From an uncultured Acidobacteriota bacterium (GTDB taxonomy: Bacteria; Acidobacteriota; UBA6911; RPQK01): DNA of 64,000 nucleotides. Below the pieces are notes generated by a model that worked only from the letters and a program-made list of their open reading frames with translations, made no database searches and had not been told where the DNA came from. Below, in pieces: positions 1 to 64,000 of the stretch. Positions within the stretch are counted from its first letter, which is position 1, and each line of letters begins with the position of its first letter. The translations under genes and the position numbers were made by a program. Where the stretch lies: the NCBI GenBank assembly GCA_963744645.1, contig CAVUUN010000014.1, forward strand, positions 450,110-514,109, in the 5' to 3' direction.

Positions 1-29
1 TTGTACCATGCCAGCACCTTTGCGGGGAG

Positions 30-110
30 TTTCGGGGACATAATACTTAATTCCCCCACCGTTACCGCTACCTTCCCGTCGCAGAGGAATTAAGTTTTGT
101 GTCCCCGAAA
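30..110. repeat. MITE-like element copy 1, AT-rich 25-bp terminal inverted repeats (TTTCGGGGACATAATACTTAATTCC ... GGAATTAAGTTTTGTGTCCCCGAAA)
   Basis: Near-perfect inverted termini read directly in the sequence. The same termini recur at 24699-24780 and 37858-37939, with a degenerate copy at 6579-6665. It is AT-rich against a GC-rich background. Confidence 0.7.
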
Positions 111-148
111 CTCCCTCGTAAGCCGCGCGAATGCGATAATGGTGCGAA

Positions 149-1228
149 ATGCAAAGCGTCGACCAGGTTCTGAAAAAGGTGTATTCGGAGGAACGGTTGT
201 CACCCGCTGAAGGCGTCGATTTACTGCGCTCAAACCAGCTTCAGGAGATCGGGCGCGCGGCCGATTTCGTGCGTCGACGCAAACACTCGGATGGGGTGGT
301 TTCATTCCTGATCGACCGCAACGTCAATTACACGAACGTCTGCGTCGCCCGCTGCAACTTCTGCAATTTCTACCGGCGGCCAAAAGACTCCGAGGGGTAT
401 GTCCTGCGCTTGGAAGAGATTTTCCAGAAGATCGAAGAGACGATAGCGCTGGGTGGAACCGGGTTACTCATGCAGGGCGGCATGAACCCGGCTCTCAAGA
501 TAGATTTTTACGAGAACCTGCTTCGTGCGATTCGCGAGCGCTACTCGATTCACCTGCATTGCTTTTCGCCTCCTGAAATCGTGGTTCTGGCGAAATTGAG
601 CAAAATCAGTCTCCGCGAAACAATCCGTCGTCTCCGGGAGGCCGGGTTGGATTCGATTCCGGGAGGTGGCGCCGAGATTCTTGTTGACCGCCTTCGCAAG
701 CTCAACAGCCCCGGCAAATGTTCCTCGCACGATTGGCTGGAAGTCATGCGGATCGCGCACCAGGAGGGGATGGCGACGACCGCGACGATGATGATCGGCG
801 GAGGCGAAACCCTCGAGGAGCGGATCGAGCACCTCCACCGACTGCGCGAGTTGCAGGACCAGACCGGCGGTTTCGTCGCCTTCATCCCCTGGAATGTCCA
901 GCTCGAGGGCACCCGAATGCAGGAAACGATCGAGAAGGAGGTTTCGGCTGTCGAGTACCTGTTGCTTCTAGCCGTCAGCCGCATCTACCTCGACAATTTC
1001 CAGAATCTCCAGGTCTCTTGGCTCACTCAGGGACTTCAGATCGGTCAGGTCGCTCTCCATTTCGGCGCGAACGACGTCGGCAGCATCATGATCGAAGAGA
1101 ACGTTATCAGCACCGCCGGCGCTCACTACAGCGCGACTCGCGAGGATTTGTTGCGACTGATCAGGCAAGCGGGATTTACGCCCGCCCAGCGCGACACGCT
1201 CTACCGCACTTTCCGGAAGATCGCCTGA
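149..1228 (+). CDS. radical SAM enzyme of the MqnC/MqnE (futalosine-pathway menaquinone) / CofH family
   Basis: 359 aa with a CxxxCxxC cluster (CVARCNFCNFY). Length and motif spacing are typical of MqnC/MqnE-type radical SAM enzymes. MqnC cannot be separated from MqnE by eye. Confidence 0.65.
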   Translation: MQSVDQVLKKVYSEERLSPAEGVDLLRSNQLQEIGRAADFVRRRKHSDGVVSFLIDRNVNYTNVCVARCNFCNFYRRPKDSEGYVLRLEEIFQKIEETIALGGTGLLMQGGMNPALKIDFYENLLRAIRERYSIHLHCFSPPEIVVLAKLSKISLRETIRRLREAGLDSIPGGGAEILVDRLRKLNSPGKCSSHDWLEVMRIAHQEGMATTATMMIGGGETLEERIEHLHRLRELQDQTGGFVAFIPWNVQLEGTRMQETIEKEVSAVEYLLLLAVSRIYLDNFQNLQVSWLTQGLQIGQVALHFGANDVGSIMIEENVISTAGAHYSATREDLLRLIRQAGFTPAQRDTLYRTFRKIA

Positions 1229-1229
1229 C

Positions 1230-1270
1230 GGAATGGGGAATGCGGAATGGGGAATGCGGAATGCGGAATC
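1230..1270. repeat. heptamer tandem array GAATGSG x~5.5, immediately after the stop codon
   Basis: ggaatggg gaatgcg gaatggg gaatgcg gaatgcg read directly. Related array at 59805-59848. Confidence 0.8.
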
Positions 1271-1301
1271 AGAGCCACACTCCCTGGTTGCTCTAGGCGA
1301 T

Positions 1302-1422
1302 AATCCGCGCACTTCGCTGAAAGGCGCTGCGTTTGCGGTTCTGTTCAGCTCGCCGACCCTTTTGGCACTGCCGAGTCGTGCAGAACCGCAAGCGGAGCGA
1401 TTTCCAGCGAAGTGCGCGGATT
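1302..1422. repeat. ~120-bp imperfect inverted repeat (REP-like), family B copy 1
   Basis: Left arm AATCCGCGCACTTCGCTG...GCGTTTGCGGTTCTG pairs with right arm CAGAACCGCAAGCGG...CAGCGAAGTGCGCGGATT. The cores GAAGTGCGCGGATT and GCGTTTGCGGTTCTG are shared with 59868-59994. Confidence 0.75.
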
Positions 1423-1482
1423 CTCACCGAAAGTTTTTCTGCCCGCCCTTGAAGACCGGCCCCTAGTCAGCTGGTCAGCCGC

Positions 1483-2055
1483 TCAGCTTTTCACGAAACC
1501 CACGGGTCTCTCGGCCTTGATGATTTGCTGGACCTTCCTGAATTCGGGTGCCTCGGCCGTCCGCAGGAGCTCGAACAGGAGCATTTCGGTGCTGCTTACT
1601 CCCACTCCCAGCCGCGCAAGCCGCTCAAGCGCAATCTGCTTGTTTTCGACGGACCGGGAGGAAACCGCATCCGCGATGACCTCGACCCGGAACCCGTGGT
1701 CGAGAAGGTCGCGAGCCGTCTGGTACACGCAAACATGGGCCTCGATTCCCACCAGGATCGCTTCCCGACGTCCGCTTTCTTCCAGCTTCTCGAGAAAGGC
1801 AGGGTTGCCGCAACAACTGAACGAAAGTTTGGACCAGGGCTCGCAGCTCAGTCTGAGGAGTTCGTCCAATTCCGGGATCGTTCTGCCCAGTTTCTCGGGG
1901 TTCTGCTCATTCCAGAGAACCGGGATCTTCATTATCTGCGCGCCTGAAATCACCTTTCGGAGGTTGACGAAGAGGCTTTCCTTATCGTTCATAAGTTGAG
2001 CCAATTTGCCCTGCACGTCGACCACAATTAGTGTGGCGTTGTCTCGGCTAAGCAT
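1483..2055 (-). CDS. isochorismatase-family (cysteine) hydrolase
   Basis: MLSRDNATLIVVDVQ... N-terminus and a ~190-aa length are typical of isochorismatase-like hydrolases. The ORF extends to 2190, but the ATG at 2055 gives the canonical N-terminus. Confidence 0.65.
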   Translation of the reverse strand: MLSRDNATLIVVDVQGKLAQLMNDKESLFVNLRKVISGAQIMKIPVLWNEQNPEKLGRTIPELDELLRLSCEPWSKLSFSCCGNPAFLEKLEESGRREAILVGIEAHVCVYQTARDLLDHGFRVEVIADAVSSRSVENKQIALERLARLGVGVSSTEMLLFELLRTAEAPEFRKVQQIIKAERPVGFVKS

Positions 2056-2189
2056 AGTTCGACCATAACCGATTGCCCTTTGTGCGGCAAGCTCCAACCC
2101 GCCGGTCTTCCCGAAACCTCGGACCCTGCCCGAGCGTATTCTGATCAAACGCTCGATTTGAGTTTCACGACGAATCAGGAGAGATACCA

Positions 2190-2777
2190 ATGAGTTTGCG
2201 CAAATTCGTTTGTTTGTCGGTGATCTGTGTCGCCACCGGCTTCATGCTGCAGGCGGCGGTGAAGGTAGGGGATAAAGTCGATCCTTTCTCGCTCGTCGAC
2301 GTGAGAACGGGTCAGGAAGTGGCTCTCACCAAGCTCGCCGGGCCAAAAGGGGTCGCGGTGATCTTCATATCGACGCAGTGCCCCTACTCCAACGCCTTCA
2401 ACGGCGTGATGGCAGGCGTGGCCAGGGATTACAAGTCGCGTGGGATTAACGTGGTGGGAGTCAACTCGAACAGCACCGAGGCTGCCGATACCGTCAAACA
2501 GCACGCGGAGGTCAAAGGCCTGGATTTTGCCGTGCTGAAAGACAATGGCTCGGCCGTCGCGGACAAGCTCGGCGCTCAGCATACGCCCGAAGTCTTCCTG
2601 CTCGATAAAGACCTGGTGGTCAGGTACCACGGCTCCGTCGGAAACAGCAAGTTGCCGACGACAAAACCGGAACAGGCGAAGGCCGACGACCTCCAGCCGG
2701 CTCTCGACGCGGTCCTGACCGGTAAGCCGGTCGCGGTGCCGGAAACGAAGTCCTTTGGATGCGCGATCAAGAGGTAA
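2190..2777 (+). CDS. secreted thioredoxin-fold protein (redoxin/AhpC-TSA-like, CPYS variant)
   Basis: N-terminal signal peptide. The thioredoxin-fold region has CPYS in place of CxxC. Confidence 0.5.
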   Translation: MSLRKFVCLSVICVATGFMLQAAVKVGDKVDPFSLVDVRTGQEVALTKLAGPKGVAVIFISTQCPYSNAFNGVMAGVARDYKSRGINVVGVNSNSTEAADTVKQHAEVKGLDFAVLKDNGSAVADKLGAQHTPEVFLLDKDLVVRYHGSVGNSKLPTTKPEQAKADDLQPALDAVLTGKPVAVPETKSFGCAIKR

Positions 2778-2779
2778 CG

Positions 2780-3256
2780 ATGGGTCTGATCCGAATAATA
2801 GTGGTTGTCGCGCTCTTGACTCACCCGCTGCTCATGGCGGCGTCGCTTCCGACGTTGAACGAGGACCAGGTGGCGGGCCTGGTTAAACAGCACCGGGGCA
2901 AGGTCGTGGTTTTTAATTTCTGGGCCACGTGGTGCGGCCCCTGCCGGGAAGAGTTTCCTGACCTGGTCAGGCTCTACAACGAGAACAAGGACCGCCTGGT
3001 GCTGGTGTCTGTCTCCATGGACGAGGCTGAGGATTCGGCACAGGTGCTCGCGTACCTCGAAGAGCAGAAGGCCGCGTTCCCCGCCTACCTCAAGAACTTC
3101 AAGGATTTCCAGAGATTTGTGAATGCCGTCGACCCGCAGTGGGGCGGCGGAATCCCTGCGACCGTCGTCTTCGACCGGGCGGGTAAGCGCGTGTACGGCC
3201 ACGAGGGCAAGCTGCGCTACAACGAGCTCAAGAAGATCATCGACGCGCAGAAATAA
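2780..3256 (+). CDS. TlpA/ResA-family thiol-disulfide oxidoreductase
   Basis: WCGPC active site (FWATWCGPCREEF) with a hydrophobic N-terminus. The ORF begins at 2759; the ATG at 2780 is the likely start. Confidence 0.75.
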   Translation: MGLIRIIVVVALLTHPLLMAASLPTLNEDQVAGLVKQHRGKVVVFNFWATWCGPCREEFPDLVRLYNENKDRLVLVSVSMDEAEDSAQVLAYLEEQKAAFPAYLKNFKDFQRFVNAVDPQWGGGIPATVVFDRAGKRVYGHEGKLRYNELKKIIDAQK

Positions 3257-3276
3257 GGACGCGAAAGGCGGCAAGA

Positions 3277-3407
3277 GGCGCAAAGGCATTCACGCAAGAG
3301 ACGCAAAAGGCGCGAGAGAAACGCAAAAGAGAAGCAAAGGACAGACCCGCCTTCCTCTTGCGTTTCTCTCGCGTCTTTTGCGTCTCTTGCGTGAATGCCT
3401 TTGCGCC
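3277..3407. repeat. 131-bp near-perfect hairpin (50-bp arms with 1 mismatch, 31-nt loop) between tlpA-like and argR
   Basis: GGCGCAAAGGCATTCACGCAAGAGACGCAAAAGGCGCGAGAGAAACGCAA ... TTGCGTTTCTCTCGCGTCTTTTGCGTCTCTTGCGTGAATGCCTTTGCGCC read directly. Confidence 0.85.
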
Positions 3408-3487
3408 CATTGCCCCCTCTTGCGCCCCGCCTCCCCACATTCCCCTTGACTTGCTCTCCCCCCTGTATGACCATACACAGTTCCCGT

Positions 3488-3913
3488 ATGGACAAAGAGA
3501 AAAGGCATAAAGCAATTCTCCAAATTCTCACGCATGAAAAGGTGACCAGCCAGGAGCGGTTGCGTAAAAAGCTCGTCAAATCAGGGTTTGACGTGACTCA
3601 GGCCACTCTCTCCCGGGATTTGCGGGAACTGAACGTCATCAAGACGGCGGGCGGCGACGGATCGTATAAGTATACAGTGATGGATCGCTGGATGGGTCTG
3701 CCGATTCGCCGATGCGAGGTCAGCGGGAACCTTTTGGTGGTCTGCACCGATGCGGGAATGGCCCCCGGTGTCGCCTACAAAATCGACGAGTTGAATATCC
3801 CGGGAGTGCTCGGGACTGTTGCGGGTGAAGACACGCTCCTGGTCGTAGTGGGAGAGGATTTCGACGCGCGCGGTGTGAGGAAAGAACTATGGAACAGAGC
3901 AGCCGAACTGTGA
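3488..3913 (+). CDS. argR: arginine repressor
   Basis: MDKEKRHKAILQIL...SQERL...TQATLSRDL winged-helix N-domain plus a C-terminal oligomerisation domain. Sits upstream of argG/argH/argF. Confidence 0.85.
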   Translation: MDKEKRHKAILQILTHEKVTSQERLRKKLVKSGFDVTQATLSRDLRELNVIKTAGGDGSYKYTVMDRWMGLPIRRCEVSGNLLVVCTDAGMAPGVAYKIDELNIPGVLGTVAGEDTLLVVVGEDFDARGVRKELWNRAAEL

Positions 3914-5124
3914 CGAAGATAGTGCTGGCGTATTCCGGGGGGCTCGATACCTCGGTCATGCTTCATTGGCTGAAAGCGAAGTATGGATGTCCGGTCATCG
4001 CCTTTGTGGCGGACGTCGGGCAGGGCGAAGATCTTGCCGCGGTCGAGCGGAAGGCTTACCAGACGGGGGCGGACACCGTTGTCATCTCCGATCTGAGGAC
4101 CGAGTTTACCCGGGACTTCGTGTTCCCGGCCGTTCAGGCCCACGCCCTCTACGAGGGGGAGTACCTGATGGGGACTTCCCTGGCCCGGCCGATCATCGCG
4201 AAGGAACAGGTGCGTGTGGCGCTGGCTCACGGAGCGGACTGCGTCGCTCACGGGGCAACCGGGAAGGGAAACGACCAGGTTCGATTCGAGCTGACGTACC
4301 AGTCCCTGGCGCCGCAGTTGAAAATACTCGCCCCGTGGAGGAGTTGGGAATTCGGCGGTCGCACGGAACTGATCCAGTATTCCCACGATAACGGTATTCC
4401 GGTCACCTCCACCGCCGAAAAGCCGTACAGCATCGACCAGAACATCATGCACACCTCCTATGAAGGGGGAATTCTCGAAGATCCCTGGTCCTCTGCGCCC
4501 GAGCACATCTTTCTGAGGACTGTCTCGCCACAACAGGCACCGGATCGGGTTACAGAAGTCCTGATCGCCTTCGAGAAGGGTGTTCCGGTCGCAATCAACG
4601 GCCGGCCCCTGGAGCCCTTGCCGCTTCTCGAGGAATTGAACCGGCTTGGCGGCGAGAACGGCGTCGGCAGGGTCGACCTCGTTGAAAACCGGATGGTCGG
4701 TATGAAATCGCGGGGAGTCTATGAGACGCCCGGCGCGACTATCCTGCACAAAGCCCATCGCGCAATGGAATCGCTGACGCTGGATCGGGAGGTTGCTCAC
4801 TTCAAGGACACTCTTGTCCCGAAGATCGCCGAGTTGATTTACTACGGTTTCTGGTTCTCGCCAGAGATGGAATTGCTCCTTGGCATGATCCGTGCCACCC
4901 AGGAGAACGTGACAGGAGAGGTGAGACTCAATCTATACAAGGGAACCTGTTCGGTGGCCGGTCGTCGCTCGCCTTTCAGCCTGTACGATTCTTCGTACGC
5001 GACCTTCGAAAGGGACGTCGTCTATTCTCAGGCCGACGCTGAAGGGTTTATCAGGCTCCAGGGTCTGCGGCTGAGGATCGCTTCGGCCAAGGGATTTCGC
5101 CGGCCCGGAATGACGATTGAGTAA
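3910..5124 (+). CDS. argG: argininosuccinate synthase
   Basis: KIVLAYSGGLDTS PP-loop N-terminus and full-length similarity. The GTG start at 3910 overlaps the argR stop (GTGA). The ORF track starts at 3889. Confidence 0.9.
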   Translation: MTKIVLAYSGGLDTSVMLHWLKAKYGCPVIAFVADVGQGEDLAAVERKAYQTGADTVVISDLRTEFTRDFVFPAVQAHALYEGEYLMGTSLARPIIAKEQVRVALAHGADCVAHGATGKGNDQVRFELTYQSLAPQLKILAPWRSWEFGGRTELIQYSHDNGIPVTSTAEKPYSIDQNIMHTSYEGGILEDPWSSAPEHIFLRTVSPQQAPDRVTEVLIAFEKGVPVAINGRPLEPLPLLEELNRLGGENGVGRVDLVENRMVGMKSRGVYETPGATILHKAHRAMESLTLDREVAHFKDTLVPKIAELIYYGFWFSPEMELLLGMIRATQENVTGEVRLNLYKGTCSVAGRRSPFSLYDSSYATFERDVVYSQADAEGFIRLQGLRLRIASAKGFRRPGMTIE

Positions 5125-5132
5125 GGCAGGCC

Positions 5133-6596
5133 ATGACCAAGCAGCGTTCACCCGTTAAGAAACCCTGGGGAGGCAGATTCAAAGATGCCCTTGATCCCCT
5201 GGTGCGCCAATACACCGCGTCTCTGCATCTGGACCGTCAGCTGGCGACCTATGACCTGCGCGGCAGCCGGGCGCACGTTTCCATGCTCGCCAAGCAAGGC
5301 ATAATCTCGGAGAAAGAGGCGGACCGCATCCTGACTGGCCTCAATGTCATCGAGAAAGAAATCGCAAAAGGGGAGTTCCCGTACCGCGAGGATCTCGAAG
5401 ACATCCACATGAACATCGAGACCCGCCTCCAGGAGCTGGTAGGAGAGGCGGGTAAGAAGATCCACACCGGCCGGAGCCGCAATGATCAGGTTGCCCTTGA
5501 TCTGAAGCTGTTCTGCCTGGACGTGGCACGCGACTGGCAGGGGAACCTCCTCGAGCTCCAAACCAGCCTGCGCGACAGGGCCAGGCAGGCCGGGTCCCAG
5601 CTGTTTCCCGGATGGACGCACCTTCAGGCCGCTCAACCTCTTGGCTGGGCGCACTACCTGATGGCGTTCATGGAGATGTTTTGCCGGGATTACCGTCGTC
5701 TGGACTCCTACGCCGAGTTGCACTCAGTCTGCCCGCTGGGGGCCGGCGCGCTATCGGGCAGCACGCTTCCTCTGGATCCCGAAGAGAGCGCCCGCCAGTT
5801 GCACTTCAAGACCTGCTTCGGGAACAGCTACGACGTCGTCGGTGATCGCGATTTCATCCTCGAGCTTCTCCAGATCGCCAGTCAGTCGATGATTCATGCC
5901 AGCCGGCTCGCCGAAGACTTCATTTACATGTCGAGCACGCCGGTCGGCTGGATCGAGTTGCCTGATTCCCTGTGCACGGGAAGCAGCATGATGCCGCAGA
6001 AGAAGAACCCGGATGTGCTCGAGCTGACCCGGGGGAAGACGGCGCTGGTCCTTGGTCACGCGTCCGGGCTTGCGACCCTGTTGAAGGGTCTCCCGTCCTC
6101 ATATAACCGGGATCTGCAACAGGACAAGGAGCACCTGTTCCACGCGGTGGCGACGACGACCGAAACCCTTGGCATTCTCCCTCTGGTAATCGCCGGATTT
6201 CAGATCCGAAGCGACAAGACGGCGTCGGGACTCAAGCAGGGGTTCCTGATGGCCACGGACCTGGCCGAGTACCTTGTCCGGCGCGGCGTGGCTTTTCGCT
6301 CCGCTCACGAAAAAGTAGGGAAACTGGTGGGTCAGTGCCTGGCTGAGGGCATCGGCCTCGAAGACCTTTCTACAGCGAGGATTAAAGAACTGATTCCGGA
6401 GTGTGACGAAGACGTCTCCGAAGTGCTTTCACCAGAGGGGACGCTTAGTCGCCGAACGCATAAAGGCAGCGCCGGTCTCCAGTCGATCAACGACCAACTG
6501 GCTTTCTGGGACCGGTGGATCGACTCCGAAACGCATCGTTTCACGGAGCCCAGTCGCAGCGGAGTCTCAGGGGAGTTTCGGGGAGAGAATATTTAA
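5133..6596 (+). CDS. argH: argininosuccinate lyase
   Basis: WGGRF N-terminus and fumarate-lyase family signature. The C-terminal 11 codons and the stop lie inside the degenerate MITE copy at 6579-6665. Confidence 0.9.
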   Translation: MTKQRSPVKKPWGGRFKDALDPLVRQYTASLHLDRQLATYDLRGSRAHVSMLAKQGIISEKEADRILTGLNVIEKEIAKGEFPYREDLEDIHMNIETRLQELVGEAGKKIHTGRSRNDQVALDLKLFCLDVARDWQGNLLELQTSLRDRARQAGSQLFPGWTHLQAAQPLGWAHYLMAFMEMFCRDYRRLDSYAELHSVCPLGAGALSGSTLPLDPEESARQLHFKTCFGNSYDVVGDRDFILELLQIASQSMIHASRLAEDFIYMSSTPVGWIELPDSLCTGSSMMPQKKNPDVLELTRGKTALVLGHASGLATLLKGLPSSYNRDLQQDKEHLFHAVATTTETLGILPLVIAGFQIRSDKTASGLKQGFLMATDLAEYLVRRGVAFRSAHEKVGKLVGQCLAEGIGLEDLSTARIKELIPECDEDVSEVLSPEGTLSRRTHKGSAGLQSINDQLAFWDRWIDSETHRFTEPSRSGVSGEFRGENI

Positions 6597-6665
6597 TTCC
6601 CACCCCTTTGCCGGGCCGCCCCGTCGAAGGGAATTGAGCGTTTGGTCAGCGAAATCCCCCAAAAC
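6579..6665. repeat. degenerate MITE-like copy overlapping the argH 3' end
   Basis: GGGGAGTTTCGGGGAGAGAATATTTAATTCCC ... GGGAATTGAGCGTTTGG resembles the termini of the 30-110 element. Confidence 0.5.
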
Positions 6666-6690
6666 TCGGGACGAGAAAACCAACAAGACG

Positions 6691-7668
6691 ATGAAAAACT
6701 CAGGACCTCTGACTGACTTGATCTCTTTGAAGACCTTGACCTCGCTGCAGTGGAAGCAGTTGCTGCGGATCAGCGAGGAGGTCAAACGCCATCCCGCCAA
6801 CTTCCGGCAGATGCTGCCCGGCAGGAGCATCGTCATGGTTTTCGAGAAGGCCTCGTTGCGCACCCGGCTCACTTTCGAGTTGGGAATCAAGCAGCTTGGC
6901 GGAGACGCCGTCTATCTCGATTACCAGGAAGCAAAACTGGGGGGCAGGGAGGCGCTTGTCGACGTCGCGAAGAACATGGAGCGCTGGTTCCACTGTATCG
7001 TCGCCCGAACCTTTTTGCACTCGACGGTCGTCTCGTTGGCCGAACACGCCAGCATCCCGGTCATCAACGCGCTGACGGACGAGGAACATCCCTGCCAGGC
7101 ACTGGCGGATCTGTTCACCCTCGTTGAGAAGTGGAGCGACCCGGCCGGCAGAACCATTGCCTTCGTGGGCGACGGCAACAACGTGTGCGCGTCGCTGATC
7201 CATGCCGCCGCCCTGTGCGGGATGTCCTTCGTGGCCGTCACCCCGGCTTCGCACAAACCCTATGCGGCAGCCGCCGAGGATTTCAAACGGCTCAGCGTGA
7301 ATGAGAATGCCCGCTATTCCTGGACCGAGAGTCTGGCCGACCTGAAGGGCGCAGACGCCGTGTACACTGACACTTGGGTCAGCATGGGCCAGGAAGAAGA
7401 ATCCCGGCTGCGCATGGAGATCTTTGCGCCCTACCAGGTGACCCCGGAAGTGATGGGGCTGACGGGGAAGACGTCCTATTTCATGCATTGCCTCCCCGCG
7501 CACCGGAATCACGAAGTGACCGACTCGGTCATGGATTCCCCGTCATCCCTGGTCTTCGAGCAGGCCGAGAACCGCCTGCACGTCCAGAAAGCCCTGATGC
7601 TCTACCTGCTGGCGCCCCGTGAGGTCGAGCGTTATCTCCATCTCGACAAGTGGGCGGCTTGGGGCTGA
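6691..7668 (+). CDS. argF: ornithine carbamoyltransferase
   Basis: STRTRLTFE-type carbamoyl-phosphate motif, HCLP motif and DxxxSMG. ATG at 6691; the ORF track starts earlier, at 6403. Confidence 0.85.
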   Translation: MKNSGPLTDLISLKTLTSLQWKQLLRISEEVKRHPANFRQMLPGRSIVMVFEKASLRTRLTFELGIKQLGGDAVYLDYQEAKLGGREALVDVAKNMERWFHCIVARTFLHSTVVSLAEHASIPVINALTDEEHPCQALADLFTLVEKWSDPAGRTIAFVGDGNNVCASLIHAAALCGMSFVAVTPASHKPYAAAAEDFKRLSVNENARYSWTESLADLKGADAVYTDTWVSMGQEEESRLRMEIFAPYQVTPEVMGLTGKTSYFMHCLPAHRNHEVTDSVMDSPSSLVFEQAENRLHVQKALMLYLLAPREVERYLHLDKWAAWG

Positions 7669-7674
7669 TGCGCA

Positions 7675-7703
7675 TTGACAGCGGCAGCCGCAAGTGTTAC
7701 TTT
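7675..7703 (+). promoter_or_regulatory. candidate sigma70-like promoter for metK (TTGACA-17-TACTTT)
   Basis: -35 TTGACA at 7675-7680, a 17-nt spacer and a weak -10 TACTTT. The leader is too short for a SAM riboswitch. Confidence 0.3.
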
Positions 7704-7754
7704 TTTCATTTTCTTTAGCCCCAGAATGCTTCTAGGGAGCTGATAAGGAGGAGT

Positions 7755-10186
<2,432 letters not shown>

Positions 10187-10189
10187 AAA

Positions 10190-10290
10190 ACACGGACTAA
10201 CACGGACGACACGGACTGACACGGACGTCTAGCGGCGCTCCGTTTCGGTCCGTGGCCGCCCGTGTCTCATGTTCGTGCTCGTCCGTGCTA
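10190..10290. repeat. tandem ACACGGAC-type units x4 followed by inverted GTCCGTG copies
   Basis: cacggactaacacggacgacacggactgacacggac ... ggtccgtgg ... gtccgtg read directly between ahcY and the rhomboid gene. Confidence 0.8.
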
Positions 10291-10302
10291 TCATTTCTGT
10301 AC

Positions 10303-11043
10303 ATGCGTTACGGCTCTCAGGTTGCCATCGGTCCGTCGCTCACACCGACCGTAAAGATCATCATCCTCGCCAATTGCGCGATCTTTGTCCTCCAGCAGAT
10401 CTTTGGCCCGGTCGTAATTCGGCTTTTCGGCCTGACTCCTGCCCTCGTGCTTTTCGGGCTGTACATCTGGCAGCCCTTCACGTACCTGTTTCTCCACGCC
10501 GGGCTTGGGCATATCCTGTTCAACATGCTGGGGCTCTGGATGTTCGGCTCAGACCTGGAACGTCACTGGGGGAGCAGCCGTTTCCTGCGGTTCTTCTTCT
10601 TTACCGGGGCTGGCGCGGGAGTCTTGTCGGTGCTGGTCCATCCGTACTCCACCGTTCCGACTATCGGAGCGAGCGGCGCGGTTTATGGCATCCTGATGGC
10701 CTTCGCACTGCTCTTTCCCGACCGCATCATCTTCCTGGCATTCCTCCCGCCCATCCGGGTGAAGTACCTGGTGATGATCATGGGGTTCATAGCCTTCGTC
10801 CTCGCGATCGGTCAATCCGGGACGCCGATCGATAACATCGCTCATCTTGGCGGGATGGCCTTTGCTTTCCTGTATGTGAAAGGCTGGGTGTCGCCCGCGT
10901 CCATCCGCGAAAGCATCTTCCGGTGGCGGATGAAACGCCTGCAGCGGCGCTTCAAGGTGTACGAGGGACAACGCGACAAGCCGCGCCCGCGCACTGCGCC
11001 TCGACCGCGAAAAGCCCGCGACGATGATTTCTGGATCAACTGA
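10303..11043 (+). CDS. rhomboid-family intramembrane serine protease
   Basis: Multi-TM protein with a GASGAVYG serine motif and a catalytic His in a C-terminal TM segment (AHLGGM). Confidence 0.8.
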   Translation: MRYGSQVAIGPSLTPTVKIIILANCAIFVLQQIFGPVVIRLFGLTPALVLFGLYIWQPFTYLFLHAGLGHILFNMLGLWMFGSDLERHWGSSRFLRFFFFTGAGAGVLSVLVHPYSTVPTIGASGAVYGILMAFALLFPDRIIFLAFLPPIRVKYLVMIMGFIAFVLAIGQSGTPIDNIAHLGGMAFAFLYVKGWVSPASIRESIFRWRMKRLQRRFKVYEGQRDKPRPRTAPRPRKARDDDFWIN

Positions 11044-11045
11044 GA

Positions 11046-11200
11046 GCTGCGCACTGCGCACTGCGGACTGCGCGACTGCGAACTGCGAACTGCGAACTGC
11101 GCACTGCGAACTGCGAACTGCGCACTGCGCACTGCGGACTGCGTGCACTGCGGACTGCGCCTGAGAACTACCAACTGCGCACTGCCGGCTGCCGGCTGCC
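11046..11200. repeat. heptamer tandem array CGNACTG x~16 plus GCCGGCT repeats
   Basis: cgcactg cgcactg cggactg cgcgactg cgaactg ... read directly. The ORFs 10549..11238(-) and 10842..11207(-) are artefacts of this array. Confidence 0.9.
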
Positions 11201-11262
11201 TTTGCAATCCGTCCCCCGCCTGGATTAAAATTCACCAAAAAGATAGGAATAGTAAGTCTAAA

Positions 11263-11679
11263 ATGAAAATCACGGCCAAGGTCGAGTATGCAGTTCTCGC
11301 CATTTTCGAACTGGCGCTAAGTCCGGGGGATCGCCAGGTGCAGGCGAGGGAGATCGCCGAGAGGCAGAGAATCCCGCTGCGTTTCCTTGAACAGATTCTC
11401 ATTCAGTTGAAAAAGGCCGGCCTGGTGAAGAGTGTGCGGGGTGCGTCGGGCGGATACCTGTTGGCGCGGGGACCGGCCTTGATCAGGCTCAAGGATGTGA
11501 TGGAAGCGGTCGAGGGAGAACTGACCTTGGTCGATCGCTCCGTGGCACCCGGCTCAATCGTTTCAAAGGTGTTCTCTGAAGTTGAGTCGGAATTGCTCGA
11601 TCGCCTGCAATCGGTTTCAATTCAGGACCTGGTTGTCAGACAGCAGCGCGACGACGGGATAGTCTCCTACCAGATCTAG
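11263..11679 (+). CDS. Rrf2-family transcriptional regulator
   Basis: Winged-helix N-terminus (AVLAIFELA...REIAERQRIPLRFLEQILIQLKKAGLVKSVRG) typical of BadM/Rrf2. No Cys ligands. Confidence 0.7.
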   Translation: MKITAKVEYAVLAIFELALSPGDRQVQAREIAERQRIPLRFLEQILIQLKKAGLVKSVRGASGGYLLARGPALIRLKDVMEAVEGELTLVDRSVAPGSIVSKVFSEVESELLDRLQSVSIQDLVVRQQRDDGIVSYQI

Positions 11680-12530
11680 TCAGGAAGTGCGTAAGCGGCT
11701 TTCATGTCTTTGATAGCCACGGCCGTGCGGGCACACACCCGGCAAAACGCGTTGAAATCGAGGCCGAGGCGGGTGTAACAACCCGGGTCCATTTCGAAAT
11801 TCAGGCCCTCGCTTCCCAGTCCGACTCCGATTGTCTTGGCAACGAGGTTCGCCAGCGCCACCGCATCCACGCTCGCAGTGGGGTCGGGTAGCGGCACCTT
11901 GTGATGGCGGGCAATAGCCTCGACCAGGAAGTCTGGAAAACCCCACAGCTCGGCCATCGCCGCACTGACATCGGAGTGATCGTAGCCCAGCAGGCGACGT
12001 TCGGCCTCCGCGAAGGTGACGTTGTCCGTCTGGGCCAGTTGCGAGAGTTCTTTCCCCGAGATCTGCAGAACCCGAACCATCGCAACCTTGCCCACATCAT
12101 GCAGGAGAGCGGCGAGAGTGGCGGACCGGGAGATGTCCTTGCGCGGATTCTCACGAATTGTTTCGATCACGGCCATGGACGCGACTGAACCATGCAGCCA
12201 GAAATCGAGAGCGCTCAGTCCGAAAGGCTCCGCACTCCAGCCGGTGCGCAGGAGATAGTCGGTCAGCAGAGCGTCAATCACGGCACTCAGTCCGAAGCGG
12301 GGAGCGGCGTCGCTCAGTCGCTCGATGGGATACCGCCCGGAGTAGAAGGGCGAGTTGAAAATGCGCAGCAATCGAGCGGAAAGAGCCTCATCGGGCTCGA
12401 TCAGCGCCGAAATCTCGCCTCGCAACTGCTCGTCATCGGCATGCCCTAATTCTCGAAGCAGGCGAGTGACGGCGGCAGGCAGTGGCGCGAATTGTTGGAG
12501 ACTGTCACGGAGTTGGGCAGGAATGGCCAT
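11676..12530 (-). CDS. HDOD-domain signalling protein
   Basis: HD-related output domain pattern (...LLHDVGK...HH...). 284 aa. Confidence 0.65.
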   Translation of the reverse strand: MAIPAQLRDSLQQFAPLPAAVTRLLRELGHADDEQLRGEISALIEPDEALSARLLRIFNSPFYSGRYPIERLSDAAPRFGLSAVIDALLTDYLLRTGWSAEPFGLSALDFWLHGSVASMAVIETIRENPRKDISRSATLAALLHDVGKVAMVRVLQISGKELSQLAQTDNVTFAEAERRLLGYDHSDVSAAMAELWGFPDFLVEAIARHHKVPLPDPTASVDAVALANLVAKTIGVGLGSEGLNFEMDPGCYTRLGLDFNAFCRVCARTAVAIKDMKAAYALPD

Positions 12531-12573
12531 TACATGAACCCCCCGGGGTCCGAAACGACGCCGGAAGGATAAG

Positions 12574-14097
12574 TTGCATTCGCCTCCGCTGTCAACCGAT
12601 TATAATTCGCCGATGATCTCAAGCCGTATGCGGTTTCGAACGGGACAAAAGGCCGGCCTCATCCTCGCCATTGTCCTATGGTCCGCTTCCCTGGCGGCCC
12701 AGCCGGCCAATCTTCGGGGCCGACTCGATGCGCTGCTTGGCGACCCCGCCCTTGGTGCTTCAGTCTGGGGCGCCAAAGTCGTCTCGCTTCCCGGCGGAGA
12801 GATCCTGTACGAGAGAAATGCCCGGTTGCTTCTTGTCCCCGCGTCCAACCTGAAGCTTGTAACCGCCATCGCCGCTATCCGGAGACTGGGTCTCGATTAT
12901 CGATTCACGACGCGGATCGAGACCGATGGCGAGATCAGGGGCGGCGTCCTGCAGGGAAACCTCATCATCAGGGGATCCGGGGACCCCACGCTCGGAGCGC
13001 GGCCTTCGAGTCCGGATCTCGAACACATGGAAGCGGGGAATCCCTGGGAGGCTTTTGACTCCTGGGCGCAGCAACTGAAGGCGCTCGGCATTCATACAAT
13101 CCGGGGCGACCTCGTTGGCGACGACAGCCTACTGGCTCCTGCCGAGCCGAGCCCCGGCTGGGCCTGGGACGATCTGGCCTGGGGATACGCCTCCCCTGCC
13201 GGCGGGCTCCTCTTCAACGAAAACCTGGTTCTTCTTCATGTTGTGACAGGAGAACCGGGATCCGTTCCCCGGTTGGAGATCGTCCCTGATCTTCCCTTTC
13301 TCCAGGTCGTCTCAAACGTCAAGACTGCCCGCGACGGAGAATTGCCTGAAATCCAACTGACACGCGAGGTCGGGGAGAACGTCACGACGGTTAACGGGTC
13401 TGTCCGTCCTTACGCGGACCAGTGGAGGTCGGTGAGTGCCGGCGACCCGACGAGGTACTTCATGTCGGCGCTGCGTCGGGCGATAAACCGGGCGGGAATT
13501 GAGTTGGAGGGGACGGCCCGATTCGCAGGGGACAGAGAACAGGCACCGGCGCGGCTCTTGTTCAGGCACGATTCTCGGGACCTTCGCTACGTCCTTCGTG
13601 TCCTGCTTAAGACAAGTCACAACCTGTACGCCGAGGTACTCGCAAGGATCATCTCGCCGGATCCCAGACGCAAGAGCCTCGAGTCGGGAATCGGGCAGAT
13701 CGAAGAAATGCTGACGGAAGCGGGGCTTGAGGATGATGCTTACTTCATCGTCGATGGATCCGGCCTGTCTCGCTATAACCTCCTGTCCGCGGATGCACTC
13801 ACCGGTCTATTGCGCTACGCGGTCGAGAAGGGCTACGGCCGGGATCTTCGGGACTGCCTGCCGGTCGCGGGAGTGGACGGGAGTCTGAAAGAGCGGCTGC
13901 AGGGCACCGCAGCGGCGGGGAGGGTCTTCGCAAAGACCGGGAGCCTCAAGCACGTGAGAGCCTTGTCCGGCTATGTCGAGGCAAAGGACGGCCGGCTCGT
14001 CGCCTTCTCGATCATCGCCAACAACGTCAGGGCAGACAAACTCAAAGCCGAAACCGTGCAAGATCGTTTCGTGGAGATTCTGAGTTCTGAGTTCTAA
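12574..14097 (+). CDS. dacB: D-alanyl-D-alanine carboxypeptidase/endopeptidase (PBP4, peptidase S13)
   Basis: SxxK (ASNLK), SxN (SHN) and KTG (KTGSL) motifs with a signal peptide. The last 6 codons lie in the heptamer array. Confidence 0.8.
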   Translation: MHSPPLSTDYNSPMISSRMRFRTGQKAGLILAIVLWSASLAAQPANLRGRLDALLGDPALGASVWGAKVVSLPGGEILYERNARLLLVPASNLKLVTAIAAIRRLGLDYRFTTRIETDGEIRGGVLQGNLIIRGSGDPTLGARPSSPDLEHMEAGNPWEAFDSWAQQLKALGIHTIRGDLVGDDSLLAPAEPSPGWAWDDLAWGYASPAGGLLFNENLVLLHVVTGEPGSVPRLEIVPDLPFLQVVSNVKTARDGELPEIQLTREVGENVTTVNGSVRPYADQWRSVSAGDPTRYFMSALRRAINRAGIELEGTARFAGDREQAPARLLFRHDSRDLRYVLRVLLKTSHNLYAEVLARIISPDPRRKSLESGIGQIEEMLTEAGLEDDAYFIVDGSGLSRYNLLSADALTGLLRYAVEKGYGRDLRDCLPVAGVDGSLKERLQGTAAAGRVFAKTGSLKHVRALSGYVEAKDGRLVAFSIIANNVRADKLKAETVQDRFVEILSSEF

Positions 14098-14187
14098 GTT
14101 CTAAGTTCTGAGTTCTGAGTTATCAAACGGGGGCCACCGAACGGTCAACCCCGAACTCCGAACTCCGAACTCAGAACTCAGAACTCC
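14078..14187. terminator. inverted heptamer arrays (TCTGAGT x6 / CMGAACT x5) forming a long hairpin that fills the convergent dacB-rarA gap
   Basis: ttctgagttctgagttctaagttctaagttctgagttctgagtt ... ccgaactccgaactccgaactcagaactcagaactcc. The arms are reverse complements and the element abuts both stop codons. Confidence 0.6.
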
Positions 14188-14190
14188 CGC

Positions 14191-15561
14191 TCACTCTTCT
14201 CCCGGGGCCTTGTCTTTCGCGCTTTTCAGCTTTTCGATCTGGGCGAGGCGCTCTCGAACCCGCTGCTCGAATCCCTGCTCGGAAGGGTGGTAATACCTTC
14301 GCCCGGCCAGATTTTGCGGAAGACAGTCCATCCGGGCAACGCGGTCTTTCTCGTCGTGGGCGTACCGATAACCCTTGGAGTAGCCCAGTTCCTTCATGAG
14401 CTTGGTCGGGGCGTTGCGAAGGTGAAGCGGAACCGGATCGTTGCGGGTTGTCTTGACATCCTCCTGCACACGGCCGTAGGCCACGTAGAGCGCGTTTGAT
14501 TTGGGCGCCTGGGCGAGGTAGACGGCCAGTTGGGCCAGGGCAAGGTTGCCCTCCGGCTGGCCGATAAATTCGACGGCCCGCATCGCGGAAATGGCGTGCG
14601 TCAATGCGGCCGGCTCCGCAAGCCCCACATCTTCCGAAGCGAAGCGGACCATGCGACGAGCGATGTAGAGCGGGTCTTCGCCGGCTTCGAGCATTCGTAC
14701 CAGCCAGTAAAGCGAGGCGTTCACATCACTGTTGCGCAACGATTTGTGGAGGGCCGAGATCAGATTGTAGTGCTCTTCGCCGCCCTTGTCGTAGAGGAGC
14801 ATCCTCCTTTGCACCGCTTCGTCGACCATCTCGGCGGTAATAACGTGGGTCGGGTCATCTTTCTTCAGGGCAAGCTGCGAAGCGACTTCGAGGGCGTTCA
14901 GGGCTATCCGGGCGTCGCCGTTTGCGAAGGCGGCAATGCGCCGCAGCACCTCGTCCTCGGCTGACAATGCCATGGACCCCAAGCCCGCTTCCGGTTCAGC
15001 GAGCGCCCGCCTGAGGATCTCAACGAGATGATCCTCCTCCAACGGCTTCAGGACCAGGACACGGCTCCGTGAAAGGAGCGGCGAGATGACCTCGAACGAA
15101 GGGTTTTCGGTGGTTGCTCCGATCAAGACGACGGCGCCGCTCTCGACATGGGGCAGAAAGGCGTCCTGCTGAGCCTTGTTGAAGCGGTGAATCTCGTCGA
15201 CAAAGAGGATGGTGCGCCGGCCGAAGGCACGCCGCTGGTAATCGGCCTCTTCGACTATCTGCTTGACGTCCTTGACGCCGGCCAGAACCGCACTGATCGC
15301 CGCGAAGTGGGACTGGGTCTCGTTCGCGATGATCCGGGCGAGCGTGGTTTTGCCCACCCCCGGCGGGCCCCAGAAGATCATGGATGAGAGTTGATCGGAC
15401 TTGATCATCTCACGCAGGATCTTGCCTTCGCCCAGGAGGTGGTCCTGTCCAAGCACGTCTTCGATCTTGCGCGGGCGCATCCGCTCGGCCAGGGGCGCGT
15501 CCTTCCTGACGGGCTCTTGCTCGTTGTCGGGTGGTAGCGAGGAAAACAGATCTGGACTCAT
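14191..15561 (-). CDS. rarA: replication-associated recombination protein A (AAA+ ATPase)
   Basis: Walker [10 protein letters not shown] and full-length RarA/MgsA similarity. Confidence 0.9.
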
Positions 15562-16349
15562 GTAAACATCTTTTGCCGGAATATTTCGTACATGATGATT
15601 GAGCCGGCTACAGAAGCGTTCAGACTCTCCGTCTCTTTTCGCATCGGGATGACGATGCGATCGTCGGCGAGCGAATCGACCTCCGGCGTCAGCCCCGCCC
15701 CCTCGTTCCCGATCACTATCGCGTTCGGAGGCACGGGAACCGCGCGGTAAAGATCCACGCCCCCCTCGGTTGAGGTCGCAGTGACGCGGTAACCGCGGTC
15801 CTTCAATTCCAACAGCTCGATGCCCTCAAGGAAAGGCACTGCAAACAGGGACGAAGCGGAAGCGCGCACCACCTTCGCATTGAAACAGGAGACTGTACCC
15901 GGGCTGCAGACCAGGCTGAACATCCCGGTTGCCGCGGCCGTTCGGAACAAAGTCCCCAGGTTTCCGGGATCTTGCAGCTGGTCGAGGTAGATGACCCACC
16001 CGCCGATCTGATCCCAATGCCGGCCTGGTTTGGGGAAAAACGCGACAACCGCCTGCGGCGATTTCACGTTGGAAATCGACTCGAGCAGCCTGGGCGGGAG
16101 GCGAACGGCGTCGACCGCGCGATCGCGCAACTCGGCAATCCGCCGATTCTCGGTATCCGAGTACAGGAGCAATTGGATTTCGTGCTTGATCGCCAGTTCG
16201 CGGATCTGTTTCAAGCCTTCGACGGGCACCCATGGGCAAGCCTCGTCCTCCGGGTGCTTGGAGTAGTTCAACCACAACTTGAAGCGCGGGTTCTGACGGC
16301 TCTCAATGCTGTCAAATGCAGCAGCCACAATGAAATGGTATTCTACCAC
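15558..16349 (-). CDS. SpoU/TrmH-family RNA 2'-O-methyltransferase
   Basis: C-terminal SPOUT motifs (IVIGNEGAGL ... IPM...ESLNASVAGSIIMYE). Confidence 0.7.
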   Translation of the reverse strand: MVEYHFIVAAAFDSIESRQNPRFKLWLNYSKHPEDEACPWVPVEGLKQIRELAIKHEIQLLLYSDTENRRIAELRDRAVDAVRLPPRLLESISNVKSPQAVVAFFPKPGRHWDQIGGWVIYLDQLQDPGNLGTLFRTAAATGMFSLVCSPGTVSCFNAKVVRASASSLFAVPFLEGIELLELKDRGYRVTATSTEGGVDLYRAVPVPPNAIVIGNEGAGLTPEVDSLADDRIVIPMRKETESLNASVAGSIIMYEIFRQKMFT

Positions 16350-16367
16350 GTGGTCGTCACCGAGCCT

Positions 16368-17000
16368 ATGGCCACACGTGCCGTTGATCCTGAACAGCCC
16401 GACTCCGGAATGATTCGGGACGCCGTCCGGGCGGTCAGGGAAGGTAAAGTGCTGCTGTATCCAACGGACACGATTTATGGACTGGGCTGTGATCCTTTCC
16501 TTCCGAGTGCCCTCGGAAGAATCTTCGAACTGAAGGAGCGCCCGGTCGAAAAGGGGGTCCTGCTCCTGGTCGGATCACCGGCTGAAGCGGTGTCCCTGGC
16601 CGCGCGCCTGCCCTCAACTTTCGCGCGATTGTCGGCCCGCTTCTGGCCGGGACCGGTGACGTTTCTGCTCCCGGCGGCTCCGGGAGTTTCCGAACTGGTC
16701 GTCGGTGAGCGGGGCCTCGTCGGCGTCCGGTGTCCCTCTCATGTGTTCCTCAACCGTTTGCTGGATGAGCTCGCCCGCCCTCTCGTCTCCACGAGTGCGA
16801 ACATTTCCGGGGAACCGCAGCCACCGTCAATAGCGGATTTGCGGCGCCTGTTTGAAGGAAAGGTCGACCTGTTCCTGGACGCCGGTGAGCTGCCCACGCG
16901 CCTGCCCTCCAGCGTAGTCGATTTGAGCGTCGATCCACCCCGGCTGGTGCGGCGGGGCGCACTGGCGGCCGAAATCGAACAGGTGCTGAAAGACCGCTGA
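16368..17000 (+). CDS. tsaC: L-threonylcarbamoyladenylate synthase (YrdC/Sua5 family)
   Basis: YrdC fold motifs (LLYPTDTIYGLGCDP, STSANISGEP). ATG at 16368 follows the end of the upstream minus-strand gene. Confidence 0.8.
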   Translation: MATRAVDPEQPDSGMIRDAVRAVREGKVLLYPTDTIYGLGCDPFLPSALGRIFELKERPVEKGVLLLVGSPAEAVSLAARLPSTFARLSARFWPGPVTFLLPAAPGVSELVVGERGLVGVRCPSHVFLNRLLDELARPLVSTSANISGEPQPPSIADLRRLFEGKVDLFLDAGELPTRLPSSVVDLSVDPPRLVRRGALAAEIEQVLKDR

Positions 17001-17056
17001 CCAGCTGGCCGACGTCTTCCCTTGGCGGCGAAGCGTCGCTGAACACACACATGTCA

Positions 17057-17213
17057 GTGAGCGAGCTCAAGGGGCGGGAAAGGTATGTAGTCCCGCCTCA
17101 GGCGGCGTAACCGTAAGCGAGATCATGGCGGTCCGGGCGCGCTCGCATCGTCGAGCTTGCCGACCCGTTCGGCCGGCTCAAGCCGGGACTACATACCTCT
17201 CTCGGGGCTCGAG
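17057..17213. repeat. family-D repeat: ~32-bp core (CTCAAGGGGCGGGAAAGGTATGTAGTCCCGCC) present as an inverted pair
   Basis: The 17066-17097 core pairs with the reverse complement at 17182-17213. A solo copy lies at 31720-31770. Confidence 0.7.
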
Positions 17214-17264
17214 TGCAGTCATCTGGCGCGTTTCTTGGAGGCCAACCGGTTCGCGGGACTCCCG

Positions 17265-17299
17265 TCAGTTGTCAGTTGTCAGTCGTCAGTCGTCAGCGC
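17265..17299. repeat. heptamer tandem array GTCAGTY x5 overlapping the 3' end of the XdhC-like gene
   Basis: gtcagtt gtcagtt gtcagtc gtcagtc gtcagcg read directly. Confidence 0.8.
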
Positions 17300-18149
17300 T
17301 TTTAGCCTTCGCAATCTGTTCCATGACGAACTGCTGTTTCTCGCTTCGCTTGTGGACGCCTTTCCGGATCGCGATCATCTCGGCAACCACTGCCACCGCA
17401 ATTTCTTCCGGTGTTTCGGAACCGATTTCGATCCCGATCGGTGCGTACAGATTCTTGAACAGATCGGGCGTCCATCCTTTGTCGAGCAGGCTTTGAACGG
17501 TCATCACGATTTTCCGGCGGCTGCCCACCATCCCGACATAGCGGGCACCCGTGTGAACCGCCAGGCCGAGGGCGATCTGATCCCAGCGATGGCCGCGAGT
17601 GACCATCAGAAGGAAGCTCTCAGAGTTGATTCGCAGTTCATCCAGTGGGGCGTCAAATGCCCGGCAGACGACGTCGACCTTAGGTGAGAAGCGAGCCGGA
17701 TTCGCAAAGGACTCCCGATCGTCGATCACGCTGACGTCGAAGCCGACAGTCAGGGCCAGATCGGCTATGGCAACGCCGAGATGTCCCGCGCCGAAAACGA
17801 CGAGTCGCGGGTCCGGAAGGACAGGTTCCACGAAGACCTCCAAGATTCCGCCGCAGATGAAGCCTTCCTTTTCGGCGTCTTCGTTAGTCAGCTCATACTT
17901 GAGCAGGCTCGACAATCCGGTGGTGATCGCTTCCTGCCCTTTGCGGCAGACGTCGGCTTCAACGCCGCCACCGCCAACCGTGCCGATGATCGTACCGTCG
18001 GCAAAGACCAGCATCTTGGCGGTGTCTTTTCGCGGAGTGCTCCCCGACTGACTGACCACGGTGGCCAGGGCTACTCGCCGCCCTTCTCTCCGCGCCCTGA
18101 GGATCTCCTCGTAGATGTCCGGTCGCTGTTTCCGTCCCGCTTGATGCAT
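17286..18149 (-). CDS. XdhC/CoxI-family (molybdo-dehydrogenase accessory) protein
   Basis: Two-domain XdhC-like architecture with a Rossmann-like GAGHLG segment. Confidence 0.6.
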   Translation of the reverse strand: MHQAGRKQRPDIYEEILRARREGRRVALATVVSQSGSTPRKDTAKMLVFADGTIIGTVGGGGVEADVCRKGQEAITTGLSSLLKYELTNEDAEKEGFICGGILEVFVEPVLPDPRLVVFGAGHLGVAIADLALTVGFDVSVIDDRESFANPARFSPKVDVVCRAFDAPLDELRINSESFLLMVTRGHRWDQIALGLAVHTGARYVGMVGSRRKIVMTVQSLLDKGWTPDLFKNLYAPIGIEIGSETPEEIAVAVVAEMIAIRKGVHKRSEKQQFVMEQIAKAKSADD

Positions 18150-18155
18150 CAGCTG

Positions 18156-19583
18156 TCAGACTCTCTCTTTGGCTGCCGCTTGGGCTACCTTACGGCGGTT
18201 TAGATGACTCTTTCGGAAACCGTACGCGACATAGATTATCAACCCGGCGGCCATCCAGACGAAAAGTCGCCACCAGGTCACGGCGGGAAGGCTGTACATC
18301 AGATAGAAGCACGCAAACATGCCCAGGATGGGGACGACCGGGAATAGCGGCGCCTTGAACGGCCGCGCAATATCGGGTCGCGTGTAGCGCAGCACCAAGA
18401 CGCCGCCGCAGACAATGGCGAAGGCCAGCAGTGTTCCGATGCTGACCAGGTGGCCGAGCTCATGGATCGGCGCCAGCCCGGCGACGATGGCCACGGAAAC
18501 ACCGGTGACGGCCGTGGTGATGTATGGGGTCCTGAAGCGCGGATGCACTCTGCTGGCGATCTCCGGCAAGAGACCATCCTTGGACATGCTGTAGAACACG
18601 CGAGGCTGGCCGAGCAGCATGACCAGGATAACCGAGGTGATACCGGCGATGGCGCCGAGCGAAATGAAGACCGAAAGCCAGGGCATGTCGAGCGCCCGGA
18701 TGGCAAGCGCAATCGGGGCGGGAACGCCAAGCTGCGGGTAGTAGACGACACCAGTGAGCACGGCCGCGACAGCGAGGTAGAGGACCGTGCAAACGACCAG
18801 CGAGGTGAGAATGCCGATCGGCATATCCCTCTGTGGATTGCGTGCCTCCTGGGCGGTGGTGCTCACCGCATCGAAGCCGATATAGGCGAAGAAGATGACG
18901 CCCGCTCCGGTGACCATCCCCGACACGCCGAAAGGCATGAAGGGGTGCCAGTTAACAGCTTTGACATAGGGAGCCGCTACGGCGAGGAACAGCAGGACGA
19001 CCCCTACTTTGATGATCACGATCGTCGCGTTTACGTTCGCCGATTCCTTGATTCCGATGATCAGGATGACGGTCAGGAAGAGACAGATGGCGGTTGCCGG
19101 GATGTTGAAGACCCCGGCCGGCTCGCTCCAGGGCGAGGCAGACCATCTCGCGGGGATGTCGACTCCCAGGCTTCGGAATATCTCCACGAAGTACCCGGAC
19201 CATCCCACGGCGACGGTTGAGGCGGCGAGCGAGTATTCGAGGATCAGGTCCCAGCCGATGATCCAGGCGAAGAGCTCTCCCATGGTGGCGTAGGCGTAGG
19301 TGTATGCCGATCCGGACACCGGGATCATCGAGGCGAATTCGCTGTAGCACAGGCCGGCAAACACGCAGGCCGCGCCGGCCAGTACGAAGGACAGGATGAT
19401 CGACGGCCCCGCGTGCTCCGCAGCCGCCGTTCCCGTGATGACGAAAATGCCGGCGCCGATGATCGCCCCAATGCCGAGCGTCGTGAGCTGAACCGGTCCC
19501 AGCGTCCGCTTCAAGGTCACGCCCGAATCCGCCTCGCTCAGAATCTCCTCGACTGGTTTCGTCTGGAATAGCCGTTTTAACAT
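18156..19583 (-). CDS. APC-family amino acid permease
   Basis: 12-TM profile and an N-terminal amino-acid permease signature ([17 protein letters not shown]). Confidence 0.85.
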
Positions 19584-20666
19584 CTATTTGTGACTCTCTT
19601 TCAGGATATAGGTCGGCTTGCCCTGGGACTCGTGGTACGTCCGGATGATCAATTCAGCGACGAGCCCGAACAGGATGAACTGAACACCAACGATGAAGAA
19701 GAAGATGGACAGCAGGAGCAGCGGGTTTCGATGGGCTTTTACCGCCCAAAAGAACTTCTGATACAGGGTTGCCGCCGCCAGCAGGCCGCCTCCGGCGAAA
19801 GACAGGAAGCCCAGACCGCCGAACAGGTACATTGGCTTGGTCGAGAAGCTCCCCAGGAACTTGATCGTGATCAGGTCGAGCAGCACTTTGAAGGTGCGGA
19901 AGATGCCGTACTTGGATCGCCCGAACTTCCTTGGATGGTGACGGACTGGGATCTCCACGACCCGGGCCCCCGCCCAGAAGGCGTAGATCGGGATGAACCG
20001 ATGCATCTCTCCGTAGAGGCGGATGTGCTTGACGACATCCTTCCGGTAACCTTTCAAAGTACAGCCGTAGTCGTGAAGCCGAACCCCGCTGATGCGGCTG
20101 ATCACCCAGTTGGCTATGTGCGAGGGGAAGACGCGGGTCAGCCACGGATCTTGCCGATCCTTGCGCCAGCAACTCACCACATCGTACCCTTGCGCGATGG
20201 CCTCGAGTATCCGGGGAATGTCATCCGGATCGTTCTGCAGGTCGGCATCAAGCGGAATGATGACTTCGCCGCGTGCGTGGCTGAAGCCGGCCGACATTGC
20301 CGCCGTTTGTCCGAAGTTACGCACGAACTCGAGAACGGAGACAGTGTTGTCAGACCGCTCCAGATCGCGCAGGATCCGGGTGCTCCCGTCAATGCTTCCG
20401 TCATCCACGAAAAGGATCTCGTACGGTCGCTGGAGCTGATCCAAAGCACTCTTCAGTCGCGCATACAGTGGCTGCAGATTCTCCCGCTCGTTGAACACCG
20501 GGACGACGATCGATACGTCAGGTTCGATCACGTTTGTTTGTTGGTTGGTTGGTGATGAGGTAGATGGAACGGATCCAGGGGTAACGCTTGTTTCGATTTC
20601 CGCCACGTTTGAAACCTTCAAGGAAAATACGCGCCGTAGTATATAACTTCGGTCGCCGATCAACAA
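19584..20666 (-). CDS. GT2 polyprenol-phosphate glycosyltransferase (ArnC/GtrB-like) with C-terminal TM helices
   Basis: IVVPVFNE...DDGSxDGS...DADLQNDP GT2 motifs. The ORF overlaps the upstream GT-C gene by 149 bp. An in-frame GTG at 20531 (NVIEPDVSIVVPVF) would cut the overlap to 14 bp. Confidence 0.8.
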   Translation of the reverse strand: MLIGDRSYILRRVFSLKVSNVAEIETSVTPGSVPSTSSPTNQQTNVIEPDVSIVVPVFNERENLQPLYARLKSALDQLQRPYEILFVDDGSIDGSTRILRDLERSDNTVSVLEFVRNFGQTAAMSAGFSHARGEVIIPLDADLQNDPDDIPRILEAIAQGYDVVSCWRKDRQDPWLTRVFPSHIANWVISRISGVRLHDYGCTLKGYRKDVVKHIRLYGEMHRFIPIYAFWAGARVVEIPVRHHPRKFGRSKYGIFRTFKVLLDLITIKFLGSFSTKPMYLFGGLGFLSFAGGGLLAAATLYQKFFWAVKAHRNPLLLLSIFFFIVGVQFILFGLVAELIIRTYHESQGKPTYILKESHK

Positions 20667-22143
20667 TTTGCAGGGGTTTGCCGGTTCTCTCGCTCAGCCG
20701 GGCGTAGTCTTCTTCAGCCACGAGCAGGTAAACGGGTCGAGGAGAACGGAGCTGCTTGACCGCCTCCTCCATTTCGTAGATCTCGAGAACCGGGCGGTTA
20801 AGGTAGTAGGCCAGGCTGGGCGCCGTGTACCGGAAGTAGCCCGCCTCGTACTCCCGGCCGATCCTTCGCTCGCACGCATCTCTCTCAATGCTCTCCGCCA
20901 AAGGGGCAACCGGCTTGTATTGTTCGAATTTCGGCAGGTAAACCCAGAGCCCGGCCGTGTAAAAACCGACCAGGAAGACAGCAGCCGGCAACACCTGGCG
21001 CATCGAAAGCAGCAAACCCGACGTTGCACAAAGAAGCGGGGGAAGTATCGCCAGTGCGGAGCTCCCGAAGATCTGGCGGGAGAAGAGAAAAAGCACGACC
21101 GCGGCTGCGAGGAGCAGAACACCTGATAGGGCGGCAGCCAGTCTGCCCGGTTTCTGCTCGCTCCAGTGGATCCCGAGCAGAAGAGCGGCCGCGGGATAAG
21201 CAGGCAGGATGTAGTATTCCTGCTTGTTCACCGAAAAAGAAAAGAAGATCACGTACCCGATCAGCCAGATCCACGACGGGGCGATCGCGAACCGCGCGGC
21301 TGTGGCAGGCCACGACCGGTTCCGGCTAAGCCACCAGGGGAGGGAAGCGACCGTGAACAAGGACCACGGCAGAAAATCACCGGCGAAGATTCCCAGGTAG
21401 TACAGCGGCCCTCTCGACGGTCCGTACGTCATGTAGCCGTAGCGGCCGAGGTTCTCGCGCAGAAAGAAGTCCAGGACCGGCTGCGGTCCCATCCAGATGG
21501 CGAGAGCCACGAACCAGGAAGAAGCGACGACCGCAAAACAAAGAATTCCCGGCAACCAGGGGGCGGCTCCCAGCAGCACCCAACGGCGGCGTAAGATCCC
21601 CGCAGCCAGGAGCAGGAGGACGGGTAACAATGCCACCGGTCCCTTGGCCAGGAACGCGAGCCCAAGGAAGAAGCACGCCGCAATGAAGTCCATGGTCGCC
21701 TGCCTCCCAGCCAGCGGATCAGGAACCAGACCGCCGCCAGAATGCAGAAGAGCATCAGGACATCGATGAGCAACCGCTTCGCGAGGATCTGAAACCGAAA
21801 CGTCGTGGTGAAGATCGCAGCGACAAGGAAGGCATACCGGTCGGGGATCAGAAATCGGGCTATGCCGTACAAAAACAGCACGCTCCCGTATGCGAGCAGG
21901 CCGAGCAGGAGCCTTTCCCAAAGGAGGGAAACGCCGAAGAGCTTGTAAGGTACCGCAACAATCCAATAGGAGAGCGGGGGCTTGTTCAGGCGCGGTTGGC
22001 CGTTGAAGTGGGGGACCACCCAGTCGCCCCGTTCCACCATCTCGCGCGGCGTCTGGACGTAGAATGCCTCGTTTGCATCCCAGACGGAGGAGTCCCGAAG
22101 GCTCGTGAAGAACGGAACGGCCAGCAGGAGCAGCAGCAGCCAC
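20518..22143 (-). CDS. GT-C family glycosyltransferase, ArnT/PMT-like (GT39/GT83 type)
   Basis: N-terminal motif ...RGDWVVPHFNGQPRLNKPPLSYW... and a ~13-TM profile are typical of ArnT/PMT lipid-linked sugar transferases. Confidence 0.8.
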   Translation of the reverse strand: MAAAAPAGRSVLHEPSGLLRLGCKRGILRPDAARDGGTGRLGGPPLQRPTAPEQAPALLLDCCGTLQALRRFPPLGKAPARPARIRERAVFVRHSPISDPRPVCLPCRCDLHHDVSVSDPREAVAHRCPDALLHSGGGLVPDPLAGRQATMDFIAACFFLGLAFLAKGPVALLPVLLLLAAGILRRRWVLLGAAPWLPGILCFAVVASSWFVALAIWMGPQPVLDFFLRENLGRYGYMTYGPSRGPLYYLGIFAGDFLPWSLFTVASLPWWLSRNRSWPATAARFAIAPSWIWLIGYVIFFSFSVNKQEYYILPAYPAAALLLGIHWSEQKPGRLAAALSGVLLLAAAVVLFLFSRQIFGSSALAILPPLLCATSGLLLSMRQVLPAAVFLVGFYTAGLWVYLPKFEQYKPVAPLAESIERDACERRIGREYEAGYFRYTAPSLAYYLNRPVLEIYEMEEAVKQLRSPRPVYLLVAEEDYARLSERTGKPLQIVDRRPKLYTTARIFLEGFKRGGNRNKRYPWIRSIYLITNQPTNKRDRT

Positions 22144-22177
22144 CTCGTTCTAGGTTTAAGGCTCCCCTCGGTTTGTC

Positions 22178-24674
22178 TCAGAATAGCCTCTTCTGCAATT
22201 CCTCCATGACGTCCGCGGAGCTTCGGGCGCGACTCTTGCCGGAGAGGTCCATGTCCTTGCGCTCGAGCTTGACCAGAATCTCACGGGCACGCTCGAGAAC
22301 CGGGGATGGCATCCCGGCGAGCCGAGCCACTTCGATCCCGTAACTCTTGTTTGCAACCCCGGGAAGCACTTTGTGGAAGAAGATGATCTGGCGGCCGGAT
22401 TCCCTGATCGTCACGCAGTAGTTCTTGACACAGGAATACAGGCGGTCGAGCTTGGTCAATTCCTGGTAATGAGTCGCAAAGAGCGTCCGCGCCTTCCTCT
22501 GCGTTTCGGTGACCAGGAACTCGGCCACCGACCAGGCCAGCGACAGGCCGTCAAAAGTAGCGGTGCCCCGGCCCACTTCATCGAGCAGGATCAGGCTTCG
22601 ACTGGTGGCCGTGTTGAGGATATTCGCGGTTTCAATCATCTCGACCATGAAGGTGGAACGTCCGCGGGCGAGATTATCGCTCGCGCCCACCCGCGTGTAA
22701 ACCCTGTCAACCAGCCCGATGCGCGCCTCGTCGGCCGGCACGAGAGACCCCATCTGCGCCATGATGACGATCAAGGCGTTCTGGCGCAGGTACGTACTTT
22801 TGCCCCCCATGTTCGGGCCGGTCAGGATCAGCATCTGGTCCGTGGAGGTGTTGCAGAACAGGTCGTTCGGGACAAACGGCTCACCCCCCTGCAGTTCCAC
22901 GACCGGGTGGCGCCCGCCGCGAATCTGGATCTCCTCGCTCGAATCGAGGATCGGCCGGGCATAGCGGTTCCGGCGGCCCACTTCCGCGAGCGCCAGGAGG
23001 ACGTCCACCCGGGCGAGGAAGTGCGCGACTGACTGGATGCGTGCCGCCTGGCCGCCGACCTCCCGCCGAATCTTCAGGAAGAGATCCTTTTCGATCTCCA
23101 GGATCCGTTCCTCGGCGTTCAGCACCTGGTCCTCGTACTCCTTGAGCTCCGGAGTGATGAAACGCTCGGCGCCCACCAGCGTCTGCTTCCGGATGTAATC
23201 CTCCGGCACGGCGTGCAAATGCGACTTCGTCACCTCAATGAAATAGCCGAAAACCTTGTTGTACCGGACCTTGAGGGAAGGTATCCCGGTTCGCTGCCGC
23301 TCCTTGCTCTCGAGCGAGGCAATAAATGACTTGCCCGATCCGGAGATCTTGCGGAGCCGGTCCAACTCCTCGTCGTATCCCGCGCCGGATCATCCCCCCG
23401 TCATTGAGTGTCACCGGGGCATCTTCGTCGATCGATTGCTGCAGCAGACTGACAACGTCGGTCAACAGGTCCAGGGGCGTGGACAGCAGGCTGCTTTTGC
23501 AGTCGGCCAGGTGCGTCTGCAGCTCGGGCAGGGAGGCCAGCGAGTCGCGCAGGGCCAGCAGGTCGCGTGCATTGGCCGTTTCGAGGACCACCCGGCTCAG
23601 CAGTCTCTCCACGTCATGGATCGCTTTGAGGACTTTGCCAATTCGGTCCATTCGCACCAGCGAGCCCTTCAGCTCTTCAATGGAATCCAGCCGCTCGTTG
23701 ATCACCCGCACGTCCAGACTCGGTCGCAAAAGCCAGCTGCGCAGAAGCCGGGCACCCATGCCCGTCTTCGTCGAGTCGAGGACGGACAGCAGCGTCCACT
23801 GTCGGGAACCGTCGTTTGTCTTCAGGAGCTCCAGGTTGCGGACGGTCGCCTCATCGAGCTTCATGTAGTTGGACAACTCGAACAGCCTGACGGTCAGCAC
23901 GTGGCCCAGCTGCGAGCGCTGGGTCTGCTTGACGTAGTTCATGAGGGCGCCGGCCGCGCCGATGCCTGCCTGCTGCCCGTCCAGCCCGAATCCTTCCAGC
24001 GTGGAGACCTTGAAGTGGTCCAGGAGCAACCGCTGCGAGTAGTCGAGATTGAAGCTCCAATCCGGCTGGCCGGTCAGGACCGTGTTGGCGCGGAGGTCGG
24101 CCGGGTACCAGCCTTCAAAAGCCGTGCGATCACCGTCTGCCACGACGAGCTCGCGGGGATTGAAATGTGAAAGGACCTGGAGCATCTGCTCGCGGGCCTG
24201 GTCCCCAGCGAGCTCCGTGATCCAGAATTCTCCGGTCGAAACGTCCAGGAAGGAGGCGCCAACACGCTCGCTGCTCTCCAGAATGGCGCCGATGAAGTTG
24301 TTTTCCCGGGATTCGAGGAGGGCGTCTTCGACTGCCGTTCCCGGCGTCACGATCCGGGTGATCTCGCGGCGAACCAGTCCTTTCGCCTGTTTCGGGTCCT
24401 CCACCTGTTCGCAGATGGCGACCCGGTGTCCCTTCTTGATCAGTTTGCTCAGGTAGCCGTTGACGGCGTGGTAGGGCACCCCGCACATGGGGATCGGTTT
24501 ACCGCTTCGGTCCGCGTGCCGGGAGGTGAGGGTGATCTCAAGCTCCCGACTACCCGTCACGGCATCCTCGAAGAACATCTCGTAGAAGTCGCCCAGTCGG
24601 AACAACAGCAGGACATCCGGATTCTCGCGTTTGATCTCATGGTACTGCCGCATCATCGGCGTCAGGTTGTCCAT
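22178..24674 (-). pseudogene. mutS: DNA mismatch repair protein MutS, split by a +1 frameshift into an N-terminal part (23235-24674) and a C-terminal part (22178-23365)
   Basis: The N-terminal ORF carries mismatch-binding and connector domains. The C-terminal ORF carries the clamp and ATPase (GPNMGGKST). The frames diverge after DGGMIR, where GYDEELDRL continues in the +1 frame, next to a GGG run at ~23378-23380 (coding strand). Confidence 0.85.
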
Positions 24675-24698
24675 CCGGGTACTTTAGCAAAAAGCGAA

Positions 24699-24780
24699 TT
24701 TCGGGGACATAATACTTAATTCCCTCCCCGTTACTGAGCGGTCTCCGTTGGCAAAGGAATTAAGTTTTGTGTCCCCGAAA
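24699..24780. repeat. MITE-like element copy 3, in the mutS upstream region
   Basis: Termini identical to the copies at 30-110 and 37858-37939. Confidence 0.8.
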
Positions 24781-24783
24781 TTC

Positions 24784-24811
24784 GAGACAAGGAGACAGGG
24801 AGACGAAGGAG
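24784..24811. repeat. heptamer array GGAGACA-type (purine strand)
   Basis: gagacaa ggagaca gggagac gaaggag. This is the reverse complement of the unit in the 36566-36665 array. Confidence 0.7.
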
Positions 24812-24955
24812 CCATAGACCGGAGGGCGACGAGGAGGCGGGGAGAAGGAGTCCGACGATGTTCCGGATTCCGGGTGACGCTCCTTTTTGATTTCGCTTGC
24901 CGGGGAGCTCCGACATGCGGATGTTGGACAGGGGGAAAGCGGCGCCGCCGAGTCG

Positions 24956-25190
24956 TGTCAGAGCCGCGCGAGCGCTTTCCAGCGAAGCAAGCGGTTTCGA
25001 GTCCGGTCAGAGCCGCGCGCGAGCGCTCTTCCAGCGAAGCAAGCGGGTTCGAACAGAAAGCTGAACGCGCGAAAAATCGGACGAAGAAGCGTACCGGCGA
25101 TTAATGGAAGGTTGAGCTCGGGGCAGGCGATCTGCTTTCTGTACCGACCCGCTTGCTTCGCTGGAAAGCGCTCGCGCGCGGCTCTGACAG
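24956..25190. repeat. complex repeat: 36-bp unit (CAGAGCCGCGCGAGCGCTTTCCAGCGAAGCAAGCGG) twice direct and once inverted
   Basis: Copies at 24956-24994, 25009-25047 and inverted at 25148-25190, read directly. Track ORFs here are spurious. Confidence 0.75.
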
Positions 25191-25219
25191 CGACTCGCCC
25201 GCCCCCCGCTTCGGTCAAG

Positions 25220-26530
25220 TCACTTCAAATCGGGAGTGGGAGACCGTCCCAGCGGCAGGCTGGCCGAGACGACGCCCCGGATGGTGCGGACGATGGTCCC
25301 CACCAGCGTCTGGTCGCTGACAATTTCCACGGTCCCTTCGGCGCTTTTACCCGAGAACTCTGACACGAGCTCGTCGATAAAAGAGGCCCTCTGCTCCCCC
25401 GGGGCCAGGACCACCTCCACCGTATGCTTCTTGAACAGGGGGAGGTAGAACGTGATGGAGACTTTCGCCTCATGATCAGAGACATTGGCCAGCGCCAGCG
25501 CGGTGTTGGTCTCCTCGGCCAGGTTTTTTTGAAAGATTCCGAAGAAGCGGTAGCCGGGTATCGCGCCCTGGATGCCCGTCTCCGAGACCGGTTTGCCCTC
25601 GGAGTCAAGGATGCGGTAGACGGCGGCGAGCTCCACCGGATAGTTCGAGGCGACACAGGCGTAGCCGCGGTCCAATTCAGAGACCGAGCCCGTGGTGCGG
25701 ACAATCTTCGACTGGACGTCTTCAAGCACGGAGTCGAAATGAGCGCCCTGTTGTCCGTCGAGGATGACGGGCAAGGGCGCGCCGGACGGGTCCCGAAACT
25801 CGAGCGAGAGCATGGCCACAGCATGGAGCGGCCACGAGTATCGGTTGGGTATGGCCGAACTGGTCATGCTCAGTTGGGTCTGAAGTGTCCTTTCTCCTTC
25901 GGCAAGCCGGCCGTGCGCGGCTTGGGCCACACATCGGCGAAAAGCAGGTGGATTAGTGAAACTGGCGTGGATCAGGAAGAGTGCCTCCGGCTCGTGAGCG
26001 TCTGAATACTCCACCTCAACACGGCTGATTGCGCGGCCTTCAAGGTCTTGCAGCAGAACCGGATTGAGTAGCGTATACCCCGGCAACAGACTAGTCGCCT
26101 CCTCTCCCAGCAGAACTCCATCCGAATTGAACAATCTTTCGGTAGCGGTGACTGCTGTGCTTGCAGCCAAGTGGAGTGAAAGTTGCCGGACGGGCTGGCT
26201 GAAATGAATGACGAGCGGTCCCGCGTCTTCCCCGTCCGGCGCGTCATTGAGAATGGCTGGAGCGTCTGTTTGGGGGCCCTCAGGCCAAACAAACACACTT
26301 CGGCTCCCGCTGATCGGTGTTTGCTCGGAGCGGTTGTCCAGCGTAATGCCCCAGTCGCCGAAGACCTGGCTGACATCTGAACCGGCAGGAAGCGGCGGGG
26401 GTACGAGCATCACCGCCTGCTCTGCAGACGGGTCGTGTTGTGAGAAGACTGCGGAGGCCGCAATTGTACCCGCTGCGGCCAGCAGGAAGCAGATCACAAA
26501 CCTCATCGCGGGTGTTGTCACTTTGCGCAT
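25220..26530 (-). CDS. hypothetical exported protein (signal peptide), no recognisable domain
   Basis: 436-aa ORF with an N-terminal hydrophobic signal (MRFVICFLLAAAGTIAASA). No family recognised by eye. Confidence 0.5.
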   Translation of the reverse strand: MRKVTTPAMRFVICFLLAAAGTIAASAVFSQHDPSAEQAVMLVPPPLPAGSDVSQVFGDWGITLDNRSEQTPISGSRSVFVWPEGPQTDAPAILNDAPDGEDAGPLVIHFSQPVRQLSLHLAASTAVTATERLFNSDGVLLGEEATSLLPGYTLLNPVLLQDLEGRAISRVEVEYSDAHEPEALFLIHASFTNPPAFRRCVAQAAHGRLAEGERTLQTQLSMTSSAIPNRYSWPLHAVAMLSLEFRDPSGAPLPVILDGQQGAHFDSVLEDVQSKIVRTTGSVSELDRGYACVASNYPVELAAVYRILDSEGKPVSETGIQGAIPGYRFFGIFQKNLAEETNTALALANVSDHEAKVSITFYLPLFKKHTVEVVLAPGEQRASFIDELVSEFSGKSAEGTVEIVSDQTLVGTIVRTIRGVVSASLPLGRSPTPDLK

Positions 26531-26960
26531 TCATCCTCCTGTCAAAGAGTGGTGCACCCTTGTCCCGCCTTTTGAAAAAGGGCAGTAAAGGTTGGGAAAA
26601 CCAGCCGGCTTACCTGACTGTCAACCGAAGTCATCGAAGACGTGAGTACTCGAACTTTCTGCCCCTCAGGATTGTAGCCGCATTGGCTCGATACGGTTCG
26701 TTCTCGTTACCAGTTGGCTGCGCTCTCAAAGTACACAGAAAAGCTTAGTTCTGCATAATGTTTTTGGTTATTCCAAAAAATCACCGGCAAACGCGGAAGG
26801 GATACGAACGAGCTCATGCATTTGCAGAGAGAACCGAAATAGCGGCGAATAATGGGAACAGTGTGGAATAGTGACGACAGTGATCTTGGCGGCGCCATTA
26901 GCGTTCGCGAGATCGGGCCTTGGTGGTGCATCGCGGTGCAGAATGGTGTAAGATGAGGGC

Positions 26961-27218
26961 ATGCCAAAATCAGAGAAGGTCGTTCGTCAGAGCGTATCCC
27001 TGCCACCCCGCATCGCGAGAGACGTGCGCACCATTGCGCGAACTCGGAATACGAGCGCCAACCGAGTTCTGGTGGAGTTGATCGAAACGGGGCTTCAATG
27101 CAGGGAGGCCGAAAAACAGCGCTTCTTTGGTCTTGCCGATCGACTCGGGCAGACAACCGATCCAAACGAGCGGCAGCGCATTAAAGAAGAACTCGCGCGC
27201 ATGACCTTCGGTGACTGA
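26961..27218 (+). CDS. ribbon-helix-helix (CopG/Arc-like) DNA-binding protein
   Basis: RHH pattern VSLPPRIARDVRTIARTRNTSANRVLVELIETGL. Sits downstream of an AT-rich patch (26700-26960). Confidence 0.55.
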   Translation: MPKSEKVVRQSVSLPPRIARDVRTIARTRNTSANRVLVELIETGLQCREAEKQRFFGLADRLGQTTDPNERQRIKEELARMTFGD

Positions 27219-27370
27219 TGCCCAAGATCCAATGGATCGGTCTTCCCCCTGCTCTTCGCCAGCACCTCTTCGACCGACTGGAGGAACGGCAGATATCGAT
27301 CGAGGACCTGTACAAGCTGAAAGTCTGGAGGGAATCGGAACCTGAGGCACCGGATGGGCCCTTGGTATAA
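27218..27370 (+). CDS. 50-aa ORF translationally coupled (ATGA overlap) to the RHH gene
   Basis: MPKIQWIGLPPALRQHLFDRLEERQISIEDLYKLKVWRESEPEAPDGPLV. Missing from the ORF track because it is under 60 aa. Translated by hand. Confidence 0.3.
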   Translation: MPKIQWIGLPPALRQHLFDRLEERQISIEDLYKLKVWRESEPEAPDGPLV

Positions 27371-27620
27371 GGACTTTGGTTCCTTCAAGATCTGCGGCGA
27401 GGGCAAATTCCCCAAGACCTTTCTGCTGAAAGGGCAAGCAGCGAAAGGAACGCCTCTTTGAGGCTGTGGAGTACTGACCAAGGCTCATATCAATCCTAAG
27501 CCAGTCGATACCGCGACCAGTGGCGGCGGGGCTTGCTCTCGGTCGGAACATGCCAGGGCGCAACACGAATAACCCGAGACAACGAGAGAAGCTGCCTGGA
27601 CACTCGCAAGTCCGGGTACA

Positions 27621-28928
27621 ATGTGCGGCGGAAAACCTGGAATGAGCATTTTCGCCACGCTGACCGCCCTTGGTGGAGCCACGCTTTGCTACGGACGGTT
27701 TTTAAGATCGCAGTTCTGGACCGACCAGGCCCGGGCCAGTTACGTCGAGCGGATGCTTGATCGAACGCTGCGCGATGCTGCCCGCATCCCTTTCTACCGG
27801 GACCGCCTCCGCAGCTGCCAGCCCGGGAATCTCCACGAAGCGCCGATCCTGGCTCGCAGCGACTTGCCGCTCCTTAACAACGAGGTGCGTCGGATGCACC
27901 CTGGCAGACGCCTCCAGGCCGCTCGATCATCCGGTTCGACCGGCATGCCGGTTGAAGTCCTTTTCGACACCCCGCACCAGGTTCACCGTTTTGCCGCCCG
28001 CGCGAGGTACCTTCGCGCGAATGGCTGGAGCCCGCTGAAGAAAAGTGCCTGGATCATCTCCCTGCCCGGGGCGACCCCCGACGGTCAGCTGGTCCGGGCG
28101 TTTCGATCCGTCGGCGTCGGCTTTCTCTCTGTCTTCACGCCGCTTGAAGAGCAACTCGCGTGGCTGCGTCGTTTTCGGCCCGAATACCTCTATACGTACC
28201 CATCTAACCTCGGCGGCCTGCTCGACCTTCTGGAGGAAGAGGGTGGGGAAGCACTCGGTCTGAAAGGATTGTTCTCCGGCGGCGAAATCCTGGACGATGC
28301 AACCCGGAAGCGCGCCCGGGAGATCCTCGGTATCCCGGTCGCCGACAACTACGGGACAACCGAGGTTTTCATCGCGTGGCAGTGCCCTGCCGGCGGCTAC
28401 CATATCAACAGCGAACATGTTCATGTGGAGGTCGTCGATCAGACGGGTCAGCCGGCCCGGGTCGGCGAGGTCGGGCGGGTCCTGGTGACTACCCTCAACA
28501 ACCGGCTGATGCCCCTGGTCCGTTACGAAATCGGGGACTATGCGCAGGTAACGGCTGAACGCTGCCCCTGCGGCCGCACCTTGCCCCTGCTGGGACGTGT
28601 TGTCGGCCGCAGCATAAACCTGTTTCGGTTGCCCTCGGGGCGCGTCATCACTCCCTGGGAACTGGTCGTCCGAATCAAATTCATGCCGGAGTTGAAGCAG
28701 TTTCAGGTTGTCCAGAAAGCCCTTGACCGATGCCTGCTTCGTTATGTATCAAACACCGGTCTGCTGAGTGCGCACAATCGATCGAGCATTGAGCGTGGCT
28801 TCGCGGATGTGCTGGGCCCCGAAGTACGGGTCGATTTCGAACGAGTTGAAAGGATCGAGAGAGCAGCGTCGGGGAAGTTCATGACGGCGTTCTCGGAAGT
28901 GAGCCGCGAGCCGTCCGAAACGCGGTGA
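27621..28928 (+). CDS. PaaK/CapK/F390-synthetase-family adenylate-forming enzyme (copy 1)
   Basis: SSGSTG adenylation motif and PaaK-like length and fold. The ATG at 27642 (MSIFATL) is an alternative start. Confidence 0.75.
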   Translation: MCGGKPGMSIFATLTALGGATLCYGRFLRSQFWTDQARASYVERMLDRTLRDAARIPFYRDRLRSCQPGNLHEAPILARSDLPLLNNEVRRMHPGRRLQAARSSGSTGMPVEVLFDTPHQVHRFAARARYLRANGWSPLKKSAWIISLPGATPDGQLVRAFRSVGVGFLSVFTPLEEQLAWLRRFRPEYLYTYPSNLGGLLDLLEEEGGEALGLKGLFSGGEILDDATRKRAREILGIPVADNYGTTEVFIAWQCPAGGYHINSEHVHVEVVDQTGQPARVGEVGRVLVTTLNNRLMPLVRYEIGDYAQVTAERCPCGRTLPLLGRVVGRSINLFRLPSGRVITPWELVVRIKFMPELKQFQVVQKALDRCLLRYVSNTGLLSAHNRSSIERGFADVLGPEVRVDFERVERIERAASGKFMTAFSEVSREPSETR

Positions 28929-30340
28929 CGGTCCCCGCCTGCGCTGGTCTCGAATTTGGGTCCGTTATGAGTGAACCGATTATTGAGAAAGCCAAGCCAG
29001 GGGATCTCGAGGCCATCCTTGAAGTGATGAAACCCTGGAACATGCATCATGTTCCCTCTCCCGAGATGGAGGAACTGGATCTCGAATGCTTTTATGTAGC
29101 CAGGATCGAAGGGCGAATCGTGGGCGCTTCCGGCTACAAGGTGCTCTCCCAGACGCGAGGGAAGACAACCCTACTGGGTGTCCTGCCCGAGCACTGCAAG
29201 GGCGGGCTCGGACGCCTGCTCCAGGATGTCCGCCTGGAGGCAATGCACCGAATCGGAGTCAAGAAGGTCATCACCAACGCCGATCGCGCGGAGACGATCG
29301 AATGGTACAAAAGGCGGTATGGTTACCGAGAGGTTGGCACGCTTCGCAAAGTGAGCTCCTTCGGTGACCCAGCCGCCGATCATTGGACGACGCTCGAACT
29401 GGACCTCGAGGCGTACTTCCGGAATATAGATCGCCGGCAAAGCGCAACCGAGTACGTCGCCCGCAACGAGCCGCATCCCCTCGCCCCTTACCCGCCGCTC
29501 GTGATCAATGTCTGTCTGACCGGCATGGTGCCGGAGAAAGCCACTGCGCCTTTTGTGCCGCTCCAGGTAGAAGAGATCGTGGGGGACGCGGTTCGAGTCT
29601 TTGATGCGGGCGCGAGAGTTGTCCACGTTCATGCCCGTGACGAGGCGGGCGCCCCCACCTGGGATGCGCGAATCTACGAACGAATTCTGACCGGCATCCG
29701 GCGGGAGCGGCCGGAGCTCGTCTGCTGCGTCTCGACCTCCGGGCGTTTGTGGTCGGATTTCGAGCGAAGGTCGGAAGTCCTGGATCTCACCGGCGCTGCC
29801 AAGCCCGACTTTGCCAGCCTGACACTCGGTTCCTTGAACTTCATGACCGGCCCAAGCGTGAGCTCCCCGGAAATGATTGAGCGGCTGGCCGAGAGGATGA
29901 AGGAAAGGCAGATCCTGCCGGAGTTGGAGGTGTTCGACCTGGGCATGATCGGAATAGCGAAATACCTGGAAAGGAAAGGTCTCATCGGCGGCCGGAAGTC
30001 TTTTAACCTGTTGCTCGGCAGTCTTGGAAGCGTTCCTGCCACGATTGGAAATCTGGCCGCCCTGGTTGCGGCGCTTCCGGATGACTCCTTCTGGTCGGCC
30101 GCGGGTATCGGCGTCTTTCAGCTGCCCATGAATGTCGCCGGCCTCATTGCAGGTGGTGGCGTGAGGATCGGGATCGAAGACGCACTCCACTACGATTACG
30201 CTCGGAAAAAGCCCGCCTCCAACCTCGACCTGGTGTGTCGAATGGTGCGTATCGCCTCCGAAGTTCAGCGGTCGATTGCGACACCTGAAGAGGCCCGAAG
30301 TCTTCTCGGCCTGGGCCGGCAACCGACGGTCGGAAGGTGA
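28925..30340 (+). CDS. fusion protein: N-terminal GNAT acetyltransferase domain plus C-terminal BKACE/DUF849 (3-keto-5-aminohexanoate-cleavage-enzyme-like) domain
   Basis: Residues ~15-165 read as GNAT (...RIVGASGYKV...GLGRLLQ...). Residues ~185-471 match the TIM-barrel BKACE family (PLVINVCLTGMVPEK...VHVHARD...LPELEVFDLGMIG...IGIEDALHYDYARK). The start overlaps the upstream stop. Confidence 0.6.
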   Translation: MTVPACAGLEFGSVMSEPIIEKAKPGDLEAILEVMKPWNMHHVPSPEMEELDLECFYVARIEGRIVGASGYKVLSQTRGKTTLLGVLPEHCKGGLGRLLQDVRLEAMHRIGVKKVITNADRAETIEWYKRRYGYREVGTLRKVSSFGDPAADHWTTLELDLEAYFRNIDRRQSATEYVARNEPHPLAPYPPLVINVCLTGMVPEKATAPFVPLQVEEIVGDAVRVFDAGARVVHVHARDEAGAPTWDARIYERILTGIRRERPELVCCVSTSGRLWSDFERRSEVLDLTGAAKPDFASLTLGSLNFMTGPSVSSPEMIERLAERMKERQILPELEVFDLGMIGIAKYLERKGLIGGRKSFNLLLGSLGSVPATIGNLAALVAALPDDSFWSAAGIGVFQLPMNVAGLIAGGGVRIGIEDALHYDYARKKPASNLDLVCRMVRIASEVQRSIATPEEARSLLGLGRQPTVGR

Positions 30341-30341
30341 G

Positions 30342-31652
30342 ATGCAACCGCTGACTATCCTCGGCGGCGGTCCGGCGGGACTGGCTGTCGCTTACTATGC
30401 ACACCAGGCAGGAATCCCGTTCGTTCTCTACGAACGGTCAGAAAGCGTCGGGGGGCTCTGCCGCACCTTTCGCCTGGGGGAGCACGGATACGACTCCGGC
30501 GCCCACCGCTTTCACGATATCTATCCCGCGATCACCCGAGACGTGCGTCGCCTGCTGGAGCTGCATCCTGTCACTGCTCCCAGTCGCATCTGCAGCAGCG
30601 GGCAGTTTCTCCAGTTCCCGCCGACGCCGCTCAATCTTCTGTTCTCTTCCTCCCCTGCAGAGTGGGCTCGGATCGGCATAGGTCTTTGGCGCGGCCGGAG
30701 GCGGCAAGGGGGCGGGTCCAGCTTCCAGGATTTCGCCGTGTCCCGCTTCGGAGAGAGACTGGCGCGCCGATTCCTCCTGGATTATTCCGCCAAAGTCTGG
30801 GGTTTGCCTGCCGACCAGTTGTCCGTCGATGTTGCAACGCGCCGGCTGAACGGCCTGAATCTGCGAACCCTGGTTTCCGAACTTATTGCCCCGCGAAAGA
30901 GAGCGGGGAACTTGGACGGCCATTTTCTCTATCCGAAGAACGGGTTCGGAGAAATCGCGACGACCCTGGCCGCTGCTCTGCCGCCGGACAGTGTCAAAAC
31001 CGGTCAGGAAGTCACCCGAATCGAGTGCCAGGATGCGGCTGTCCGGCGAATTCATTTTGCCTCCGTTCCGCCGGCCGACGTCCCCGGCCGCATGGTCTCC
31101 ACGCTCCCGCTGAACCTGCTCATTGAGTTCCTTGGGGACGCTGTCTCCGAGACCGTCAGGGAGGCGGCCCGCGCCCTCCGGTTCCGGCACGTGCGGCTGA
31201 TTTTCCTGAGGCTGGGGAAGCCGAGGGTGTCGAACAATGCCTCGATCTACTTCCCGGATCCGAAGATGTGCGTTTCCCGGGTGTGCGAGCCGAAGAATCG
31301 ATCGGCGGCGCTCGCGCCGGCGCAGGAAACGTCGCTTGCGGTGGAAGTGCCCTGTTGCGAAGGAGAGGAATTGTACGTGCTGCCGAACGAAGAGCTGAAG
31401 GAACGGGTCGTATCCGAGGTGAGCGTCACCGGACTAATTCGCCCCTCGGAGGTTCTCGACTGGGCGCACCATTTTCTGGAGAATGCCTATCCGATCTACT
31501 CTCTGCACTACAGGCAACACCAAAAGGTGGTATTGGATGGCCTGGCCTGCCTGACCAATCTCACGACACTCGGCCGGAACGGCAAGTTTTTCTACAGCCA
31601 CTTCCACGATCAGCTGAACATGGGCAAGGAATTCGTGTCCGGATTGAGGTGA
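30342..31652 (+). CDS. FAD-dependent oxidoreductase, UDP-galactopyranose-mutase / amine-oxidase-like
   Basis: GGGPAGLAVAY dinucleotide-binding motif followed by GGLCRT...GAHRFH (compare UGM GPHIFH). An AGGTGA ribosome-binding site 6 nt upstream of the ATG at 30342. Confidence 0.7.
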   Translation: MQPLTILGGGPAGLAVAYYAHQAGIPFVLYERSESVGGLCRTFRLGEHGYDSGAHRFHDIYPAITRDVRRLLELHPVTAPSRICSSGQFLQFPPTPLNLLFSSSPAEWARIGIGLWRGRRRQGGGSSFQDFAVSRFGERLARRFLLDYSAKVWGLPADQLSVDVATRRLNGLNLRTLVSELIAPRKRAGNLDGHFLYPKNGFGEIATTLAAALPPDSVKTGQEVTRIECQDAAVRRIHFASVPPADVPGRMVSTLPLNLLIEFLGDAVSETVREAARALRFRHVRLIFLRLGKPRVSNNASIYFPDPKMCVSRVCEPKNRSAALAPAQETSLAVEVPCCEGEELYVLPNEELKERVVSEVSVTGLIRPSEVLDWAHHFLENAYPIYSLHYRQHQKVVLDGLACLTNLTTLGRNGKFFYSHFHDQLNMGKEFVSGLR

Positions 31653-31719
31653 GCTGGGGCGGCGAGGGTGTCGAAAAGCCTGGCGGCGAAGCTCGCTGAA
31701 CAAACAGCAAGGCGGGCGC

Positions 31720-31770
31720 GTGAGCGAGCTCGAAGGGCAGGGAAGGTTTGAGTCCCGCCTTAGGCGGCGA
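31720..31770. repeat. family-D repeat solo copy
   Basis: GTGAGCGAGCTCGAAGGGCAGGGAAGGTTTGAGTCCCGCCTTAGGCGGCG is ~85% identical to 17057-17107. Confidence 0.65.
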
Positions 31771-31805
31771 ACCGGAAGCGACATCGTTTGGCCTGTCCAC
31801 CTCGC

Positions 31806-33272
31806 CTACCGCCTTCGGACAAAGCTGGGAAACTTGCCGGACTCGGCCGCGGGGATCGCTTCCACGATCTCCACTTCCACCCGGGTCCCCGGTCCCAATA
31901 CTCTGCCGGTAGCCTCGACAAAAGCCCTGGAAAGCTCGGATGGAGAGGCCCCGGCCGCCGGGACGATCTTCCAGAGCAGCAACCCGGGAGGTGTATAGAC
32001 GATCTGAGCCCGGACGGTGAGCCCGATTTGCGCCGCCAGCTGGTGACGAAGCGTCAGCGCGGAAATCACCGTCCCGTCCGCGCGCGGGATGATCTGGCTG
32101 ACCCGTCCCTGCAATTCCCGGAGGACCGGCAGGGAACGGCCGCATCCGCACGGTTCGGTCGCAATGACACCCAAGTCCCCGAGCCGGTAGTTGAGCAATA
32201 CCATCGCCCGGTTGTGGAGATTGGACACGACCAGCTCTCCGACTTCTCCCGGTTTCACGGCCCTTTGGAGCGCGGACGTCTCGTCCGCCCGGTCGGACGA
32301 CGCTTCGGGAGCCCATCCTGCCCGCCCGCCCGCGAACTCCAGCGACTCGTCTCGGGTCGGATTGCGACTCTGCCGCAGTGCGGCGCCTATGCCCGGGTCG
32401 ATCAGACGAACGGCACACAGGTCTACGTTCAGATGAAATCCGCGGCGCCGTTCGCATTGAAACCCCAGTCGACCGGTTTCGGTGGTTTGATACGTCGAGT
32501 AGACAGTGCACCCTTGTTCCTCCATCGTCCGGCGCACCTCGGCCGAGAGAACATCGCCTCCATAGACCCAGACCCGCGGCAGGAAGATTCTCTTGCCGCT
32601 GTCGGAAATTGTCCTGAAGAGAACCTCTGCGAAGGAACCGTAGGAGAACACAATCTCCGGACGAACCTCGTTGATGCGCTGTGCGATTTCGTCGATCGGG
32701 GTATCGGGCGGCAGCTCAATCCGGTGAATGGCCCGCTGGGGCGCGAACATATGCGCTTCTACAAACCGTCTCACGCGCCCGGCGCCGTAGCCCATGATGT
32801 GGAGCTGCCTTTGCCCCCAGTTTTTGCCCGCGATCGTGGCCAGAATCACCCGGTCGCGCTCGGCGTGGGCAACCTTCGCGAGCACCGCCGAGTGATCCCA
32901 GTAGACCCGCAGTGCGAAACCCTGGGACGAACCGGATGTCTTGAGGCAGAGACGCCTGCTGTCCGGGTACAGGGAAGAACAGAACGTTTCTGGATCCTGC
33001 GCCACGTCGGACAGATCGATCAGTGGCAGCTTGGCGAGGTCGTCCGCTGTCCTGAAGTCCGAAGGTCGCAGTCCCCTCTCAGCCATTGCATTCCGATAGA
33101 ACGGGACCGTCTCCCAAGCGTGGCGGATGATTCTCCGCAACCGCCATCGCTGCAGGCGCTCGATCGTTTCCGGCTTTAGAAAGGGAACGCGCCGCTCGAC
33201 CAATGCGTAGGCGCCTACCCAGGCGGTGTTGCCGGCGCGCACCAGCGCAGAGACGGGGCCAGACTCGGACAT
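31806..33272 (-). CDS. PaaK/CapK/F390-synthetase-family adenylate-forming enzyme (copy 2)
   Basis: TSGSSQG adenylation motif and PaaK-like architecture. A divergent paralogue of 27621-28928. Confidence 0.75.
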   Translation of the reverse strand: MSESGPVSALVRAGNTAWVGAYALVERRVPFLKPETIERLQRWRLRRIIRHAWETVPFYRNAMAERGLRPSDFRTADDLAKLPLIDLSDVAQDPETFCSSLYPDSRRLCLKTSGSSQGFALRVYWDHSAVLAKVAHAERDRVILATIAGKNWGQRQLHIMGYGAGRVRRFVEAHMFAPQRAIHRIELPPDTPIDEIAQRINEVRPEIVFSYGSFAEVLFRTISDSGKRIFLPRVWVYGGDVLSAEVRRTMEEQGCTVYSTYQTTETGRLGFQCERRRGFHLNVDLCAVRLIDPGIGAALRQSRNPTRDESLEFAGGRAGWAPEASSDRADETSALQRAVKPGEVGELVVSNLHNRAMVLLNYRLGDLGVIATEPCGCGRSLPVLRELQGRVSQIIPRADGTVISALTLRHQLAAQIGLTVRAQIVYTPPGLLLWKIVPAAGASPSELSRAFVEATGRVLGPGTRVEVEIVEAIPAAESGKFPSFVRRR

Positions 33273-33380
33273 TCGTGTTCGCTCCCGACCTAATTCTGGG
33301 TCTTCAGCCCTCGGTCATCAATCCGAAAATCGGGAACACGGCCCAGCGGGGCGGCGGAGCAGTGCTAAACTGTCGTCGCT

Positions 33381-34663
33381 TTGAAGCTCACACTGGATCC
33401 GGCAACTTCGCGCGCTTGCGCCCCAGCCACCAAAGGACTGGTTGCAATCGCCGGGGTTTATTTCATTTCCCTCTTCCTGCAGCTGCCGATATCGGACGCC
33501 CTGCTGTCCGGGATCCCGCATTGGAGGATCGGCAAGGGTGCGGTTGCCCCACCCATGGTACTCTCCGGCGATTCCCCCCATTACCTGGTCCTTGTCAACA
33601 GCATCATCGAGGATGGGGATCTTGATCTGGCCAACAATTACAGCCAGGCCGCGGCTGGCGGCTGGCAAGCAGGGGCGCGTTTCCGGGGAGTGGCCCTGGA
33701 CCACCATACCGAGGTCGATAGCGAGGGAAGGGAACGGTCCCTGCATTCGATTTTCCTTCCATTGCTCCTGTCGCTCATCGCCTGGCCATTTTCCGGCACT
33801 CGATGGGTTGAGCCCGTCTGTATCTGCCTGACGATGGGGGCGACCGTCCTCGCTCTCTGGTTGTTCGCGAGAAGAAGCGGGAAGGCTTTTGGCTGGGTGG
33901 TCGTACTTGCCGTCGCGACGCCTCTCTGGTGTTACTCCAGGGACATCTGGACCGAGCCATGGCTGACCGCCGCCTGGATTGGTCTTCTTTTCGTGCAGAG
34001 TCTTCCGGTCCTCTTCGCCGTGGCACTTGCAGGGACACTGATCAAGTACAACTTCGTCCTGGTCCCGCTCAGCATGGCAGTCGTTTTCTGGCTGAGACGC
34101 GACCGGCGCCGGGCTTCGTGCTTGCCGGAGCGGGTATCCTCGGAGTATTGATCGCCGTGGCCGCGGTTCAGTACTTGTTCCGCGACGTGGACCATTTCAA
34201 CCTCTTTCACCTCGGCGGTCATTACCACGGCGCCGACGCCACGCTGCGTCAGAGAATCGTGCCCTTGAAATTTCTTCAACCGACGGGGCTGGTTGGCATG
34301 CTTTTTGACCCGCAAGCAGGTCTCCTGCCGTTCTTCCCGTTTCTGGCCTGGGGCCTCTGGCAAATCCGAAAGGGCGGCTATCTGTTCGTTCCCGTCATTG
34401 TCTTCTTCCTTGTTCTTGGCGCCTACCCGGGATGGACTGGAGGAGCCGGATTTTCGTCGCGGTACCTGGTGCCGGTCCTTCCGGCCCTGGTCATCGCCGT
34501 CGCTGATGCAAAACCCCGCAGCTACTTCTTCGGGCTGGCATTGCTTTACGGTGCATTCTGGGGTGCGCTCGCCGGCATAGGGCCGGCGTATGTCTACGAA
34601 CGCACGCCTGTCCAGATCACTGCCGCTATCCTCAGGCGGCTGTCTGCGCTGGCTGGTATCTGA
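33381..34663 (+). pseudogene. polytopic membrane protein (possible GT-C-fold glycosyltransferase or glycan polymerase-like), interrupted by a frameshift or split into two genes
   Basis: The TM-rich ORF 33381-34151 ends in RRDRRRAS... The TM-rich sequence resumes in another frame (ORF 33929-34663, ...PAPGFVLAGAGILGVLIAVA...). The switch lies at ~34090-34115. Confidence 0.45.
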
Positions 34664-34707
34664 CGGGGCTGTTACTGAGGACGCCTGTCGGCTGGAGGCT
34701 GATTGTT

Positions 34708-36558
34708 GTGTGTGGAATCGCAGGAATTGTTCATTGTCACCTGCCTCCTGATCAGTTGAGGGCCGCGCTTGTCCGCATGGAGCAGTCACTTATCCACCGG
34801 GGGCCCGACGAAGGCAACGTCGTGGTATTCCCCGATGGCTCGGGCGGATTTGCTGCCCGTCGCCTCAGTCTCCTCGACCTGCGGAATGGAAGCCAACCGA
34901 TACCCAACGAGGACGGCACGGTCCACGTCCTGCACAACGGCGAGATTTACAATCACCGGGGTCTCAGGGAGGAGCTCCAGGCGCGAGGCCATTGCCTCCG
35001 GAGCCGGACCGACAGCGAGGTTATCGCGCATCTCTACGAAGACGACGGTGTTGAGTGCCTCCATCGCCTGCATGGGATGTTCGCGCTGGCCTTGTACGAT
35101 GCTCGAAAGCGGCAGCTTCTACTCGCCAGGGACGGGCCCGGCATGAAGCCGCTGTACTTTGCCAACACCCGAGCAGGATTTCTCTTCGCCTCGGAGGCCA
35201 GGGCCCTGTTTGCCTCTGGCCTGATCCGTCCTGAACCGGAGCTCCCTGCCATAGACACCTACCTTGCTATCGGTTACGTGCCCGCCCCGGCGTGCGCTTT
35301 TCGAAATGTCGGGAAGCTTAGGGCCGGCCATTACCTGCTGGTAGAAAAGGAAAAAATGCGGGACGCGGCCTTCTCGCGCTACGAGTATCGCCAGCCGAGT
35401 CCTGCGAAGAGCGACGCGGAGTACGGGGCCGAGCTGGAGGCGCTTCTTTCCGGCGCGGTTCGCTCTCATCTTGCGGCCGATGTCCCCGTGGGGGCCCTGT
35501 TAAGCGGAGGTTGGGACTCGTCTCTGATAGCGACCCTGGCAGCCCGGAGCATGGGAGCACCTCTGAAGACTTTCTCCATTGTCTTTCCTGAGGACCCTGA
35601 GGCGGACGAAAGCCGCTTCTCGCGCGCGATGGCGGAATCGCTCGGCAGCGATCACCACGAGATCGAGTACCGAAATTCCCTGCTGCCGGCACTTATCCCG
35701 AAAATGTCCCGTGACCTGGAGGAACCGTGTGCAAATGTTCCAACGGGGGTCGTTTCTCTGCTTGCTTCCCTGGCCGGCGCCCACGTGAAGTCCGTAGTCA
35801 GCGGCGAAGGAGCCGATGAATTGTTTGGCGGCTACAAATTCTTTCGCATTCGTTCCCCGTACCTCGCTCGAGCCGTTCTCCCCAGGTCTCTCGCCCGTTT
35901 CGCGGCGACCTGGCTCCCGCATCCGCTCGTCCGGTGCGCCTTGAGAGTCGCGGCGGCCCCGGACGAAAGGACTGGAGATCCGGAGTGGTTTCGAATGTTC
36001 TCTCCCGAGGAGAAACGGATGGTCCTGAAACCGGAGTTTCAGGTGGACGGACCGGATGTCTCCCCCACGCTGGTCGAACGCGAAACCCTCGTAACCTGCG
36101 TCGACAGGCTCCAGCGCCGCCTGGCCTTCGATCTTACCGGTCGTTTGGCCGACGGCATTCTCTTCATGGCCGACAAGGTCGCGATGTCGCACTCTCTCGA
36201 AGTGCGGATGCCTTTCCTGGACCGTTCTGTCGTGGAATTTGCCATGCGGCTCCCGTCCCATCTGAAGGTGAACGGGAGGCAAGGGAAGGTCATCCTGAGA
36301 CCACTCGCGAGCCGGCTCCTGCCGCCCGCTATCGCCTCGCGGCGCAAGAAAGGACTCGCCTATCCGGACCGAGCCTGGTCCAAGCCACCGCTTGACCGCT
36401 ACGCCCGCGACCTGCTCCTCGGAGGCGGCCGTAACGGCCCATTCAATACCCGGTACCTGGAACAGAACCTTCCGCGCTGGCAGCGGGCCGCTTGGAAGGG
36501 AGAACGACGAATCGCCGGGCTGGTTTTCCTCCAGAGCTGGTGGAACGAGTTCTGCTGA
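34708..36558 (+). CDS. asparagine synthetase-family glutamine amidotransferase (AsnB/WbpS/beta-lactam-synthetase-like)
   Basis: MCGIAG N-terminal nucleophile, SGGWDSS PP-loop, 616 aa. Confidence 0.85.
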   Translation: MCGIAGIVHCHLPPDQLRAALVRMEQSLIHRGPDEGNVVVFPDGSGGFAARRLSLLDLRNGSQPIPNEDGTVHVLHNGEIYNHRGLREELQARGHCLRSRTDSEVIAHLYEDDGVECLHRLHGMFALALYDARKRQLLLARDGPGMKPLYFANTRAGFLFASEARALFASGLIRPEPELPAIDTYLAIGYVPAPACAFRNVGKLRAGHYLLVEKEKMRDAAFSRYEYRQPSPAKSDAEYGAELEALLSGAVRSHLAADVPVGALLSGGWDSSLIATLAARSMGAPLKTFSIVFPEDPEADESRFSRAMAESLGSDHHEIEYRNSLLPALIPKMSRDLEEPCANVPTGVVSLLASLAGAHVKSVVSGEGADELFGGYKFFRIRSPYLARAVLPRSLARFAATWLPHPLVRCALRVAAAPDERTGDPEWFRMFSPEEKRMVLKPEFQVDGPDVSPTLVERETLVTCVDRLQRRLAFDLTGRLADGILFMADKVAMSHSLEVRMPFLDRSVVEFAMRLPSHLKVNGRQGKVILRPLASRLLPPAIASRRKKGLAYPDRAWSKPPLDRYARDLLLGGGRNGPFNTRYLEQNLPRWQRAAWKGERRIAGLVFLQSWWNEFC

Positions 36559-36565
36559 CTCACCC

Positions 36566-36665
36566 TTAGTCTCCCCGTTTTGGTCTCCCCGTCTCCTAGT
36601 CTCGTCTCCTTGTCTCCTGTCTCTGTCTCCCCCTCCTCCTTCTCCCCGTCTCCCCGTCTCTCCCT
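36566..36665. repeat. pyrimidine-rich heptamer array (GTCTCCY-type), inverse of 24784-24811
   Basis: tagtctccccgttttggtctccccgtctcctagtctcgtctccttgtctcctgtctctgtctccccctcctccttctccccgtctccccgtctc read directly. Confidence 0.75.
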
Positions 36666-36709
36666 TCGTATGTTATTGTCTTCATTCAGCGGAAGGAGTA
36701 CTGGCGCCC

Positions 36710-37402
36710 ATGTACATTCTGGCAATTGACACGGCGACGAATGCCGGCGGGGTTGCGCTCGGTCGTAACAATGAGCTCGTCGCCCTCTGGATGTCCAAAT
36801 CGCCTCTCCGCTATTCCGAAAGTCTCATCTCCTGGGTCGATTTTGTTCTGGCGCAGGAACGGCTCCAGCTTTCCGACATCGGTTGTTTTGCGGTCACGGT
36901 CGGACCCGGGTCTTTTACGGGGCTGCGGATCGGACTGGCGGCCGTCAAGGCTTTCAGCCAGGTTCTCGGTCGCCCGGTCTTTGGCGTTTCGACACTGCAC
37001 GCCCTGGCGCACCGTTTCCGCCATTCCGGGCAGCACATCGTGCCTCTGATCGACGCCCGCCGCCAGCAGGTTTACGCGGCCGTGTACCGCGCCGACGAAA
37101 CCGGTTGTTCGCTTGTCGGCGAGGAGGCGGTTGCCCGGCCGGATCAGTGGCTGGACACGCTTCCGCGCGACCGCCAATATGTGTTCGTAGGTGATGGTGC
37201 CGTCTTGTATAAGTCGACGATCTCGGCTCTCCTCCCTGGCCATCGTCTCCTCGAGTCCGACAATTCAGTTCTTCGGGAATTGGTTGATCTGGCTCAACTC
37301 TGGTCGGCAGCCGGCAATCAGGGGCAGGGATTCAACCTGAAGGGAAACTACCTGCGGCCGCCCGACGCCAAGCTGCCACATCCGCGCGGGGACCATGAGT
37401 AA
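36710..37402 (+). CDS. tsaB: tRNA threonylcarbamoyladenosine biosynthesis protein TsaB (YeaZ)
   Basis: MYILAIDTATNAGGVAL N-terminus and ~230 aa. A GGAAGGAG ribosome-binding site upstream. Followed by rimI, as is usual. Confidence 0.85.
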   Translation: MYILAIDTATNAGGVALGRNNELVALWMSKSPLRYSESLISWVDFVLAQERLQLSDIGCFAVTVGPGSFTGLRIGLAAVKAFSQVLGRPVFGVSTLHALAHRFRHSGQHIVPLIDARRQQVYAAVYRADETGCSLVGEEAVARPDQWLDTLPRDRQYVFVGDGAVLYKSTISALLPGHRLLESDNSVLRELVDLAQLWSAAGNQGQGFNLKGNYLRPPDAKLPHPRGDHE

Positions 37403-37871
37403 CCGGCTGCCACCCGGGGATCTGGTCATACGCGCGGCACGGTCGACGGACATCCACGCGATCTGCGAGCTTGACCGCATCACTCTCCTGAGCAAGTGGA
37501 GCCCCGAGATGTACAGGACCCTGATGACCGATGGCCGGTCCGAGCTCCGGGTGGCGTCCATGGGGGAGCGTCTGATCGGATTTCACGCTGTCACCAAGGT
37601 TCACCCGGACATTGAATTGCTCAAGATCGGCGTCACACCTGAATTCCAGGGAACGGGCGTCGGAATGGCGCTGCTGGACGATGTGCTCGGGCAAGCACGA
37701 TCCCATGGTTTCTCGAGTTGTTTTCTTGAGGTGAGAGCGAGCAACAACCGGGCCATTCGCTTCTACCGCAAAAGGGGCTTTGAAGTGGTCGGGGTGCGTC
37801 GGGCCTATTACCGGGAACCGATCGAGGACGCGCTCGTCATGCGCAAGGACATCGGCGTTTCGGGGACATAA
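37395..37871 (+). CDS. rimI: ribosomal-protein-alanine N-acetyltransferase (GNAT)
   Basis: GNAT motif (IGV...QGTGVGMALL) in the tsaB-rimI arrangement. The last 5 codons and the TAA lie inside the MITE terminal inverted repeat. Confidence 0.75.
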   Translation: MSNRLPPGDLVIRAARSTDIHAICELDRITLLSKWSPEMYRTLMTDGRSELRVASMGERLIGFHAVTKVHPDIELLKIGVTPEFQGTGVGMALLDDVLGQARSHGFSSCFLEVRASNNRAIRFYRKRGFEVVGVRRAYYREPIEDALVMRKDIGVSGT

Positions 37872-37939
37872 TACTTAATTCCCTCCCCGCGACCGAGCTG
37901 TGGCCGTTGGCCAAGGAATTAAGTTTTGTGTCCCCGAAA
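37858..37939. repeat. MITE-like element copy 4, overlapping the rimI stop codon
   Basis: Termini identical to the other copies. A partial right-half duplicate lies at 37992-38031. Confidence 0.8.
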
Positions 37940-38161
37940 CTCATTCCACTGGATGCTTAGATCTCTCGTCCCAGCAGCGCATCCAACCAACCGTTGGCCA
38001 AGGAATTAAGTTTTGTGTCCCCGAAACTCCTCCACGCGCGGGCGGCACTCCTTGCTGGATACCCCCGCCCATCCCTCCCCGGCAACCGCCGCCGTTTCTT
38101 TTGACCTATAATGTTCGATGCCTTCAACCGGTAGAGTAGACTCAAGGGACGGCCGCCGGTC

Positions 38162-39727
38162 GTGAGGGGTACCGGGAATTCGGAAGAGGTAGACCTGACA
38201 ATGGATATAGGTGTGCTGTCTGGTCAGCTGGAAGGCGTCATTTTGGACCGTTGCGACGGAGTTCGCATCGACGTCACCGGGAACTGTAATTTGCGGTGTC
38301 CCTACTGCATCAACGATTTCACCCAGATCGACGGCAACGTTCTGATGACCGAGGAGGTGTTTGACCGAAGCGTCCAACTCCTGCCTCTGCTGAGACCCGG
38401 CGGGCATCTGCTCTTCTCGTGCTATTTCGAACCGACGCTGCACCCGCGGTTTCTCGACTTTCTTGAGAGCGTGCCCGAGCAGTACCGGCAGCAGGCCGGT
38501 TTCACGACGAACCTTGCCCGACGGCTGCCCGACACCTTTTTCGCGCACCTCGGCCGGCTTGGTCTCCGGCACGTGAACGTCTCGCTCGACTCGCTTACCC
38601 CAGCCGTTTTCGAGGAGATGCGGAATCCTGCCCGTTTCGGCGTCTTTCGGGATAACCTCGAACGGCTGGTCGAAGCCCTCGGGAGTGGGGGGCAGGGAAC
38701 CGAGCTCCACATAATAACAATGGTCAGCAAACGGAACCTGGGGGAGATTCCGGAGCTCGTGGACCATTGCGCGACACTCTACAAGGCTCGGCGCCATGAA
38801 ATCCGCGGGATCTGGATGACGGAGGAAATTGAGCGACGGCCATGGATCGTCCAGCAAGCGCCGTCGCTGGACGAACTTCTGGACCTGCGTCGACGCCTTA
38901 TGAGTGGCCCGCGCACGCATGTCGATTTCGTCGTGGATCTGCCGGAAAACCCGGAGGCATTCAGTCCTTTCCCCCATCGCCGCCCGGACGAACCCACCCG
39001 TGACGCCGGTCTGTCGGTTCCCCGGTCCAATGCGACCAGTATTCAAGTGGAAGGGGGACCCACCCCCGGAAACCGCCTCCTGGACGTCCTGCAGGGTCCA
39101 CCGGTGACGCCGGTTCTGCAGATCAGTTCGGACGGCTCCATTCGCTTCCTGATCGCCGGCCGTGACCCGGTGCTCGACCTGAAGAACCATCCTCTGCCGT
39201 TGGACCCGGTGAGCAGGCTGCTCAGGCGCCAGAACGTCGATTTCGGACGTGCTCGCCTGCTCGATGAGGCGAGGCGGGAAGTCCTCGGCCTGAGGCGCGT
39301 GATCAAGGTCAACGAGTGGCTCGCCGAAAACCGGGTTGACCTGGACGGACGATCGACGCATTTCGTTGGACGAATGGATGACGTCAAGATTGTGGAAGCG
39401 AGCGCCGGGCTTGCGGGCGGATACCGGGCGTCCGGCTGGGCGAGGAAGCCGGACGGAACTGCACCGGCCGACGAAGTCCTGCTCATACTCCGGAAGGGGA
39501 ATCGCCGCTGGGCGGTTGGCTCGGGAACTCCCGACCGACAGAGATTCGACGTGGCTGATAACTTCTCCGAATCGCGCCTTCTATACACCGGGTGGGAGGC
39601 ACGACTGCATCTGGATGCCCTCGCGGACTCCCTTCCGGCCCGCTTTAGTCTAGCCGCTTATGTCCTGGATGCCGAGAAACGGATTGCCTACAAACTCGAT
39701 GGGGAGCGTGATGTTGAACTCGACTGA
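38162..39727 (+). CDS. radical SAM protein with a long uncharacterised C-terminal region
   Basis: CNLRCPYC cluster near the N-terminus, 521 aa. No SPASM-type cysteine pattern is obvious in the C-terminal half. Confidence 0.7.
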   Translation: MRGTGNSEEVDLTMDIGVLSGQLEGVILDRCDGVRIDVTGNCNLRCPYCINDFTQIDGNVLMTEEVFDRSVQLLPLLRPGGHLLFSCYFEPTLHPRFLDFLESVPEQYRQQAGFTTNLARRLPDTFFAHLGRLGLRHVNVSLDSLTPAVFEEMRNPARFGVFRDNLERLVEALGSGGQGTELHIITMVSKRNLGEIPELVDHCATLYKARRHEIRGIWMTEEIERRPWIVQQAPSLDELLDLRRRLMSGPRTHVDFVVDLPENPEAFSPFPHRRPDEPTRDAGLSVPRSNATSIQVEGGPTPGNRLLDVLQGPPVTPVLQISSDGSIRFLIAGRDPVLDLKNHPLPLDPVSRLLRRQNVDFGRARLLDEARREVLGLRRVIKVNEWLAENRVDLDGRSTHFVGRMDDVKIVEASAGLAGGYRASGWARKPDGTAPADEVLLILRKGNRRWAVGSGTPDRQRFDVADNFSESRLLYTGWEARLHLDALADSLPARFSLAAYVLDAEKRIAYKLDGERDVELD

Positions 39728-42293
39728 ATCAACCAGGCGGTCCCGCATTGTCCTCCGTTCACTGCAAGTGCCGGTAATCCTCCTGCTGCTCGTCGCCTCC
39801 GTCCTCGGTGCCCCTTCCCTGCCTCCCAAGGAGTTGCTCGGTTTTCAAGTCGGCGAGGACAGGAAGCTGGCCGACTGGGGACAGATCACCAATTACTTCC
39901 GGCATCTGAACCGGACGAGCAGAAAACTGCGACTCGTTGAATTGGGGCCGAGCACCCTCGGGCGGCCCATGCTGATGGCAATCATCACATCCCCCGAGAA
40001 TTTGGCCCGCCTCGATGAATATCGCGAGACTCAGCGCGTGCTGGCCGATCCCCGGCTGGCCGGCGCATCAGCCGGGGAACGGATCAGGAAGGGCAAGGCG
40101 GTTGTTCTCGTGACTTGCGGGATCCATTCCACGGAAGTCGGCTCTCCGCTCCTGTCCATGGATCTTGCCTACCAGTTGGTCACCGCCCAGGACCCGTCCA
40201 CCGCGGCTATTCTTAAGAACGTGATCTTGTTGCTCGTCCCCTCGCTAAACCCGGACGGCTTGGACGTGGTCACCGACTGGTATAGAAAGACTCTGGGGAC
40301 GGCAGCCGAGGGCACCTCCCCCCCACAGCTGTATCACACTTATACCGGTCACGATAACAACCGCGACTGGTTCATGTTCACGCAGAAGGAAACGCGCCTG
40401 ATAGTGGAAAAGGTTCACAACGTCTGGCATCCGCAGGTCGTGATGGATCTGCACCAGATGGGCACTGACGGTCCCAGGATATTTGTCCCGCCTTACACTG
40501 ACCCAATCGACCCGAACGTGGACCCGATCCTCCAGGCTAAAATCGTGGAGCTCGGATCTTTTGTTTTTTCTCAACTCGTCGCGTCCGGAAAGCCGGGCGT
40601 CCTGACGAAATCCATGTTTGACGCCTACACTCCGGCACGCGCCTACCAGCACTATCACGCCGGCGTCCGGATCCTGGTCGAAGTCGCGAGTGCCCGCCTG
40701 GCTACTCCCTACGAGTCCACCAAAACAGAGAAAGGCGTCGGGTTTGACTCCACCGCCGGCTCCTGGAACTATCCGCGCCCGTGGACCGGAGGTCGTTGGA
40801 CACTGAGGGATATCATCGACTACCAGAGGCAGGCGGTTCATTCCTGCCTGGACCACGCCGCACGTTTTCGACAGGAGTGGCTGCGTGCCTTCTATCAGGT
40901 CGGAACGAATGCGGTGGCCTCCCAGTCCCCCTATGCCTTCGTCATCCCGCCCGATCAAGCGGATCAACAGGCTCTAGGCGACCTTCTCGGCATCCTCCGT
41001 CTCGCTCAGGTCGAGATCCATAGAGCCCGCACGGGTTTCAGTGTCGAAAACAGCACCCTGGTCTCACCGCCTTTTGGAGCGGGTCCGTCCAGGGAGTTCC
41101 CGGCCGGCTCCTACGTCATTTTGCTTGGTCAACCGTACAGCGCGTTCGCCAGGACGATGCTGGGGTTACCCAAGTACCCGGATGTCCGGGACTGCGATTC
41201 GGGAGCGCTGGCGCGGCCTTACGATATTACCGCCCATTCCCTTGGCATTATGCTGGGCGTGGAGGTCCACCAGGTGGATAAGGCGTTTGGCGCCCGCCTG
41301 GAGCCGATTGATTACTTTCGGCCGGCCGGTTCTCTCCAGGGTTCTGGTCCTTACTGGCTGTTTTCGCATGATAGCAATACATTCGCCCGCCTCGCCAACC
41401 GGCTGCTGGCGCGTGGGGCCTCGCTTTCCTGGGCACCGAACGGATTCCAGGCGGATGGCTCCGCTTTCCGGGCTGGAACCTTGCTGGCGCGTGTATCCGG
41501 GGAAGAACCGCCGGATGCCGTCCTCGATGGCGCCCCCGTCGAGGTCCACCGGGTTGCGAGCGCTCCCGAGCTTGCCTGGCAGCAGCTCCGACAGCCCAAG
41601 ATCGGTATTTACGCGAGTCACGCTCCTGTAGTCGATGAAGGCTGGCTGCGCTGGGTGCTGGAGCAAAATGAGTTTCCTTACACCGTGCTGCACGACAAAG
41701 ACATCCGGGATAAGGATCTCTCCTTTTACCACGTGATTGTGATCCCGTCGCAGTCTCCCGGCGCCCTTCGACAGGGTTTGACCGCGCCGTACCCGGAGAG
41801 CATCCGCGGCGGGCTCGGTGAGAAGGGAATTCAGAAATTGCAGGATTACGTTCGGACGGGGAACGTTCTTCTGCTCCTGGGTGCATCGGCCGAATTGATC
41901 CCGGCACTCGGCATCGACGGCGCCAACCAGGTTGCCGAGCTGCCGCGCAGCGACTTTTATGTGCCGGGTTCGCTGCTCGCCATCGAGGTCAATAACCTCC
42001 ATCCGATCGGATACGGGATGCCGGACCGGGCGGCCGTAATGTTCGATGACGAGCCGGTCCTCTCGGTGAGACAGGCCCTCCCGATTGCGCGGTACGCGGG
42101 ATCTGAGGTCTTGCTGGGCGGATGGATGACCGGAGAACGATACATACGCTCCGGGGCGGCACTGGCGGAGGTGAAGCTCGGACGAGGCTACATCGTCGCA
42201 GCCGGATTCCGTCCGCATTTCCGCGGGCAGATGCGTTCCACCTACAAGTTTCTGTTCAATACCCTTTTCTACGCCACCACGATCGGCCATTGA
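39711..42293 (+). CDS. secreted M14-family zinc carboxypeptidase with a large C-terminal extension
   Basis: Signal peptide. M14 motifs HSTEVGSP...NPDG...HDNNRD...MDLHQMG. Overlaps the end of the radical SAM gene; the ORF track start is 39660. Confidence 0.75.
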   Translation: MLNSTESTRRSRIVLRSLQVPVILLLLVASVLGAPSLPPKELLGFQVGEDRKLADWGQITNYFRHLNRTSRKLRLVELGPSTLGRPMLMAIITSPENLARLDEYRETQRVLADPRLAGASAGERIRKGKAVVLVTCGIHSTEVGSPLLSMDLAYQLVTAQDPSTAAILKNVILLLVPSLNPDGLDVVTDWYRKTLGTAAEGTSPPQLYHTYTGHDNNRDWFMFTQKETRLIVEKVHNVWHPQVVMDLHQMGTDGPRIFVPPYTDPIDPNVDPILQAKIVELGSFVFSQLVASGKPGVLTKSMFDAYTPARAYQHYHAGVRILVEVASARLATPYESTKTEKGVGFDSTAGSWNYPRPWTGGRWTLRDIIDYQRQAVHSCLDHAARFRQEWLRAFYQVGTNAVASQSPYAFVIPPDQADQQALGDLLGILRLAQVEIHRARTGFSVENSTLVSPPFGAGPSREFPAGSYVILLGQPYSAFARTMLGLPKYPDVRDCDSGALARPYDITAHSLGIMLGVEVHQVDKAFGARLEPIDYFRPAGSLQGSGPYWLFSHDSNTFARLANRLLARGASLSWAPNGFQADGSAFRAGTLLARVSGEEPPDAVLDGAPVEVHRVASAPELAWQQLRQPKIGIYASHAPVVDEGWLRWVLEQNEFPYTVLHDKDIRDKDLSFYHVIVIPSQSPGALRQGLTAPYPESIRGGLGEKGIQKLQDYVRTGNVLLLLGASAELIPALGIDGANQVAELPRSDFYVPGSLLAIEVNNLHPIGYGMPDRAAVMFDDEPVLSVRQALPIARYAGSEVLLGGWMTGERYIRSGAALAEVKLGRGYIVAAGFRPHFRGQMRSTYKFLFNTLFYATTIGH

Positions 42294-42320
42294 GAAGATC
42301 AAGTAAGTGAGGGATCGGAA

Positions 42321-43493
42321 ATGAATCGCAGGGACTTTCTCAAACTCGTTGCCGTAACCAGTGTTCTTTCGGCTGGTATTGTCCTGTTCTTCCTCCGTTG
42401 GCCGTCGCCTCCCACGAGTCGGGCCGAGTTCTCACAGAAAGGTGCGCAGACATTTGACACCCAACTGAGTGAACAGGAGAAGGTCAATATCAGGATCTAC
42501 GAAACCTTGGGTCCGGGCGTCGTCAACGTCACCAGCATCACCGTGGACTACAATTTCTGGTTGGAGCCGATTCCCAGGGAAGGCGTCGGAAGCGGTTTTT
42601 TCATCGATAACGCCGGTCATATCGTCACCAATTTTCACGTCATACAAAGCGCGGAGAAGCTCGAGGTGACCCTCTTCGGCAAAACCCAGGGCTACAAGGC
42701 CACAGTGATCGGGGCTGATCCAATGAACGACATCGCCATCCTGAAGATCGACTGCCCGGCCGAGGAATGCCACCCGCTGAAGCTCGGGAACAGCGAGACG
42801 CTGAAGGTCGGGCAGAGAGTCCTGGCAATCGGCAACCCGTTCGGTTTGGAGAGAACCTTGACCGACGGCATCATCTCCTCGCTTGGCCGGACCATCGAGT
42901 CCCGGGGCGGGGTGATCGATGACGTCATCCAGACCGACGCTGCGATTAACCCGGGGAACAGCGGCGGACCGCTCCTGAATACCCGCGGCGAAGTCATCGG
43001 GATCAATACGGCCATCTATTCGAGGACAGGTGAGAGTGCGGGTATCGGATTTGCCGTCCCGGTGAATACGCTCTCGAGAATCGTTCCGGACCTCCTCCAG
43101 CATGGGAAAGTCCTGCGGCCGTGGTTCGGCGTCCAGGGACGAGCGATGACTACCCAACTGGCGGATGCGCTGCGGGAGTCAGGCTTCAAGATCCCGACGG
43201 ATCAGGGTTTCCTGGTCGAGGTCGTGAAGCCCGGGGGAACGGCTGAAAAGGCTGGCGTCGAGGGTGGCGACCAGCGCGTCTTCTTCGGGAACCGGCCCCT
43301 GATCATCGGTGGCGATCTCATCGTCTCCCTCAATGGTCGGGACGTTCGAACCGCGAGTGACATCGATGACATCCTCAAGGACAAGCGGCCGGGCGATCGG
43401 GTCGAGATCGAACTGTATCGCAAGGGGAGAAAGATCACCCGGGAGATCGAGTTGATCGAGCGGGAACGAGGCGGTGGAGTCTTCCGGTTCTAG
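42321..43493 (+). CDS. HtrA/DegP-family serine protease with a Tat-type signal (RRDFLK) and a PDZ domain
   Basis: His-Asp-Ser trypsin-fold motifs (TNFHVI, DIAIL, GNSGGPL) and a C-terminal PDZ. Confidence 0.9.
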   Translation: MNRRDFLKLVAVTSVLSAGIVLFFLRWPSPPTSRAEFSQKGAQTFDTQLSEQEKVNIRIYETLGPGVVNVTSITVDYNFWLEPIPREGVGSGFFIDNAGHIVTNFHVIQSAEKLEVTLFGKTQGYKATVIGADPMNDIAILKIDCPAEECHPLKLGNSETLKVGQRVLAIGNPFGLERTLTDGIISSLGRTIESRGGVIDDVIQTDAAINPGNSGGPLLNTRGEVIGINTAIYSRTGESAGIGFAVPVNTLSRIVPDLLQHGKVLRPWFGVQGRAMTTQLADALRESGFKIPTDQGFLVEVVKPGGTAEKAGVEGGDQRVFFGNRPLIIGGDLIVSLNGRDVRTASDIDDILKDKRPGDRVEIELYRKGRKITREIELIERERGGGVFRF

Positions 43494-43615
43494 GAGATTT
43501 TTCGTGGATAATCGTCTTTTTTGCGTTCAAAACGCGAAAAAGTGCCTCCAGGCTTCGTATTTTTTCGGACTCGAACGTTATAGTAAGTGAACGTTTTCAT
43601 CGGAGGTGAAAATCC

Positions 43616-44062
43616 ATGGTCAATCGAGTCATGTTGATAGGCCGTCTCGGCCGGGACCCCGAGATGCGCTATACGTCATCCGGAACCCCGGTTACGAACT
43701 TTTCGCTCGCGACGGATGAAGTCTGGAAGGATCAGAACGGCGAACGACAGACGAAAACCGAGTGGCACAACATTGTCGTCTGGAACAAACTGGCCGAAAC
43801 CTGCAATAACTACCTCAAGAAGGGGAAGCTGGTTTTTATCGAGGGCCGCATCCAGACCAAGGAATGGGACGACAAGGACGGCAATAAAAGGAAAACGACT
43901 GAGATCGTCGCTTCCAACATGCAGATGCTGGATCGCAGGGATGCGGGTGAGGAAGGGCGGGCGGACTACCGCGCTTCTGCTCCGGTATCGGCCGCCGCAC
44001 CTGCCACCCCGGCCCCGAAAGTCATGGAAGCCGGCATCACGGACGACGACATCCCGTTCTAG
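43616..44062 (+). CDS. ssb: single-stranded DNA-binding protein
   Basis: OB-fold N-terminus and an acidic C-terminal tail DDDIPF. Confidence 0.95.
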   Translation: MVNRVMLIGRLGRDPEMRYTSSGTPVTNFSLATDEVWKDQNGERQTKTEWHNIVVWNKLAETCNNYLKKGKLVFIEGRIQTKEWDDKDGNKRKTTEIVASNMQMLDRRDAGEEGRADYRASAPVSAAAPATPAPKVMEAGITDDDIPF

Positions 44063-44173
44063 TCTGAAAGAACACGGATCCGGGCAGAAGAGGTTGTCCA
44101 CGAATCACACGAATGGAATAAATCTCTTCTGCTCGAGTCCGCATCGCCTTTTGCCTGAGTTTGGCATTCATCC

Positions 44174-45935
44174 ATGAAACTGAAAGTCTCGCTCGCCCAG
44201 ATCAATCCGACGACTGGGGATCTGCAAGGCAACAGCCGCAAGATCATTGCAGGCATCGAAAAGGCGCGCCGGGAGGGAGCACACCTGGTGGTTTTCCCCG
44301 AGATGTGTCTGACCGGCTACTGTCTGGACGAAAAACTCCTGATCAACCTCGGCTTTCTGCGGGCGAACCGCCGATACTTGCTCAACGAGATTGCACCTGC
44401 GTGCAAGGACATCGCGGCAGTCGTCGGGTTTCTGGAATTCGACGAGTCGCGCCGGGGACCGGACAGTCGTGTCATCCGGCACAACGCCGCCGCGGTCATC
44501 CAGGACGGCCGGCTCCTCACCGTGGTCAAGAAGCGATTGCTGCCGTCGTATCGGTATTTCGAGGATAAGCGGTATTTCGAACCGGGTCGTGAGACCGAGC
44601 CGGTACCCATCCGGGGTGCAGACGGCGCTGTTTCCGTGGGAGTCCTGATCTGTGAGGACTTGTGGGACGACGGTTACGAGCTGAAACCGACCGAGATTTA
44701 CAGCCAGAAGGGGGCCGAGCTTCCTCGTCTGTATCAATGCGAGCCCGTTTGTCGCCAGCACGCCGGGCCGCGAGGACGGGAAGAGATTCCGACGCCGCGA
44801 CCAGATTCGCCTGAAAATCGAGCGTCACGGTTTGCCGATCGCCTATGTCAATACTGTGGGGATCGGCGACAACGGAAAGAACATTATTCCGTACGATGGC
44901 GCGAGCGTTGTGTACGATGCCGACGGTCGGCTGGTCTGCGCCCTTAAAGCATTCGAAGAGGACCAGCAGACGGTCACGCTGGAACAGGGACGGGCAGCGG
45001 AATGCCCGGAACCCTGCAGGGAGCGGGAAGAAGAGATCTATCTCGCCCTGGCCATGGCTGTCCGGGACTACTACCAGAAGGTCGGAATCTTCAAGGGGGT
45101 GTTGGAAGCTGTTTCGGGCGGGATCGATTCGGCCCTCGGAACGGCAATCGCTCACCAGGCGATGGGCCCCGAACTTGTCACCCTCTACAATCTTCCCTCG
45201 AAGTTTAACTCTTCGACGACCCAGGCGCTGGCGCGCCAGCTCGCTGAGAATTTCGGCCTGACGTACCACGTGATTCCAATCCAGGCGATGGTCGATCGGG
45301 TCGTCGAAGATTTTGAGCGAGATCTGCACCCGGTCAGGGATCCTGTGACGATTGAGAACCTGCAGTCGAGGATTCGGGGATTGATCATGATGGCGGAATC
45401 CAACGACCGGCAGGCTTTGCTCCTGACCAACGGAAACGAAACCGAGATAGCGCTGGGTTACGCGACCCTTTACGGCGACATGGTGGGCGGGCTCTCGGTT
45501 ATCGGAGACCTGCCGAAGACCGACGTTTACCGCTTGGCGCGGTATGTCAACCGCCGTTGGGGTAGGCCGGTCATCCCGGAAGCGATCTTCACGATTCCAG
45601 CCTCTGCCGAGCTGCGCGAGGACCAGGTGGACCCGTTCGACTACGAGATCGTGGCGCCGCTGGTCAACGAACTGGCGGAGACGGGCTGGGGACCCGAAGA
45701 GTTCGTCGAACAGTTCCGAACCCGCTCCCTTTCCGCAGAAAAGTACTCGACCGGGACCGGCTCGATCTACGACAGGTACACCGTCGATGAGTTCCGAGAC
45801 CTGGCTGTGCGGCTCTACCGGAGCCTGAACAACTCCGTGTACAAAAGGCTGCAGGGCGCGCCGATCATTGCGGTCTCCGACCGGGCATTCGGCTTCGATC
45901 TGAGGGAGACGATTATTAACGGGTGGAAACCCTGA
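44174..45935 (+). pseudogene. nadE: glutamine-dependent NAD+ synthetase (CN-hydrolase plus NAD synthetase domains), split by a -1 frameshift
   Basis: ORF 44174-44947 holds the nitrilase domain up to ...YSQKGAEL. ORF 44832-45935 holds ...LPIAYVN... and the SGGIDSA PP-loop. The second frame reads FLVCINASPF from ~44721, so one base is missing near gagcTTcctc. Confidence 0.85.
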
Positions 45936-46022
45936 TTGGTTTTTGGTTATAATTCATTCTTCTTCATCTGAGCCCGAACAAGCGGCTCAGACGGCGCGGC
46001 TCGGTGAGCCGATGCTGACCAT

Positions 46023-46334
46023 TCAGTAGATGCAGTTGGGATAGATCCCCAGCACTTCGTTGCAGCGCCTGCATCGCACTGTTTCCGAGATCTCTGCAAA
46101 TCGAGGAATGGACTTCCAGATCTCGATATGATCTGGGCGGACCTCTTCGTCCTCGGCGACGGTGATCTCCGGGTTTCGGCGCAGGTGGAGGACAGCGAAT
46201 CTGTAGAAGCTGGAGAAATCGCAGCGGTAGCAGGCGATTTTCCGAAAGGCGACGGCGAGTTCCACGTACTTGAACCGGTCCTCGAAGACGGTTTGGCCCG
46301 GTTGGAGTGGAAACACGGCGCTGTTGAAAACCAT
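46023..46334 (-). CDS. hypothetical small protein with two CxxC pairs (possible zinc ribbon)
   Basis: 103 aa with CYRC...CRRC. Codon usage is consistent with neighbouring genes. No family assigned. Confidence 0.4.
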   Translation of the reverse strand: MVFNSAVFPLQPGQTVFEDRFKYVELAVAFRKIACYRCDFSSFYRFAVLHLRRNPEITVAEDEEVRPDHIEIWKSIPRFAEISETVRCRRCNEVLGIYPNCIY

Positions 46335-46473
46335 GGCGTTAGCTTATCCGATGGTCGGGAAAGGGGCAAGGCCCAAGACGCACCGTCCGGGGGGATGGGC
46401 GAGGTCTGTTCAAGTGAAGCATGAACCTTTTAGAGGCAAGTGACCATCAACTAAAAATTTTCTGAGATGGAAC

Positions 46474-46502
46474 TTGCAACTCGATAGGGGATTGCGTATC
46501 AT
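46474..46502 (+). promoter_or_regulatory. candidate rRNA operon promoter (TTGCAA-17-TATCAT) with an upstream A/T tract
   Basis: -35 TTGCAA at 46474-46479, a 17-nt spacer and -10 TATCAT at 46497-46502, ~95 nt upstream of 16S. A weaker second candidate lies at 46516-46544. Confidence 0.5.
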
Positions 46503-46593
46503 ACTCCTTACCACGCGGACACAATGTGAACGCGCTGGTAAAATCTGATCTTTGACAACCAGACAGAAGCAGAGATGCGAGGCCTGGATCAAT

Positions 46594-48119
<1,526 letters not shown>

Positions 48120-48345
48120 CGGGAAACCGAAAGAAAACAACGTTCGATAACAATCGGGTCTTGCAGGCTCGCCTCTGTCTGGTTATCCAAGGTCGGATAA
48201 AAAACACCCGGCGCCTTTTTTTTCGAAGAAGAAGGGCGCCGGGTTCGATCTTGACTGGTCTTTGACAATCTGGAAGAGAGAAAACAAAAGGGCAAGAGAA
48301 ATGCCACAAGGCAGGCCTGGGGATTTTGGGCGACTGAAAAACCCG

Positions 48346-51308
<2,963 letters not shown>

Positions 51309-51385
51309 GGATTTTTCAGTGGCTCAAAAACCAAGGCCACCTGTGGCACGCCTTTAGCCCCGAGTTTCTTCTTCCAGATGTTACG

Positions 51386-51464
51386 ATTGCGGATTGCGGA
51401 TTTGGGAGTGCGGATTAAAAAGCCGGTCTTTCAATCCGCAATCCCAAATCCGCAATCCGCAATC
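51386..51464. repeat. inverted repeat of GCGGATT heptamers in the 23S-5S spacer
   Basis: gattgcggattgcggatttgggagtgcggatt ... aatccgcaatcccaaatccgcaatccgcaatc, ~31-bp arms. Confidence 0.8.
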
Positions 51465-51473
51465 TTAAAGGAT

Positions 51474-51590
51474 TTCCGGCGGTCCTGGCGGAGGGGCCAC
51501 ACCCGTTCCCTTTCCGAACACGGAAGTTAAGCCCTCCAGCGCCGATGATACTGCATGGGAAGCCATGTGGGAACGTAGGTCACCGCCGGA
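51474..51590 (+). rRNA. rrf: 5S ribosomal RNA
   Basis: CCGGCGGTCCTGGCGGAGGGGCCACACCCGTTCCC...GGGAACGTAGGTCACCGCCGG is a typical 5S sequence. Confidence 0.9.
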
Positions 51591-51601
51591 ATATAAACGA
51601 A

Positions 51602-51640
51602 AAAGCCGCGGGTTCATCCCCGCGGCTTTTTTTTGTCCGG
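51602..51640 (+). terminator. rho-independent terminator of the rRNA operon
   Basis: AAGCCGCGGG-ttcat-CCCGCGGCTT followed by a T-run of 8. Confidence 0.8.
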
Positions 51641-51728
51641 AGCGCCCGCAAGGACGACAAGAAAGGCAACCACCAGGGCCCAGGCGATCGACTGAAACAA
51701 ACCTCGCCACTCTTCGTCTGATTTAGAC

Positions 51729-52151
51729 ATGCGACGTTTCTTCGGATACTTGGCGCTGGCTCTTTGCCTGATTCCGTCCCTTTCGCTCGGCGGCATGCAA
51801 CGCGAACCGTGGCCCGGCAGCACTCCGCAGGGCCGGCTGGCAAGAAAGATGGACCCCCTTCAGGTCCAGGCAATCGTCGACAACCTGAACGAGGAATCCA
51901 AGAAGCGGCACGGCCAAGCGTTCATCCTCAAATACTACTTTGACCTCGGACCGCTCAACCGGGTGCAGGTTGCCCCGGAACTCTGGAAGGGTTTGACCAG
52001 TGCCGAACGGCGGCGGTTGGGCAACAGCTTCGCGAAAGCTTTTCGAGGGACGGGGCTCCTGTTCTGTCAGTTTCTTGCCGGGGACGCTCCTGTCGGCAAA
52101 GTTGTGTCAGATCCGATTCGCGGAGGATTGAAGTTCGTCTCGGTTGACTAG
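51729..52151 (+). CDS. hypothetical secreted protein
   Basis: 140-aa ORF with a signal peptide (MRRFFGYLALALCLIPSLSLG). No family recognised. Confidence 0.45.
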   Translation: MRRFFGYLALALCLIPSLSLGGMQREPWPGSTPQGRLARKMDPLQVQAIVDNLNEESKKRHGQAFILKYYFDLGPLNRVQVAPELWKGLTSAERRRLGNSFAKAFRGTGLLFCQFLAGDAPVGKVVSDPIRGGLKFVSVD

Positions 52152-52269
52152 CCTGTGTCCGCTCGCCCGAGTGTCTTCCCCGCTACTTCCCGCCCGCTTT
52201 CGCATCTAACCTCAAGTACGTCATATCGACGATCTCGGCTTGACCTATAATGAACGAGAGGAAGAAACG

Positions 52270-52893
52270 ATGACACGCAACGGATTGTTTTTTCTCGGCC
52301 TGTTGGCCGTCGCCCTCCTTGTCTCCCCGGCCGCAATTGCGCAGGGGAATGCGTCGGACCCGACGCCGGCGCAGGACCAGCCGACCACACAGGAGCAGCC
52401 TCAGACGGCTGTTGCCCCGGCACCAGCTCCAGAGAGCCTGACGAAGGGCATCCAGCTGAATCAGGCCAAGAAGTACAAGGAAGCGGAGACGGAGCTCCGG
52501 GCAGCCGTTCAAGCCCAGCCGGCCAATCCAGCCGCCCATTTGCAGCTCGGGATCGCGCTTTTCGAGCAGGGGAAAGTCGACCCGGCCGGGTTGGAACTGG
52601 ACCAGGCGAAACCGATCAGCCTGACCGGTACCAAGGCCGAGCAGGCCGACTACTACCAGTACCATGGCTCCTACCTGGCGAGGAAAGCAAAGTGGGCCGA
52701 CGCAGCCGCGGATCTGCAGAAGGGCATCGAGCTCGATCCTAAAGAGCCATACAATCACTACTACATTGGCGTCGCCTACAACAATCTAAAACGGCCGGAC
52801 AAGATGGTCGAACACCTTCAGATGTTTCTGAAACTGGCACCGAACGCCCCGGAAGCCCCCAAATGCAAGGCGCTGCTCAGGGCCGTTCAATAA
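52270..52893 (+). CDS. secreted tetratricopeptide-repeat protein
   Basis: Signal peptide, a Pro/Gln-rich linker, then TPR-like repeats (AHLQLGIALFEQGK..., YYIGVAYNNLKRPDKMVEH). ORF track start 52240. Confidence 0.65.
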   Translation: MTRNGLFFLGLLAVALLVSPAAIAQGNASDPTPAQDQPTTQEQPQTAVAPAPAPESLTKGIQLNQAKKYKEAETELRAAVQAQPANPAAHLQLGIALFEQGKVDPAGLELDQAKPISLTGTKAEQADYYQYHGSYLARKAKWADAAADLQKGIELDPKEPYNHYYIGVAYNNLKRPDKMVEHLQMFLKLAPNAPEAPKCKALLRAVQ

Positions 52894-52943
52894 CCGATCC
52901 CATGGGCGCGAGGCAGCCATAGTGCCTTGCGCCTCTACTGCTC

Positions 52944-55900
52944 ATGACGAAACGCGGGTGGCGACTGGCAGGAGTGGCAGTGGCGCTTCTCCTGCTGCTT
53001 CCAGTCCTGGCCTTTTTTCTATTACATACGGCACCCGCGAGGCGTTATCTGCTCCAGAAGGCGCAAGCGTATCTTCTGGACCAGGGTGTTCGCCTGGAGG
53101 CAGCAGGGATTGATTACAGCCTGGCCGGGGGCACCCTCCGCCTGGACACCGTCCGTCTTGCGTCTGTAACCGGGCAGGACCTCCCTCCGTTCCTCGAAGC
53201 CCGCAGCGCGACCTTTGACATCGGTATCAGCAGTTACCTGAAGGGATTTCTACACCTTCAGGACGCCCGGTTTGAAGACCTGAAGCTCCGCATTGTTATC
53301 GACGAACACGGGCGCAGCAATCTGCCTGCCTTCACCCGCAGCGAGGCGAAACCGGAGGAAAGAGCTCCGCAATTCCTCATCGAGCACCTGGAAGCATCAC
53401 CTCTCTACGTTCTATACGACGATCGGCCCAACCAGCTCCGCGTCGAATTGCCCGTGGCCCGGCTCCGAGTCGACGGACGAATGCCTTTCAATCATCGCGT
53501 CCTCTTCGGTGCGGAACGGCCTGTTTCCGTTCGGTACGAGGGCACGAGCATGATGCTCGATGTCCTGAACCTGACGGCCGACCTGCCTGGCGACCTGAGC
53601 GGCCTGGGGCTGCGCGAGCTTCAGTTGCGCAGCGGAGGGTCGCAGGTCAGGGTCACCGGCCGGCTCGAGCAGTGGAATGACCCACGGATGAATTTTGAGG
53701 CGCGAGCCAGCCTCGCCCTCGAAGAGCTGGCTCGGGCGGTGAATTTGAACGAGCCGTGCGCGGCACTGCCGTGATTACGGCAACACTGAGCGGGACCGTC
53801 GAGGACCTGATCGTACAGGGCGATATTGCCGGGCACGGGCTTCGCTACCGCCAGTTCACGGATTTGTCGTTTGAGACTGCTGTTGACTGGCAGCGACAGC
53901 GCGAGTCGGTCCGCCTGGACTCCATCAAACTCGATTCTCCGGACTTTTCCGCCCGTGGTTCCAGTCTGCTGGTTCTGTCTGGTGAATCAGGCAGCTCGGC
54001 GACGCTCGATATAGTCAAGGCGGACCTGGCGGCGCTTTCCCGCAGGCTGGACTTGCCGATTGTCGTCGAGAGCCGGGCATCCGGCCAAATGGCCGCCACA
54101 TGGCCGGGGCTCCAGTTCGGTCTGGCTAGTGGACAGGCGGATTTCCGGCTTTCGCAGGGCCGGGAACGCGCAGAGAGGGACCGGCTTCCGGTCGCAGGTT
54201 CCCTTCAACTCCGGCTCCAGGACTCGAAGGTCACCGCCTCGATTCACCACATTCAGATTCCCGGGCTGGTCCTCGACGGGAACGCCAATGTCGATTCCTT
54301 TGAGGATTTGACGCGGTTGGCCGACGGCCGTCTGTCCGGGCAGGTTCGGGCGGAAATCACCGGCCTGGAAACCCTCTATCCGAATCTGCTGAGCTTCCTC
54401 GGGAACGATGCCGACCCGACTCTCAACCGTATCCGACCAGCCGGAACAGGCCGCCTTTCCGCGATACTCACCGGGTCGCCGTCCACGCCCGTCATTTCCG
54501 CCTCCCTGGAAGTTCCGTCCGCAACGGTAGGGAATCTGCACGGAATCCAACTGGCTGCGGAGGCTCACATTACTCCGGCGCAGCTCGACGTGCCGTCGCT
54601 TTCGCTCCAGTGGAACGGGCAGTCAGTTCAAGCAGACGGAACGATTGGTCCTTTCCGGCCGGGAGTCGTCGCTCGATATGCGGGTGAAGGCCAAAAACCT
54701 TGATATCCAGAAGGCTCTCGGGGCACTCGGTCAGCCTGTTCCGGTTTCGGGTGAGGCCACACTGGAGGCGCAAGCGACCGGCACGATTGGCGCTCCGCAC
54801 GTCCGTGCTCAGCTCCAAATGTCTTCGCTCGAGGCTTACGACGAGCCGTTCGGGGCCCTGAAGGCAGATCTGTCTCTCGATGGCCGCGACGGCACGGATC
54901 GATAGACTGGTCCTCGACAAGTCATCCGGGCAACCGGGGTCTTCCGGCAGCTTGGAGCTGGCCGGCTCGTACAACCTGGATTCCAGTTCCTATGAAATTA
55001 CGGCGACAGGTGATCGACTTCGGATCGAGGGGCTGACTCTTCCCGGGCAATCTCCCCTGGCGGGTGTCCTCGAGTTCCAGGCCAACGGGAGCGGGACTCT
55101 CTCGAACCCGGTGCTCGACTTTAACCTAGCCGCTGAGGAAGTGAGTTTCGAGGGCCAGCAGCTCAAAGCCGCACAAGCAGACGGCCAGCTGAGAGACCGG
55201 ATTGTGCGCTTCAACCTGGCTGCTCCGTCCTTCAGCCTCCGTGCGAACGGGCTAGTAGGAATAGACCGACCGTATGCGGCTGAGATTGAAGCGAATATCG
55301 CCGAACTGGACCTTGCTGCCCTGCCTCCCTCGCTCGCTCGGAGTTCCCATCCAGGGACAATTGAGTGCACGAGGGAAGGCGACGGGAGAACTGGCCATGC
55401 CAAGACAGGCCGAGGTTCAAGCGACGGTAACCGATCTCCTCCTGAAGAGCGGCGGAAGGGTGATAGAGAACGAGGGTCCGGTTGAGGTTGCGTATTCAGG
55501 TGAGAGGTTGCAGATTCGGACTGCCGCCCTGACCTCGGGTTCTTCGTTCTTGACGCTCTCCGGGCAGATGCCGCGTGGGACCGCAAGCCGCGCCGGGTTT
55601 GGTGGAGGTCCACGGCAGTGTCGACCTCGCTGAGCTGCTGGCTGGGAGTCTGACCGCCCCGTACTCGGCCGGCGGCAAATTCACGCTCGATGGTTCGGTG
55701 GCCGGCTCCTTCGAGAACCTGGTTCCAACGCTCGCCGTTTCACTGAGAACGGTCGCTTCGCAGCGCCGGAGCTCGTCGAGCCTGTTCAGGACGTCAGCTT
55801 GCAGGCGACGGTGCGAGACGGTCGAATCGATCTGACTCGACTCGCAGGACGTCTGGGGCCGGGAACCCTGGAGGGTCAGGGCGAAGTTCCACTGGGGATT

Positions 55901-57560
55901 ATTCCGGGTATCCCGGAGCAGATTCAGCGAAGAGAAGGACCTGCCCGGCTGACGTTGCGGGCCGCGGATTTTTCGGTTCGGTCGCTTGCCGCTGCTCCTC
56001 AGGACGTTTCGGGAACCCTTTCCCTTCGAGCCGACCTGGAAGCGGCCGATTCACGCCCCGAGTCCTTAACTGGCGCCGTGACCTTTGACCGGCTGGATTT
56101 CCGCGTCGCCGGTGTAGACCTGCGCCAGGACCGGCCGGCCACCCTGCGAGTTGGGGGAGGGAAGCTCCGAGTTGAGCACTTTGCGTTACTCGGCCCGGAA
56201 ACCCGCATCCAGGCGGCCGGAACGGCAGGCTTCACGGGCGACAGCGAGTTGTCCCTGCGGATGAACGGCAGGATGGATCTCGCCCTTCTTGCCGTATTCG
56301 CACAGGATCTGGAGGCCTCCGGTGAAGCGCAGTTCCGGGTGGAAGCATCCGGTACAGCCACCAATCCTCGGCTCGCCGGCTTTGTTGAGTTGCAGGGAGG
56401 TCAGGTTGCGCTTGAGAGTCCGGCGATCCAGCTGAACGATCTCCGGGCGCGGCTGGATCTGGAAGGGGATGGCCTGGTCATTCGCGAGCTCAACGCGAAC
56501 ATGAATGGTGGGTCGCTCACGGCGTCCGGGTCGGCGATCGTGGAGAACGGTGTCGTCAAACCGAGTCTCGACCTCGTCGGCCGCGGCGTATTCCTTGACT
56601 TCCCGGAAGGGCTCCAAACGGTTTCCGACGCGGATGTCAACGTGCGTTCCGCGGGCGACTTCGTCACTGTCGGAGGTCGCGTCCAGATTCTGCAGGGCTC
56701 CTATACCGACCAGCTCAATCTCGAGGAGAGTCTCCTGGGACTGGTCGGATCGGACGACGTGGAAACCGTGTCGGAGCGGGATCCGCTGCTCGCCAGGGTT
56801 CGTTTTAACGTCGAGGTGCAGAGCCGGGAACCGATAGTGATGGACAACAACCTGGCGAAGGTAGGGGCGGACCTCGACATGCGCCTGGTCGGGAATTACT
56901 ACCAGCCAGGCTTACTGGGGCGGTTGAGGTTGGATGAGGGAGGCGAGCTGTACCTGCGGGAGCGGACCTACTACGTGGAACGCGGTGTCATCTCGTTCAA
57001 CAATCCGGCCGAGATTGAGCCGAGCTTGGACCTGAGCGCCCGGACCCAGGTTAAAGACCTCGACATCACGCTTCGGATCAGCGGGACTGCCCCTAACGTG
57101 GAGACGAGTCTGACGTCCGACCCGCCTATGCCCGAAACGGATCTCGCCTCTCTGCTGGTGACAGGCCGGACGCTCGAGAAAGCGCGTGGCGAAGCGGGAA
57201 CCGTTCTCCGTGAGCAGACTCTTTCGCTTCTGACAGGCACCGTCGGTGGGAGGGTGGAAGAAGAACTGAAGCACATCACGGGGCTCTCAGAGGTGCGAAT
57301 CGAACCGAACCTCATCGCGCCCGAATCCGATCCGACAGCTCGGCTCACGATTGGTCAGGACCTGACCGCCAAGCTGGGGCTGATCTACTCGATGAATCTG
57401 GCGGACAGCGGCGACCGGATCTACATCGGTGAGTACGACGTGACCAGGCGGTTCATCGGAAGGGTCGTCCATGAGACGGATTCCCAAGACTCGCTGGAGG
57501 AAGGCTCCAAGTCCCGCTTCGAGGTCCGGCACGACCTTCGACTGGGAGGGAGCGGAGACG
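52944..57560 (+). pseudogene. tamB: TamB/AsmA-family (DUF490) translocation-and-assembly-module protein, fragmented by at least 6 frameshifts
   Basis: Consecutive overlapping ORFs 52944-53774, 53756-54703, 54645-54905, 54880-55485, 55274-55633, 55575-55835 and 55799-57560 each read as TamB-like beta-rich sequence. An N-terminal signal anchor and the C-terminal DUF490 region (...YLRERTYYVERGVISFNNP...) are present. Confidence 0.7.
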
Positions 57561-57569
57561 CTGGCGAAC

Positions 57570-59805
57570 GGGCGGCGCCGCGTCCCGAAGAACGGAGACG
57601 CATCACGGCGCTTCGTTTTGAGGGACAGTCTCCATTTACCGAGAAGCAGCTGACGGACGAATTTGACCTCGATGTCGGCGACAAGTATGAATTCTTCAAA
57701 GTGCGTCAAGGCTTGGAAGCGCTCAAATCGTTCCTCGTGGAGCGCGACTACCTGGAAGCAACGGTCAGGCTGAATCGTGAAAACACCAGCCCCGAATCGG
57801 TCGCCCTCACCGTTCGGGTCGATTCCGGTCCGATGGTTCGTTTCCGTTACGAGGGTTTTCAAACCGGGAGGAGAGATCGAGAGCCGTGTGCGGGAATCCT
57901 GGACGAAAGGGGTGTTCGACGAGCTCCGGCTGGAGATGGCCGGCGAAGTCGTTCGCTCCGCCTTGTTGCTCCAGGGTTACATGGAGGCCAAGATCGAGCA
58001 GGAGACCCGGCTCGAACAGAATGAGAAGGAGGTCGTATTTCGAGCAGAATTGGGCCCCCGGTATGAGGACGTCACGGTCGAGTTCGAAGGTGCATCCCCA
58101 CTGCTTAAGGAACGCCTGGAAGAGGAATTGGGCAGGGATAAGCTCGCCGCCCGGGTTCACACGTCGCTGCAGCAAGTCGACGATCAGATCAAGAGGCTGT
58201 ACAGGAGCGAGGGTTACCTTCAGGCGGAGGTCGGCGCCCCGGTTCCGAGACTTGACCCGTCCACGCGCACAGCCGTCCTGGTGTTGCCAATCAAGGAAGG
58301 GCCTCGGGCCGAACTGACGCAGATCGAGTTTGATGGGAATTCGGTCCACGGCGACGAAGATCTGGCCCGCCATTCGCAGCTCACTGTCGGCCAGGTCTTT
58401 CGTCCGGCGGATCGCGATGCGGCGGTTGTGCGTCTGCGCCTCCTCTATGCCGCAGAAGGGTACAACGATACGGTTATCACGCCGGAGACGCAGTCAGATC
58501 CGGAAACCGGGAAGGTGCGCCTTGCTTTCAGGATCGAGGAGAATCGGAGAGAAGTGGTTCGGGCCATTGAGGTGAAAGGGCAACGGGAGAACGAGCGAAC
58601 GTTTTGTCACGAGCCTGCTGGACCTGGCGGTCGGGGACCCTTTCACCCCGGAGAAGGCAGGCCGTTCTCGCCGCGCGCTGTACAACACGGGCGCCTTTTC
58701 TCTTGCGGATCTGGAAACCGAGGAGATCGGGCCGGCGGGCGCGTCGCCGGGCGAAAAACCTCTGCGCGTGACAGTGCGGGTGCGGGAGGTCAGGCCGTTT
58801 CGGCTGCAGTACGGCGGCTTCTACGACACTGAACGCGGGCTGGGCGCGATTGCTGATCTGACGAACCGGAACACGCTCGGGAACGCGGCCGTCCTGGGGT
58901 TGAGGGCACGCTATGACGACACATTCCGGGAAGGTCGCCTGTACTTTGGACAGCCACAACTTGGCGGGCTGCCGTTCAACAGCAATGCCGTCGCCTTCGT
59001 GAGCCGCGAAATCCGAGTGAATGCCGGTTTCGTAAACGACCGGGTGGGGTTCTCGGTCCAACAGGAGAAGACTCTCAGAAACCAGTTCGTCCTGGCTTGG
59101 GGATACCGGTTCGAGCGTGATCACACGTACGAGCCTGTTCCAGACCCGTTCTTTGATATCACCTTGAAGGTCGCTCCTTTGACAGCGACCTTCAGTCGCG
59201 ACGTCAGGGATGATATTCTCGATGCCTCCCGGGGTTCCTTCACCTCGCACAACCTCGAGTTCGCGCCGAAGTTGCTCGGCTCGGATCTCCGCTTTATCCG
59301 CTACTTTGGTCAGTACTTCCGCTATATTCCGTTAGAGCGAACCGGAAGAGATCCCGTGGAGCGGCGGTTTGCGCAAAAGCCGGTTGGTGTATGCGGGAGG
59401 AGTCCGACTCGGTCTGGCACATGGTTTTGACGACCAGAGGCTGGTGCCAAGCGAGAGGTTCTACGCGGGTGGGGGCACCTCGATCCGGGGATTCGAACAG
59501 GACGAGGTCGGGCCGCGAAATATCATCGGTGATCCAGGCGGGGGGGCCAGTCGTTGTTCATCATGAACCACGAATTGCGGTTTCCTCTTTATCAGATCTT
59601 TGACGGTGTCGGTTTCTTTGACCTGGGCAACGTCTACCGAGGATGCCGGGACTTGGACTTGTTTGATGTCCGCTCTTCGGCCGGTTTCGGTTTGAGCATA
59701 CGGACGCCGTATTTTGTTCTGCGCGGGGATGTGGGCTTCAACCTGTTCCCGAGGGAAGGGGAAAAGCGGAGCGTGTTCTTCTTTAGCATCGGGCAGGCTT
59801 TCTAG
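57570..59805 (+). pseudogene. tamA: Omp85-family outer-membrane protein (TamA/BamA-like: POTRA domains plus 16-strand barrel), fragmented by at least 3 frameshifts
   Basis: POTRA-like repeats in ORFs 55799-58024 (tail) and 57777-58832. Barrel segments in 58768-59430 and 59554-59805, with the canonical C-terminal ...FFFSIGQAF. No intact start or signal peptide was found. Confidence 0.7.
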
Positions 59806-59848
59806 GAATGCGGAATGGCGAATGCGGAATGCGGAATGCGAAAGCGGA
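59805..59848. repeat. heptamer tandem array GGAATGC x~6 directly after the tamA-like stop
   Basis: ggaatgc ggaatgg cgaatgc ggaatgc ggaatgc gaaagc read directly. Same unit family as 1230-1270. Confidence 0.8.
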
Positions 59849-59867
59849 AAGGAGGGGGTCGTCGAGC

Positions 59868-59994
59868 CGAACCGCAAACGGAGCGTTTTGTGCGAAGTGC
59901 GCGGATTGTATCCGGAAGCAACCAACTCCGAGCGTGGTGTCGCTCACTGATACAATCCGCGCACTTCGCACAAAACGCTGCGTTTGCGGTTCTG
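59868..59994. repeat. ~125-bp inverted repeat (REP-like), family B copy 2
   Basis: GAACCGCAAACGGAGCGTTTTGTGCGAAGTGCGCGGATTGTATC ... GATACAATCCGCGCACTTCGCACAAAACGCTGCGTTTGCGGTTC. Shares cores with 1302-1422. Confidence 0.8.
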
Positions 59995-60128
59995 TACCGC
60001 TCAGCCAGCGGCTGCATAGTGCTCCGGAGGTCGATCAGGATGTCCGACTTGGAAGTCGGACCTACGCTGTCACGCTCTGCAATTCGATTGCCTTACGCAA
60101 ACCGGTCCTGCGAGGTTATCCTTAGCGG

Positions 60129-61134
60129 GTGGCACGGGTGACACTCGGAGCAGGCAGGCAGGAAGCCAAGAAGCAGGCGGCGCAGAAGTACCCGATCTCG
60201 GTCATCATCCCGGCTCACAATGCCGCCGCCCATCTTGGCCGGTGTCTGGAAGCCGTTCGGGCCAACGATTTGACCTGCGTGGAGATCATCGTCGTGGACG
60301 ACGCTTCGTCGGATTCCACCCCGTCATTGCACAGGGATCGGGTTGTCGGCTCATCAGGCTCGATCAGCAGGTGGGCCCCGCCGGGGCGCGAAATCAAGGC
60401 GCCCGGCGAGGCGCGCCATCCGTATCTCCTGTTTCTTGACTCCGACGTGATCCTGCCGCCCGGCAGCATTGCCTTCATCCGAGAGACTCTCGAACTCTAC
60501 AGTCACAGGCCGGACGTCTCGGGGGTCCTTGGCCAGTATTCAGAGGGCGGTGCCGTCCGGAGGTTTCCTTACCAATTTCAAGAACCTGACGACCTGTTAC
60601 CTCTACAACATCACCGACACTCAAAGCCCCTATCTGCACACACCGATATTCTGTATCCGTAAAGAGGTGCTGGAATCTGCGGGTGGTTTCGATCCCAGGC
60701 TCTGGAGGGCGGAGGACTTCCGGCTTGGCGTGGTCTTAGGCTCGAGAGGCTACCGGTTCATTATCGACAGGCGGATCAAAGGGCTCCACTTGAAGGAGTA
60801 TGGTTTTGCAGGCGCCTTGAAGGAGGACTGGCTCCGGATCAAGGACCTCCAGTCGGTGAGGCTGGGACCGGGCGAGCGGGCCTTTGCTCTGCGGGCCCAT
60901 CGCTGGACCCGGTTGGTATCGCTGTCGCTTCCCGGCGCGACCTGTTGGCCTTGGCCCTCGCCCTTGCCGGACCTCGGACGGCGTTTGTTTTCCTGGCCGT
61001 TCTACTCTCAGCCCTCTTCCTGGCGCTCAATGCGCGTTTCCTGCTTTATTGCAGGCGGCAGAGAGGGCTCCTTTTCGCAATCCAGTCGGCTGCTTTTCTT
61101 TTTCTTGAAATGCTGTGGGCCGAAGTTGCCCTGA
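60129..61134 (+). pseudogene. GT2-family glycosyltransferase, fragmented by at least 2 frameshifts
   Basis: ISVIIPAHNAA...VDDASSD in ORF 60129-60662. IRLDQQVGPAGARNQGARRA in alternate-frame ORF 60242-60439. The C-terminal half lies in 60469-61134. Confidence 0.6.
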
Positions 61135-61159
61135 TGGCGGGATGCTGCGTCGACGGCGA

Positions 61160-62243
61160 TCAGAAAAACGAATTCCGGAAAATCCGAAGCGCCCGGGACG
61201 GGTTGAACAGGGTGTTGACGCTCATCGCGCATTCATAGGTGCACTGGCAGCCGAGTTTCTGTTGATATTGAACAGCCGAGGCCGCCTCACTGGATGACCA
61301 GAGCGCCGCAAGGTCGCAGCCGTAGTCCCGAACATTCCCCATTTTGCGGTCCAGGGTCTCGCACAGATAGACGTCGCCCGTTTCGCTTAGAACTCCGATC
61401 AACTGGCCGGCGTAGCAGGGCGAGATTCTCCGGTCGGCGCCGGCCGCTTCTTCGATCAGCCGGTAGGTCTGCTGCCTCCTTGGCCACAACGAGCCGGTCG
61501 CTCCATCGCCGGGTGCGCAGGTGGTCCTTGCGATAGATCACCACTTTTCGGGCGAATTCCCGATAGACCTGCATGTCGACATTCTTGAGCGTGGGATCAA
61601 GCGGGTTCCCGCGGACCAGGGTAATGGTGACTGCGTCGGGCTGCAGTTCCTCTTCGACGTAGCGATAGAATTCGCTCAACTGATCCTGGTTCGCGGCCGA
61701 GACGGTCAGGGCGACGCCTACCGAGAGGTTCGGGAACCGGGGCTTAAGCTTCTTGAGCCCATCGAGAGCTTCGATCGCGTGCGAAAAGCTGCGCGGGTTC
61801 TGCCGGATGGCGTTGTGAATCTCGGGTGGACCGTCCAGCGAGACGCCCGTTGCCACTCGTGCAGTTTTGACCCTTTTCAGCACCGCCTCGGCGCCGGACA
61901 CTGTCTTCTCGATGCTGAATCCGTTCGATGGGATCTGAATGTTCCGGACTCCGGAGTTCCTTTCGAACAGATGTGCAATTTCAGCGAGATCAGGCCGCAG
62001 ATAAGGCTCTCCGCCGGTCAGCGAGACGGACAGGAGATTCGGGAGGCTGCGGGTGACGCGGTCGATTTCGTCCGGCGTCAGCTCGTTTTTCTTCTTGTTG
62101 AGCTGCTCCCAATAGAAGCAGTGCGTACACAGGAGGTTGCAGCGGCCGGTGACAAAGAAGATCAGGCTTACCGGGAGGCCTCTTTTGTGGACCAGCCGGC
62201 CGGCAATCTGAAGATCCCTGAGCCCGGAAGACATCCGGACCAT
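61160..62243 (-). pseudogene. radical SAM/SPASM-domain protein (peptide- or cofactor-maturase-like), split by a frameshift
   Basis: CNLLCTHC cluster and SLTGGEPYLRPD in ORF 61287-62243. A Cys-rich SPASM/twitch-like C-terminus (CYAGQLIGVLSETGDVYLCE...GCQCTYEC) sits in alternate-frame ORF 61160-61489. Confidence 0.65.
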
Positions 62244-62446
62244 GGTACCACGCCGGTTCTGCTGCGTCGTGCACGGCGCCCGAACACGCCATCTGACACC
62301 GTCGTTCCTGTCTTGCGGCGATTCGGCGGTGTCAACATGACCACTCTTGCAGGGCGGCTGACACCACCAAAAGCTCCAAACTTGGCCCTGGTTGAAACTT
62401 TTCGCAGGCGGACTCCGTTCTAATTAGCGAAGAAGGAGGACAACCG

Positions 62447-63014
62447 ATGAAGGTGCAACGGATTCTGTCCATGCTGGTGTTACTCGCTGCTTTCGGACTT
62501 CAGGCTCAGGCGCAGGCTCAGAGCGGCTTCAAAGCAGTGGTTGCATGTGCGGGTCGACAGTGCGAAGAAGGGAGGCGAAAACGTCAAGGTGAACGTTCCG
62601 CTTTCCCTGGCGGAAACGGTTCTCGGGATGGTGAAGGAGAAGAACGTTTCATCGGGAAAGATCAAGATCGAAGACAAGAACTTCACGGCTCAGGATCTGC
62701 GGAAGATCTGGAACGCCGTCAAGGCTGAAGGGAATGCGGAGTTCGTTACAGTCCAGACCCAGGAGGTCAATCTCCGAGTCGCGCTCGAGGGCGCGTACCT
62801 GGTGGTGAGAACCGACGAAACGTCCCCGAGCCAGGTGCAGATTACCCTGCCGACGAAGGTCGTGGATGCGTTGCTTTCAGGCAATGAGAACGAATTGGAC
62901 CTTCTGGCCGCCATCCGGGCGCTTCAGGAGACCGATAGCAAGGAAATCGTCTCCATCAAGGACAAAGAGACGTCGGTCAAAGTCTGGATCGACGACAGGA
63001 ATATCTCCGAGTAG
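62447..63014 (+). CDS. hypothetical secreted protein (frame switches between the signal peptide and the mature part)
   Basis: Signal peptide MKVQRILSMLVLLAAFGLQAQA in frame 1 (62447-). A lower-GC, Lys/Glu-rich body in frame 2 (62541-63014). Divergent from the radical SAM/SPASM gene. Confidence 0.4.
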
Positions 63015-63089
63015 TGCGAAAGGCGCGGGCTTGCAGAGGGGCACATCAAAAACGCGGGGAAGCGAGTTCTTCGTGAGGGGGACAGGGAC

Positions 63090-63716
63090 ATGTTAGCCAA
63101 GATTGGAATGGTCATCCTGGTGATTTTCGTACAGTTCGTGTTCCTGATCGGTCTGGTGCTCTACCAAACGGGAATCATTATTGTTGACGTGCAGGAAAAG
63201 GGCCCATCCGGGTACCACCTGTACATTCCCGTCCCCGTTGCCCTGTTGCACGCCGGGCTGCTGATCGTCCCCAAGGAGGAGTTGCGCGAGGTCAGGCAGG
63301 AGATCGGCCAACGCAAAGCCCTGATCATGGGTGTCTGCGAGCAGATCAATCAATGCCCCGACGGGTCGTACCTGGAGTACCGGAGTCAGCATGAGCAGGT
63401 GACGGTTAAGAAAGAGGACGGCGATCTGGTCGTCTTCGTGGATTCCGGTCAGGAGAAGGTCCGCGTCGAAGTGCCCGGTCTTTGCGGTTCGCAACCTCAT
63501 GGCCCAGGTCACTGCCTCTGCACTGTAAGGGCAGCGCTTTTCAGCGGAGTAAGCGGGTTCACGTGGTACGCAGGCGGCCATCATCAGGTCTTGATGCCGG
63601 ACAGCATTAGCAACCCTGCCGCCGAAAAGAGGATGTTTGGCCCCCAGGCCGCAAGGATGGGGGCCAGAAGCCCGCTGGCTCCCATCACCCCGAAAACCCC
63701 AAACGCTCCCCAGTAG
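63090..63716 (+). CDS. hypothetical membrane-anchored protein
   Basis: N-terminal TM helix (MVILVIFVQFVFLIGLVLY). The low-complexity tail overlaps the downstream minus-strand gene, so the true end is uncertain. Confidence 0.35.
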   Translation: MLAKIGMVILVIFVQFVFLIGLVLYQTGIIIVDVQEKGPSGYHLYIPVPVALLHAGLLIVPKEELREVRQEIGQRKALIMGVCEQINQCPDGSYLEYRSQHEQVTVKKEDGDLVVFVDSGQEKVRVEVPGLCGSQPHGPGHCLCTVRAALFSGVSGFTWYAGGHHQVLMPDSISNPAAEKRMFGPQAARMGARSPLAPITPKTPNAPQ

Positions 63717-64000
63717 AGAATTCCGAGCAGGACTCCGGCCGCTACGCCGTACAGGCCGCCCCGGCGTCCCATCGAGAATGCAAAGGGAATTCCAAGGACC
63801 GTCATGATGAGGTTGACCACGGGAAACGAGAACTTCTTGTAGAGCTCGGTCCGGAGTTGGTCCACTTCGAAGCCTGCCTTCTGCAGGTCCGCAATATATT
63901 GCTTCAACTCCGCATAGGTCATCTTGCTCGACTGTTTGACCTCCTGCTCGAAATGCGAGGGCGGCTCGAATTTGACGCGACGCTCCGTGAAGCCCTCGTA
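63584..64000 (-). CDS. LptF/LptG (YjgP/YjgQ) family permease, C-terminal part; the gene continues beyond the window end
   Basis: The C-terminal TM segments ...YWGAFGVFGVMGASGLLAPILAAWGPNILF are typical of LptF/G. The reading frame stays open past 63922 to the window end. Confidence 0.6.
   Translation of the reverse strand, partial: YEGFTERRVKFEPPSHFEQEVKQSSKMTYAELKQYIADLQKAGFEVDQLRTELYKKFSFPVVNLIMTVLGIPFAFSMGRRGGLYGVAAGVLLGILYWGAFGVFGVMGASGLLAPILAAWGPNILFSAAGLLMLSGIKT

Follow-up and report, generated by a model that had tools for sequence, protein, structure and literature searches.

The gap between the convergent genes dacB and rarA is filled by two tandem heptanucleotide arrays in inverted orientation, which raises the question of what kind of element this is, and whether it belongs with the other short-period arrays of the window (the whole stretch of DNA analysed here, 64,000 nucleotides). 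The nearest relatives of the source genome are Acidobacteria MAGs, and our analysis covered about 72 kb of sequence from this lineage, reaching past the window on one side. The earlier note had described two inverted arrays pairing into a ~40-bp hairpin, abutting both stop codons, with the first array encoding the end of DacB, and each of these points was borne out. The arms are 40 nt each, 85% complementary and 25 nt apart, and the RNA fold of 14078-14187 reached -59.8 kcal/mol (z = -8.05), a stability attained by 0 of 200 shuffles. The dacB stop TAA (14095-14097) falls in the third unit of the left array, so that the array encodes the residues ..(I)LSSEF* of DacB, while at the other end 3 nt separate the right arm from the rarA stop (14191). 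In an alignment of the DacB family, the C-terminal tail is weakly conserved and is replaced here by the array-encoded residues.

To place this element among its neighbours, we used Tandem Repeats Finder (TRF) together with a scan of repeat periods across the window (Table 1). The earlier note had counted at least nine sites of tandem 7-mers, each with a different unit. TRF placed an array at all of these sites, and a clean period of 7, with 4.6-19.6 copies per array, was present at six of them (1229, 11047, 14078/14147, 17263, 51385/51432 and 59805); the site at 10190 has a period of 9-10, that at 24784 a period of 8, and at 36566 unit lengths of 6, 7 and 8 nt occur together. Two further features had escaped notice, the period-9 inverted pair at 3257-3427 and the period-8 array at 1466-1488. 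The units are not all different: GGAATGC, the one recurrent heptamer unit, is common to sites 1229 and 59805, the 51385 unit GGATTGC is GGAATGC with one base changed, and the 24784 unit GGAGACR is the reverse complement of the 36566 unit GTCTCCY. At least five unrelated units are nonetheless found among the six heptamer sites.

The excess of period 7 over other periods and over chance stood up clearly. Ten period-7 segments were detected at the six sites, against 0.11 expected for 64 kb under an order-3 Markov null (100 simulations; highest simulated count, 1), and every other period from 2 to 21 yielded 0-2 segments. This head-to-tail iteration beyond compositional expectation places the arrays in the class of long SSRs with a 5-11 bp unit. 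Because the units differ between sites, as does their composition in the mRNA sense (from G-rich via C-rich to U-rich), the property common to the arrays is period and position, not sequence. CTGA and GGA recur among the units, in a sample too small and with an alignment too flexible for the claim of a single shared motif. Two-copy heptamer "seeds" outside the arrays showed no excess (2, with 4.5 expected), which leaves the origin step of the arrays unseen.

Table 1. Repeat arrays of the window and the genes flanking the dacB-rarA element, with position, strand, basis of the assignment and context.
Feature	Start	End	Strand	Basis	Context
Direct heptamer array CGGAATG/GGGAATG, 5.9 copies, unstructured	1229	1269	+	TRF, fold	Begins at first base past stop of radical-SAM (CofH/MqnC-like) gene (149-1228)
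Period-8 array GTCAGCTG, 2.9 copies	1466	1488	+	TRF	Overlaps stop codon of minus-strand isochorismatase gene
Long hairpin, period-9 inverted pair ACGCAAGAG / CTCTTGCGT	3257	3427	+	TRF, fold	Begins at first base after AhpC-family stop; argR start at 3488; -112 kcal/mol, z = -16
Period 9-10 array ACACGGACK(A), 4 copies, with degenerate inverted partner	10189	10290	+	TRF, fold	2 nt past AdoHcy hydrolase stop; occupies whole gap up to rhomboid gene
Longest heptamer array, ACTGCGN, about 20 copies, then CTGCCGG, 2.7 copies	11039	11200	+	TRF	Rhomboid stop TGA inside degenerate first unit
dacB (PBP4, Peptidase_S13)	12628	14097	+	Domain/protein matches	Stop codon within left array
Left arm: heptamer array TTCTGAG/TTCTAAG, 6.3 copies	14078	14121	+	TRF, arm pairing, translation	
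Spacer (loop), 25 nt	14122	14146	.	Arm pairing, fold	Small G+C-rich local stem inside
Right arm: AACTCCG/AACTCAG, 5.9 copies	14147	14187	+	TRF, fold	Reverse complement of left arm
rarA/mgsA (RuvB_N, AAA, MgsA_C)	14191	15561	-	Domain matches	Convergent with dacB
Direct heptamer array CGTCAGT/TGTCAGT, 4.9 copies, unstructured	17263	17296	+	TRF, fold	Overlaps stop and last codons of minus-strand xdhC-like gene
Short period-8 array GGAGACRN, about 3.4 copies	24784	24811	+	TRF	No stop codon adjacent; adjoins dispersed palindrome 24695-24784
Pyrimidine-rich array GTCTCCY, about 12 units of 6-8 nt	36569	36665	+	TRF	10 nt past asnB stop, upstream of tsaB
Inverted heptamer pair GCGGATT, 4.6 copies / CAATCCG, 4.7 copies	51381	51468	+	TRF, fold	Arms 40 nt, 93% complementary; in 23S-5S spacer, 6 nt short of 5S rRNA
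Direct heptamer array GGAATGC, 6.6 copies, unstructured	59805	59849	+	TRF, fold	Begins within stop codon TAG (59803-59805) of TamB/Omp85-like gene

The position of the arrays follows the stop codon. Their offset from it was 0-10 nt in 6 of the 7 gaps having slack (Fisher combined p = 1.4e-5), and the stop codon often lies inside the first, degenerate unit. Stop triplets on the sense strand are present in 6 of 10 units, where 16% would be expected (p = 0.002, post hoc); both the anchoring test and the triplet test were defined after inspection of the data. By a rough count, arrays occupy 3 of about 6 convergent gaps and 6 of about 25 co-directional ones. It had been claimed that the arrays often form inverted pairs exactly filling convergent gaps. 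This holds for the dacB-rarA gap; the only other heptamer pair (51385) lies between the 23S and 5S rRNA genes, the further inverted pairs have periods of 8, 9 and 10, and asnB and tsaB, which flank the 36566 gap in this order, point the same way, so that "often" was too strong. The general rule is anchoring at the stop codon, not convergence, and proximity to the stop is the robust feature.

We compared the arrays with those of a sister strain (ENA ERZ25039545, contig_27112), to which the window aligns at 99.3-99.6% identity across 53 kb. At 6 of the 7 heptamer sites compared, the two strains differed in the number or order of units, by about one to five units per variable site. Copies in the window and in the sister strain were 5.9 and 4.9 at site 1229 (exactly one unit fewer in the latter), 19.6 and 14.6 at 11047, 6.3 and 4.7 at 14078, 4.9 and 3.9 at 17263 (again one unit fewer) and 6.6 and 3.6 at 59805; at 36569 the units are rearranged, while the 51381-51468 pair and the 3257-3427 hairpin are identical. 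The arrays, which make up 2% of the bases, hold 63 of the 145 differing alignment columns, a density 37-fold higher than outside, and all indels of at least 4 nt in the 53 kb lie in arrays except one insertion of 121 nt, a mobile palindrome. Length polymorphism between the related genomes is thus unit-sized, although exact array lengths may include assembly error, because both assemblies carry 1-nt indels inside genes. The mutS gene has an extra C near 23385; if this is genuine, the strain may be a mismatch-repair mutant. The comparison of lengths between strains had been suggested beforehand, together with a role of the arrays as hotspots of replication slippage; the former, run against this one strain, speaks for the latter.

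Such indels, which break genes in both long contigs, and the tendency of short-read contigs to break at repeats are also what might be held in favour of the arrays being artefacts of assembly or sequencing. We regard this as scarcely credible: the same arrays stand in the same places in two independent assemblies, DacB with its array-encoded tail is also recorded on a Logan short-read contig, and arrays like these are present in numerous unrelated metagenome contigs from short reads. As a background set we used 80 unrelated metagenome rarA loci (522 kb), drawn from a RarA search as relatives at 63% identity or less. Period 7 was again the commonest, with 12 arrays; several of these overlap stop codons, and one inverted pair fills its gap.

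Our preferred reading, to which we assign a probability of about 0.6, is that the arrays are hypermutable, slippage-driven SSRs with units of 7-10 nt biased towards 7, tolerated just past stop codons. Whole units are gained and lost between near-identical strains, and the arrays are almost confined to the untranslated spacer from the stop codon onward. MutS copes with loops of about 4 nt at most, and slipped-strand loops of 7-10 nt would exceed the size range of mismatch repair. As 7 cannot be divided by 3, arrays would be purged from coding sequence and would be harmless just past the stop; a unit carrying a stop triplet would, moreover, provide an in-frame stop within three units whatever the copy number. 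Deletion bias would strip other neutral spacer, and self-renewing arrays would therefore end up filling the gap exactly. This explanation gives no reason for 7 over 5, 6 or 8.

Slippage alone also leaves part of the inverted pairs unpredicted. Two arrays in inverted orientation form hairpins of 40-70 bp, and the copy in the rRNA spacer shows that they are transcribed. Complementarity between the arms remains at 85-93% even as the units are replaced. A relative with about 85% identity likewise has a hairpin in the AdoHcy-hydrolase gap, formed by a period-9 inverted pair whose unit differs from the one here in both arms. Slippage by itself predicts neither the kept complementarity nor this persistence, which points to selection or to copying from arm to arm; template switching between the arms, or selection for a 3' structure, could account for a hairpin that outlives the turnover of its units.

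These observations bear on the reading that the inverted pairs are selected RNA structures, either bidirectional terminators lacking a U-tract or exonuclease barriers at the 3' end, which like REP elements would stabilise the mRNA upstream; the direct arrays would be their source material or halves left by decay. In favour of this reading, the hairpins have high stability (z = -5 to -16 across the inverted pairs) and begin 0-3 nt after stop codons, and the one between dacB and rarA remains about as stable in the sister strain (-57.8 kcal/mol there) despite changed units. Furthermore, the relative at about 85% identity has a classical terminator, a stem followed by a T-run, in the rhomboid gap where the 20-unit array at 11047 stands here, and the array may have taken over a function. 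Against this reading, the interior units of the two arms have diverged independently of each other, and over half of the arrays have neither partner nor structure: the direct arrays fold with z = -0.1 to +2.3, and structure was absent in five arrays (24784 excluded from folding). The folds of the sense and antisense strands are equally good (-112.2/-111.5, -52.2/-54.1, -57.7/-62.5 and -59.8/-64.3 kcal/mol), which gives no sign of selection on the RNA and no G-U signature; the idea of sense-RNA selection acting through G-U pairs was rejected on this ground. On balance, we consider selected structure rather unlikely.

The more specific proposal that the hairpins act as terminators found no support. 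An intrinsic (Rho-independent) terminator combines a G+C-rich stem-loop with an immediate U-tract, and the hairpins here all lack a T-run behind them, whichever strand is read. A consensus terminator scan returned 10 sites, against 17.6 in shuffled sequence, and placed none at an array, so that canonical terminators at the arrays were discarded. The 51381-51468 pair, moreover, lies inside the rRNA operon just before the 5S gene and must be transcribed through. The hairpins are most likely passive 3'-end or processing structures rather than intrinsic terminators; the hairpin pairs may perhaps stabilise mRNA, a role that the earlier note had also mentioned. At the families' gathering scores, a scan of the window against Rfam 15 matched the 16S, 23S and 5S rRNAs only, with no RNA family at the arrays. 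The pyrimidine-rich array at 36569 is unstructured (z = +2.3); we had considered that it might hide the tsaB Shine-Dalgarno sequence, and dismissed this in view of a fold without such pairing and of a tract that is unusually unstructured.

The same tract is among the evidence for another reading, in which the arrays are platforms for protein binding or non-B DNA (an IHF/HU-type protein, a CsrA-like GGA binder, Rho loading on the C-rich array, or a G-quadruplex of the kind considered for Xanthomonas). Binding by an IHF/HU-type nucleoid protein has been proposed for the Geobacter pairs. GGA is present in several units (CGGAATG, GGAATGC, GCGGATT and ACACGGAC), the 1229 units fit the Xanthomonas pattern (GGGANTN)n on the coding strand downstream of an ORF, as in Xanthomonas, and the 36569 array, right after a stop, is the strongest C-over-G unstructured tract of the window, holding its most C-over-G-rich 80-nt stretch, a composition resembling that of a rut site. 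However, the units differ and their composition runs from G-rich to U-rich, so that no single binder fits all, and copy number is unstable between strains. G-quadruplex formation was rejected, the G3 tracts being too few: compared with G-rich heptamers of the GGGAATC/(GGGANTN)n type, with at least four such tracts, the 1229 array has only two G-runs of three or more, which excludes a canonical G-quadruplex, the 59805 array has GG only, and the remaining units bear no relation to this type. We hold a binding platform to be very improbable. That the period is shared and the sequence is not argues for a period-dependent cause and against a sequence-specific binder.

Dispersed palindromes share these intergenic regions, family A at 1291-1433 and 59869-59992, and family B in four copies. 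Within the window both families display the repeated imperfect palindrome of REP/REPIN elements. The inverted pairs might accordingly have spread as a mobile palindromic element, similar to REPINs or MITEs: the two kinds of repeat are neighbours, one copy of family A (59869-59992) is absent from the sister strain, and the family A end GCGCGGATT resembles the GCGGATT and GCGGAAT units. Yet no two array pairs have the same unit and each is single-copy in the window, we saw no presence/absence polymorphism of whole pairs, the number of units alone changing, and the 59805 array is kept in the sister strain without the adjacent family A copy. Mobility of this kind is hence a highly improbable source of the pairs. 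Stable 3' intergenic hairpins, convergent gaps included, are a likeness to REP, BIME and REPIN elements and to intrinsic terminators; unlike the pairs described here, REP is one sequence family copied many times without tandem units, and terminators have a short stem and then the U-tract that is absent here.

The earlier note had also drawn an analogy with the STRR repeats of heterocystous cyanobacteria. STRR consist of few fixed units dispersed in many copies; to our knowledge they are confined to heterocystous cyanobacteria, and we know of no description of them that includes stop-codon anchoring or hairpin pairs. The analogy is sound as regards heptanucleotide tandem arrays in non-coding DNA with no assigned function. 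It breaks down over the small fixed set of units, given the at least five unrelated ones found here with only GGAATGC recurring, and over the host, whose nearest relatives include no heterocystous cyanobacterium. For Calothrix PCC 7601, the literature cites three different tandemly repeated heptanucleotides of the STRR type.

Closer parallels are provided by Xanthomonas and Geobacter metallireducens. Rehm et al. 2015 (PMC4692102) describe G-rich heptamer SSRs, GGGAATC in Xanthomonas and GGGGAYT in Nostoc, and cite a 2007 survey for the over-representation of heptanucleotide long SSRs in prokaryotes. About 90% of the Xanthomonas arrays are intergenic, lying on average 28 nt past the upstream ORF and much farther from the downstream one; 70-75 inverted two-array cases able to form stem-loops are reported for arrays of the Xanthomonas/Nostoc type, rare between divergent genes, and in Xanthomonas length and sequence vary widely between close relatives and species, with no assigned function (PMC4692102). 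The arrays in the window likewise have period 7, an intergenic position near the upstream 3' end (offsets of 0-10 nt), inverted pairs and variable length, and besides the fit of the 1229 units, the 59805 unit GGAATGC resembles (GGGANTN)n. In contrast, one unit dominates genome-wide in Xanthomonas, chosen for G-quadruplex potential, whereas units here differ from site to site and most are not G-quadruplex-capable; the arrays here start at or inside the stop codon, in an uncultured, Acidobacteria-like host. In G. metallireducens, Aklujkar et al. 2009 (PMC2700814) report paired repeats of GTTGCTYN (x4), TCTCCGTS(Y) (x3) and MTYCTGA (x5) as classes 1-3, multicopy families of 8-24 pairs with fixed unit number, read as binding sites of a global regulator. 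Units of 7, 8 and 9 nt and opposite-strand intergenic pairs (there, for example, proB/proA) are shared with our arrays, and class 3 MTYCTGA and the GTTCTGA unit here differ by one base. Within the 64 kb, each pair is unique in sequence and its copy number varies.

MacGregor 2015 (PMC4679880) describes a further heptamer, TAACTGA, as direct repeats of 2-43 copies in Beggiatoaceae, Cyanobacteria and Bacteroidetes, mostly a few nt upstream of start codons, with one inverted case and a proposed role in translational regulation. Its intergenic direct repeats and a unit with stop triplets recall our arrays, and the sequence resembles CAACTGA/CGACTGA, which is the 17263 unit as read in the mRNA, as well as the CTGAGAA array of metagenome locus L017; there, however, one unit serves genome-wide, upstream of starts. 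The earlier suggestion that such arrays are undescribed for this kind of genome thus needs qualification: no report from Acidobacteria was found in the literature searched, and a similar anatomy has been published for Xanthomonas and G. metallireducens (PMC4692102, PMC2700814). The arrays are a further example of a known, unexplained class of bacterial repeats and not a new kind of element.

A bolder alternative would make the class a selected, widespread "frame-proof gene-end module" rather than a neutral product of slippage. A unit that is not a multiple of three, seeded on a stop codon and repeated, would put stop triplets in all three frames, and paired arrays would set a large hairpin against the terminating ribosome; neighbouring and convergent genes might thereby be insulated from read-through translation, and termination or 3' decay tuned. 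If true, such a module would unify the heptamer repeats of Xanthomonas, Geobacter, Beggiatoa, cyanobacteria and Acidobacteria; we judge it improbable.

The over-representation of heptanucleotide repeats in many bacteria has been a puzzle since it was noted in 2007, and this lineage offers a useful natural case, with stop-anchored arrays and unit-scale turnover between two near-identical strains. A DacB search of genome contigs returned one useful relative, whose contig ends inside dacB, and an exact-protein look-up gave no match for RarA, the radical-SAM gene at 149-1228 or the ORFs at 31806-33272 and 63090-63716. The arrays could become strain-typing markers for uncultured Acidobacteria. They interrupt short-read assembly, and they alter predicted C-termini, the two strains having a DacB of 489 aa and 551 aa, respectively one each.

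We scored tandem repetition over the whole window as self-similarity at lag p for periods 2–21, using an order-3 Markov model as the null. Period 7 gave 10 segments at six sites (null mean 0.11, never more than 1), and each of the other periods gave 0–2. The excess of heptanucleotide repeats proposed in the earlier note, over other periods as well as over the null, is real within the window and statistically strong. Tandem Repeats Finder also detected an array at all nine coordinates listed in that note, although period 7 holds at only six of them, the remainder having periods of 9–10 (10190) or 8 (24784) or mixed 6–8-nt units (36566). Nor does each site carry its own unit: several are unrelated, but GGAATGC is common to the arrays starting at 1229 and 59805, the 51385 unit lies one base from it, and the 24784 unit is the reverse complement of the 36566 unit. 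Two elements had been missed: at 1466–1488 an array of period 8, and at 3257–3427 an inverted pair of period 9 that folds at -112 kcal/mol (z = -16).

The position of these elements relative to genes, whose identities come from Pfam scans and gene calls on sister-strain loci, is detailed in the table. The array at 24784 is the only one without an adjoining stop codon. Compared with random placement, stop anchoring gave a Fisher combined p = 1.4e-5 for the seven elements with room to move in their gap, in a test defined after the data had been seen. No divergent gap of the window holds any of the arrays. The feature common to the arrays is the stop codon, not convergence: the suggestion that inverted pairs fill convergent gaps is correct for 14078, but only two heptamer sites are paired, and the other lies between the 23S and 5S genes.

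Tandem arrays and hairpins of the window: position relative to genes, and copy number in the window and in the sister strain
Feature	Coordinates	Position	Copies, window	Sister strain
Array	1229	First base past stop of radical-SAM gene	5.9	4.9 copies, exactly 7 nt fewer
Array	1466–1488	Stop of minus-strand isochorismatase gene inside		
Hairpin	3257–3427	First base past AhpC-family stop		
Array	10189	AdoHcy-hydrolase stop, then 2 nt		
Array	11047	3 nt past rhomboid stop; stop inside degenerate first unit (ACTGAGA vs ACTGCGA)	19.6	14.6 copies
Array, left arm	14078	dacB stop inside	6.3	4.7 copies
Array, right arm	14147		5.9	Equal length; two substitutions shifting unit variants
Right-arm end	14187	3 nt to rarA stop (TCA on plus strand, 14191–14193)		
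Array	17263–17296	Stop of minus-strand xdhC-like gene inside	4.9	3.9 copies
Array	36569	asnB stop, then 10 nt; gap co-directional		Unit order rearranged
Second heptamer pair	51381–51468	23S end 51309, 5S start 51475		
Array	59805	Begins within TAG of TamB/Omp85-like gene	6.6	3.6 copies

The element at 14078–14187, between dacB and rarA, proved to be as first described: two inverted arrays forming a hairpin of about 40 bp that abuts both stop codons. Its left arm reads GAGA-(TTCTGAG)2-(TTCTAAG)2-(TTCTGAG)2-TT and is followed by a 25-nt spacer, and its right arm reads AA-CCCCGAA-(CTCCGAA)2-(CTCAGAA)2-CTC (both period 7 by Tandem Repeats Finder). The arms are 40 nt each and 85% complementary, with an RNA fold of -59.8 kcal/mol against -32.5 ± 3.4 in shuffles (z = -8.05). 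Because the dacB frame (..GTG GAG ATT CTG AGT TCT GAG TTC TAA) enters the array, the terminal (I)LSSEF and the stop codon come from it, as had been claimed for the last six DacB residues; in the family alignment, the array stands in for a weakly conserved C-terminal tail of some 6–8 residues. The left-arm change in the sister strain deletes the in-frame stop, so that DacB is called there with 551 aa instead of 489. Despite these unit changes, the hairpin keeps its stability (-57.8 kcal/mol).

The sister strain, represented by a 754-kb ENA contig (ERZ25039545 contig_27112) that is the source of loci L004, L005, L086 and L087, is 99.33% identical over window positions 2595–24298, 99.62% over 32319–53493, 98.7% over 42944–59872 and 94.9% over 59994–63922. 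In sister-strain locus L004, 63 of the 145 differing alignment columns fall within 446 array bases of 21,704, a 37-fold enrichment. Across 53 kb, all indels of at least 4 nt lie in arrays, except for one 121-nt palindromic insertion; neither the period-9 pair nor the pair in the rRNA spacer differs between the two strains. These unit-sized copy changes bear out the view of the arrays as slippage hotspots. Single-base indels split genes in both assemblies (argininosuccinate lyase and S-adenosylmethionine synthase in L004; mutS and TamB/Omp85 in the window), so array lengths may err by about one base; the differences between strains are unit-sized.

Several further observations concern the assemblies. 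The minus-strand mutS (22178–24674) forms two ORFs owing to an extra C at ~23385 and is intact in the sister strain; the split reflects an assembly error or, alternatively, a genuine mismatch-repair defect, and the latter, if real, would bear on repeat instability. 1-nt indels interrupt the TamB and POTRA/Omp85 fusion gene (53756–59805), leaving at least six ORFs, and its sister-strain counterpart is an intact 2009-aa gene (L005 10828–16857); this suggests either that long-read errors remain uncorrected in the window assembly or that the gene is a pseudogene there. Between 58000 and 62500, sister-strain identity falls to ~95%, against 99.3–99.6% elsewhere, indicating local divergence or recombination over a segment with the end of the Omp85-like gene, a glycosyltransferase and a radical-SAM gene.

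The earlier note had offered slippage hotspots and terminators among the likely roles, of which the second is not supported. The inverted pairs do form long hairpins (z -5 to -16), including the rRNA-spacer pair (93% complementary; -57.7 kcal/mol, z = -10.7). No T-run follows any hairpin, and a consensus terminator scan of bases 1–20000 returned 10 candidates versus 17.6 in shuffles, with none at arrays. At least one hairpin, the pair preceding 5S, must be transcribed through. Folding is as stable for the antisense as for the sense strand, so wobble pairs give no sign that the transcribed strand has been under selection. The direct arrays at 1229, 17263, 36569 and 59805 are unstructured (z -0.1 to +2.3), and 11047, despite a self-complementary unit, reaches only z = -2.4. 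In mRNA sense, 1229 and 59805 are G-rich, 36569 and 24784 (minus strand) C-rich and 14078 U-rich; the 36569 array is the window's most C-over-G-rich 80-nt stretch. The arrays are without any common RNA property.

Near these elements, a non-repetitive inverted repeat (17066–17213; 33-nt arms, 79% complementary, 82 nt apart) sits in the convergent Sua5-XdhC gap, adjoining the 17263 array. The complete rRNA operon (16S, 23S, 5S) spans 46595–51591, and its 230-nt 16S-23S spacer (48116–48345) is without a tRNA gene.

Array length is hypervariable, changing by whole units, and the arrays lie almost only in stop-proximal untranslated spacer and are heterogeneous in sequence. We infer that they may be products of slipped-strand events. 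MutS copes with loops no larger than about 4 nt, so slipped loops of at least 7 nt would escape mismatch repair. Since 7 is not divisible by 3, such an array would be purged from coding sequence and be neutral past the stop. A stop triplet occurs in 6 of 10 units against 16% expected, a post hoc count; with units of this kind, translation would meet an in-frame stop in at most three units at any copy number, which would explain arrays overlapping last codons. Deletion bias stripping other neutral spacer would account for the exact filling of gaps. For the arms to stay complementary, something further would have to act: strand switching templated by the hairpin, or selection for a 3' structure. 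None of this accounts for the preference for 7.

The nearest named relative, the Acidobacteria MAG RPQK01, has 78% DacB identity (next homologues ~45%) and 80–85% nucleotide identity to the window. Its AdoHcy-hydrolase gap holds an inverted tandem pair of period 9 directly past the stop, with unit ATAGGACNA versus ACACGGACK in the window; flanking genes align at ~85%, and conserved alignment columns are far scarcer across the hairpin. In its rhomboid gap, a classical 13-bp stem with GCTTTT takes the place of the window's 20-unit array; this terminator (L001 2531–2580) reads AAAGACGGTCATC-GTG-GATGACCGTCTTT-GCTTTT. In the sister strain, ~3.6 kb before the window begins (L087 6211–6375), a period-8 pair (CCGGCTRA x8 / GGTCAGCW x8; -92.7 kcal/mol, z = -6.3) exactly fills a convergent M20-M64 peptidase gap, and its unit matches the 8-mer at 1466–1488. 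Among 80 unrelated metagenome loci with rarA homologues (522 kb, identity ≤63%), the commonest period was again 7, with 12 arrays (1.5 per 64 kb, versus 10 in the window). Several of these cover an upstream ORF stop or fill a gap, and one inverted AGCTACT/AGCTAGT pair stops 4 nt short of the rarA ATG (-76 kcal/mol, z = -6).

Comparable repeats have been documented. Xanthomonas GGGAATC arrays are 89–93% intergenic, have mean distances of 28 nt to the upstream ORF and 160 nt to the downstream one, form 70–75 inverted pairs, are rare between divergent genes and vary in length among species, with no function found (Rehm et al. 2015, PMC4692102). The cyanobacterial precedent is STRR. Geobacter metallireducens has paired intergenic tandem 7-, 8- and 9-mers on opposite strands, including MTYCTGA x5 (Aklujkar et al. 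2009, PMC2700814), and TAACTGA arrays were described by MacGregor 2015 (PMC4679880). The window arrays differ from these precedents in their site-specific units, tight stop-codon anchoring and new host lineage. They lack the defining features of STRR, the G-quadruplex heptamer class, REP elements and intrinsic terminators, and share those of the general long-SSR class. The window repeats belong to a known, still unexplained repeat class; in agreement with the earlier note, the literature search found no paper pairing Acidobacteria with heptanucleotide repeats.

Two dispersed palindromes are distinct from the arrays. Family B, at 25–115, 24695–24784, 37854–37940 and 38002–38030 (three complete copies and one partial), reads TTTCGGGGACATAATACTTAATTCC ... 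GGAATTAAGTTTTGTGTCCCCGAAA, with arms of ~26–30 nt and a ~32-nt gap, and had no Rfam match at gathering score. Family A (core GCGAAGTGCGCGGATT, arms 54–62 nt) occurs at 1291–1433 and 59869–59992, with a related copy at 24949–25190. At two sites it lies 20–30 nt downstream of GGAATGC-type arrays, whose units its ends resemble. The copy at 59873–59993 is missing in the sister strain and so reflects recent insertion or excision of a MITE/REPIN-like element. One short-read contig of this organism (L088, Logan ERR10755943, 1977 nt) begins within a family A palindrome and stops 50 nt inside the period-9 hairpin, and a Logan DacB contig (ERR15459711) ends 58 nt past the dacB stop; these elements fragment short-read assemblies.

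Follow-up and report, generated by a model that had tools for sequence, protein, structure and literature searches.

MutS1-type mismatch-repair ATPases, represented by those of E. coli and Thermus aquaticus, are proteins of ~830 aa that comprise domains I-V and carry the motifs GDFYEMF and GPNMGGKST. Mutators that result from mutS defects occur among natural isolates. In mutation-accumulation lines of mutS-knockout Vibrio, the substitutions are mainly transitions (PMC5854121). The 1-bp indels in lines of the same type fall mostly in homopolymers, at a rate that climbs with run length, and the authors regard the pattern as consistent with that of other mismatch-repair (MMR)-deficient bacteria (PMC5854121). 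In repair-deficient cancers, coding homopolymers of MSH6 and MSH3 can act as switches (PMC11250277). Long-read metagenome pipelines include polishing explicitly to cut indel errors (PMC12313526), and classical Nanopore errors cluster in homopolymers (PMC9262707).

The DNA discussed here, termed the window, is the whole 64-kb stretch that was analysed, in which mutS is interrupted by one extra base. We conclude, with a probability of about 0.9, that this frameshift stems from a one-base error in the consensus of the deposited assembly and not from a biological mutator switch. The structure of the locus, its comparison with a near-identical assembly, the indels elsewhere in the window and the competing readings are discussed in the following sections, and the coordinates of the features are summarized in Table 1.

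Structure of the mutS locus

The locus is an ordinary and most probably functional mutS of an Acidobacteriota-like bacterium, and the named homologues of its product are Acidobacteriota MutS. The gene is read on the minus strand in one frame from 24674 to 23385 and in another from 23385 to 22178, the change of frame being situated at about 23385. The upstream frame opens with an ATG at 24674, is MutS-like to ...NDGGMIR, continues out of frame thereafter and reaches a stop at 23235. The downstream frame reads ...GYDEELDRLRKISGSGK... and stops at 22178; its MutS frame is open up to 23389. The two ORFs overlap by 131 nt. Once one base is removed, the gene encodes 831 aa, and its product shows the five MutS Pfam domains (I, II, III, IV, V) in order. 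The preliminary description of this DNA had reported a mutS divided between a 479-aa and a 395-aa ORF that becomes continuous when one base is removed, and both ORF reading and Pfam bear this out.

Pfam assigns MutS_I (5-117), MutS_II (126-258) and positions 1-154 of MutS_III to the upstream ORF, and MutS_IV, positions 154-194 of MutS_III and MutS_V to the downstream ORF. Within the intact protein, MutS_III (276-563) encloses MutS_IV (432-523). The break is located at residue 431/432, directly ahead of MutS_IV, and not after domain IV as had been stated. The mismatch-binding motif (Phe-X-Glu, GDFYEMF) is present in the translation of domain I, ...LGDFYEMFFEDA..., and the Walker A motif (GPNMGGKST) in that of domain V, ...TGPNMGGKSTYLRQ.... 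The 479-aa product (P0210) has an exact counterpart on a 1,751,643-bp contig represented in the public protein collection (NCBI+ENA); the frameshift thus belongs to the deposited record and is not peculiar to the window.

Table 1. Coordinates of the features discussed, in window positions unless a locus of contig_27112 is named.
Feature	Position	Strand	Remarks
mutS, MutS1-type mismatch-repair ATPase	22178-24674	-	831 codons with one base removed
Upstream mutS ORF, 479 aa	23235-24674	-	domains I, II and first 154/194 positions of III; then ~47 out-of-frame residues
Downstream mutS ORF, 395 aa	22178-23365	-	TTG start; domain IV, remainder of III, ATPase domain V
Extra base	23385-23386	-	plus-strand CC versus C in relatives; alignments with contig_27112 and Logan SRR5468436_30713
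GGG run named in the preliminary description	23379-23381	-	identical in window and contig_27112; not the differing site
argH in contig_27112	L085 15900-17365 = window 5133-6596		split into 149 + 59 + 277 aa
metK in contig_27112	L085 13577-14741 = window 7755-8918		split into 245 + 161 aa
PMT_2 glycosyltransferase gene, neighbour of mutS	21692	-	split by 1-bp deletion; 507 aa in contig_27112
80-aa gene	27356	+	split by 1-bp insertion
369-aa hypothetical gene	34114	+	split by 1-bp deletion
nadE (glutamine-dependent NAD synthetase)	44720	+	split by 1-bp insertion
2009-aa TamB-POTRA-Omp85 gene	54647-59646	+	~eleven 1-bp indels; at least 4 called fragments
GT2 glycosyltransferase (356 aa) and radical-SAM (360 aa) genes	60321-61471		broken by ~ten small indels
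Complete rRNA operon	46595-51591	+	16S 46595-48115, 23S 48346-51309, 5S 51475-51591
Heptamer arrays	1229-1269, 11047-11185, 14078-14121, 14147-14187, 17263-17296, 36583-36660, 51432-51464, 59805-59849		tandem arrays of 7-nt units

Site of the extra base

Around the break the coding strand reads AAT GAC GGG GGG ATG ATC CGG CGC GGG ATA CGA. The TGA that the downstream frame meets in ATGATC confines the shift to C-CGG-CGC-GGG-A (plus 23379-23390). At this place the coding strand of the window has ATCCGGCGCGGG (ATCC-G-GCGCGGG), where the near-identical contig_27112 described below has ATCC-GCGCGGG, and L002 (Logan SRR5468436_30713), a relative with ~80% DNA identity, reads ATCC-GAACCGGG. As read from these alignments, the most parsimonious change is a single G to GG; the added base is then the second G in ATCCGG and precedes the GGG by five bases. 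Compared over window 23360-23400, the two alleles are ATCCGGCGC and ATCCGCGC, the CCGG and CCG forms, respectively.

The preliminary description had proposed an extra base near a GGG at about 23378-23380. The presence of one extra base stands, but its placement in the G-run does not, as the differing base is the plus-strand C at 23385/23386. An indel inside the GGG run was considered and rejected, the run being the same in the window and in contig_27112. The GGG and the neighbouring GGGGGG (23395-23400) are both unchanged relative to contig_27112, and the nearest substitution is 147 bp away from the mutS indel. The restored peptide is ...DGGMIRAGYDEELD... (...MIRAGYDEELD...), identical to that of the intact homologue P0001, in place of the ...MIRGYDEELD... 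given before. The homologues listed are all in frame; the strict motif GG.I..G[YF] is fitted by 77 of the 120, and in each of these I and G[YF] are separated by two residues.

Comparison with a near-identical assembly

The best homologue of the repaired protein is P0001, an intact 831-aa MutS with ~99.9% identity, encoded on ENA ERZ25039545 contig_27112 (753,843 bp). Both P0001 and the repaired protein have the five MutS domains in one contiguous chain, as judged by Pfam. The sequence of contig_27112 used for comparison comprises 68 kb in four overlapping loci (L001, L083, L084 and L085), and is collinear with window 1643-64000. Nucleotide identity amounts to 99.1-99.6% over most of the window, ~97% in short intergenic stretches at ~25.0-26.5 kb (96.8% over 24998-26549) and 95.0% over 59994-64000. 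Just upstream of mutS, at 24949-25052, lie 2.1 copies of a 52-nt unit, in an intergenic or small-ORF region (24.8-25.2 kb) whose divergence from contig_27112 far exceeds that of the flanking sequence.

The mutS gene itself shares 99.3% nucleotide identity with that of contig_27112, and the extra C at plus 23385/6 is the sole indel. The 13 substitutions comprise 11 synonymous and 2 nonsynonymous changes, and the gene shows no further damage. A single unbroken MutS ORF of ~800-870 aa is absent from the window on account of one extra base, and the copy in contig_27112 is intact. The extra base is also absent from the relative with 80% DNA identity. The possibility that the error lies in contig_27112 instead of the window was rejected, because contig_27112 has an unbroken ORF and L002 shares its sequence state in lacking the base.

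Further collections were searched for relatives. Neither allele of the mutS junction was found in JGI metagenome contigs (0 matches), and a scan of GTDB representative genomes revealed no close relative, the best being a 62% identical Acidobacteriota MAG. Look-ups of the exact products of the 157-aa ORF, MetK and the fragments P0121 and P0208 gave no match.

contig_27112 has frameshifts of its own, with extra bases at window-equivalent positions 5886, 6082 and 8166, and its argH and metK are split, while argH and metK of the window give full-length Pfam matches. That near-identical genomes carry different, non-overlapping frameshifts in housekeeping genes points to consensus errors in two independent assemblies. 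Reciprocal private frameshifts in genomes of ~99% identity hardly admit a biological explanation.

Other indels in the window

For the indel census, the window was aligned with contig_27112 over 51.2 kb, which gave 540 substitutions and 87 events of insertion or deletion. Copy-number changes of intergenic 7-nt tandem repeats and diverged spacers account for many of the latter. Thirty-one are isolated 1-bp indels in the window (16 insertions and 15 deletions). The reference run length at these sites is 0-2 nt in 28 cases, 3 nt in two and 9 nt in one. Among 130 homopolymers of at least 5 nt a single one differs from contig_27112 (T9 versus T8 at 48216, in the 16S-23S spacer of the rRNA operon). 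No tRNA gene was found in this 230-nt spacer or in the whole window.

The isolated 1-bp indels are located in genes in 20 of 31 cases (65%), compared with a coding fraction of 82%, so that frameshifts are barely depleted in coding sequence. They break 10 of the ~35 genes of the window, two small genes included. nadE is intact, with 586 aa, in contig_27112 and in one Logan and one JGI contig; a 367-aa NadE fragment and four TamB-Omp85 fragments are, like the 479-aa MutS fragment, part of the deposited record in NCBI+ENA. Some 12 of the 31 isolated indels have a substitution no more than 3 bp away, and the density of 1-bp indels is highest at 56-64 kb, where the strains diverge most. The mutS indel sits in the part of the window with the lowest indel density. 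The low-divergence part contains 5 coding indels in ~35 kb, and on a rough expectation of ~0.36 coding indels per 2.5-kb gene a hit in mutS would be unremarkable.

Several other features of the window were observed in the course of this comparison. Over 56000-64000 the divergence from contig_27112 rises from ~0.4-0.9% to 3.5-5%, and it is mostly synonymous, e.g. 120 synonymous to 51 nonsynonymous changes in 60-64 kb. This region looks like a recombination tract or a strain mosaic, and the concentration of 1-bp indels within it hints at mixed-strain consensus errors. Intergenic spacers, often just past gene ends, hold short tandem arrays of 7-nt units, in which the heptamer differs from site to site (CGGAATG, CTGCGCA (x19.6), TTCTGAG, AACTCCG, CGTCAGT, GTCTCCY, CAATCCG and GGAATGC). 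Several arrays have a different heptamer copy number in the window than in contig_27112. These arrays presumably resemble the heptamer STRR repeats of cyanobacteria.

The TamB-Omp85 gene is of interest in its own right. One 2009-aa gene of contig_27112 (L084 10001-16030; window 53699-59829 on the plus strand) combines TamB, POTRA repeats and an Omp85 barrel, and in the window one frame spans the C-terminus of TamB into the POTRA domain. P0122, P0124, P0125 and P0140, which are Acidobacteriota-like proteins of 1108-1294 aa, also join PF04357, PF07244 and PF01103. The Acidobacteriota-like clade may thus have a genuine TamB-TamA/BamA-like fusion.

Selection and mutation spectrum

The substitutions that separate the broken genes from their counterparts in contig_27112 are mostly synonymous, with 111 synonymous and 36 nonsynonymous changes in the TamB-Omp85 gene, 51 and 11 in the radical-SAM gene, and 58 and 34 in the GT2 gene, besides the 11 and 2 in mutS. 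In the TamB-Omp85 gene, 108 of the 147 substitutions fall on the third codon position. Such synonymous, third-position substitutions in broken genes indicate that the frames have been under selection until now. A 3:1 synonymous excess in a gene with eleven frameshifts requires that the frameshifts are either extremely recent or not real.

The spectrum of changes was compared with that of genomes that lack mismatch repair, in which transitions are expected to dominate the substitutions and 1-bp indels to be in excess in homopolymers. Transitions and transversions relative to contig_27112 stand at 304:236, a weak test in which older divergence is mixed with any recent change, and no dominance of transitions is seen. 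Nor are homopolymers preferred, since 28 of the 31 isolated indels are situated at runs of 2 nt or shorter. The ratio of 304:236 together with indels that avoid homopolymers indicates that the scattered indels do not resemble the product of mismatch-repair loss.

The preliminary description had offered two relations between the mutS frameshift and the scattered indels. The first, that the loss of mutS explains the others, is not supported, given their avoidance of homopolymers, the lack of transition bias and the purifying selection in the broken genes. The second, that the mutS indel is possibly just one of the scattered indels, agrees with the frameshifts that the sister assembly has of its own and with the occurrence of 1-bp indels at random, non-homopolymer sites.

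Origin of the frameshift

A consensus error would be accompanied by many 1-bp indels against a near-identical genome without depletion in coding sequence, by a pattern of purifying selection in the original frame of the broken genes, and by different frameshifts in an independent assembly of the same species. Each of these was found, the independent assembly being contig_27112. The assembler or polisher would have written CCGG where the organism has CCG, and the mutS indel would belong to a class of random 1-bp consensus indels. The source is a 1.75-Mb metagenome contig and probably a long-read-only assembly, as judged solely from Flye-style contig_N names and contig sizes of 0.75-1.75 Mb. Errors of this class may arise where coverage is poor or where the reads come from a mixture of co-occurring strains; for the mutS indel, 147 bp from the nearest substitution, such an origin would be less certain. 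The proximity of ~12 of the 31 indels to substitutions and their peak at 56-64 kb suggest a mixed-strain or low-depth consensus artefact.

The foremost alternative is a genuine frameshift, with mutS lost in the sampled population or in its dominant clone, which would hence be a mutator; we consider this very unlikely. The extra base is there in the deposited sequence, where it truncates MutS ahead of the clamp and ATPase domains, a second mutS was sought within the 64-kb window and not found, and natural isolates that are mutators by virtue of mutS defects are known. Nevertheless, the base is missing in the sister with 99.3% identity and in the relative with 80% identity, and the differences in mutS, 11 synonymous to 2 nonsynonymous, come with no other damage. 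The indels of the window avoid homopolymers and its substitutions are without transition bias, which is at odds with the mutS-knockout lines (PMC5854121). Frameshifts in ~10 of 35 genes, nadE and Omp85 among them, would not be viable biologically, and the sister assembly has metK and argH frameshifts of its own. In its most specific form, a genuine extra G would mean an uncultured soil or sediment Acidobacteriota population dominated by a very recent mutS-null mutator clone, which we hold to be very unlikely. Such a clone would need to have arisen too recently for a homopolymer-indel or transition signature relative to the sister strain to accumulate.

The preliminary description had raised a reversible mutator switch in a short homopolymer; as a phase-variable device, slippage in a short G-run would toggle mismatch repair. 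The sequence around the site is G/C-rich, and coding homopolymers of mismatch-repair genes can switch, as in MSH6 and MSH3 (PMC11250277). However, the altered tract is G to GG in ATCC(G)GCGC, which is too short to slip, and the adjacent GGG and GGGGGG (23395-23400) are unchanged. The tract is not conserved, L002 having GAACCGGG, and the length variation is seen in one sequence only. This reading is most improbable and is not sustained.

Programmed +1 ribosomal frameshifting or a two-piece MutS, for which only the two ORFs overlapping by 131 nt could be cited, has next to no probability, as 120 of the 120 homologues listed are single polypeptides of about 809-871 aa, the extra base is absent in the nearest relatives and the +1 configuration is not conserved, no slippery or stall motif is conserved with any relative, and the downstream ORF would have to start with a TTG within domain IV. 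A slippage switch and programmed recoding are both effectively excluded, and a consensus error is retained as the explanation of the extra base.

Implications

A mutator genotype should not be read from a mutS frameshift in a metagenome-assembled genome that has not been corrected. Similar 1-bp indels split about one in four genes of the window, and the sister assembly is damaged elsewhere. Calls of pseudogenes, gene loss and 'mutator' status made from the deposited record would be inflated. Were the variant true, an uncultured lineage of Acidobacteriota would contain a natural mutator, which would be a modest finding with no new mechanism.

Comparison with known systems

The window mutS shares the domain organization, both motifs and the approximate length with the MutS1 proteins of E. 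coli and Thermus aquaticus, and no functional difference from them is discerned; the deposited ORF differs in being interrupted by one base. With mutS-defective mutators and with the MSH6 and MSH3 switches, the locus has in common a 1-bp frameshift in a mismatch-recognition gene that would abolish repair. It differs from them in lacking a slippage-prone tract at the site, a genome-wide mutation signature of repair loss, and conservation or recurrence of the variant.

The closest likeness in the pattern of indels is to long-read-only metagenome assemblies (Flye with one round of Medaka), with which the window shares isolated 1-bp indels, a distribution that is nearly blind to coding sequence, and adjacent split ORFs. 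Classical Nanopore error favours homopolymers (PMC9262707), whereas 28 of the 31 isolated indels of the window occur at runs of at most 2 nt. The indel pattern of the window therefore points to mixed-strain or low-coverage consensus errors over homopolymer miscalls.

Follow-up and report, generated by a model that had tools for sequence, protein, structure and literature searches.

A widespread GNAT-BKACE fusion in an Acidobacteriota operon that may tailor an envelope glycan

What is the role of the widespread GNAT-BKACE fusion? The question is raised by six neighbouring genes in a 64,000-nucleotide stretch of DNA (the window) from an uncultured Acidobacteriota bacterium. Each of the six proteins belongs to a known enzyme superfamily. 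Their combination matches no curated pathway, and all six miss every subfamily-level NCBIfam cut-off. All six open reading frames (ORFs) proposed in a preliminary description of this DNA were located, and its family calls were recovered by Pfam and NCBIfam searches on the proteins. The genes, together with the two domains of the fusion protein, are as follows.

27621-28928, plus strand: g1, CapK1, AMP-binding protein, PaaK/F390-like, 435 aa
28967-30340, plus strand: g2, GNAT-BKACE fusion, GNAT E 4e-6 and BKACE E 1e-77, 457 aa
~29033-29326, plus strand: GNAT domain of g2, Pfam Acetyltransf_1, E 3.6e-6
~29495-30313, plus strand: BKACE TIM barrel of g2, Pfam BKACE, E 1.3e-77
30342-31652, plus strand: g3, UGM-like flavoprotein, Amino_oxidase/NAD_binding_8 with faint GLF, 436 aa
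31806-33272, minus strand: g4, PaaK2, second PaaK-like protein, 488 aa
33381-34663, plus strand: g5, predicted GT-C-fold membrane glycosyltransferase, ~425 aa
34708-36558, plus strand: g6, AsnB-family class-II glutamine amidotransferase, TIGR01536, 616 aa

These genes form three transcription units, not the two diverging ones first described. The CapK1, fusion and flavoprotein genes lie on the plus strand with intergenic gaps of 38 nt and 1 nt, PaaK2 stands alone on the minus strand (convergent with g3 and divergent from g5), and g5 and g6 share the plus strand with 44 nt between them. Housekeeping genes lie on either side, as had been reported, with MutS upstream and TsaB/RimI downstream, and no GC anomaly was found at the six-gene locus. 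The claim of flanking repeats proved weak; local palindromes occur at 25006-25188 and a 39-nt repeat cluster at 37854-38030, and no repeat pair brackets the six genes. Among the window ORFs surveyed there is no exosortase, Wzx/Wzy or NRPS/PKS gene, in agreement with the preliminary description. No gene for an initiating phosphoglycosyltransferase, a GT-A/GT-B glycosyltransferase or a uronic-acid dehydrogenase was found in or adjoining the cassette, and the nearest GT2/PMT_2 pair is 5.5 kb off, past MutS.

The fusion had been called unusual, but its homologs give more than 1,500 matches across many phyla, with 59-94% identity among the more than 120 listed. Its C-terminal domain is a bona fide BKACE (DUF849), with Zn ligands and catalytic Glu intact. 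Aligned to the Kce structure 2y7d (E 1e-45), it retains the H-x-H motif, the E-D pair, the Arg and the PExE glutamate, and the TGAE glutamate of Kce is replaced. The protein scores 238.7 bits against the Kce equivalog NF052387 (cut-off 382), and the BKACE domain stays under every other BKACE equivalog cut-off as well. The known members of this class are catabolic and stand-alone, whereas here the domain is joined to a GNAT in a biosynthetic-looking operon. The literature searched yielded no mention of BKACE together with GNAT.

CapK1, whose gene opens the g1-g3 operon directly before the fusion, has the sequence of a PaaK/CapK-type adenylate-forming enzyme and would act as an amide-bond synthetase (ATP-dependent) or as a CoA ligase. 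It matches Pfam AMP-binding (E 1.5e-10) and PaaK-like ligases in the PDB (E 6e-23), remains under the cut-offs of the NCBIfam DVU_1553-family, PaaK and F390 models, and displays an SSGSTG P-loop and a C-terminal SGKF lysine. A CapK_C domain is recorded for it and its orthologs, which lie immediately 5' of the fusion gene at 66-67% identity in three contigs of relatives (L001, L088 and L169). PaaK2 shares 26% identity with CapK1 and carries a low-complexity insert of ~50 aa. It matches the DVU_1553-family (E 2e-31) and PaaK models, all below cut-off. Its ortholog (66%) occupies the same position only in L001 and is absent from L088 and L169, and PaaK2 is a lineage-specific accessory.

The flavoprotein, as modelled, is UDP-galactopyranose-mutase-like by fold and active-site residues. 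Its family profile reaches eukaryote-type UGMs in the PDB at E 2e-18, and its AF2 model (pLDDT 93.9) matches UGMs by Foldseek with TM 0.84-0.87 and E 1e-30, followed by PPO; PPO-type oxidases are almost as near in fold. The family-invariant H55, R313, Y383, R412 and Y418 align with H63, R327, Y419, R447 and Y453 of AfUGM, so that g3 shares with the eukaryote-type enzymes of A. fumigatus and T. cruzi the fold, the His loop and the UDP-binding Arg/Tyr set. In contrast, W315 of AfUGM is not conserved in the family, and g3 falls far under the UGM models (TIGR00031, 18.7 vs 304; PF03275, 18.7 vs 26.3). The family is PRK07208-like, with 724 representatives at E<=1e-30, all annotated hypothetical; some members are fused to an NDP-sugar SDR (epimerase/dehydratase) or to LPG_synthase_TM.

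In the window, a single base is missing from a CCGGGCC run (34113/34114), which breaks g5 into two frames (33381-34151 and 33929-34663). The publicly deposited version of this contig (ENA ERZ25039545 contig_27112, here L170) has the gene intact, as do L001, L088 and L169. Between the window and that record there is ~0.4-3% divergence, including numerous 1-bp indels, and the window's MutS gene is split too. For these reasons, the frameshift is most likely an assembly error. On structural modelling, the intact protein is a GT-C glycosyltransferase of a small family outside Pfam: none of its 56 homologs has a Pfam domain, and a GT87 match appears in one of 38 family members. The AF2 model of the ortholog P0121 (pLDDT 89) retrieves ArnT, PglB and AftA by Foldseek, and in the first loop the motifs SGDSPHY and EDGDxD are almost invariant. 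One homolog, at 45% identity, is flanked by Wzx-like and Wzy_C genes. With GT-C enzymes of the ArnT/PMT/ALG/PimE type the family shares acidic first-loop motifs, a hallmark of enzymes with polyprenyl-phosphate sugar donors. Unlike those enzymes, the g5 family is covered by no Pfam or NCBIfam model, is short (~425 aa), lacks a large periplasmic domain and has no cognate GT2 polyprenyl-P-sugar synthase in its operon.

The AsnB-like g6 exceeds the TIGR01536 cut-off (409 bits vs 267) and shows MCGIAG (Cys2) and SGGWDSS. Its second-best NCBIfam match, the XrtA/PEP-CTERM amidotransferase TIGR03108, reaches 393 against a cut-off of 817, and TIGR03104 reaches 317 against 570. Its best PDB match is the hydroxyamidotransferase 7ylz, followed by E. 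coli AsnB. No AsnB gene lies beside the cassette in L001, L088 or L169, and a 60% ortholog (L171) is found in other company, with a Mur-ligase-like gene, another AsnB gene and an A-T-TE gene. Adjacency is the only basis for placing g6 in the pathway.

Comparison with related Acidobacteriota does not support one co-conserved six-gene cassette, as they keep only three or four of the six genes. CapK1, the fusion and the GT-C gene persist in L088, L169, L001 and L087, with the flavoprotein in most; it is missing from L001, where the PaaK2/GT-C divergent pair is retained. CapK1, fusion, flavoprotein and GT-C genes form a tight plus-strand operon in L088 and L169 and a partial one in L001 and L087, and the operon proteins are 61-95% identical across these contigs. 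A contig from Sumerlaeota has a PMT_2 gene and then a GT-C-like gene (LA_3751/3752 family, E 1e-10) that runs into the beginning of the fusion gene.

The wider surroundings of this GNAT clade were surveyed in ~100 loci from more than 10 phyla, 76 of them informative. An ATP-dependent amide-forming ligase lies within 3 kb in 33 of the 76, the ligase neighbours being CapK-like (15), ATP-grasp of two types (14), Mur-ligase-like (3) and AsnB-like (5), and six loci have a LysA-like decarboxylase. AsnB-like and flavoprotein genes also recur next to the clade in distant lineages. The locus is best read as a lineage-specific form of a widespread two-part module, in which a PaaK/CapK-type adenylate-forming ligase is paired with a distinctive GNAT acyltransferase, here fused to BKACE.

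The reading preferred here, with somewhat less than even confidence, is that the operon adds amide or acyl decorations to a glycan of the envelope, be it LPS, EPS or glycoprotein. From the families and folds above, we infer the following chemistry. The UGM-like flavoprotein would convert an NDP-sugar, probably by pyranose-to-furanose ring contraction. The GNAT domain would N-acylate an amino group of the sugar or of an amino-acid-derived substituent, and the fused BKACE may use acetyl-CoA and a beta-keto acid to provide an acyl-CoA other than acetyl-CoA. CapK1 would adenylate a carboxylate, such as that of a uronic acid, and join it to an amine in amide linkage. The GT-C protein would move a polyprenyl-phosphate-linked sugar onto an acceptor at the outer face of the inner membrane. 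In this genome only, PaaK2 may add a second amide, and the AsnB-like enzyme may perform glutamine-dependent conversion of a carboxylate to a carboxamide.

The glycan reading, already raised in the preliminary description, draws support from operon conservation, from the UGM-like fold and active-site residues of g3 and the GT-C fold of g5, from the recurring ligase neighbours and from the published precedents of VpsH, Cj1438C/Cj1436 and WbpS, described below. It is weakened by the lack of Wzx/Wzy, initiating transferase and GT-A/GT-B genes in or beside the cassette and by the closeness of PPO to UGM in fold. AsnB and PaaK2 are not co-conserved, and we know of no BKACE in glycan synthesis. Furthermore, the GNAT clade occurs elsewhere without visible glycan genes, and a soluble product fits equally well.

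Such a product is the main competing explanation, kept from the preliminary description but ranked below the glycan reading and considered rather unlikely. The module would assemble a small soluble amide or pseudo-peptide independently of NRPS, following the logic of dapdiamide, E-64 and NAGGN: the GNAT would cap an amine, CapK-type or other ligases would form amides, and AsnB or a decarboxylase would remove the terminal carboxylate charge. Osmolytes, metallophores and antibiotic-like compounds are the candidate products, and the GT-C gene would be unrelated or loosely coupled. This is consistent with the four unrelated classes of ATP-dependent amide ligase and the LysA-like PLP decarboxylase near the clade, and with the 60-70% identity that the fusion maintains between phyla, suggestive of a single small substrate that has been conserved. 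A 661-aa ATP-grasp protein beside the clade is cyanophycin-synthetase-like and resembles the NAGGN synthetase (TIGR03103, E 9e-40). In other phyla, the clade accompanies cyanophycin-synthetase-like ATP-grasp or Mur-ligase-like genes or has only housekeeping genes around it, and glycan genes are not visible at those loci. In L003 and L120, the flavoprotein travels with a decarboxylase-CapK-GNAT module, with neither a GT-C gene nor other visible glycan genes. On the other hand, within Acidobacteriota the module shares an operon with the GT-C gene and a UGM-like enzyme that keeps the UDP-binding residues, and members of the flavoprotein family occur as fusions with NDP-sugar enzymes. No exporter or regulator of the metabolite-cluster type is present.

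It is improbable that the genes share no pathway, being neighbours through chance or recent rearrangement, with only CapK1 and the fusion linked and the others acting independently. Only one relative has PaaK2 and none has AsnB, whose ortholog lies in a different setting, and the flavoprotein missing from L001, the opposite strand of g4 and the housekeeping surroundings point the same way. Against this, the four-gene plus-strand operon is retained in two further contigs at 61-79% identity with small or zero gaps. The PaaK2/GT-C pair of L001, the GT-C gene beside the fusion in a second phylum and the recurrence of AsnB-like and flavoprotein genes near the clade in distant lineages also argue for linkage.

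A catabolic role appears very unlikely. Here BKACE would cleave a beta-keto acid, as in the Kce reaction of lysine fermentation or the dehydrocarnitine and 3-oxoadipate cleavages, and CoA ligases would activate acids. The domain is indeed nearest Kce with catalytic residues kept, PaaK-type enzymes are classically catabolic CoA ligases, and an acyl-CoA dehydrogenase gene lies 3' of the fusion in L003. However, g2 stays under the Kce cut-off with the TGAE glutamate replaced, no locus has a lysine aminomutase, dehydrogenase or thiolase partner, no transporter or substrate-responsive regulator is present, and a GNAT fusion in an operon with GT-C and UGM-like genes lacks catabolic sense. Least credible is a PEP-CTERM/exosortase-associated EPS locus or fragment, suggested by the TIGR03108 match of g6 and by the second-best match of the LysA-like decarboxylases at other loci to the exosortase-A-associated decarboxylase model TIGR03099, and already refuted for this window: TIGR03108 and TIGR03104 lie under cut-off, TIGR03099 gives 141-166 against 478, and neither the window nor the relatives' loci hold an exosortase, EpsI-type sugar transferase, Wzx/Wzy or chain-length regulator.

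Known systems combine comparable activities. DdaG/DdaF (dapdiamide), DdaH and the NAGGN enzymes Ngg/AsnO represent NRPS-independent amide assembly. Systems of this kind (dapdiamide; E-64, with Cp1B/Cp1D and a PLP decarboxylase; NAGGN) bring together stand-alone ANL-type amide-bond synthetases, ATP-grasp ligases, PLP decarboxylases, N-acetylation and AsnB amidation to build small capped amides. Published pathways do without an NRPS by pairing an ATP-grasp enzyme with an ANL amide-bond synthetase, alongside a PLP decarboxylase (PMC12568646), a precedent for the soluble-product reading. The proteins of the present locus miss the respective equivalog cut-offs (DdaG, 15.5 vs 700; TIGR03104, the NAGGN model, as given for g6), and these pathways have no BKACE, UGM-like or GT-C component.

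In the Wbp/Vim systems (Porphyromonas gingivalis; P. aeruginosa O6; E. coli O121 WbqG), AsnB-type enzymes such as WbpS turn uronic acids into uronamides, and VimA/VimE put Ser or Gly on an amino sugar, with the GNAT-fold-type VimA placing the amino acid on the sugar amine (PMC7468200). TIGR03108, the best subfamily-level match of g6, represents the WbpS family, yet its cut-off is far from reached; WbpA/B/D/E genes are absent here, and the GNAT of the fusion is unrelated to FemAB/VimA and joined to BKACE.

The PaaK/CapK-like VpsH of V. cholerae is needed for the glycine amide on lipid-linked GulNAcA of VPS, acting on the uronic-acid carboxylate of the bactoprenyl-PP-linked repeat unit (PMC13463779). 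Its partnership with the acyltransferase VpsG may parallel the pairing of adenylating enzyme and acyltransferase at g1-g2, an analogy at the level of gene content. VPS has a complete Wzx/Wzy locus with GT-B glycosyltransferases, which the cassette lacks, and its acetyltransferase is of the left-handed beta-helix type, whereas GNAT-BKACE is present here.

The furanose GalfNAc requires a UGM homolog. This sugar is part of the C. jejuni HS:2 capsule (PMC12096443). In the HS:2 system (Cj1438C, Cj1436, Cj1437), the PLP decarboxylase Cj1436 provides an amine, which the ATP-dependent amidoligase Cj1438C attaches to the carboxylate of GlcA (PMC11800397). HS:2 is an ABC-transporter capsule on a poly-Kdo anchor; its ligase is not PaaK-type, and it has neither GNAT-BKACE nor GT-C. 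The window, unlike HS:2, holds no decarboxylase, and the same logic of ligase plus decarboxylase recurs around the GNAT clade.

Six long open reading frames are present between positions 27621 and 36558 in the ORF calls on the window, and the domain assignments first made for them were confirmed by Pfam and NCBIfam. These genes are as follows:

27621-28928 (+): g1 (CapK1), a PaaK/CapK/F390-type adenylate-forming enzyme by Pfam and NCBIfam
28967-30340 (+): g2, a GNAT domain fused to a full BKACE domain by Pfam and NCBIfam (E 1e-77 for BKACE)
30342-31652 (+): g3, an Amino_oxidase/NAD_binding_8 flavoprotein with faint GLF matches by Pfam and NCBIfam
31806-33272 (-): g4 (PaaK2), a second PaaK/CapK/F390-type adenylate-forming enzyme by Pfam and NCBIfam
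33381-34663 (+): g5, a polytopic membrane protein
34708-36558 (+): g6, an AsnB-type amidotransferase that exceeds the TIGR01536 cut-off

The preliminary description arranged these genes in two diverging transcription units. There are three instead: g1-g3 and g5-g6, with g4 by itself on the other strand. The contig as publicly recorded (ENA ERZ25039545 contig_27112, 754 kb) is 96.8-99.6% identical to the window, with dozens of 1-bp indels and 7-21 gap openings per block, and the window probably represents a long-read assembly that was polished less. By such indels, at least two genes are broken in the window: g5 falls into two frames, with a 1-bp deletion at 34113/34114, and MutS is likewise split near 23300. 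Because g5 is a single intact frame in the public record, where MutS spans 831 aa, and because MutS shows the same kind of break, g5 is treated as intact in the organism, and a pseudogene was rejected in favor of an assembly indel.

Housekeeping genes do surround the cassette, as had been noted, since the rest of the 64-kb window contains arginine and SAM genes, MutS, TsaB/RimI, an rRNA operon and TamB. Equally, no exosortase, Wzx/Wzy, NRPS or PKS gene was found among the window ORFs scanned or the public gene calls. The repeats said to flank the cassette resolve into a 39-nt repeat cluster at 37.9 kb and, at 25.0 kb, local palindromes; the genes are bracketed by neither. GC content is level across the window, and a mobile island was discarded because bracketing repeats, integrase genes, tRNA genes and a GC shift are all absent.

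Several features of the surroundings deserve description in their own right. A nested perfect/near-perfect palindrome with 22-nt and 40-nt arms (25006-25188) lies between MutS and the gene of a secreted-looking protein, while a 39-nt element occurs in two direct copies and one inverted copy downstream of RimI (37854-38030). About 24700-24780 and 37858-37939 share an 82-nt stretch at 91%, and these intergenic repeats may constitute a REP-like element family. The secreted-looking protein (25220-26530, -), encoded between MutS and the cassette, has 436 aa, a signal-peptide-like N-terminus and no match in Pfam or NCBIfam; its public call has 396 aa. Immediately upstream of g1, a 1.1-kb gap of lower GC contains two small ORFs, the stop of the first overlapping the start of the second (ATGA), at 26961-27218 (+; 85 aa, resembling a ribbon-helix-helix antitoxin) and 27218-27370 (+; 50 aa). 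Neither has a Pfam match, and the public record calls an 80-aa gene there. AsnB and TsaB are separated by 148 nt, part of which is a short TCTCCCCGTCTCC-type direct repeat (36584-36660); the long ORF 36392-37402 translates this repeat as a Pro/Ser-rich leader, and the public TsaB call begins after it. Past MutS, 5.5 kb upstream of the cassette, a GT2 glycosyltransferase gene (19584-20666, -) adjoins a PMT_2-type GT-C ORF whose frame stays open from 20602 to 22149 (516 aa), forming an ArnC/ArnT-like pair (19584-22149, -). PMT_2 genes also occur near the fusion gene in two of the compared loci (L001 and L084). The rRNA operon is complete (46595-51591, +), with 16S at 46595-48115, 23S at 48346-51309 and 5S at 51475-51591; ARAGORN detects no tRNA in its 230-nt 16S-23S spacer, nor elsewhere in the 64 kb.

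Comparison with related Acidobacteriota separates a conserved core from accessory genes. In two loci (L088 and L169), where the fusion is 79% identical to that of the window, an operon on the plus strand runs CapK1-fusion-flavoprotein-GT-C without PaaK2 or AsnB. In a third (L001, fusion also 79% identical), the order is CapK1-fusion-PaaK2(-)-GT-C, without flavoprotein or AsnB, and a short contig (L087, fusion 94% identical) carries CapK1-fusion-flavoprotein. What is conserved is thus a core of g1, g2 and g5, usually joined by g3, and PaaK2 and AsnB are accessory. Membership of AsnB is argued for by adjacency only (a 44-nt gap), and its 60% ortholog occurs in another context, beside a Mur-ligase-like gene, a second AsnB and an A-T-TE gene. 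Thus, the six-gene cassette originally proposed survives as a three- or four-gene operon in relatives, with PaaK2 and AsnB as local additions; across Acidobacteriota neighborhoods, CapK1-fusion-GT-C is kept (L001, L088 and L169) and the set of six is not.

The central protein of this core, g2, matches the BKACE model PF05853 with 261.3 bits against a gathering score of 24.8, over the full profile (1-274). In alignment with 3-keto-5-aminohexanoate cleavage enzyme (Kce, 2y7d), the motifs VHVHARD/IHLHIRE, PELEV/PEVEV and VRIGIED/IRCGFED correspond. g2 keeps what we take to be the Zn ligands of Kce (His-x-His and Glu) together with its catalytic Glu and its Arg, at positions invariant in 12 fusions, and the BKACE catalytic set thus appears intact. 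The glutamate of the Kce motif TGAE is replaced, the g2 motif being TGMV; the score against the Kce equivalog NF052387 is 238.7 bits, below the cut-off of 382; and no kam/kdd lysine-fermentation partner gene was found in any locus examined. A lysine-fermentation role was rejected on the missed cut-off and the missing partner genes, and g2 is not Kce proper. Its GNAT domain has only weak YpeA-type matches in the PDB (E 1e-3), which give no information on substrate. Although called unusual in the preliminary description, the fusion is not rare, with more than 1,500 significant matches. The best 120 of these, at 59-94% identity, are spread over Acidobacteriota, Planctomycetota, Desulfobacterota, Sumerlaeota, Bacteroidota, Chlorobiota, Pseudomonadota and further groups, and the homologs listed carry no other name than 'GNAT family N-acetyltransferase' or 'Kce'. 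A literature search for BKACE together with GNAT found no paper, as did one for DVU_1553, nor does the fusion appear in the NetSyn BKACE paper. In a Planctomycetales MAG (L049, 7861-13047), the CapK-like/GNAT-BKACE pair is duplicated in tandem, each of the two fusion genes having a divergent CapK-like gene; these fusion ORFs look split, possibly by frameshifts.

The two ligases share 26% identity. The AMP-binding Pfam model scores 40.9 for g1 against a cut-off of 29.9 and only 17.1 for g4, but NCBIfam recovers g4 at E 2e-31. Both carry an SSGSTG/TSGSSQG P-loop and SGKF, read from the sequence, which presumably represent the ANL motifs (P-loop (T/S)SG(S/T)(T/S)G and C-terminal catalytic Lys), and both are accordingly classed as predicted members of the ANL adenylate-forming superfamily. 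With 53.5 (g1) and 63.0 bits (g4) against the cut-off of 646.3 for the PaaK equivalog TIGR02155, they belong only to the wider PaaK/CapK/F390 branch and not to PaaK proper. The amidotransferase g6 scores 409.1 bits against the TIGR01536 cut-off of 267.1 and carries MCGIAG (Cys2 nucleophile) and SGGWDSS (the SGGxDS pyrophosphatase motif), which assigns it by homology to the asparagine synthase (glutamine-hydrolysing) family. Its public call, P0177 (593 aa), begins at an internal Met (Met24) and leaves out the GTG-initiated MCGIAG N-terminus (34708-34776); it therefore lacks the catalytic Cys2, and the longer window ORF is the predicted functional reading. Two amidotransferase models named in the preliminary description, the exosortase-associated TIGR03108 (393.0 bits vs 816.9) and TIGR03104 (317.5 vs 570.1), were both missed by g6.

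For the flavoprotein g3, a family profile searched against the PDB finds eukaryote-type UDP-galactopyranose mutases (UGMs) with E 2e-18, covering most of its length, and PPO with 1e-13, while amine oxidases match the FAD-binding N-terminus only. The AlphaFold model (pLDDT 93.9) superimposes with TM 0.84-0.87 on the UGMs of A. fumigatus (AfUGM) and T. cruzi (TcUGM), and 0.81 on PPO. Sequence models of UGM give 18.7 bits each, below the cut-offs of TIGR00031 (303.75) and PF03275 (26.3). Residues H55, R168/169, Y303, R313, Y383, R412 and Y418 of g3 correspond to H63, R182, Y317, R327, Y419, R447 and Y453 of AfUGM, of which the first four were probed by listed mutants and the last three are, we assume, active-site residues. 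All of these aligned g3 residues are invariant or nearly so in 54 family members. The modeled protein has the UGM fold, the His loop and the UDP-binding Arg/Tyr, a likeness that is no proof of UGM activity because PPO is only slightly more distant. Two natural fusions also occur in this family (PRK07208, 'hypothetical protein'), P0356 and P0433; an NDP-sugar epimerase/dehydratase is attached at the N-terminus in one (792 aa), and an LPG_synthase_TM domain at the C-terminus in the other (837 aa). They would provide useful Rosetta-stone links to sugar and lipid-linked-sugar metabolism.

The membrane protein g5 belongs to a family of only 56 detectable homologs that no Pfam model matches, and structural modeling assigns this family a GT-C membrane fold. 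Residues D63, D77 and D79 are near-invariant and lie within residues 30-123, between model helices 1 and 2. A 45% homolog has a Wzx-like flippase on one side and a Wzy_C protein on the other. One contig from Sumerlaeota encodes a GT-C-like protein (LA_3751/3752 family) whose gene overlaps the beginning of the fusion gene; its kinship with g5 is confined to a 79-residue C-terminal motif.

In a wider survey, a scan of genome contigs with a full-length fusion profile yielded mostly stand-alone BKACEs, because its patterns derived from the BKACE domain. Metagenomes were scanned with a profile of the GNAT domain only, genome loci were added to give 97 loci, and all their ORFs were clustered and cluster representatives scanned for families. 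One cluster downstream of stand-alone GNATs (cluster 12, 338 aa) was dropped as spurious because it reads as an Arg-rich out-of-frame ORF without a family match. In many of the 97 loci, GNAT stands alone without BKACE, at 59-67% identity to the fused domain. In 33 of the 76 informative loci (flank of at least 1.2 kb), an ATP-dependent enzyme that forms amides or adenylates lies no more than 3 kb from GNAT: a CapK/PaaK-like ligase (15 loci), a cyanophycin-synthetase-like ATP-grasp of 661 aa (8), a RimK-like ATP-grasp of 331 aa (6), a Mur-ligase-like (3) or an AsnB-like enzyme (5). A LysA-like PLP decarboxylase occurs beside the GNAT clade in 6 loci and the flavoprotein in 4. The clade thus adjoins interchangeable, non-homologous carboxylate-amine ligases. 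This company is the best general hint at its role: a substrate or product that would enter amide-bond formation.

Recurrent arrangements were also seen. Four metagenome contigs (L140, L141, L142 and L153) contain a compact trio of stand-alone GNAT (54-65% identical to the g2 domain), LysA-like PLP decarboxylase and a divergent AsnB-like protein matching AsnB models over about 200 residues only. Four other loci (L138, L139, L151 and L165) have a CapK-like gene, then GNAT, then a convergent Mur-ligase-like gene.

The best explanation, which we favor tentatively, is that the operon tailors an envelope glycan. Its observed basis consists of the family and fold of each protein, the BKACE catalytic set, the motifs of g1, g4 and g6, and the structure and conservation of the operon; the mechanism built on it is plausible. 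The UGM-like enzyme would reshape an NDP-sugar and GNAT would N-acylate an amine, the fused BKACE possibly yielding a non-acetyl acyl-CoA from a beta-keto acid and acetyl-CoA. CapK1 would turn a carboxylate into an amide, the GT-C enzyme would move a polyprenyl-phosphate-linked sugar on the outer side of the membrane, and PaaK2 with AsnB would perform further amidation in this genome. A small NRPS-independent amide metabolite, following dapdiamide/E-64/NAGGN logic (PMC12568646), is a possible but doubtful product; ligase diversity around the GNAT clade and two loci (L003 and L120) with flavoprotein-decarboxylase-CapK-GNAT and no visible glycan genes speak for it, whereas the GT-C and UGM-like genes would be left unexplained. 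Mere juxtaposition is unlikely, since the operon is kept at 61-79% identity, even if gene content varies among relatives. A catabolic BKACE pathway, suggested by the likeness to Kce, is very improbable, as its partner genes are absent and the operon looks biosynthetic. An XrtA/PEP-CTERM exosortase EPS locus can hardly be maintained: it owes its attraction to second-best NCBIfam matches, but the TIGR03108 cut-off is missed and no exosortase (EpsH/XrtA) or EPS assembly gene was found in the larger window ORFs scanned, the public calls or the relatives' loci.

A broader and speculative extension of the glycan-tailoring reading concerns the CapK-like ligase and the GNAT clade, usually BKACE-fused, which might form an unrecognized phylum-spanning module. 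BKACE would act anabolically and generate an unusual acyl-CoA in situ, GNAT would transfer the acyl group to an amine, the interchangeable ligase would form the amide bond, and in Acidobacteriota a new GT-C family and a new UGM-like mutase would deliver the product to the envelope. If true, a BKACE would here serve biosynthesis for the first time, and the glycan substituent would be of a new kind.

Acidobacteriota are abundant in soil, and their envelope and EPS chemistry is largely undescribed; the putative four-gene tailoring operon offers a concrete handle on it. To our knowledge, the BKACE family is known from catabolism only, and biosynthetic use, if true, would widen it. What stands out is an uncharacterized phylum-spanning GNAT-BKACE/ligase module and two families now describable by fold. 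The fusion is highly conserved over more than 10 phyla (59-94% identity, best 120 matches) and has no curated family, while its ligase neighbors supply a testable hypothesis for many proteins named only 'GNAT family N-acetyltransferase'. The two families are the GT-C family outside Pfam coverage and the large PRK07208-type UGM-like family, known only as 'hypothetical protein'.

Among known systems, VpsH, which is PaaK/CapK-like, is required if lipid-linked GulNAcA is to carry its glycine amide (PMC13463779); its likeness to CapK1 and PaaK2 is a common PaaK/CapK-like classification, by description only. The amidoligase Cj1438C acts with the PLP decarboxylase Cj1436 on capsule GlcA (PMC11800397), AsnB-type WbpS produces uronamides, and VimA/VimE decorate an amino sugar with Ser or Gly (PMC7468200). 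Unlike the dapdiamide pathway (DdaG, the ATP-grasp DdaF and DdaH), the window has no ATP-grasp gene, and g1 reaches only 15.5 bits against 700 for the DdaG equivalog NF041596. Synthesis of NAGGN (N-acetylglutaminylglutamine amide), which calls for an AsnO-type amidotransferase and an Ngg GNAT/ATP-grasp synthetase, was rejected on the TIGR03104 score of g6 and the same lack of ATP-grasp; in other loci an ATP-grasp does adjoin the fusion, and its TIGR03103 score is 136.8, below the cut-off of 569. That no textbook pathway is matched, as first stated, is borne out by the failed equivalog tests for Kce, PaaK, TIGR03108, TIGR03104, DdaG and UGM. The superfamily features are present throughout: BKACE with its catalytic residues, ANL motifs, AsnB (TIGR01536), the GT-C fold, and the UGM fold with its active-site residues. 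The locus is a member of none of the systems described, while appearing to resemble known glycan-amidation and acylation systems in its working.

What the first reader, a model, noticed from the sequence alone, without database searches (positions are those of the whole stretch)
28925..30340. GNAT acetyltransferase fused to a BKACE (DUF849) beta-keto-acid cleavage domain
The N-terminal ~160 aa read as a GNAT N-acetyltransferase. The remaining ~300 aa match the BKACE TIM-barrel family, the Kce-type 3-keto-5-aminohexanoate cleavage enzymes. BKACE enzymes condense or cleave beta-keto acids using acetyl-CoA, and GNATs transfer acyl groups from acyl-CoA. A covalent fusion implies channelling of an acyl-CoA between the two activities. 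I do not recognise this architecture. The gene is translationally coupled to the upstream PaaK-like gene and 2 nt from the downstream flavoprotein gene.
Basis: partly seen in the sequence, partly recalled or inferred. Interest (0 to 1): 0.7.

Follow-up and report, generated by a model that had tools for sequence, protein, structure and literature searches.

The report
Widespread uncharacterised GNAT–BKACE fusion enzyme
The gene is a real single protein that joins an acyl-transferring (GNAT) domain to a beta-keto-acid cleavage (BKACE) domain; the pairing is common in environmental bacteria, is annotated only generically, has no known function, and usually sits beside enzymes that form amide bonds.

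Summary
One ORF encodes an N-terminal GNAT domain and a full-length C-terminal BKACE (DUF849) TIM barrel. The real start is ATG 28967 (457 aa), not GTG 28925, so the claimed overlap with the upstream ligase gene is not supported. The 1-nt junction with the downstream flavoprotein gene is real.

The fusion is neither an assembly artefact nor rare. More than 120 protein clusters from at least seven phyla are collinear full-length fusions at 59-94% identity. Databases call them "GNAT family N-acetyltransferase" or "DUF849/GNAT". I found no paper on this architecture.

The two domains are clearly linked in function:
- they occur fused in both orders;
- they occur as overlapping co-directional genes;
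- they occur as adjacent genes on opposite strands.

The same narrow GNAT subfamily is also fused to CapK-like ligases and to ATP-grasp ligases. An ATP-grasp or CapK-like ligase lies within 1.5 kb in 28 of 66 loci.

The BKACE zinc site and catalytic Glu, Arg and Asp are intact. Kce's amine-binding Glu14 is Val, and Tyr145 is an invariant Phe. The protein is therefore not Kce.

Best reading, inferred and not shown: a bifunctional enzyme in an N-acyl amino-acid or peptide pathway, in which BKACE supplies or remodels the acyl-CoA used by the GNAT. Substrates are unknown.

The parts
28967..30340 (+). GNAT-BKACE fusion gene (457 aa; stop TGA 30338-30340)
   Evidence: ORF. Pfam and NCBIfam domains. 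Start codon fixed by homologue alignment, the L010 indel and the public gene call. AF2 model with pLDDT 89.
28967..29410 (+). GNAT domain (aa 1-148). It has a pyrophosphate-loop G80-x-G82, N104/D106, and W113-Y114 at the usual general-acid Tyr position. The subfamily signature is NMHH-x-PSPEM, KTTLL, TNADR, DHWTTLE.
   Evidence: (best PDB sequence match YpeA, E 8e-7).
29411..29488 (+). Linker: a long helix (aa 147-167) followed by a lower-confidence stretch that leads into the conserved N(D/E)PHPLAPYPPL segment opening the barrel.
   Evidence: Secondary structure and pLDDT of the model. The split-gene homologues break exactly here, at aa about 151-160.
29489..30316 (+). BKACE (DUF849) TIM-barrel domain (aa 175-450). 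Zn ligands are H220, H222 and E404. Catalytic residues are E321, R400, D405 and S258. Val188 replaces Kce Glu14, and Phe323 replaces Kce Tyr145.
   Evidence: Residue mapping on Kce 2y7d. Invariant columns of A1. Fold match.
27621..28928 (+). CapK/PaaK-like adenylate-forming ligase. It is in the same operon and is the most conserved partner in this clade.
   Evidence: AMP-binding; no equivalog cut-off reached. Orthologues lie next to the fusion in L001, L006, L008, L011 and L014 at 54-67% identity. A relative is fused to the same GNAT subfamily in P0123.
30342..31652 (+). FAD/NAD(P)-binding flavoprotein of the amine-oxidase superfamily (PRK07208-like). Its ATG lies 1 nt after the fusion's stop.
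   Evidence: It is conserved beside the fusion in L010 and L011, and nearby in L001 and L014.
31806..33272 (-). Second, divergent CapK-like ligase paralogue on the opposite strand. The overlapping + strand ORF 31788-33179 looks like a shadow ORF.
   Evidence: Translation. Weak AMP-binding hit. A 66%-identical orthologue holds the same position in L006.
33381..34663 (+). Polytopic membrane protein of unknown family, conserved in L006 and L011. In this window it is split by a frameshift near 34112-34124.
34708..36558 (+). Glutamine-dependent asparagine-synthase-family amidotransferase. It may belong to the same pathway.
   Evidence: Asn_synthase-family genes recur beside the fusion elsewhere: 3 of 127 immediate neighbours, and in the operon of the reversed fusion in L091.

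Best explanation
The gene encodes a bifunctional enzyme in which both domains are catalytically competent and act in one small-molecule pathway.

The BKACE domain is a Zn2+-dependent TIM barrel. It reacts a beta-keto acid with acetyl-CoA in a Claisen-type exchange that gives acetoacetate and a new acyl-CoA. The fused GNAT domain then transfers an acyl group from CoA onto the amino group of an amino acid or peptide acceptor. The acyl group is most economically the one just made by the BKACE domain. Capture would work by proximity, not through a tunnel.

ATP-dependent carboxylate-activating ligases encoded alongside then join the N-acylated product to a further amine by an amide bond. In this window these are the CapK-like ligase and perhaps the AsnB-like amidotransferase. 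Elsewhere they are RimK-like or cyanophycin-synthetase/Ngg-like ATP-grasp enzymes. The logic is that of an N-acyl amino acid or N-acyl peptide, as in NAGGN or NAAG. The product might be an osmolyte or a cell-surface decoration.

Shown: the fusion is real; the catalytic residues are conserved; the domains are linked to each other and to the ligases. Inferred: the direction of the BKACE reaction, the hand-off of the acyl-CoA, and the nature of the acceptor and the product.
For: 1. Integrity. BKACE Zn ligands H220, H222 and E404, together with E321, R400, D405 and S258, align with Kce H46, H48, E230, E143, R226, D231 and S82. They are invariant in 30 sequences from many phyla. The GNAT keeps G80-x-G82, N104 and Y114. 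Both domains are under strong constraint, with 71% mean column identity across phyla.
2. Rosetta-stone evidence. GNAT-BKACE is the window type. BKACE-GNAT occurs in reversed order in P0135 and P0167, at 45-47% identity in both domains. Separate overlapping genes occur in L078 and L085. Adjacent genes on opposite strands occur in L063 and L068-L071.
3. The GNAT is a narrow subfamily, with 171 clusters among 1.84 billion representatives. Members are also fused to a CapK-like ligase (P0123), to TupA-like and RimK-like ATP-grasp enzymes (P0131, P0146, P0181, P0254) and to a PanE-like reductase (P0170). The signature motifs are kept in all these architectures.
4. Neighbours. 28 of 66 loci have an ATP-grasp ligase (19) or a CapK-like ligase (9) within 1.5 kb, often with 4-nt overlaps. 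In L090 the ligase-GNAT fusion lies 7 kb from a stand-alone BKACE of the same subfamily.
5. Precedent. NCBIfam NF052389 describes a BKACE fused at its N-terminus to an enzyme that acts on its acyl-CoA product (3-aminobutyryl-CoA ammonia-lyase + Kce).
Against: - No substrate is known for either domain, and no biochemical or genetic data exist.
- Phe323 replaces Kce Tyr145. That Tyr is thought to contact the CoA sulfur in canonical BKACEs. A Phe occupies the position in BsfD, which does not perform the retro-Claisen thiolysis (bioRxiv 10.64898/2026.01.15.699783). The uncharacterised BKACE 3no5 also has Phe there.
- The model's pTM of 0.63, set against high pLDDT, means the relative domain orientation is not confidently predicted. 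No statement about facing active sites can be made.
- About half of the loci show no ligase nearby. In flavobacterial loci the gene stands alone between housekeeping genes.
- The BKACE reaction is measurably reversible (PMC11961710), so its direction in vivo is open.
Confidence: 0.4

Rival explanations
1. Sequential action without acyl-CoA hand-off. The GNAT uses ordinary acetyl-CoA to N-acetylate an amino group on the BKACE substrate or product, or on the ligase's product. Both domains simply share acetyl-CoA and one pathway intermediate.
For: The closest structural and sequence relatives of the GNAT are acetyl-CoA-using N-alpha or amino-acid acetyltransferases: YpeA, Ard1, RimI and ArgA. The same GNAT subfamily works with ATP-grasp or CapK-like partners in fusions that lack any BKACE, so it cannot depend absolutely on a BKACE-made donor.
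Against: This reading does not explain why GNAT and BKACE were fused at least twice, in both orders. Kce's amine-binding Glu14 is replaced by Val or Ile, which argues against an amino-bearing beta-keto acid bound the way Kce binds its substrate.
Confidence: 0.25
2. Biosynthetic (reverse) BKACE. The PaaK/CapK-like ligase makes an acyl-CoA. The BKACE domain condenses it with acetoacetate to give a two-carbon-extended beta-keto acid plus acetyl-CoA. The fused GNAT consumes that acetyl-CoA and so pulls the equilibrium.
For: The reverse BKACE reaction has been measured in vitro (PMC11961710). The upstream gene belongs to the PaaK/F390-synthetase-like branch, some members of which are CoA ligases. 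An acyl-CoA dehydrogenase follows the fusion in L001.
Against: ATP-grasp partners do not make CoA esters, and they are the commonest partners (19 loci). CapK-type enzymes are generally regarded as amide- or ester-forming rather than CoA ligases (my own knowledge). There is no evidence for an acetoacetate supply.
Confidence: 0.12
3. Non-canonical, BsfD-like chemistry. The barrel C-acetylates a beta-keto acid and the adduct decarboxylates to a 1,3-diketone instead of being thiolysed. The GNAT carries out a separate N-acylation.
For: Phe323 is invariant at the Kce Tyr145 position. BsfD has Phe at the same position and makes 2,4-dioxopentylphosphonate (bioRxiv 10.64898/2026.01.15.699783).
Against: The authors of that paper could not show that Tyr/Phe controls the outcome. 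The fusion's barrel matches Kce (159 bits) much better than BsfD 9zsc (98 bits). I did not check whether BsfD's loop insertion and its Arg91 are present here.
Confidence: 0.1
4. Artefact: two genes merged by a frameshift or a missed stop, or a degenerate GNAT domain with no catalytic role.
For: This window does contain two apparent frameshifts in other genes: MutS and the membrane protein.
Against: More than 120 independent clusters from different phyla and assemblies show the same collinear fusion. 530 of 600 metagenome candidates are relatives. The GNAT motifs are invariant.
Confidence: 0.01

Closest known systems
[quoted passage not shown]
   Same: Same TIM-barrel fold (TM 0.93, 34% identity). 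Same Zn ligands and the same catalytic Glu, Arg, Asp and Ser.
   Different: Scores below the NCBIfam equivalog cut-off (238.7 against 382). Glu14 is Val and Tyr145 is Phe. There is no lysine-fermentation gene context. It carries an N-terminal GNAT domain that Kce lacks.
Bifunctional 3-aminobutyryl-CoA ammonia-lyase/Kce (NCBIfam NF052389, Lys_KAL_CLE)
   Same: The same layout: an N-terminal domain of about 170 aa that handles a CoA thioester, fused to a C-terminal BKACE barrel (profile positions 169-436 match). It is a precedent for fusing a BKACE to the enzyme that uses its acyl-CoA product.
   Different: The N-terminal domain here is a GNAT, not a Kal lyase. The score is 122.5 bits against a cut-off of 725.
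BsfD of flavophos biosynthesis (PDB 9ZSC and others), a biosynthetic, non-canonical DUF849 enzyme
   Same: A DUF849 barrel used in biosynthesis rather than catabolism. Phe at the Kce Tyr145 position.
   Different: Weaker sequence match than to Kce. No phosphonate genes here. BsfD has no GNAT domain.
Ngg/AsnO system for N-acetylglutaminylglutamine amide (TIGR03103 GNAT+ATP-grasp; TIGR03104 amidotransferase)
   Same: The same pathway logic is suggested by context: a GNAT, an ATP-grasp peptide ligase and an Asn-synthase-type amidotransferase. The CphA-like neighbours hit the ATP-grasp part of TIGR03103 at 83-140 bits. The window's AsnB-like protein hits TIGR03104 at 317 bits.
   Different: No score reaches a cut-off. 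Ngg has no BKACE. This window has a CapK-like ligase rather than an ATP-grasp enzyme.
Small GNATs: YpeA (2PDO), RimI (5ISV), Ard1 (4PV6), ArgA (5YGE)
   Same: Fold and acetyl-CoA-binding motifs.
   Different: Only 15-20% identity. The fusion's GNAT belongs to a distinct, narrow subfamily with its own signature motifs.

Membership tests
BKACE / DUF849 (Pfam PF05853) | Full-length match to the family profile above the gathering score | tested here: met
   261.3 bits against 24.8, profile positions 1-274 of 274.
BKACE / DUF849 (Pfam PF05853) | (beta/alpha)8 barrel superposable on solved BKACEs | tested here: met
   AF2 model against 2y7f, 3no5, 3fa5 and 3chv: TM 0.92-0.94, rmsd 1.4-1.9 A.
BKACE / DUF849 (Pfam PF05853) | Zn2+ site (His-x-His + Glu) and catalytic Glu143, Arg226, Asp231 (Kce numbering) | tested here: met
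   H220, H222, E404, E321, R400 and D405 align with these residues and are invariant in A1.
BKACE / DUF849 (Pfam PF05853) | Tyr contacting the CoA sulfur (Kce Tyr145, PdKce Tyr173) | tested here: not met
   Phe323, invariant in 30 of 30 sequences. The role of this Tyr is stated to be unclear in bioRxiv 10.64898/2026.01.15.699783.
BKACE / DUF849 (Pfam PF05853) | Acetyl-CoA-dependent cleavage of a beta-keto acid to acetoacetate + acyl-CoA | not testable with these tools
   Needs an enzyme assay.
Kce sensu stricto (NCBIfam NF052387, lysine fermentation) | Score at or above the equivalog cut-off | tested here: not met
   238.7 bits against 382.
Kce sensu stricto (NCBIfam NF052387, lysine fermentation) | Glu14 binding the substrate's 5-ammonium group | tested here: not met
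   Val188 in the window. The position is Val or Ile in the family (GM[VI]PT).
Kce sensu stricto (NCBIfam NF052387, lysine fermentation) | Lysine-fermentation gene neighbourhood (kamA, kamDE, kdd, kal) | tested here: not met
   None among the window neighbours or among 127 immediate neighbours in 80 loci.
GNAT superfamily (Pfam PF00583 / PF13508) | Profile match above the gathering score, and GNAT fold | tested here: met
   27.7 bits against 20.7, and 27.5 against 27. Foldseek matches to Ard1, RimI and ArgA at TM about 0.75.
GNAT superfamily (Pfam PF00583 / PF13508) | Acetyl-CoA pyrophosphate-binding loop (Q/R-x-x-G-x-G/A) and conserved Tyr in helix 4 | tested here: met
   G80-x-G82 is conserved although the first position of the motif is variable. 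N104 is invariant and Y114 is conserved in at least 90% of sequences. The region aligns with YpeA RGRGIA. A catalytic role for Y114 is inferred.
GNAT superfamily (Pfam PF00583 / PF13508) | Acyl transfer from acyl-CoA to an amine | not testable with these tools
   Needs an assay. Donor and acceptor are unknown.
NAGGN synthesis system (TIGR03103 Ngg + TIGR03104 AsnO) | GNAT fused to an ATP-grasp domain, plus a dedicated amidotransferase above the cut-offs | tested here: not met
   There is no ATP-grasp gene in the window operon. The AsnB-like protein scores 317.5 against 570. Neighbouring ATP-grasp proteins in other loci score 83-140 against 569.
Bifunctional Kal-Kce (NF052389) | N-terminal 3-aminobutyryl-CoA ammonia-lyase domain and a score above the cut-off | tested here: not met
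   122.5 bits against 725. Only the BKACE part (profile 169-436) matches.

The most novel reading that the evidence does not exclude
The GNAT subfamily defined here is the hub of a modular, phylum-spanning pathway that has not been described. A BKACE works biosynthetically to convert acetyl-CoA plus a beta-keto acid into a non-standard acyl-CoA donor. The dedicated GNAT places that acyl group on an amino acid. Interchangeable ATP-dependent ligases (CapK-like, RimK-like, cyanophycin-synthetase/Ngg-like, AsnB-like) extend the product into a new class of N-acyl peptide or amide, which could be a compatible solute or a cell-envelope decoration. This would be the first BKACE shown to feed an acyltransferase, and a new route to N-acyl amino acids.
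Probability: 0.3. Interest if true: 0.7.

Novelty: new variant of a known kind. Interest (0 to 1): 0.5.

Why it matters
BKACE (DUF849) enzymes are known almost entirely as catabolic enzymes that split beta-keto acids. Only a handful of physiological roles have been established. A conserved fusion to an acyltransferase that recurs in both domain orders and in split form, and that is tied to amide-forming ligases, points to a biosynthetic use of BKACE chemistry. It also points to an unknown metabolite made by many uncultured Acidobacteriota, Planctomycetota, Chlorobiaceae, Bacteroidota and Proteobacteria.

The family is compact and highly conserved. It comes with clear partners, which makes it directly testable by expressing two or three genes. 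At present every member carries the uninformative name 'GNAT family N-acetyltransferase'.

Tried and rejected
The metagenome scan with alignment A1 gave the usable set.
- The first neighbour clustering used single linkage and merged FadD/MenE-like ligases with cyanophycin-synthetase-like ATP-grasp proteins into one 'AMP-binding' cluster. NCBIfam corrected this and the counts were redone.
- I briefly considered that the 660-aa neighbours might be acetoacetyl-CoA synthetases recycling the BKACE product. They are CphA/Ngg-like ATP-grasp proteins instead.
- Literature searches for BKACE+GNAT, DUF849+acetyltransferase+fusion, Kce+ATP-grasp, and Kce+N-acetyltransferase+BGC each returned nothing. The NetSyn BKACE paper does not mention an acetyltransferase.
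- The afdb50 fold library was unavailable. UniProt-level annotation and cultured hosts could therefore not be listed.
- Rfam on the 1.1-kb region upstream of the operon found nothing. The promoter and terminator scan was at chance level.
- Model coordinates and PAE are not exposed, so whether the two active sites face each other could not be tested.
- The flavobacterial neighbours aat, mazG and aroA were set aside as lineage synteny, not functional partners.
Full report
**1. What is in the sequence**

An open reading frame runs from 28925 to 30340 on the + strand. Pfam finds a full-length BKACE/DUF849 domain (261 bits, profile 1-274 of 274). It also finds an N-terminal GNAT domain that passes the gathering score of two GNAT models. 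An AlphaFold2 model built on 30 homologues has mean pLDDT 89.2 and shows two compact domains joined by a long helix.

In a Foldseek search of the PDB, the C-terminal domain matches Kce (2y7f; TM 0.93, 34% identity). The N-terminal domain matches small GNATs (Ard1, RimI, ArgA; TM about 0.75). No solved chain covers both domains.

**2. Gene boundaries**

The true start is ATG 28967, giving 457 aa.
- Homologues start at the equivalent Met.
- The 94%-identical locus L010 has a 19-nt indel between the ligase stop and this ATG. That indel cannot be coding.
- The 457-aa product is exactly the one on record in public gene calls, on a 1.75-Mb contig.

The gene therefore lies 38 nt downstream of the CapK/PaaK-like ligase gene (stop at 28928). 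It does not overlap that gene. The downstream flavoprotein ATG (30342) follows the fusion's TGA by 1 nt.

**3. Is the fusion real and is it rare?**

It is real and it is common. A search of 5.8 billion protein clusters returned 2070 hits. The best 120 all cover at least 94% of the query except one 346-aa partial (P0046). They are 435-487 aa long and 59-94% identical. All but P0026 have precomputed Pfam hits to both GNAT and BKACE families. They come from MAGs labelled Acidobacteriota, Planctomycetota, Deltaproteobacteria, Sumerlaeota, Bacteroidales, Chlorobiaceae and Gammaproteobacteria. Their names are 'GNAT family N-acetyltransferase' (NCBI) or 'DUF849 family / N-acetylglutamate synthase-like GNAT' (JGI).

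In a metagenome scan, 530 of 600 candidate stretches encode relatives. Thirty sequences from these phyla have 71% mean column identity, and both domains are conserved.

It is not met for function. Full-text searches found no paper that links BKACE/DUF849 with a GNAT or an ATP-grasp enzyme. The NetSyn re-analysis of BKACE contexts does not mention an acetyltransferase.

**4. Catalytic competence**

I mapped the protein on Kce (2y7d; chain numbering is native + 6).

| Kce residue | Role | Window residue |
|---|---|---|
| H46, H48, E230 | Zn ligands | H220, H222, E404 |
| E143 | catalytic base | E321 |
| R226 | active site | R400 |
| D231 | active site | D405 |
| S82 | active site | S258 |

All of these are invariant in alignment A1.

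Two positions differ. Kce Glu14, which binds the substrate's ammonium group, is Val188 here and Val or Ile across the family. Kce Tyr145 is an invariant Phe323. That Tyr is thought to contact the CoA sulfur in canonical BKACEs. It is Phe in BsfD, which C-acetylates and decarboxylates instead of cleaving. The authors could not prove that the residue is responsible (bioRxiv 10.64898/2026.01.15.699783). The uncharacterised BKACE 3no5 also has Phe at this position.

The protein scores below every NCBIfam equivalog cut-off: Kce 238.7 against 382, 3-oxoadipate:acetyl-CoA acetyltransferase 199.6 against 350, and Kal-Kce 122.5 against 725. It is a BKACE-family member but not Kce.

The GNAT keeps the pyrophosphate loop G80-x-G82, N104, and Y114 at the usual general-acid position. 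Its best PDB sequence match is YpeA (E 8e-7).

**5. Evidence that the two domains work together**

- Reversed-order fusions (BKACE-GNAT) exist in P0135 and P0167. P0135 is 45% identical to the window protein in the barrel and 47% in the GNAT.
- In L078 and L085 the two parts are separate genes with their own stop and start codons, overlapping by 8 and 23 nt. L074 shows the same break point.
- In L063 and L068-L071 a stand-alone BKACE (67% identity) lies next to a stand-alone GNAT (38-40% identity) on the opposite strand.

Fusion in both orders together with split forms is classic Rosetta-stone evidence for a functional link.

**6. The GNAT is a narrow subfamily and a hub**

A phmmer search with the 165-aa GNAT domain read all 1.84 billion representatives. 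It found only 171 clusters at E ≤ 1e-3 and 114 at E ≤ 1e-10. Classification of the best 150 gave:
- 11 GNAT-BKACE and 6 BKACE-GNAT;
- a CapK-like ligase-GNAT fusion (P0123; the ligase part is 30% identical to the window's upstream ligase);
- a TupA-like ATP-grasp-GNAT fusion (P0131);
- RimK-like ATP-grasp fusions in both orders (P0146, P0181, P0254);
- a PanE/ApbA reductase-GNAT fusion (P0170);
- many stand-alone proteins of about 150 aa.

The signature motifs are NMHH-x-PSPEM, KTTLL, TN(A/T)DRPETI-x-WY and D-x-WT-x-LE. They are retained whatever the partner. They therefore belong to the GNAT's own function, probably acceptor binding, and not to a BKACE interface.

In the P0123 locus (L090), a stand-alone BKACE of the same subfamily lies 7 kb away. 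It is 50% identical and also has Phe at the Tyr145 position.

**7. Genomic context**

In this window the order is: CapK-like ligase, fusion, flavoprotein (amine-oxidase superfamily, PRK07208-like), a second CapK-like ligase on the minus strand, a polytopic membrane protein, then an AsnB-family amidotransferase. The nearest relatives keep ligase-fusion-flavoprotein-membrane protein (L011, 79% identity) or ligase-fusion-ligase2-membrane protein (L006). Deltaproteobacterial loci add a PLP-dependent decarboxylase and an acyl-CoA dehydrogenase.

A Pfam census of 127 immediate neighbours (within 400 nt) across the fetched loci gave:

| Pfam family | Neighbours |
|---|---|
| AMP-binding | 15 |
| RimK ATP-grasp (plus other ATP-grasp models) | 14 |
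| BAHD transferase | 4 |
| Asn_synthase | 3 |
| 2OG-Fe(II) oxygenase | 3 |
| Mur ligase | 2 |

The neighbours of 580-711 aa resemble the N and ATP-grasp (G) domains of cyanophycin synthetase, and the ATP-grasp part of the NAGGN synthetase Ngg.

After de-duplication, 28 of 66 loci with at least 1.5 kb of flank carry an ATP-grasp ligase (19) or a CapK-like ligase (9) within 1.5 kb. These are often arranged ATP-grasp-fusion-ATP-grasp with 4-nt overlaps. The reversed fusion in L091 ends an operon that reads amino-acid permease, PGA_cap, Asn-synthase-like, unknown.

The common theme is ATP-dependent activation of a carboxylate followed by amide formation. About half of the loci show no such partner. 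In flavobacterial loci the gene sits alone between aat and mazG/aroA, which I treat as lineage synteny.

**8. Mechanism**

Established BKACE chemistry is: beta-keto acid + acetyl-CoA gives acetoacetate + a shortened acyl-CoA. The enzymes are Zn-dependent tetramers. In BKACE15 a single entry channel is fully occupied by acetyl-CoA. Acetoacetate inhibits the enzyme, and the reverse reaction is measurable (PMC11961710; bioRxiv 10.64898/2026.01.15.699783).

GNATs move an acyl group from CoA to an amine. NCBIfam NF052389 shows that a BKACE can be fused at its N-terminus to the enzyme that uses its acyl-CoA product.

The most economical model follows from this. The barrel makes a non-standard acyl-CoA. 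The GNAT, held nearby in the tetramer, puts that acyl group on an amino acid or peptide. Partner ligases then extend or attach the N-acylated acid. This is the logic of NAGGN (Ngg + AsnO) or NAAG. I give it 0.4.

The rivals are:
- plain N-acetylation of a pathway intermediate (0.25);
- a condensing BKACE fed by a CoA ligase, with the GNAT as an acetyl-CoA sink (0.12);
- BsfD-like diketone formation (0.1);
- artefact or a dead GNAT domain (0.01).

None of the substrates is known. The model's pTM of 0.63 means the domain orientation is not reliably predicted. 'Active sites facing each other' therefore remains untested.

**9. Verdict**

The domain calls and the functional coupling are right. The rarity, the 'Kce-type' label and the upstream translational coupling are not. 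Channelling is plausible but untested.

This is a new, uncharacterised variant of known enzyme kinds. It is abundant in public data under a generic name. It has an unusually clear set of Rosetta-stone and neighbourhood clues that make it experimentally tractable. Interest is moderate (0.5).

Noticed in passing
window 22178-24674 (-): MutS is split into two overlapping ORFs in different frames. 23235-24674 carries domains I-III and 22178-23365 carries domains IV-V. This is a frameshift, either a pseudogene or an assembly or sequencing error.
   Followed up: partly
window 33381-34663 (+), junction near 34112-34124: The conserved membrane protein is a single 425-aa ORF in L006 but aligns to the window in two frames. 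This is a second apparent frameshift in the same 64 kb, which suggests indel errors in the assembly.
   Followed up: yes
window 46595-51591 (+): A complete rRNA operon: 16S at 46595-48115, 23S at 48346-51309 and 5S at 51475-51591. ARAGORN finds no tRNA gene in the 230-nt 16S-23S spacer or anywhere else in the window. The operon explains the ORF-poor region with strong GC skew.
   Followed up: yes
window 26531-27620: A stretch of about 1.1 kb upstream of the ligase-fusion operon has lower G+C and only unconvincing ORFs. There is no Rfam match at E ≤ 1, and promoter and terminator patterns are at chance level.
   Followed up: partly
window 31788-33179 (+) versus 31806-33272 (-): Two long ORFs overlap almost completely on opposite strands. 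The minus-strand ORF is a CapK-like ligase paralogue with a 66%-identical orthologue in L006. The plus-strand ORF is Arg/Pro-rich and looks like a shadow ORF.
   Followed up: partly
window 38162-39727 (+) and 39660-42293 (+): A radical-SAM protein and an 877-aa M14 zinc carboxypeptidase lie downstream of the cluster. A B12-binding radical-SAM gene is also near the fusion in L006, and two M14 peptidases flank the fusion in L005. They may be further pathway members or a coincidence.
   Followed up: no
window 25220-26530 (-): A 436-aa protein with an N-terminal hydrophobic, signal-like segment has no Pfam or NCBIfam match. It lies between mutS and the operon.
   Followed up: no
L072, L076, L077, L079 (for example L079 11266-12120): In the more distant fusion clade (43-47% identity), a 284-aa protein with no Pfam match overlaps or directly follows the 3' end of the fusion gene. 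FadD-like ligases and a histidinol-phosphate-aminotransferase-like gene lie nearby in some of these loci. A BAHD-type acyltransferase sits 49 nt upstream of the fusion in related loci of the same clade (L073, L081, L083, L084). This is probably a different pathway variant.
   Followed up: partly
L059 4665-5714 and L060 3083-4132: Two contigs carry a version of the fusion in which GNAT residues of about 58-142 are missing while the BKACE part stays 66% identical. This is a natural GNAT-deleted variant or a decaying copy.
   Followed up: no
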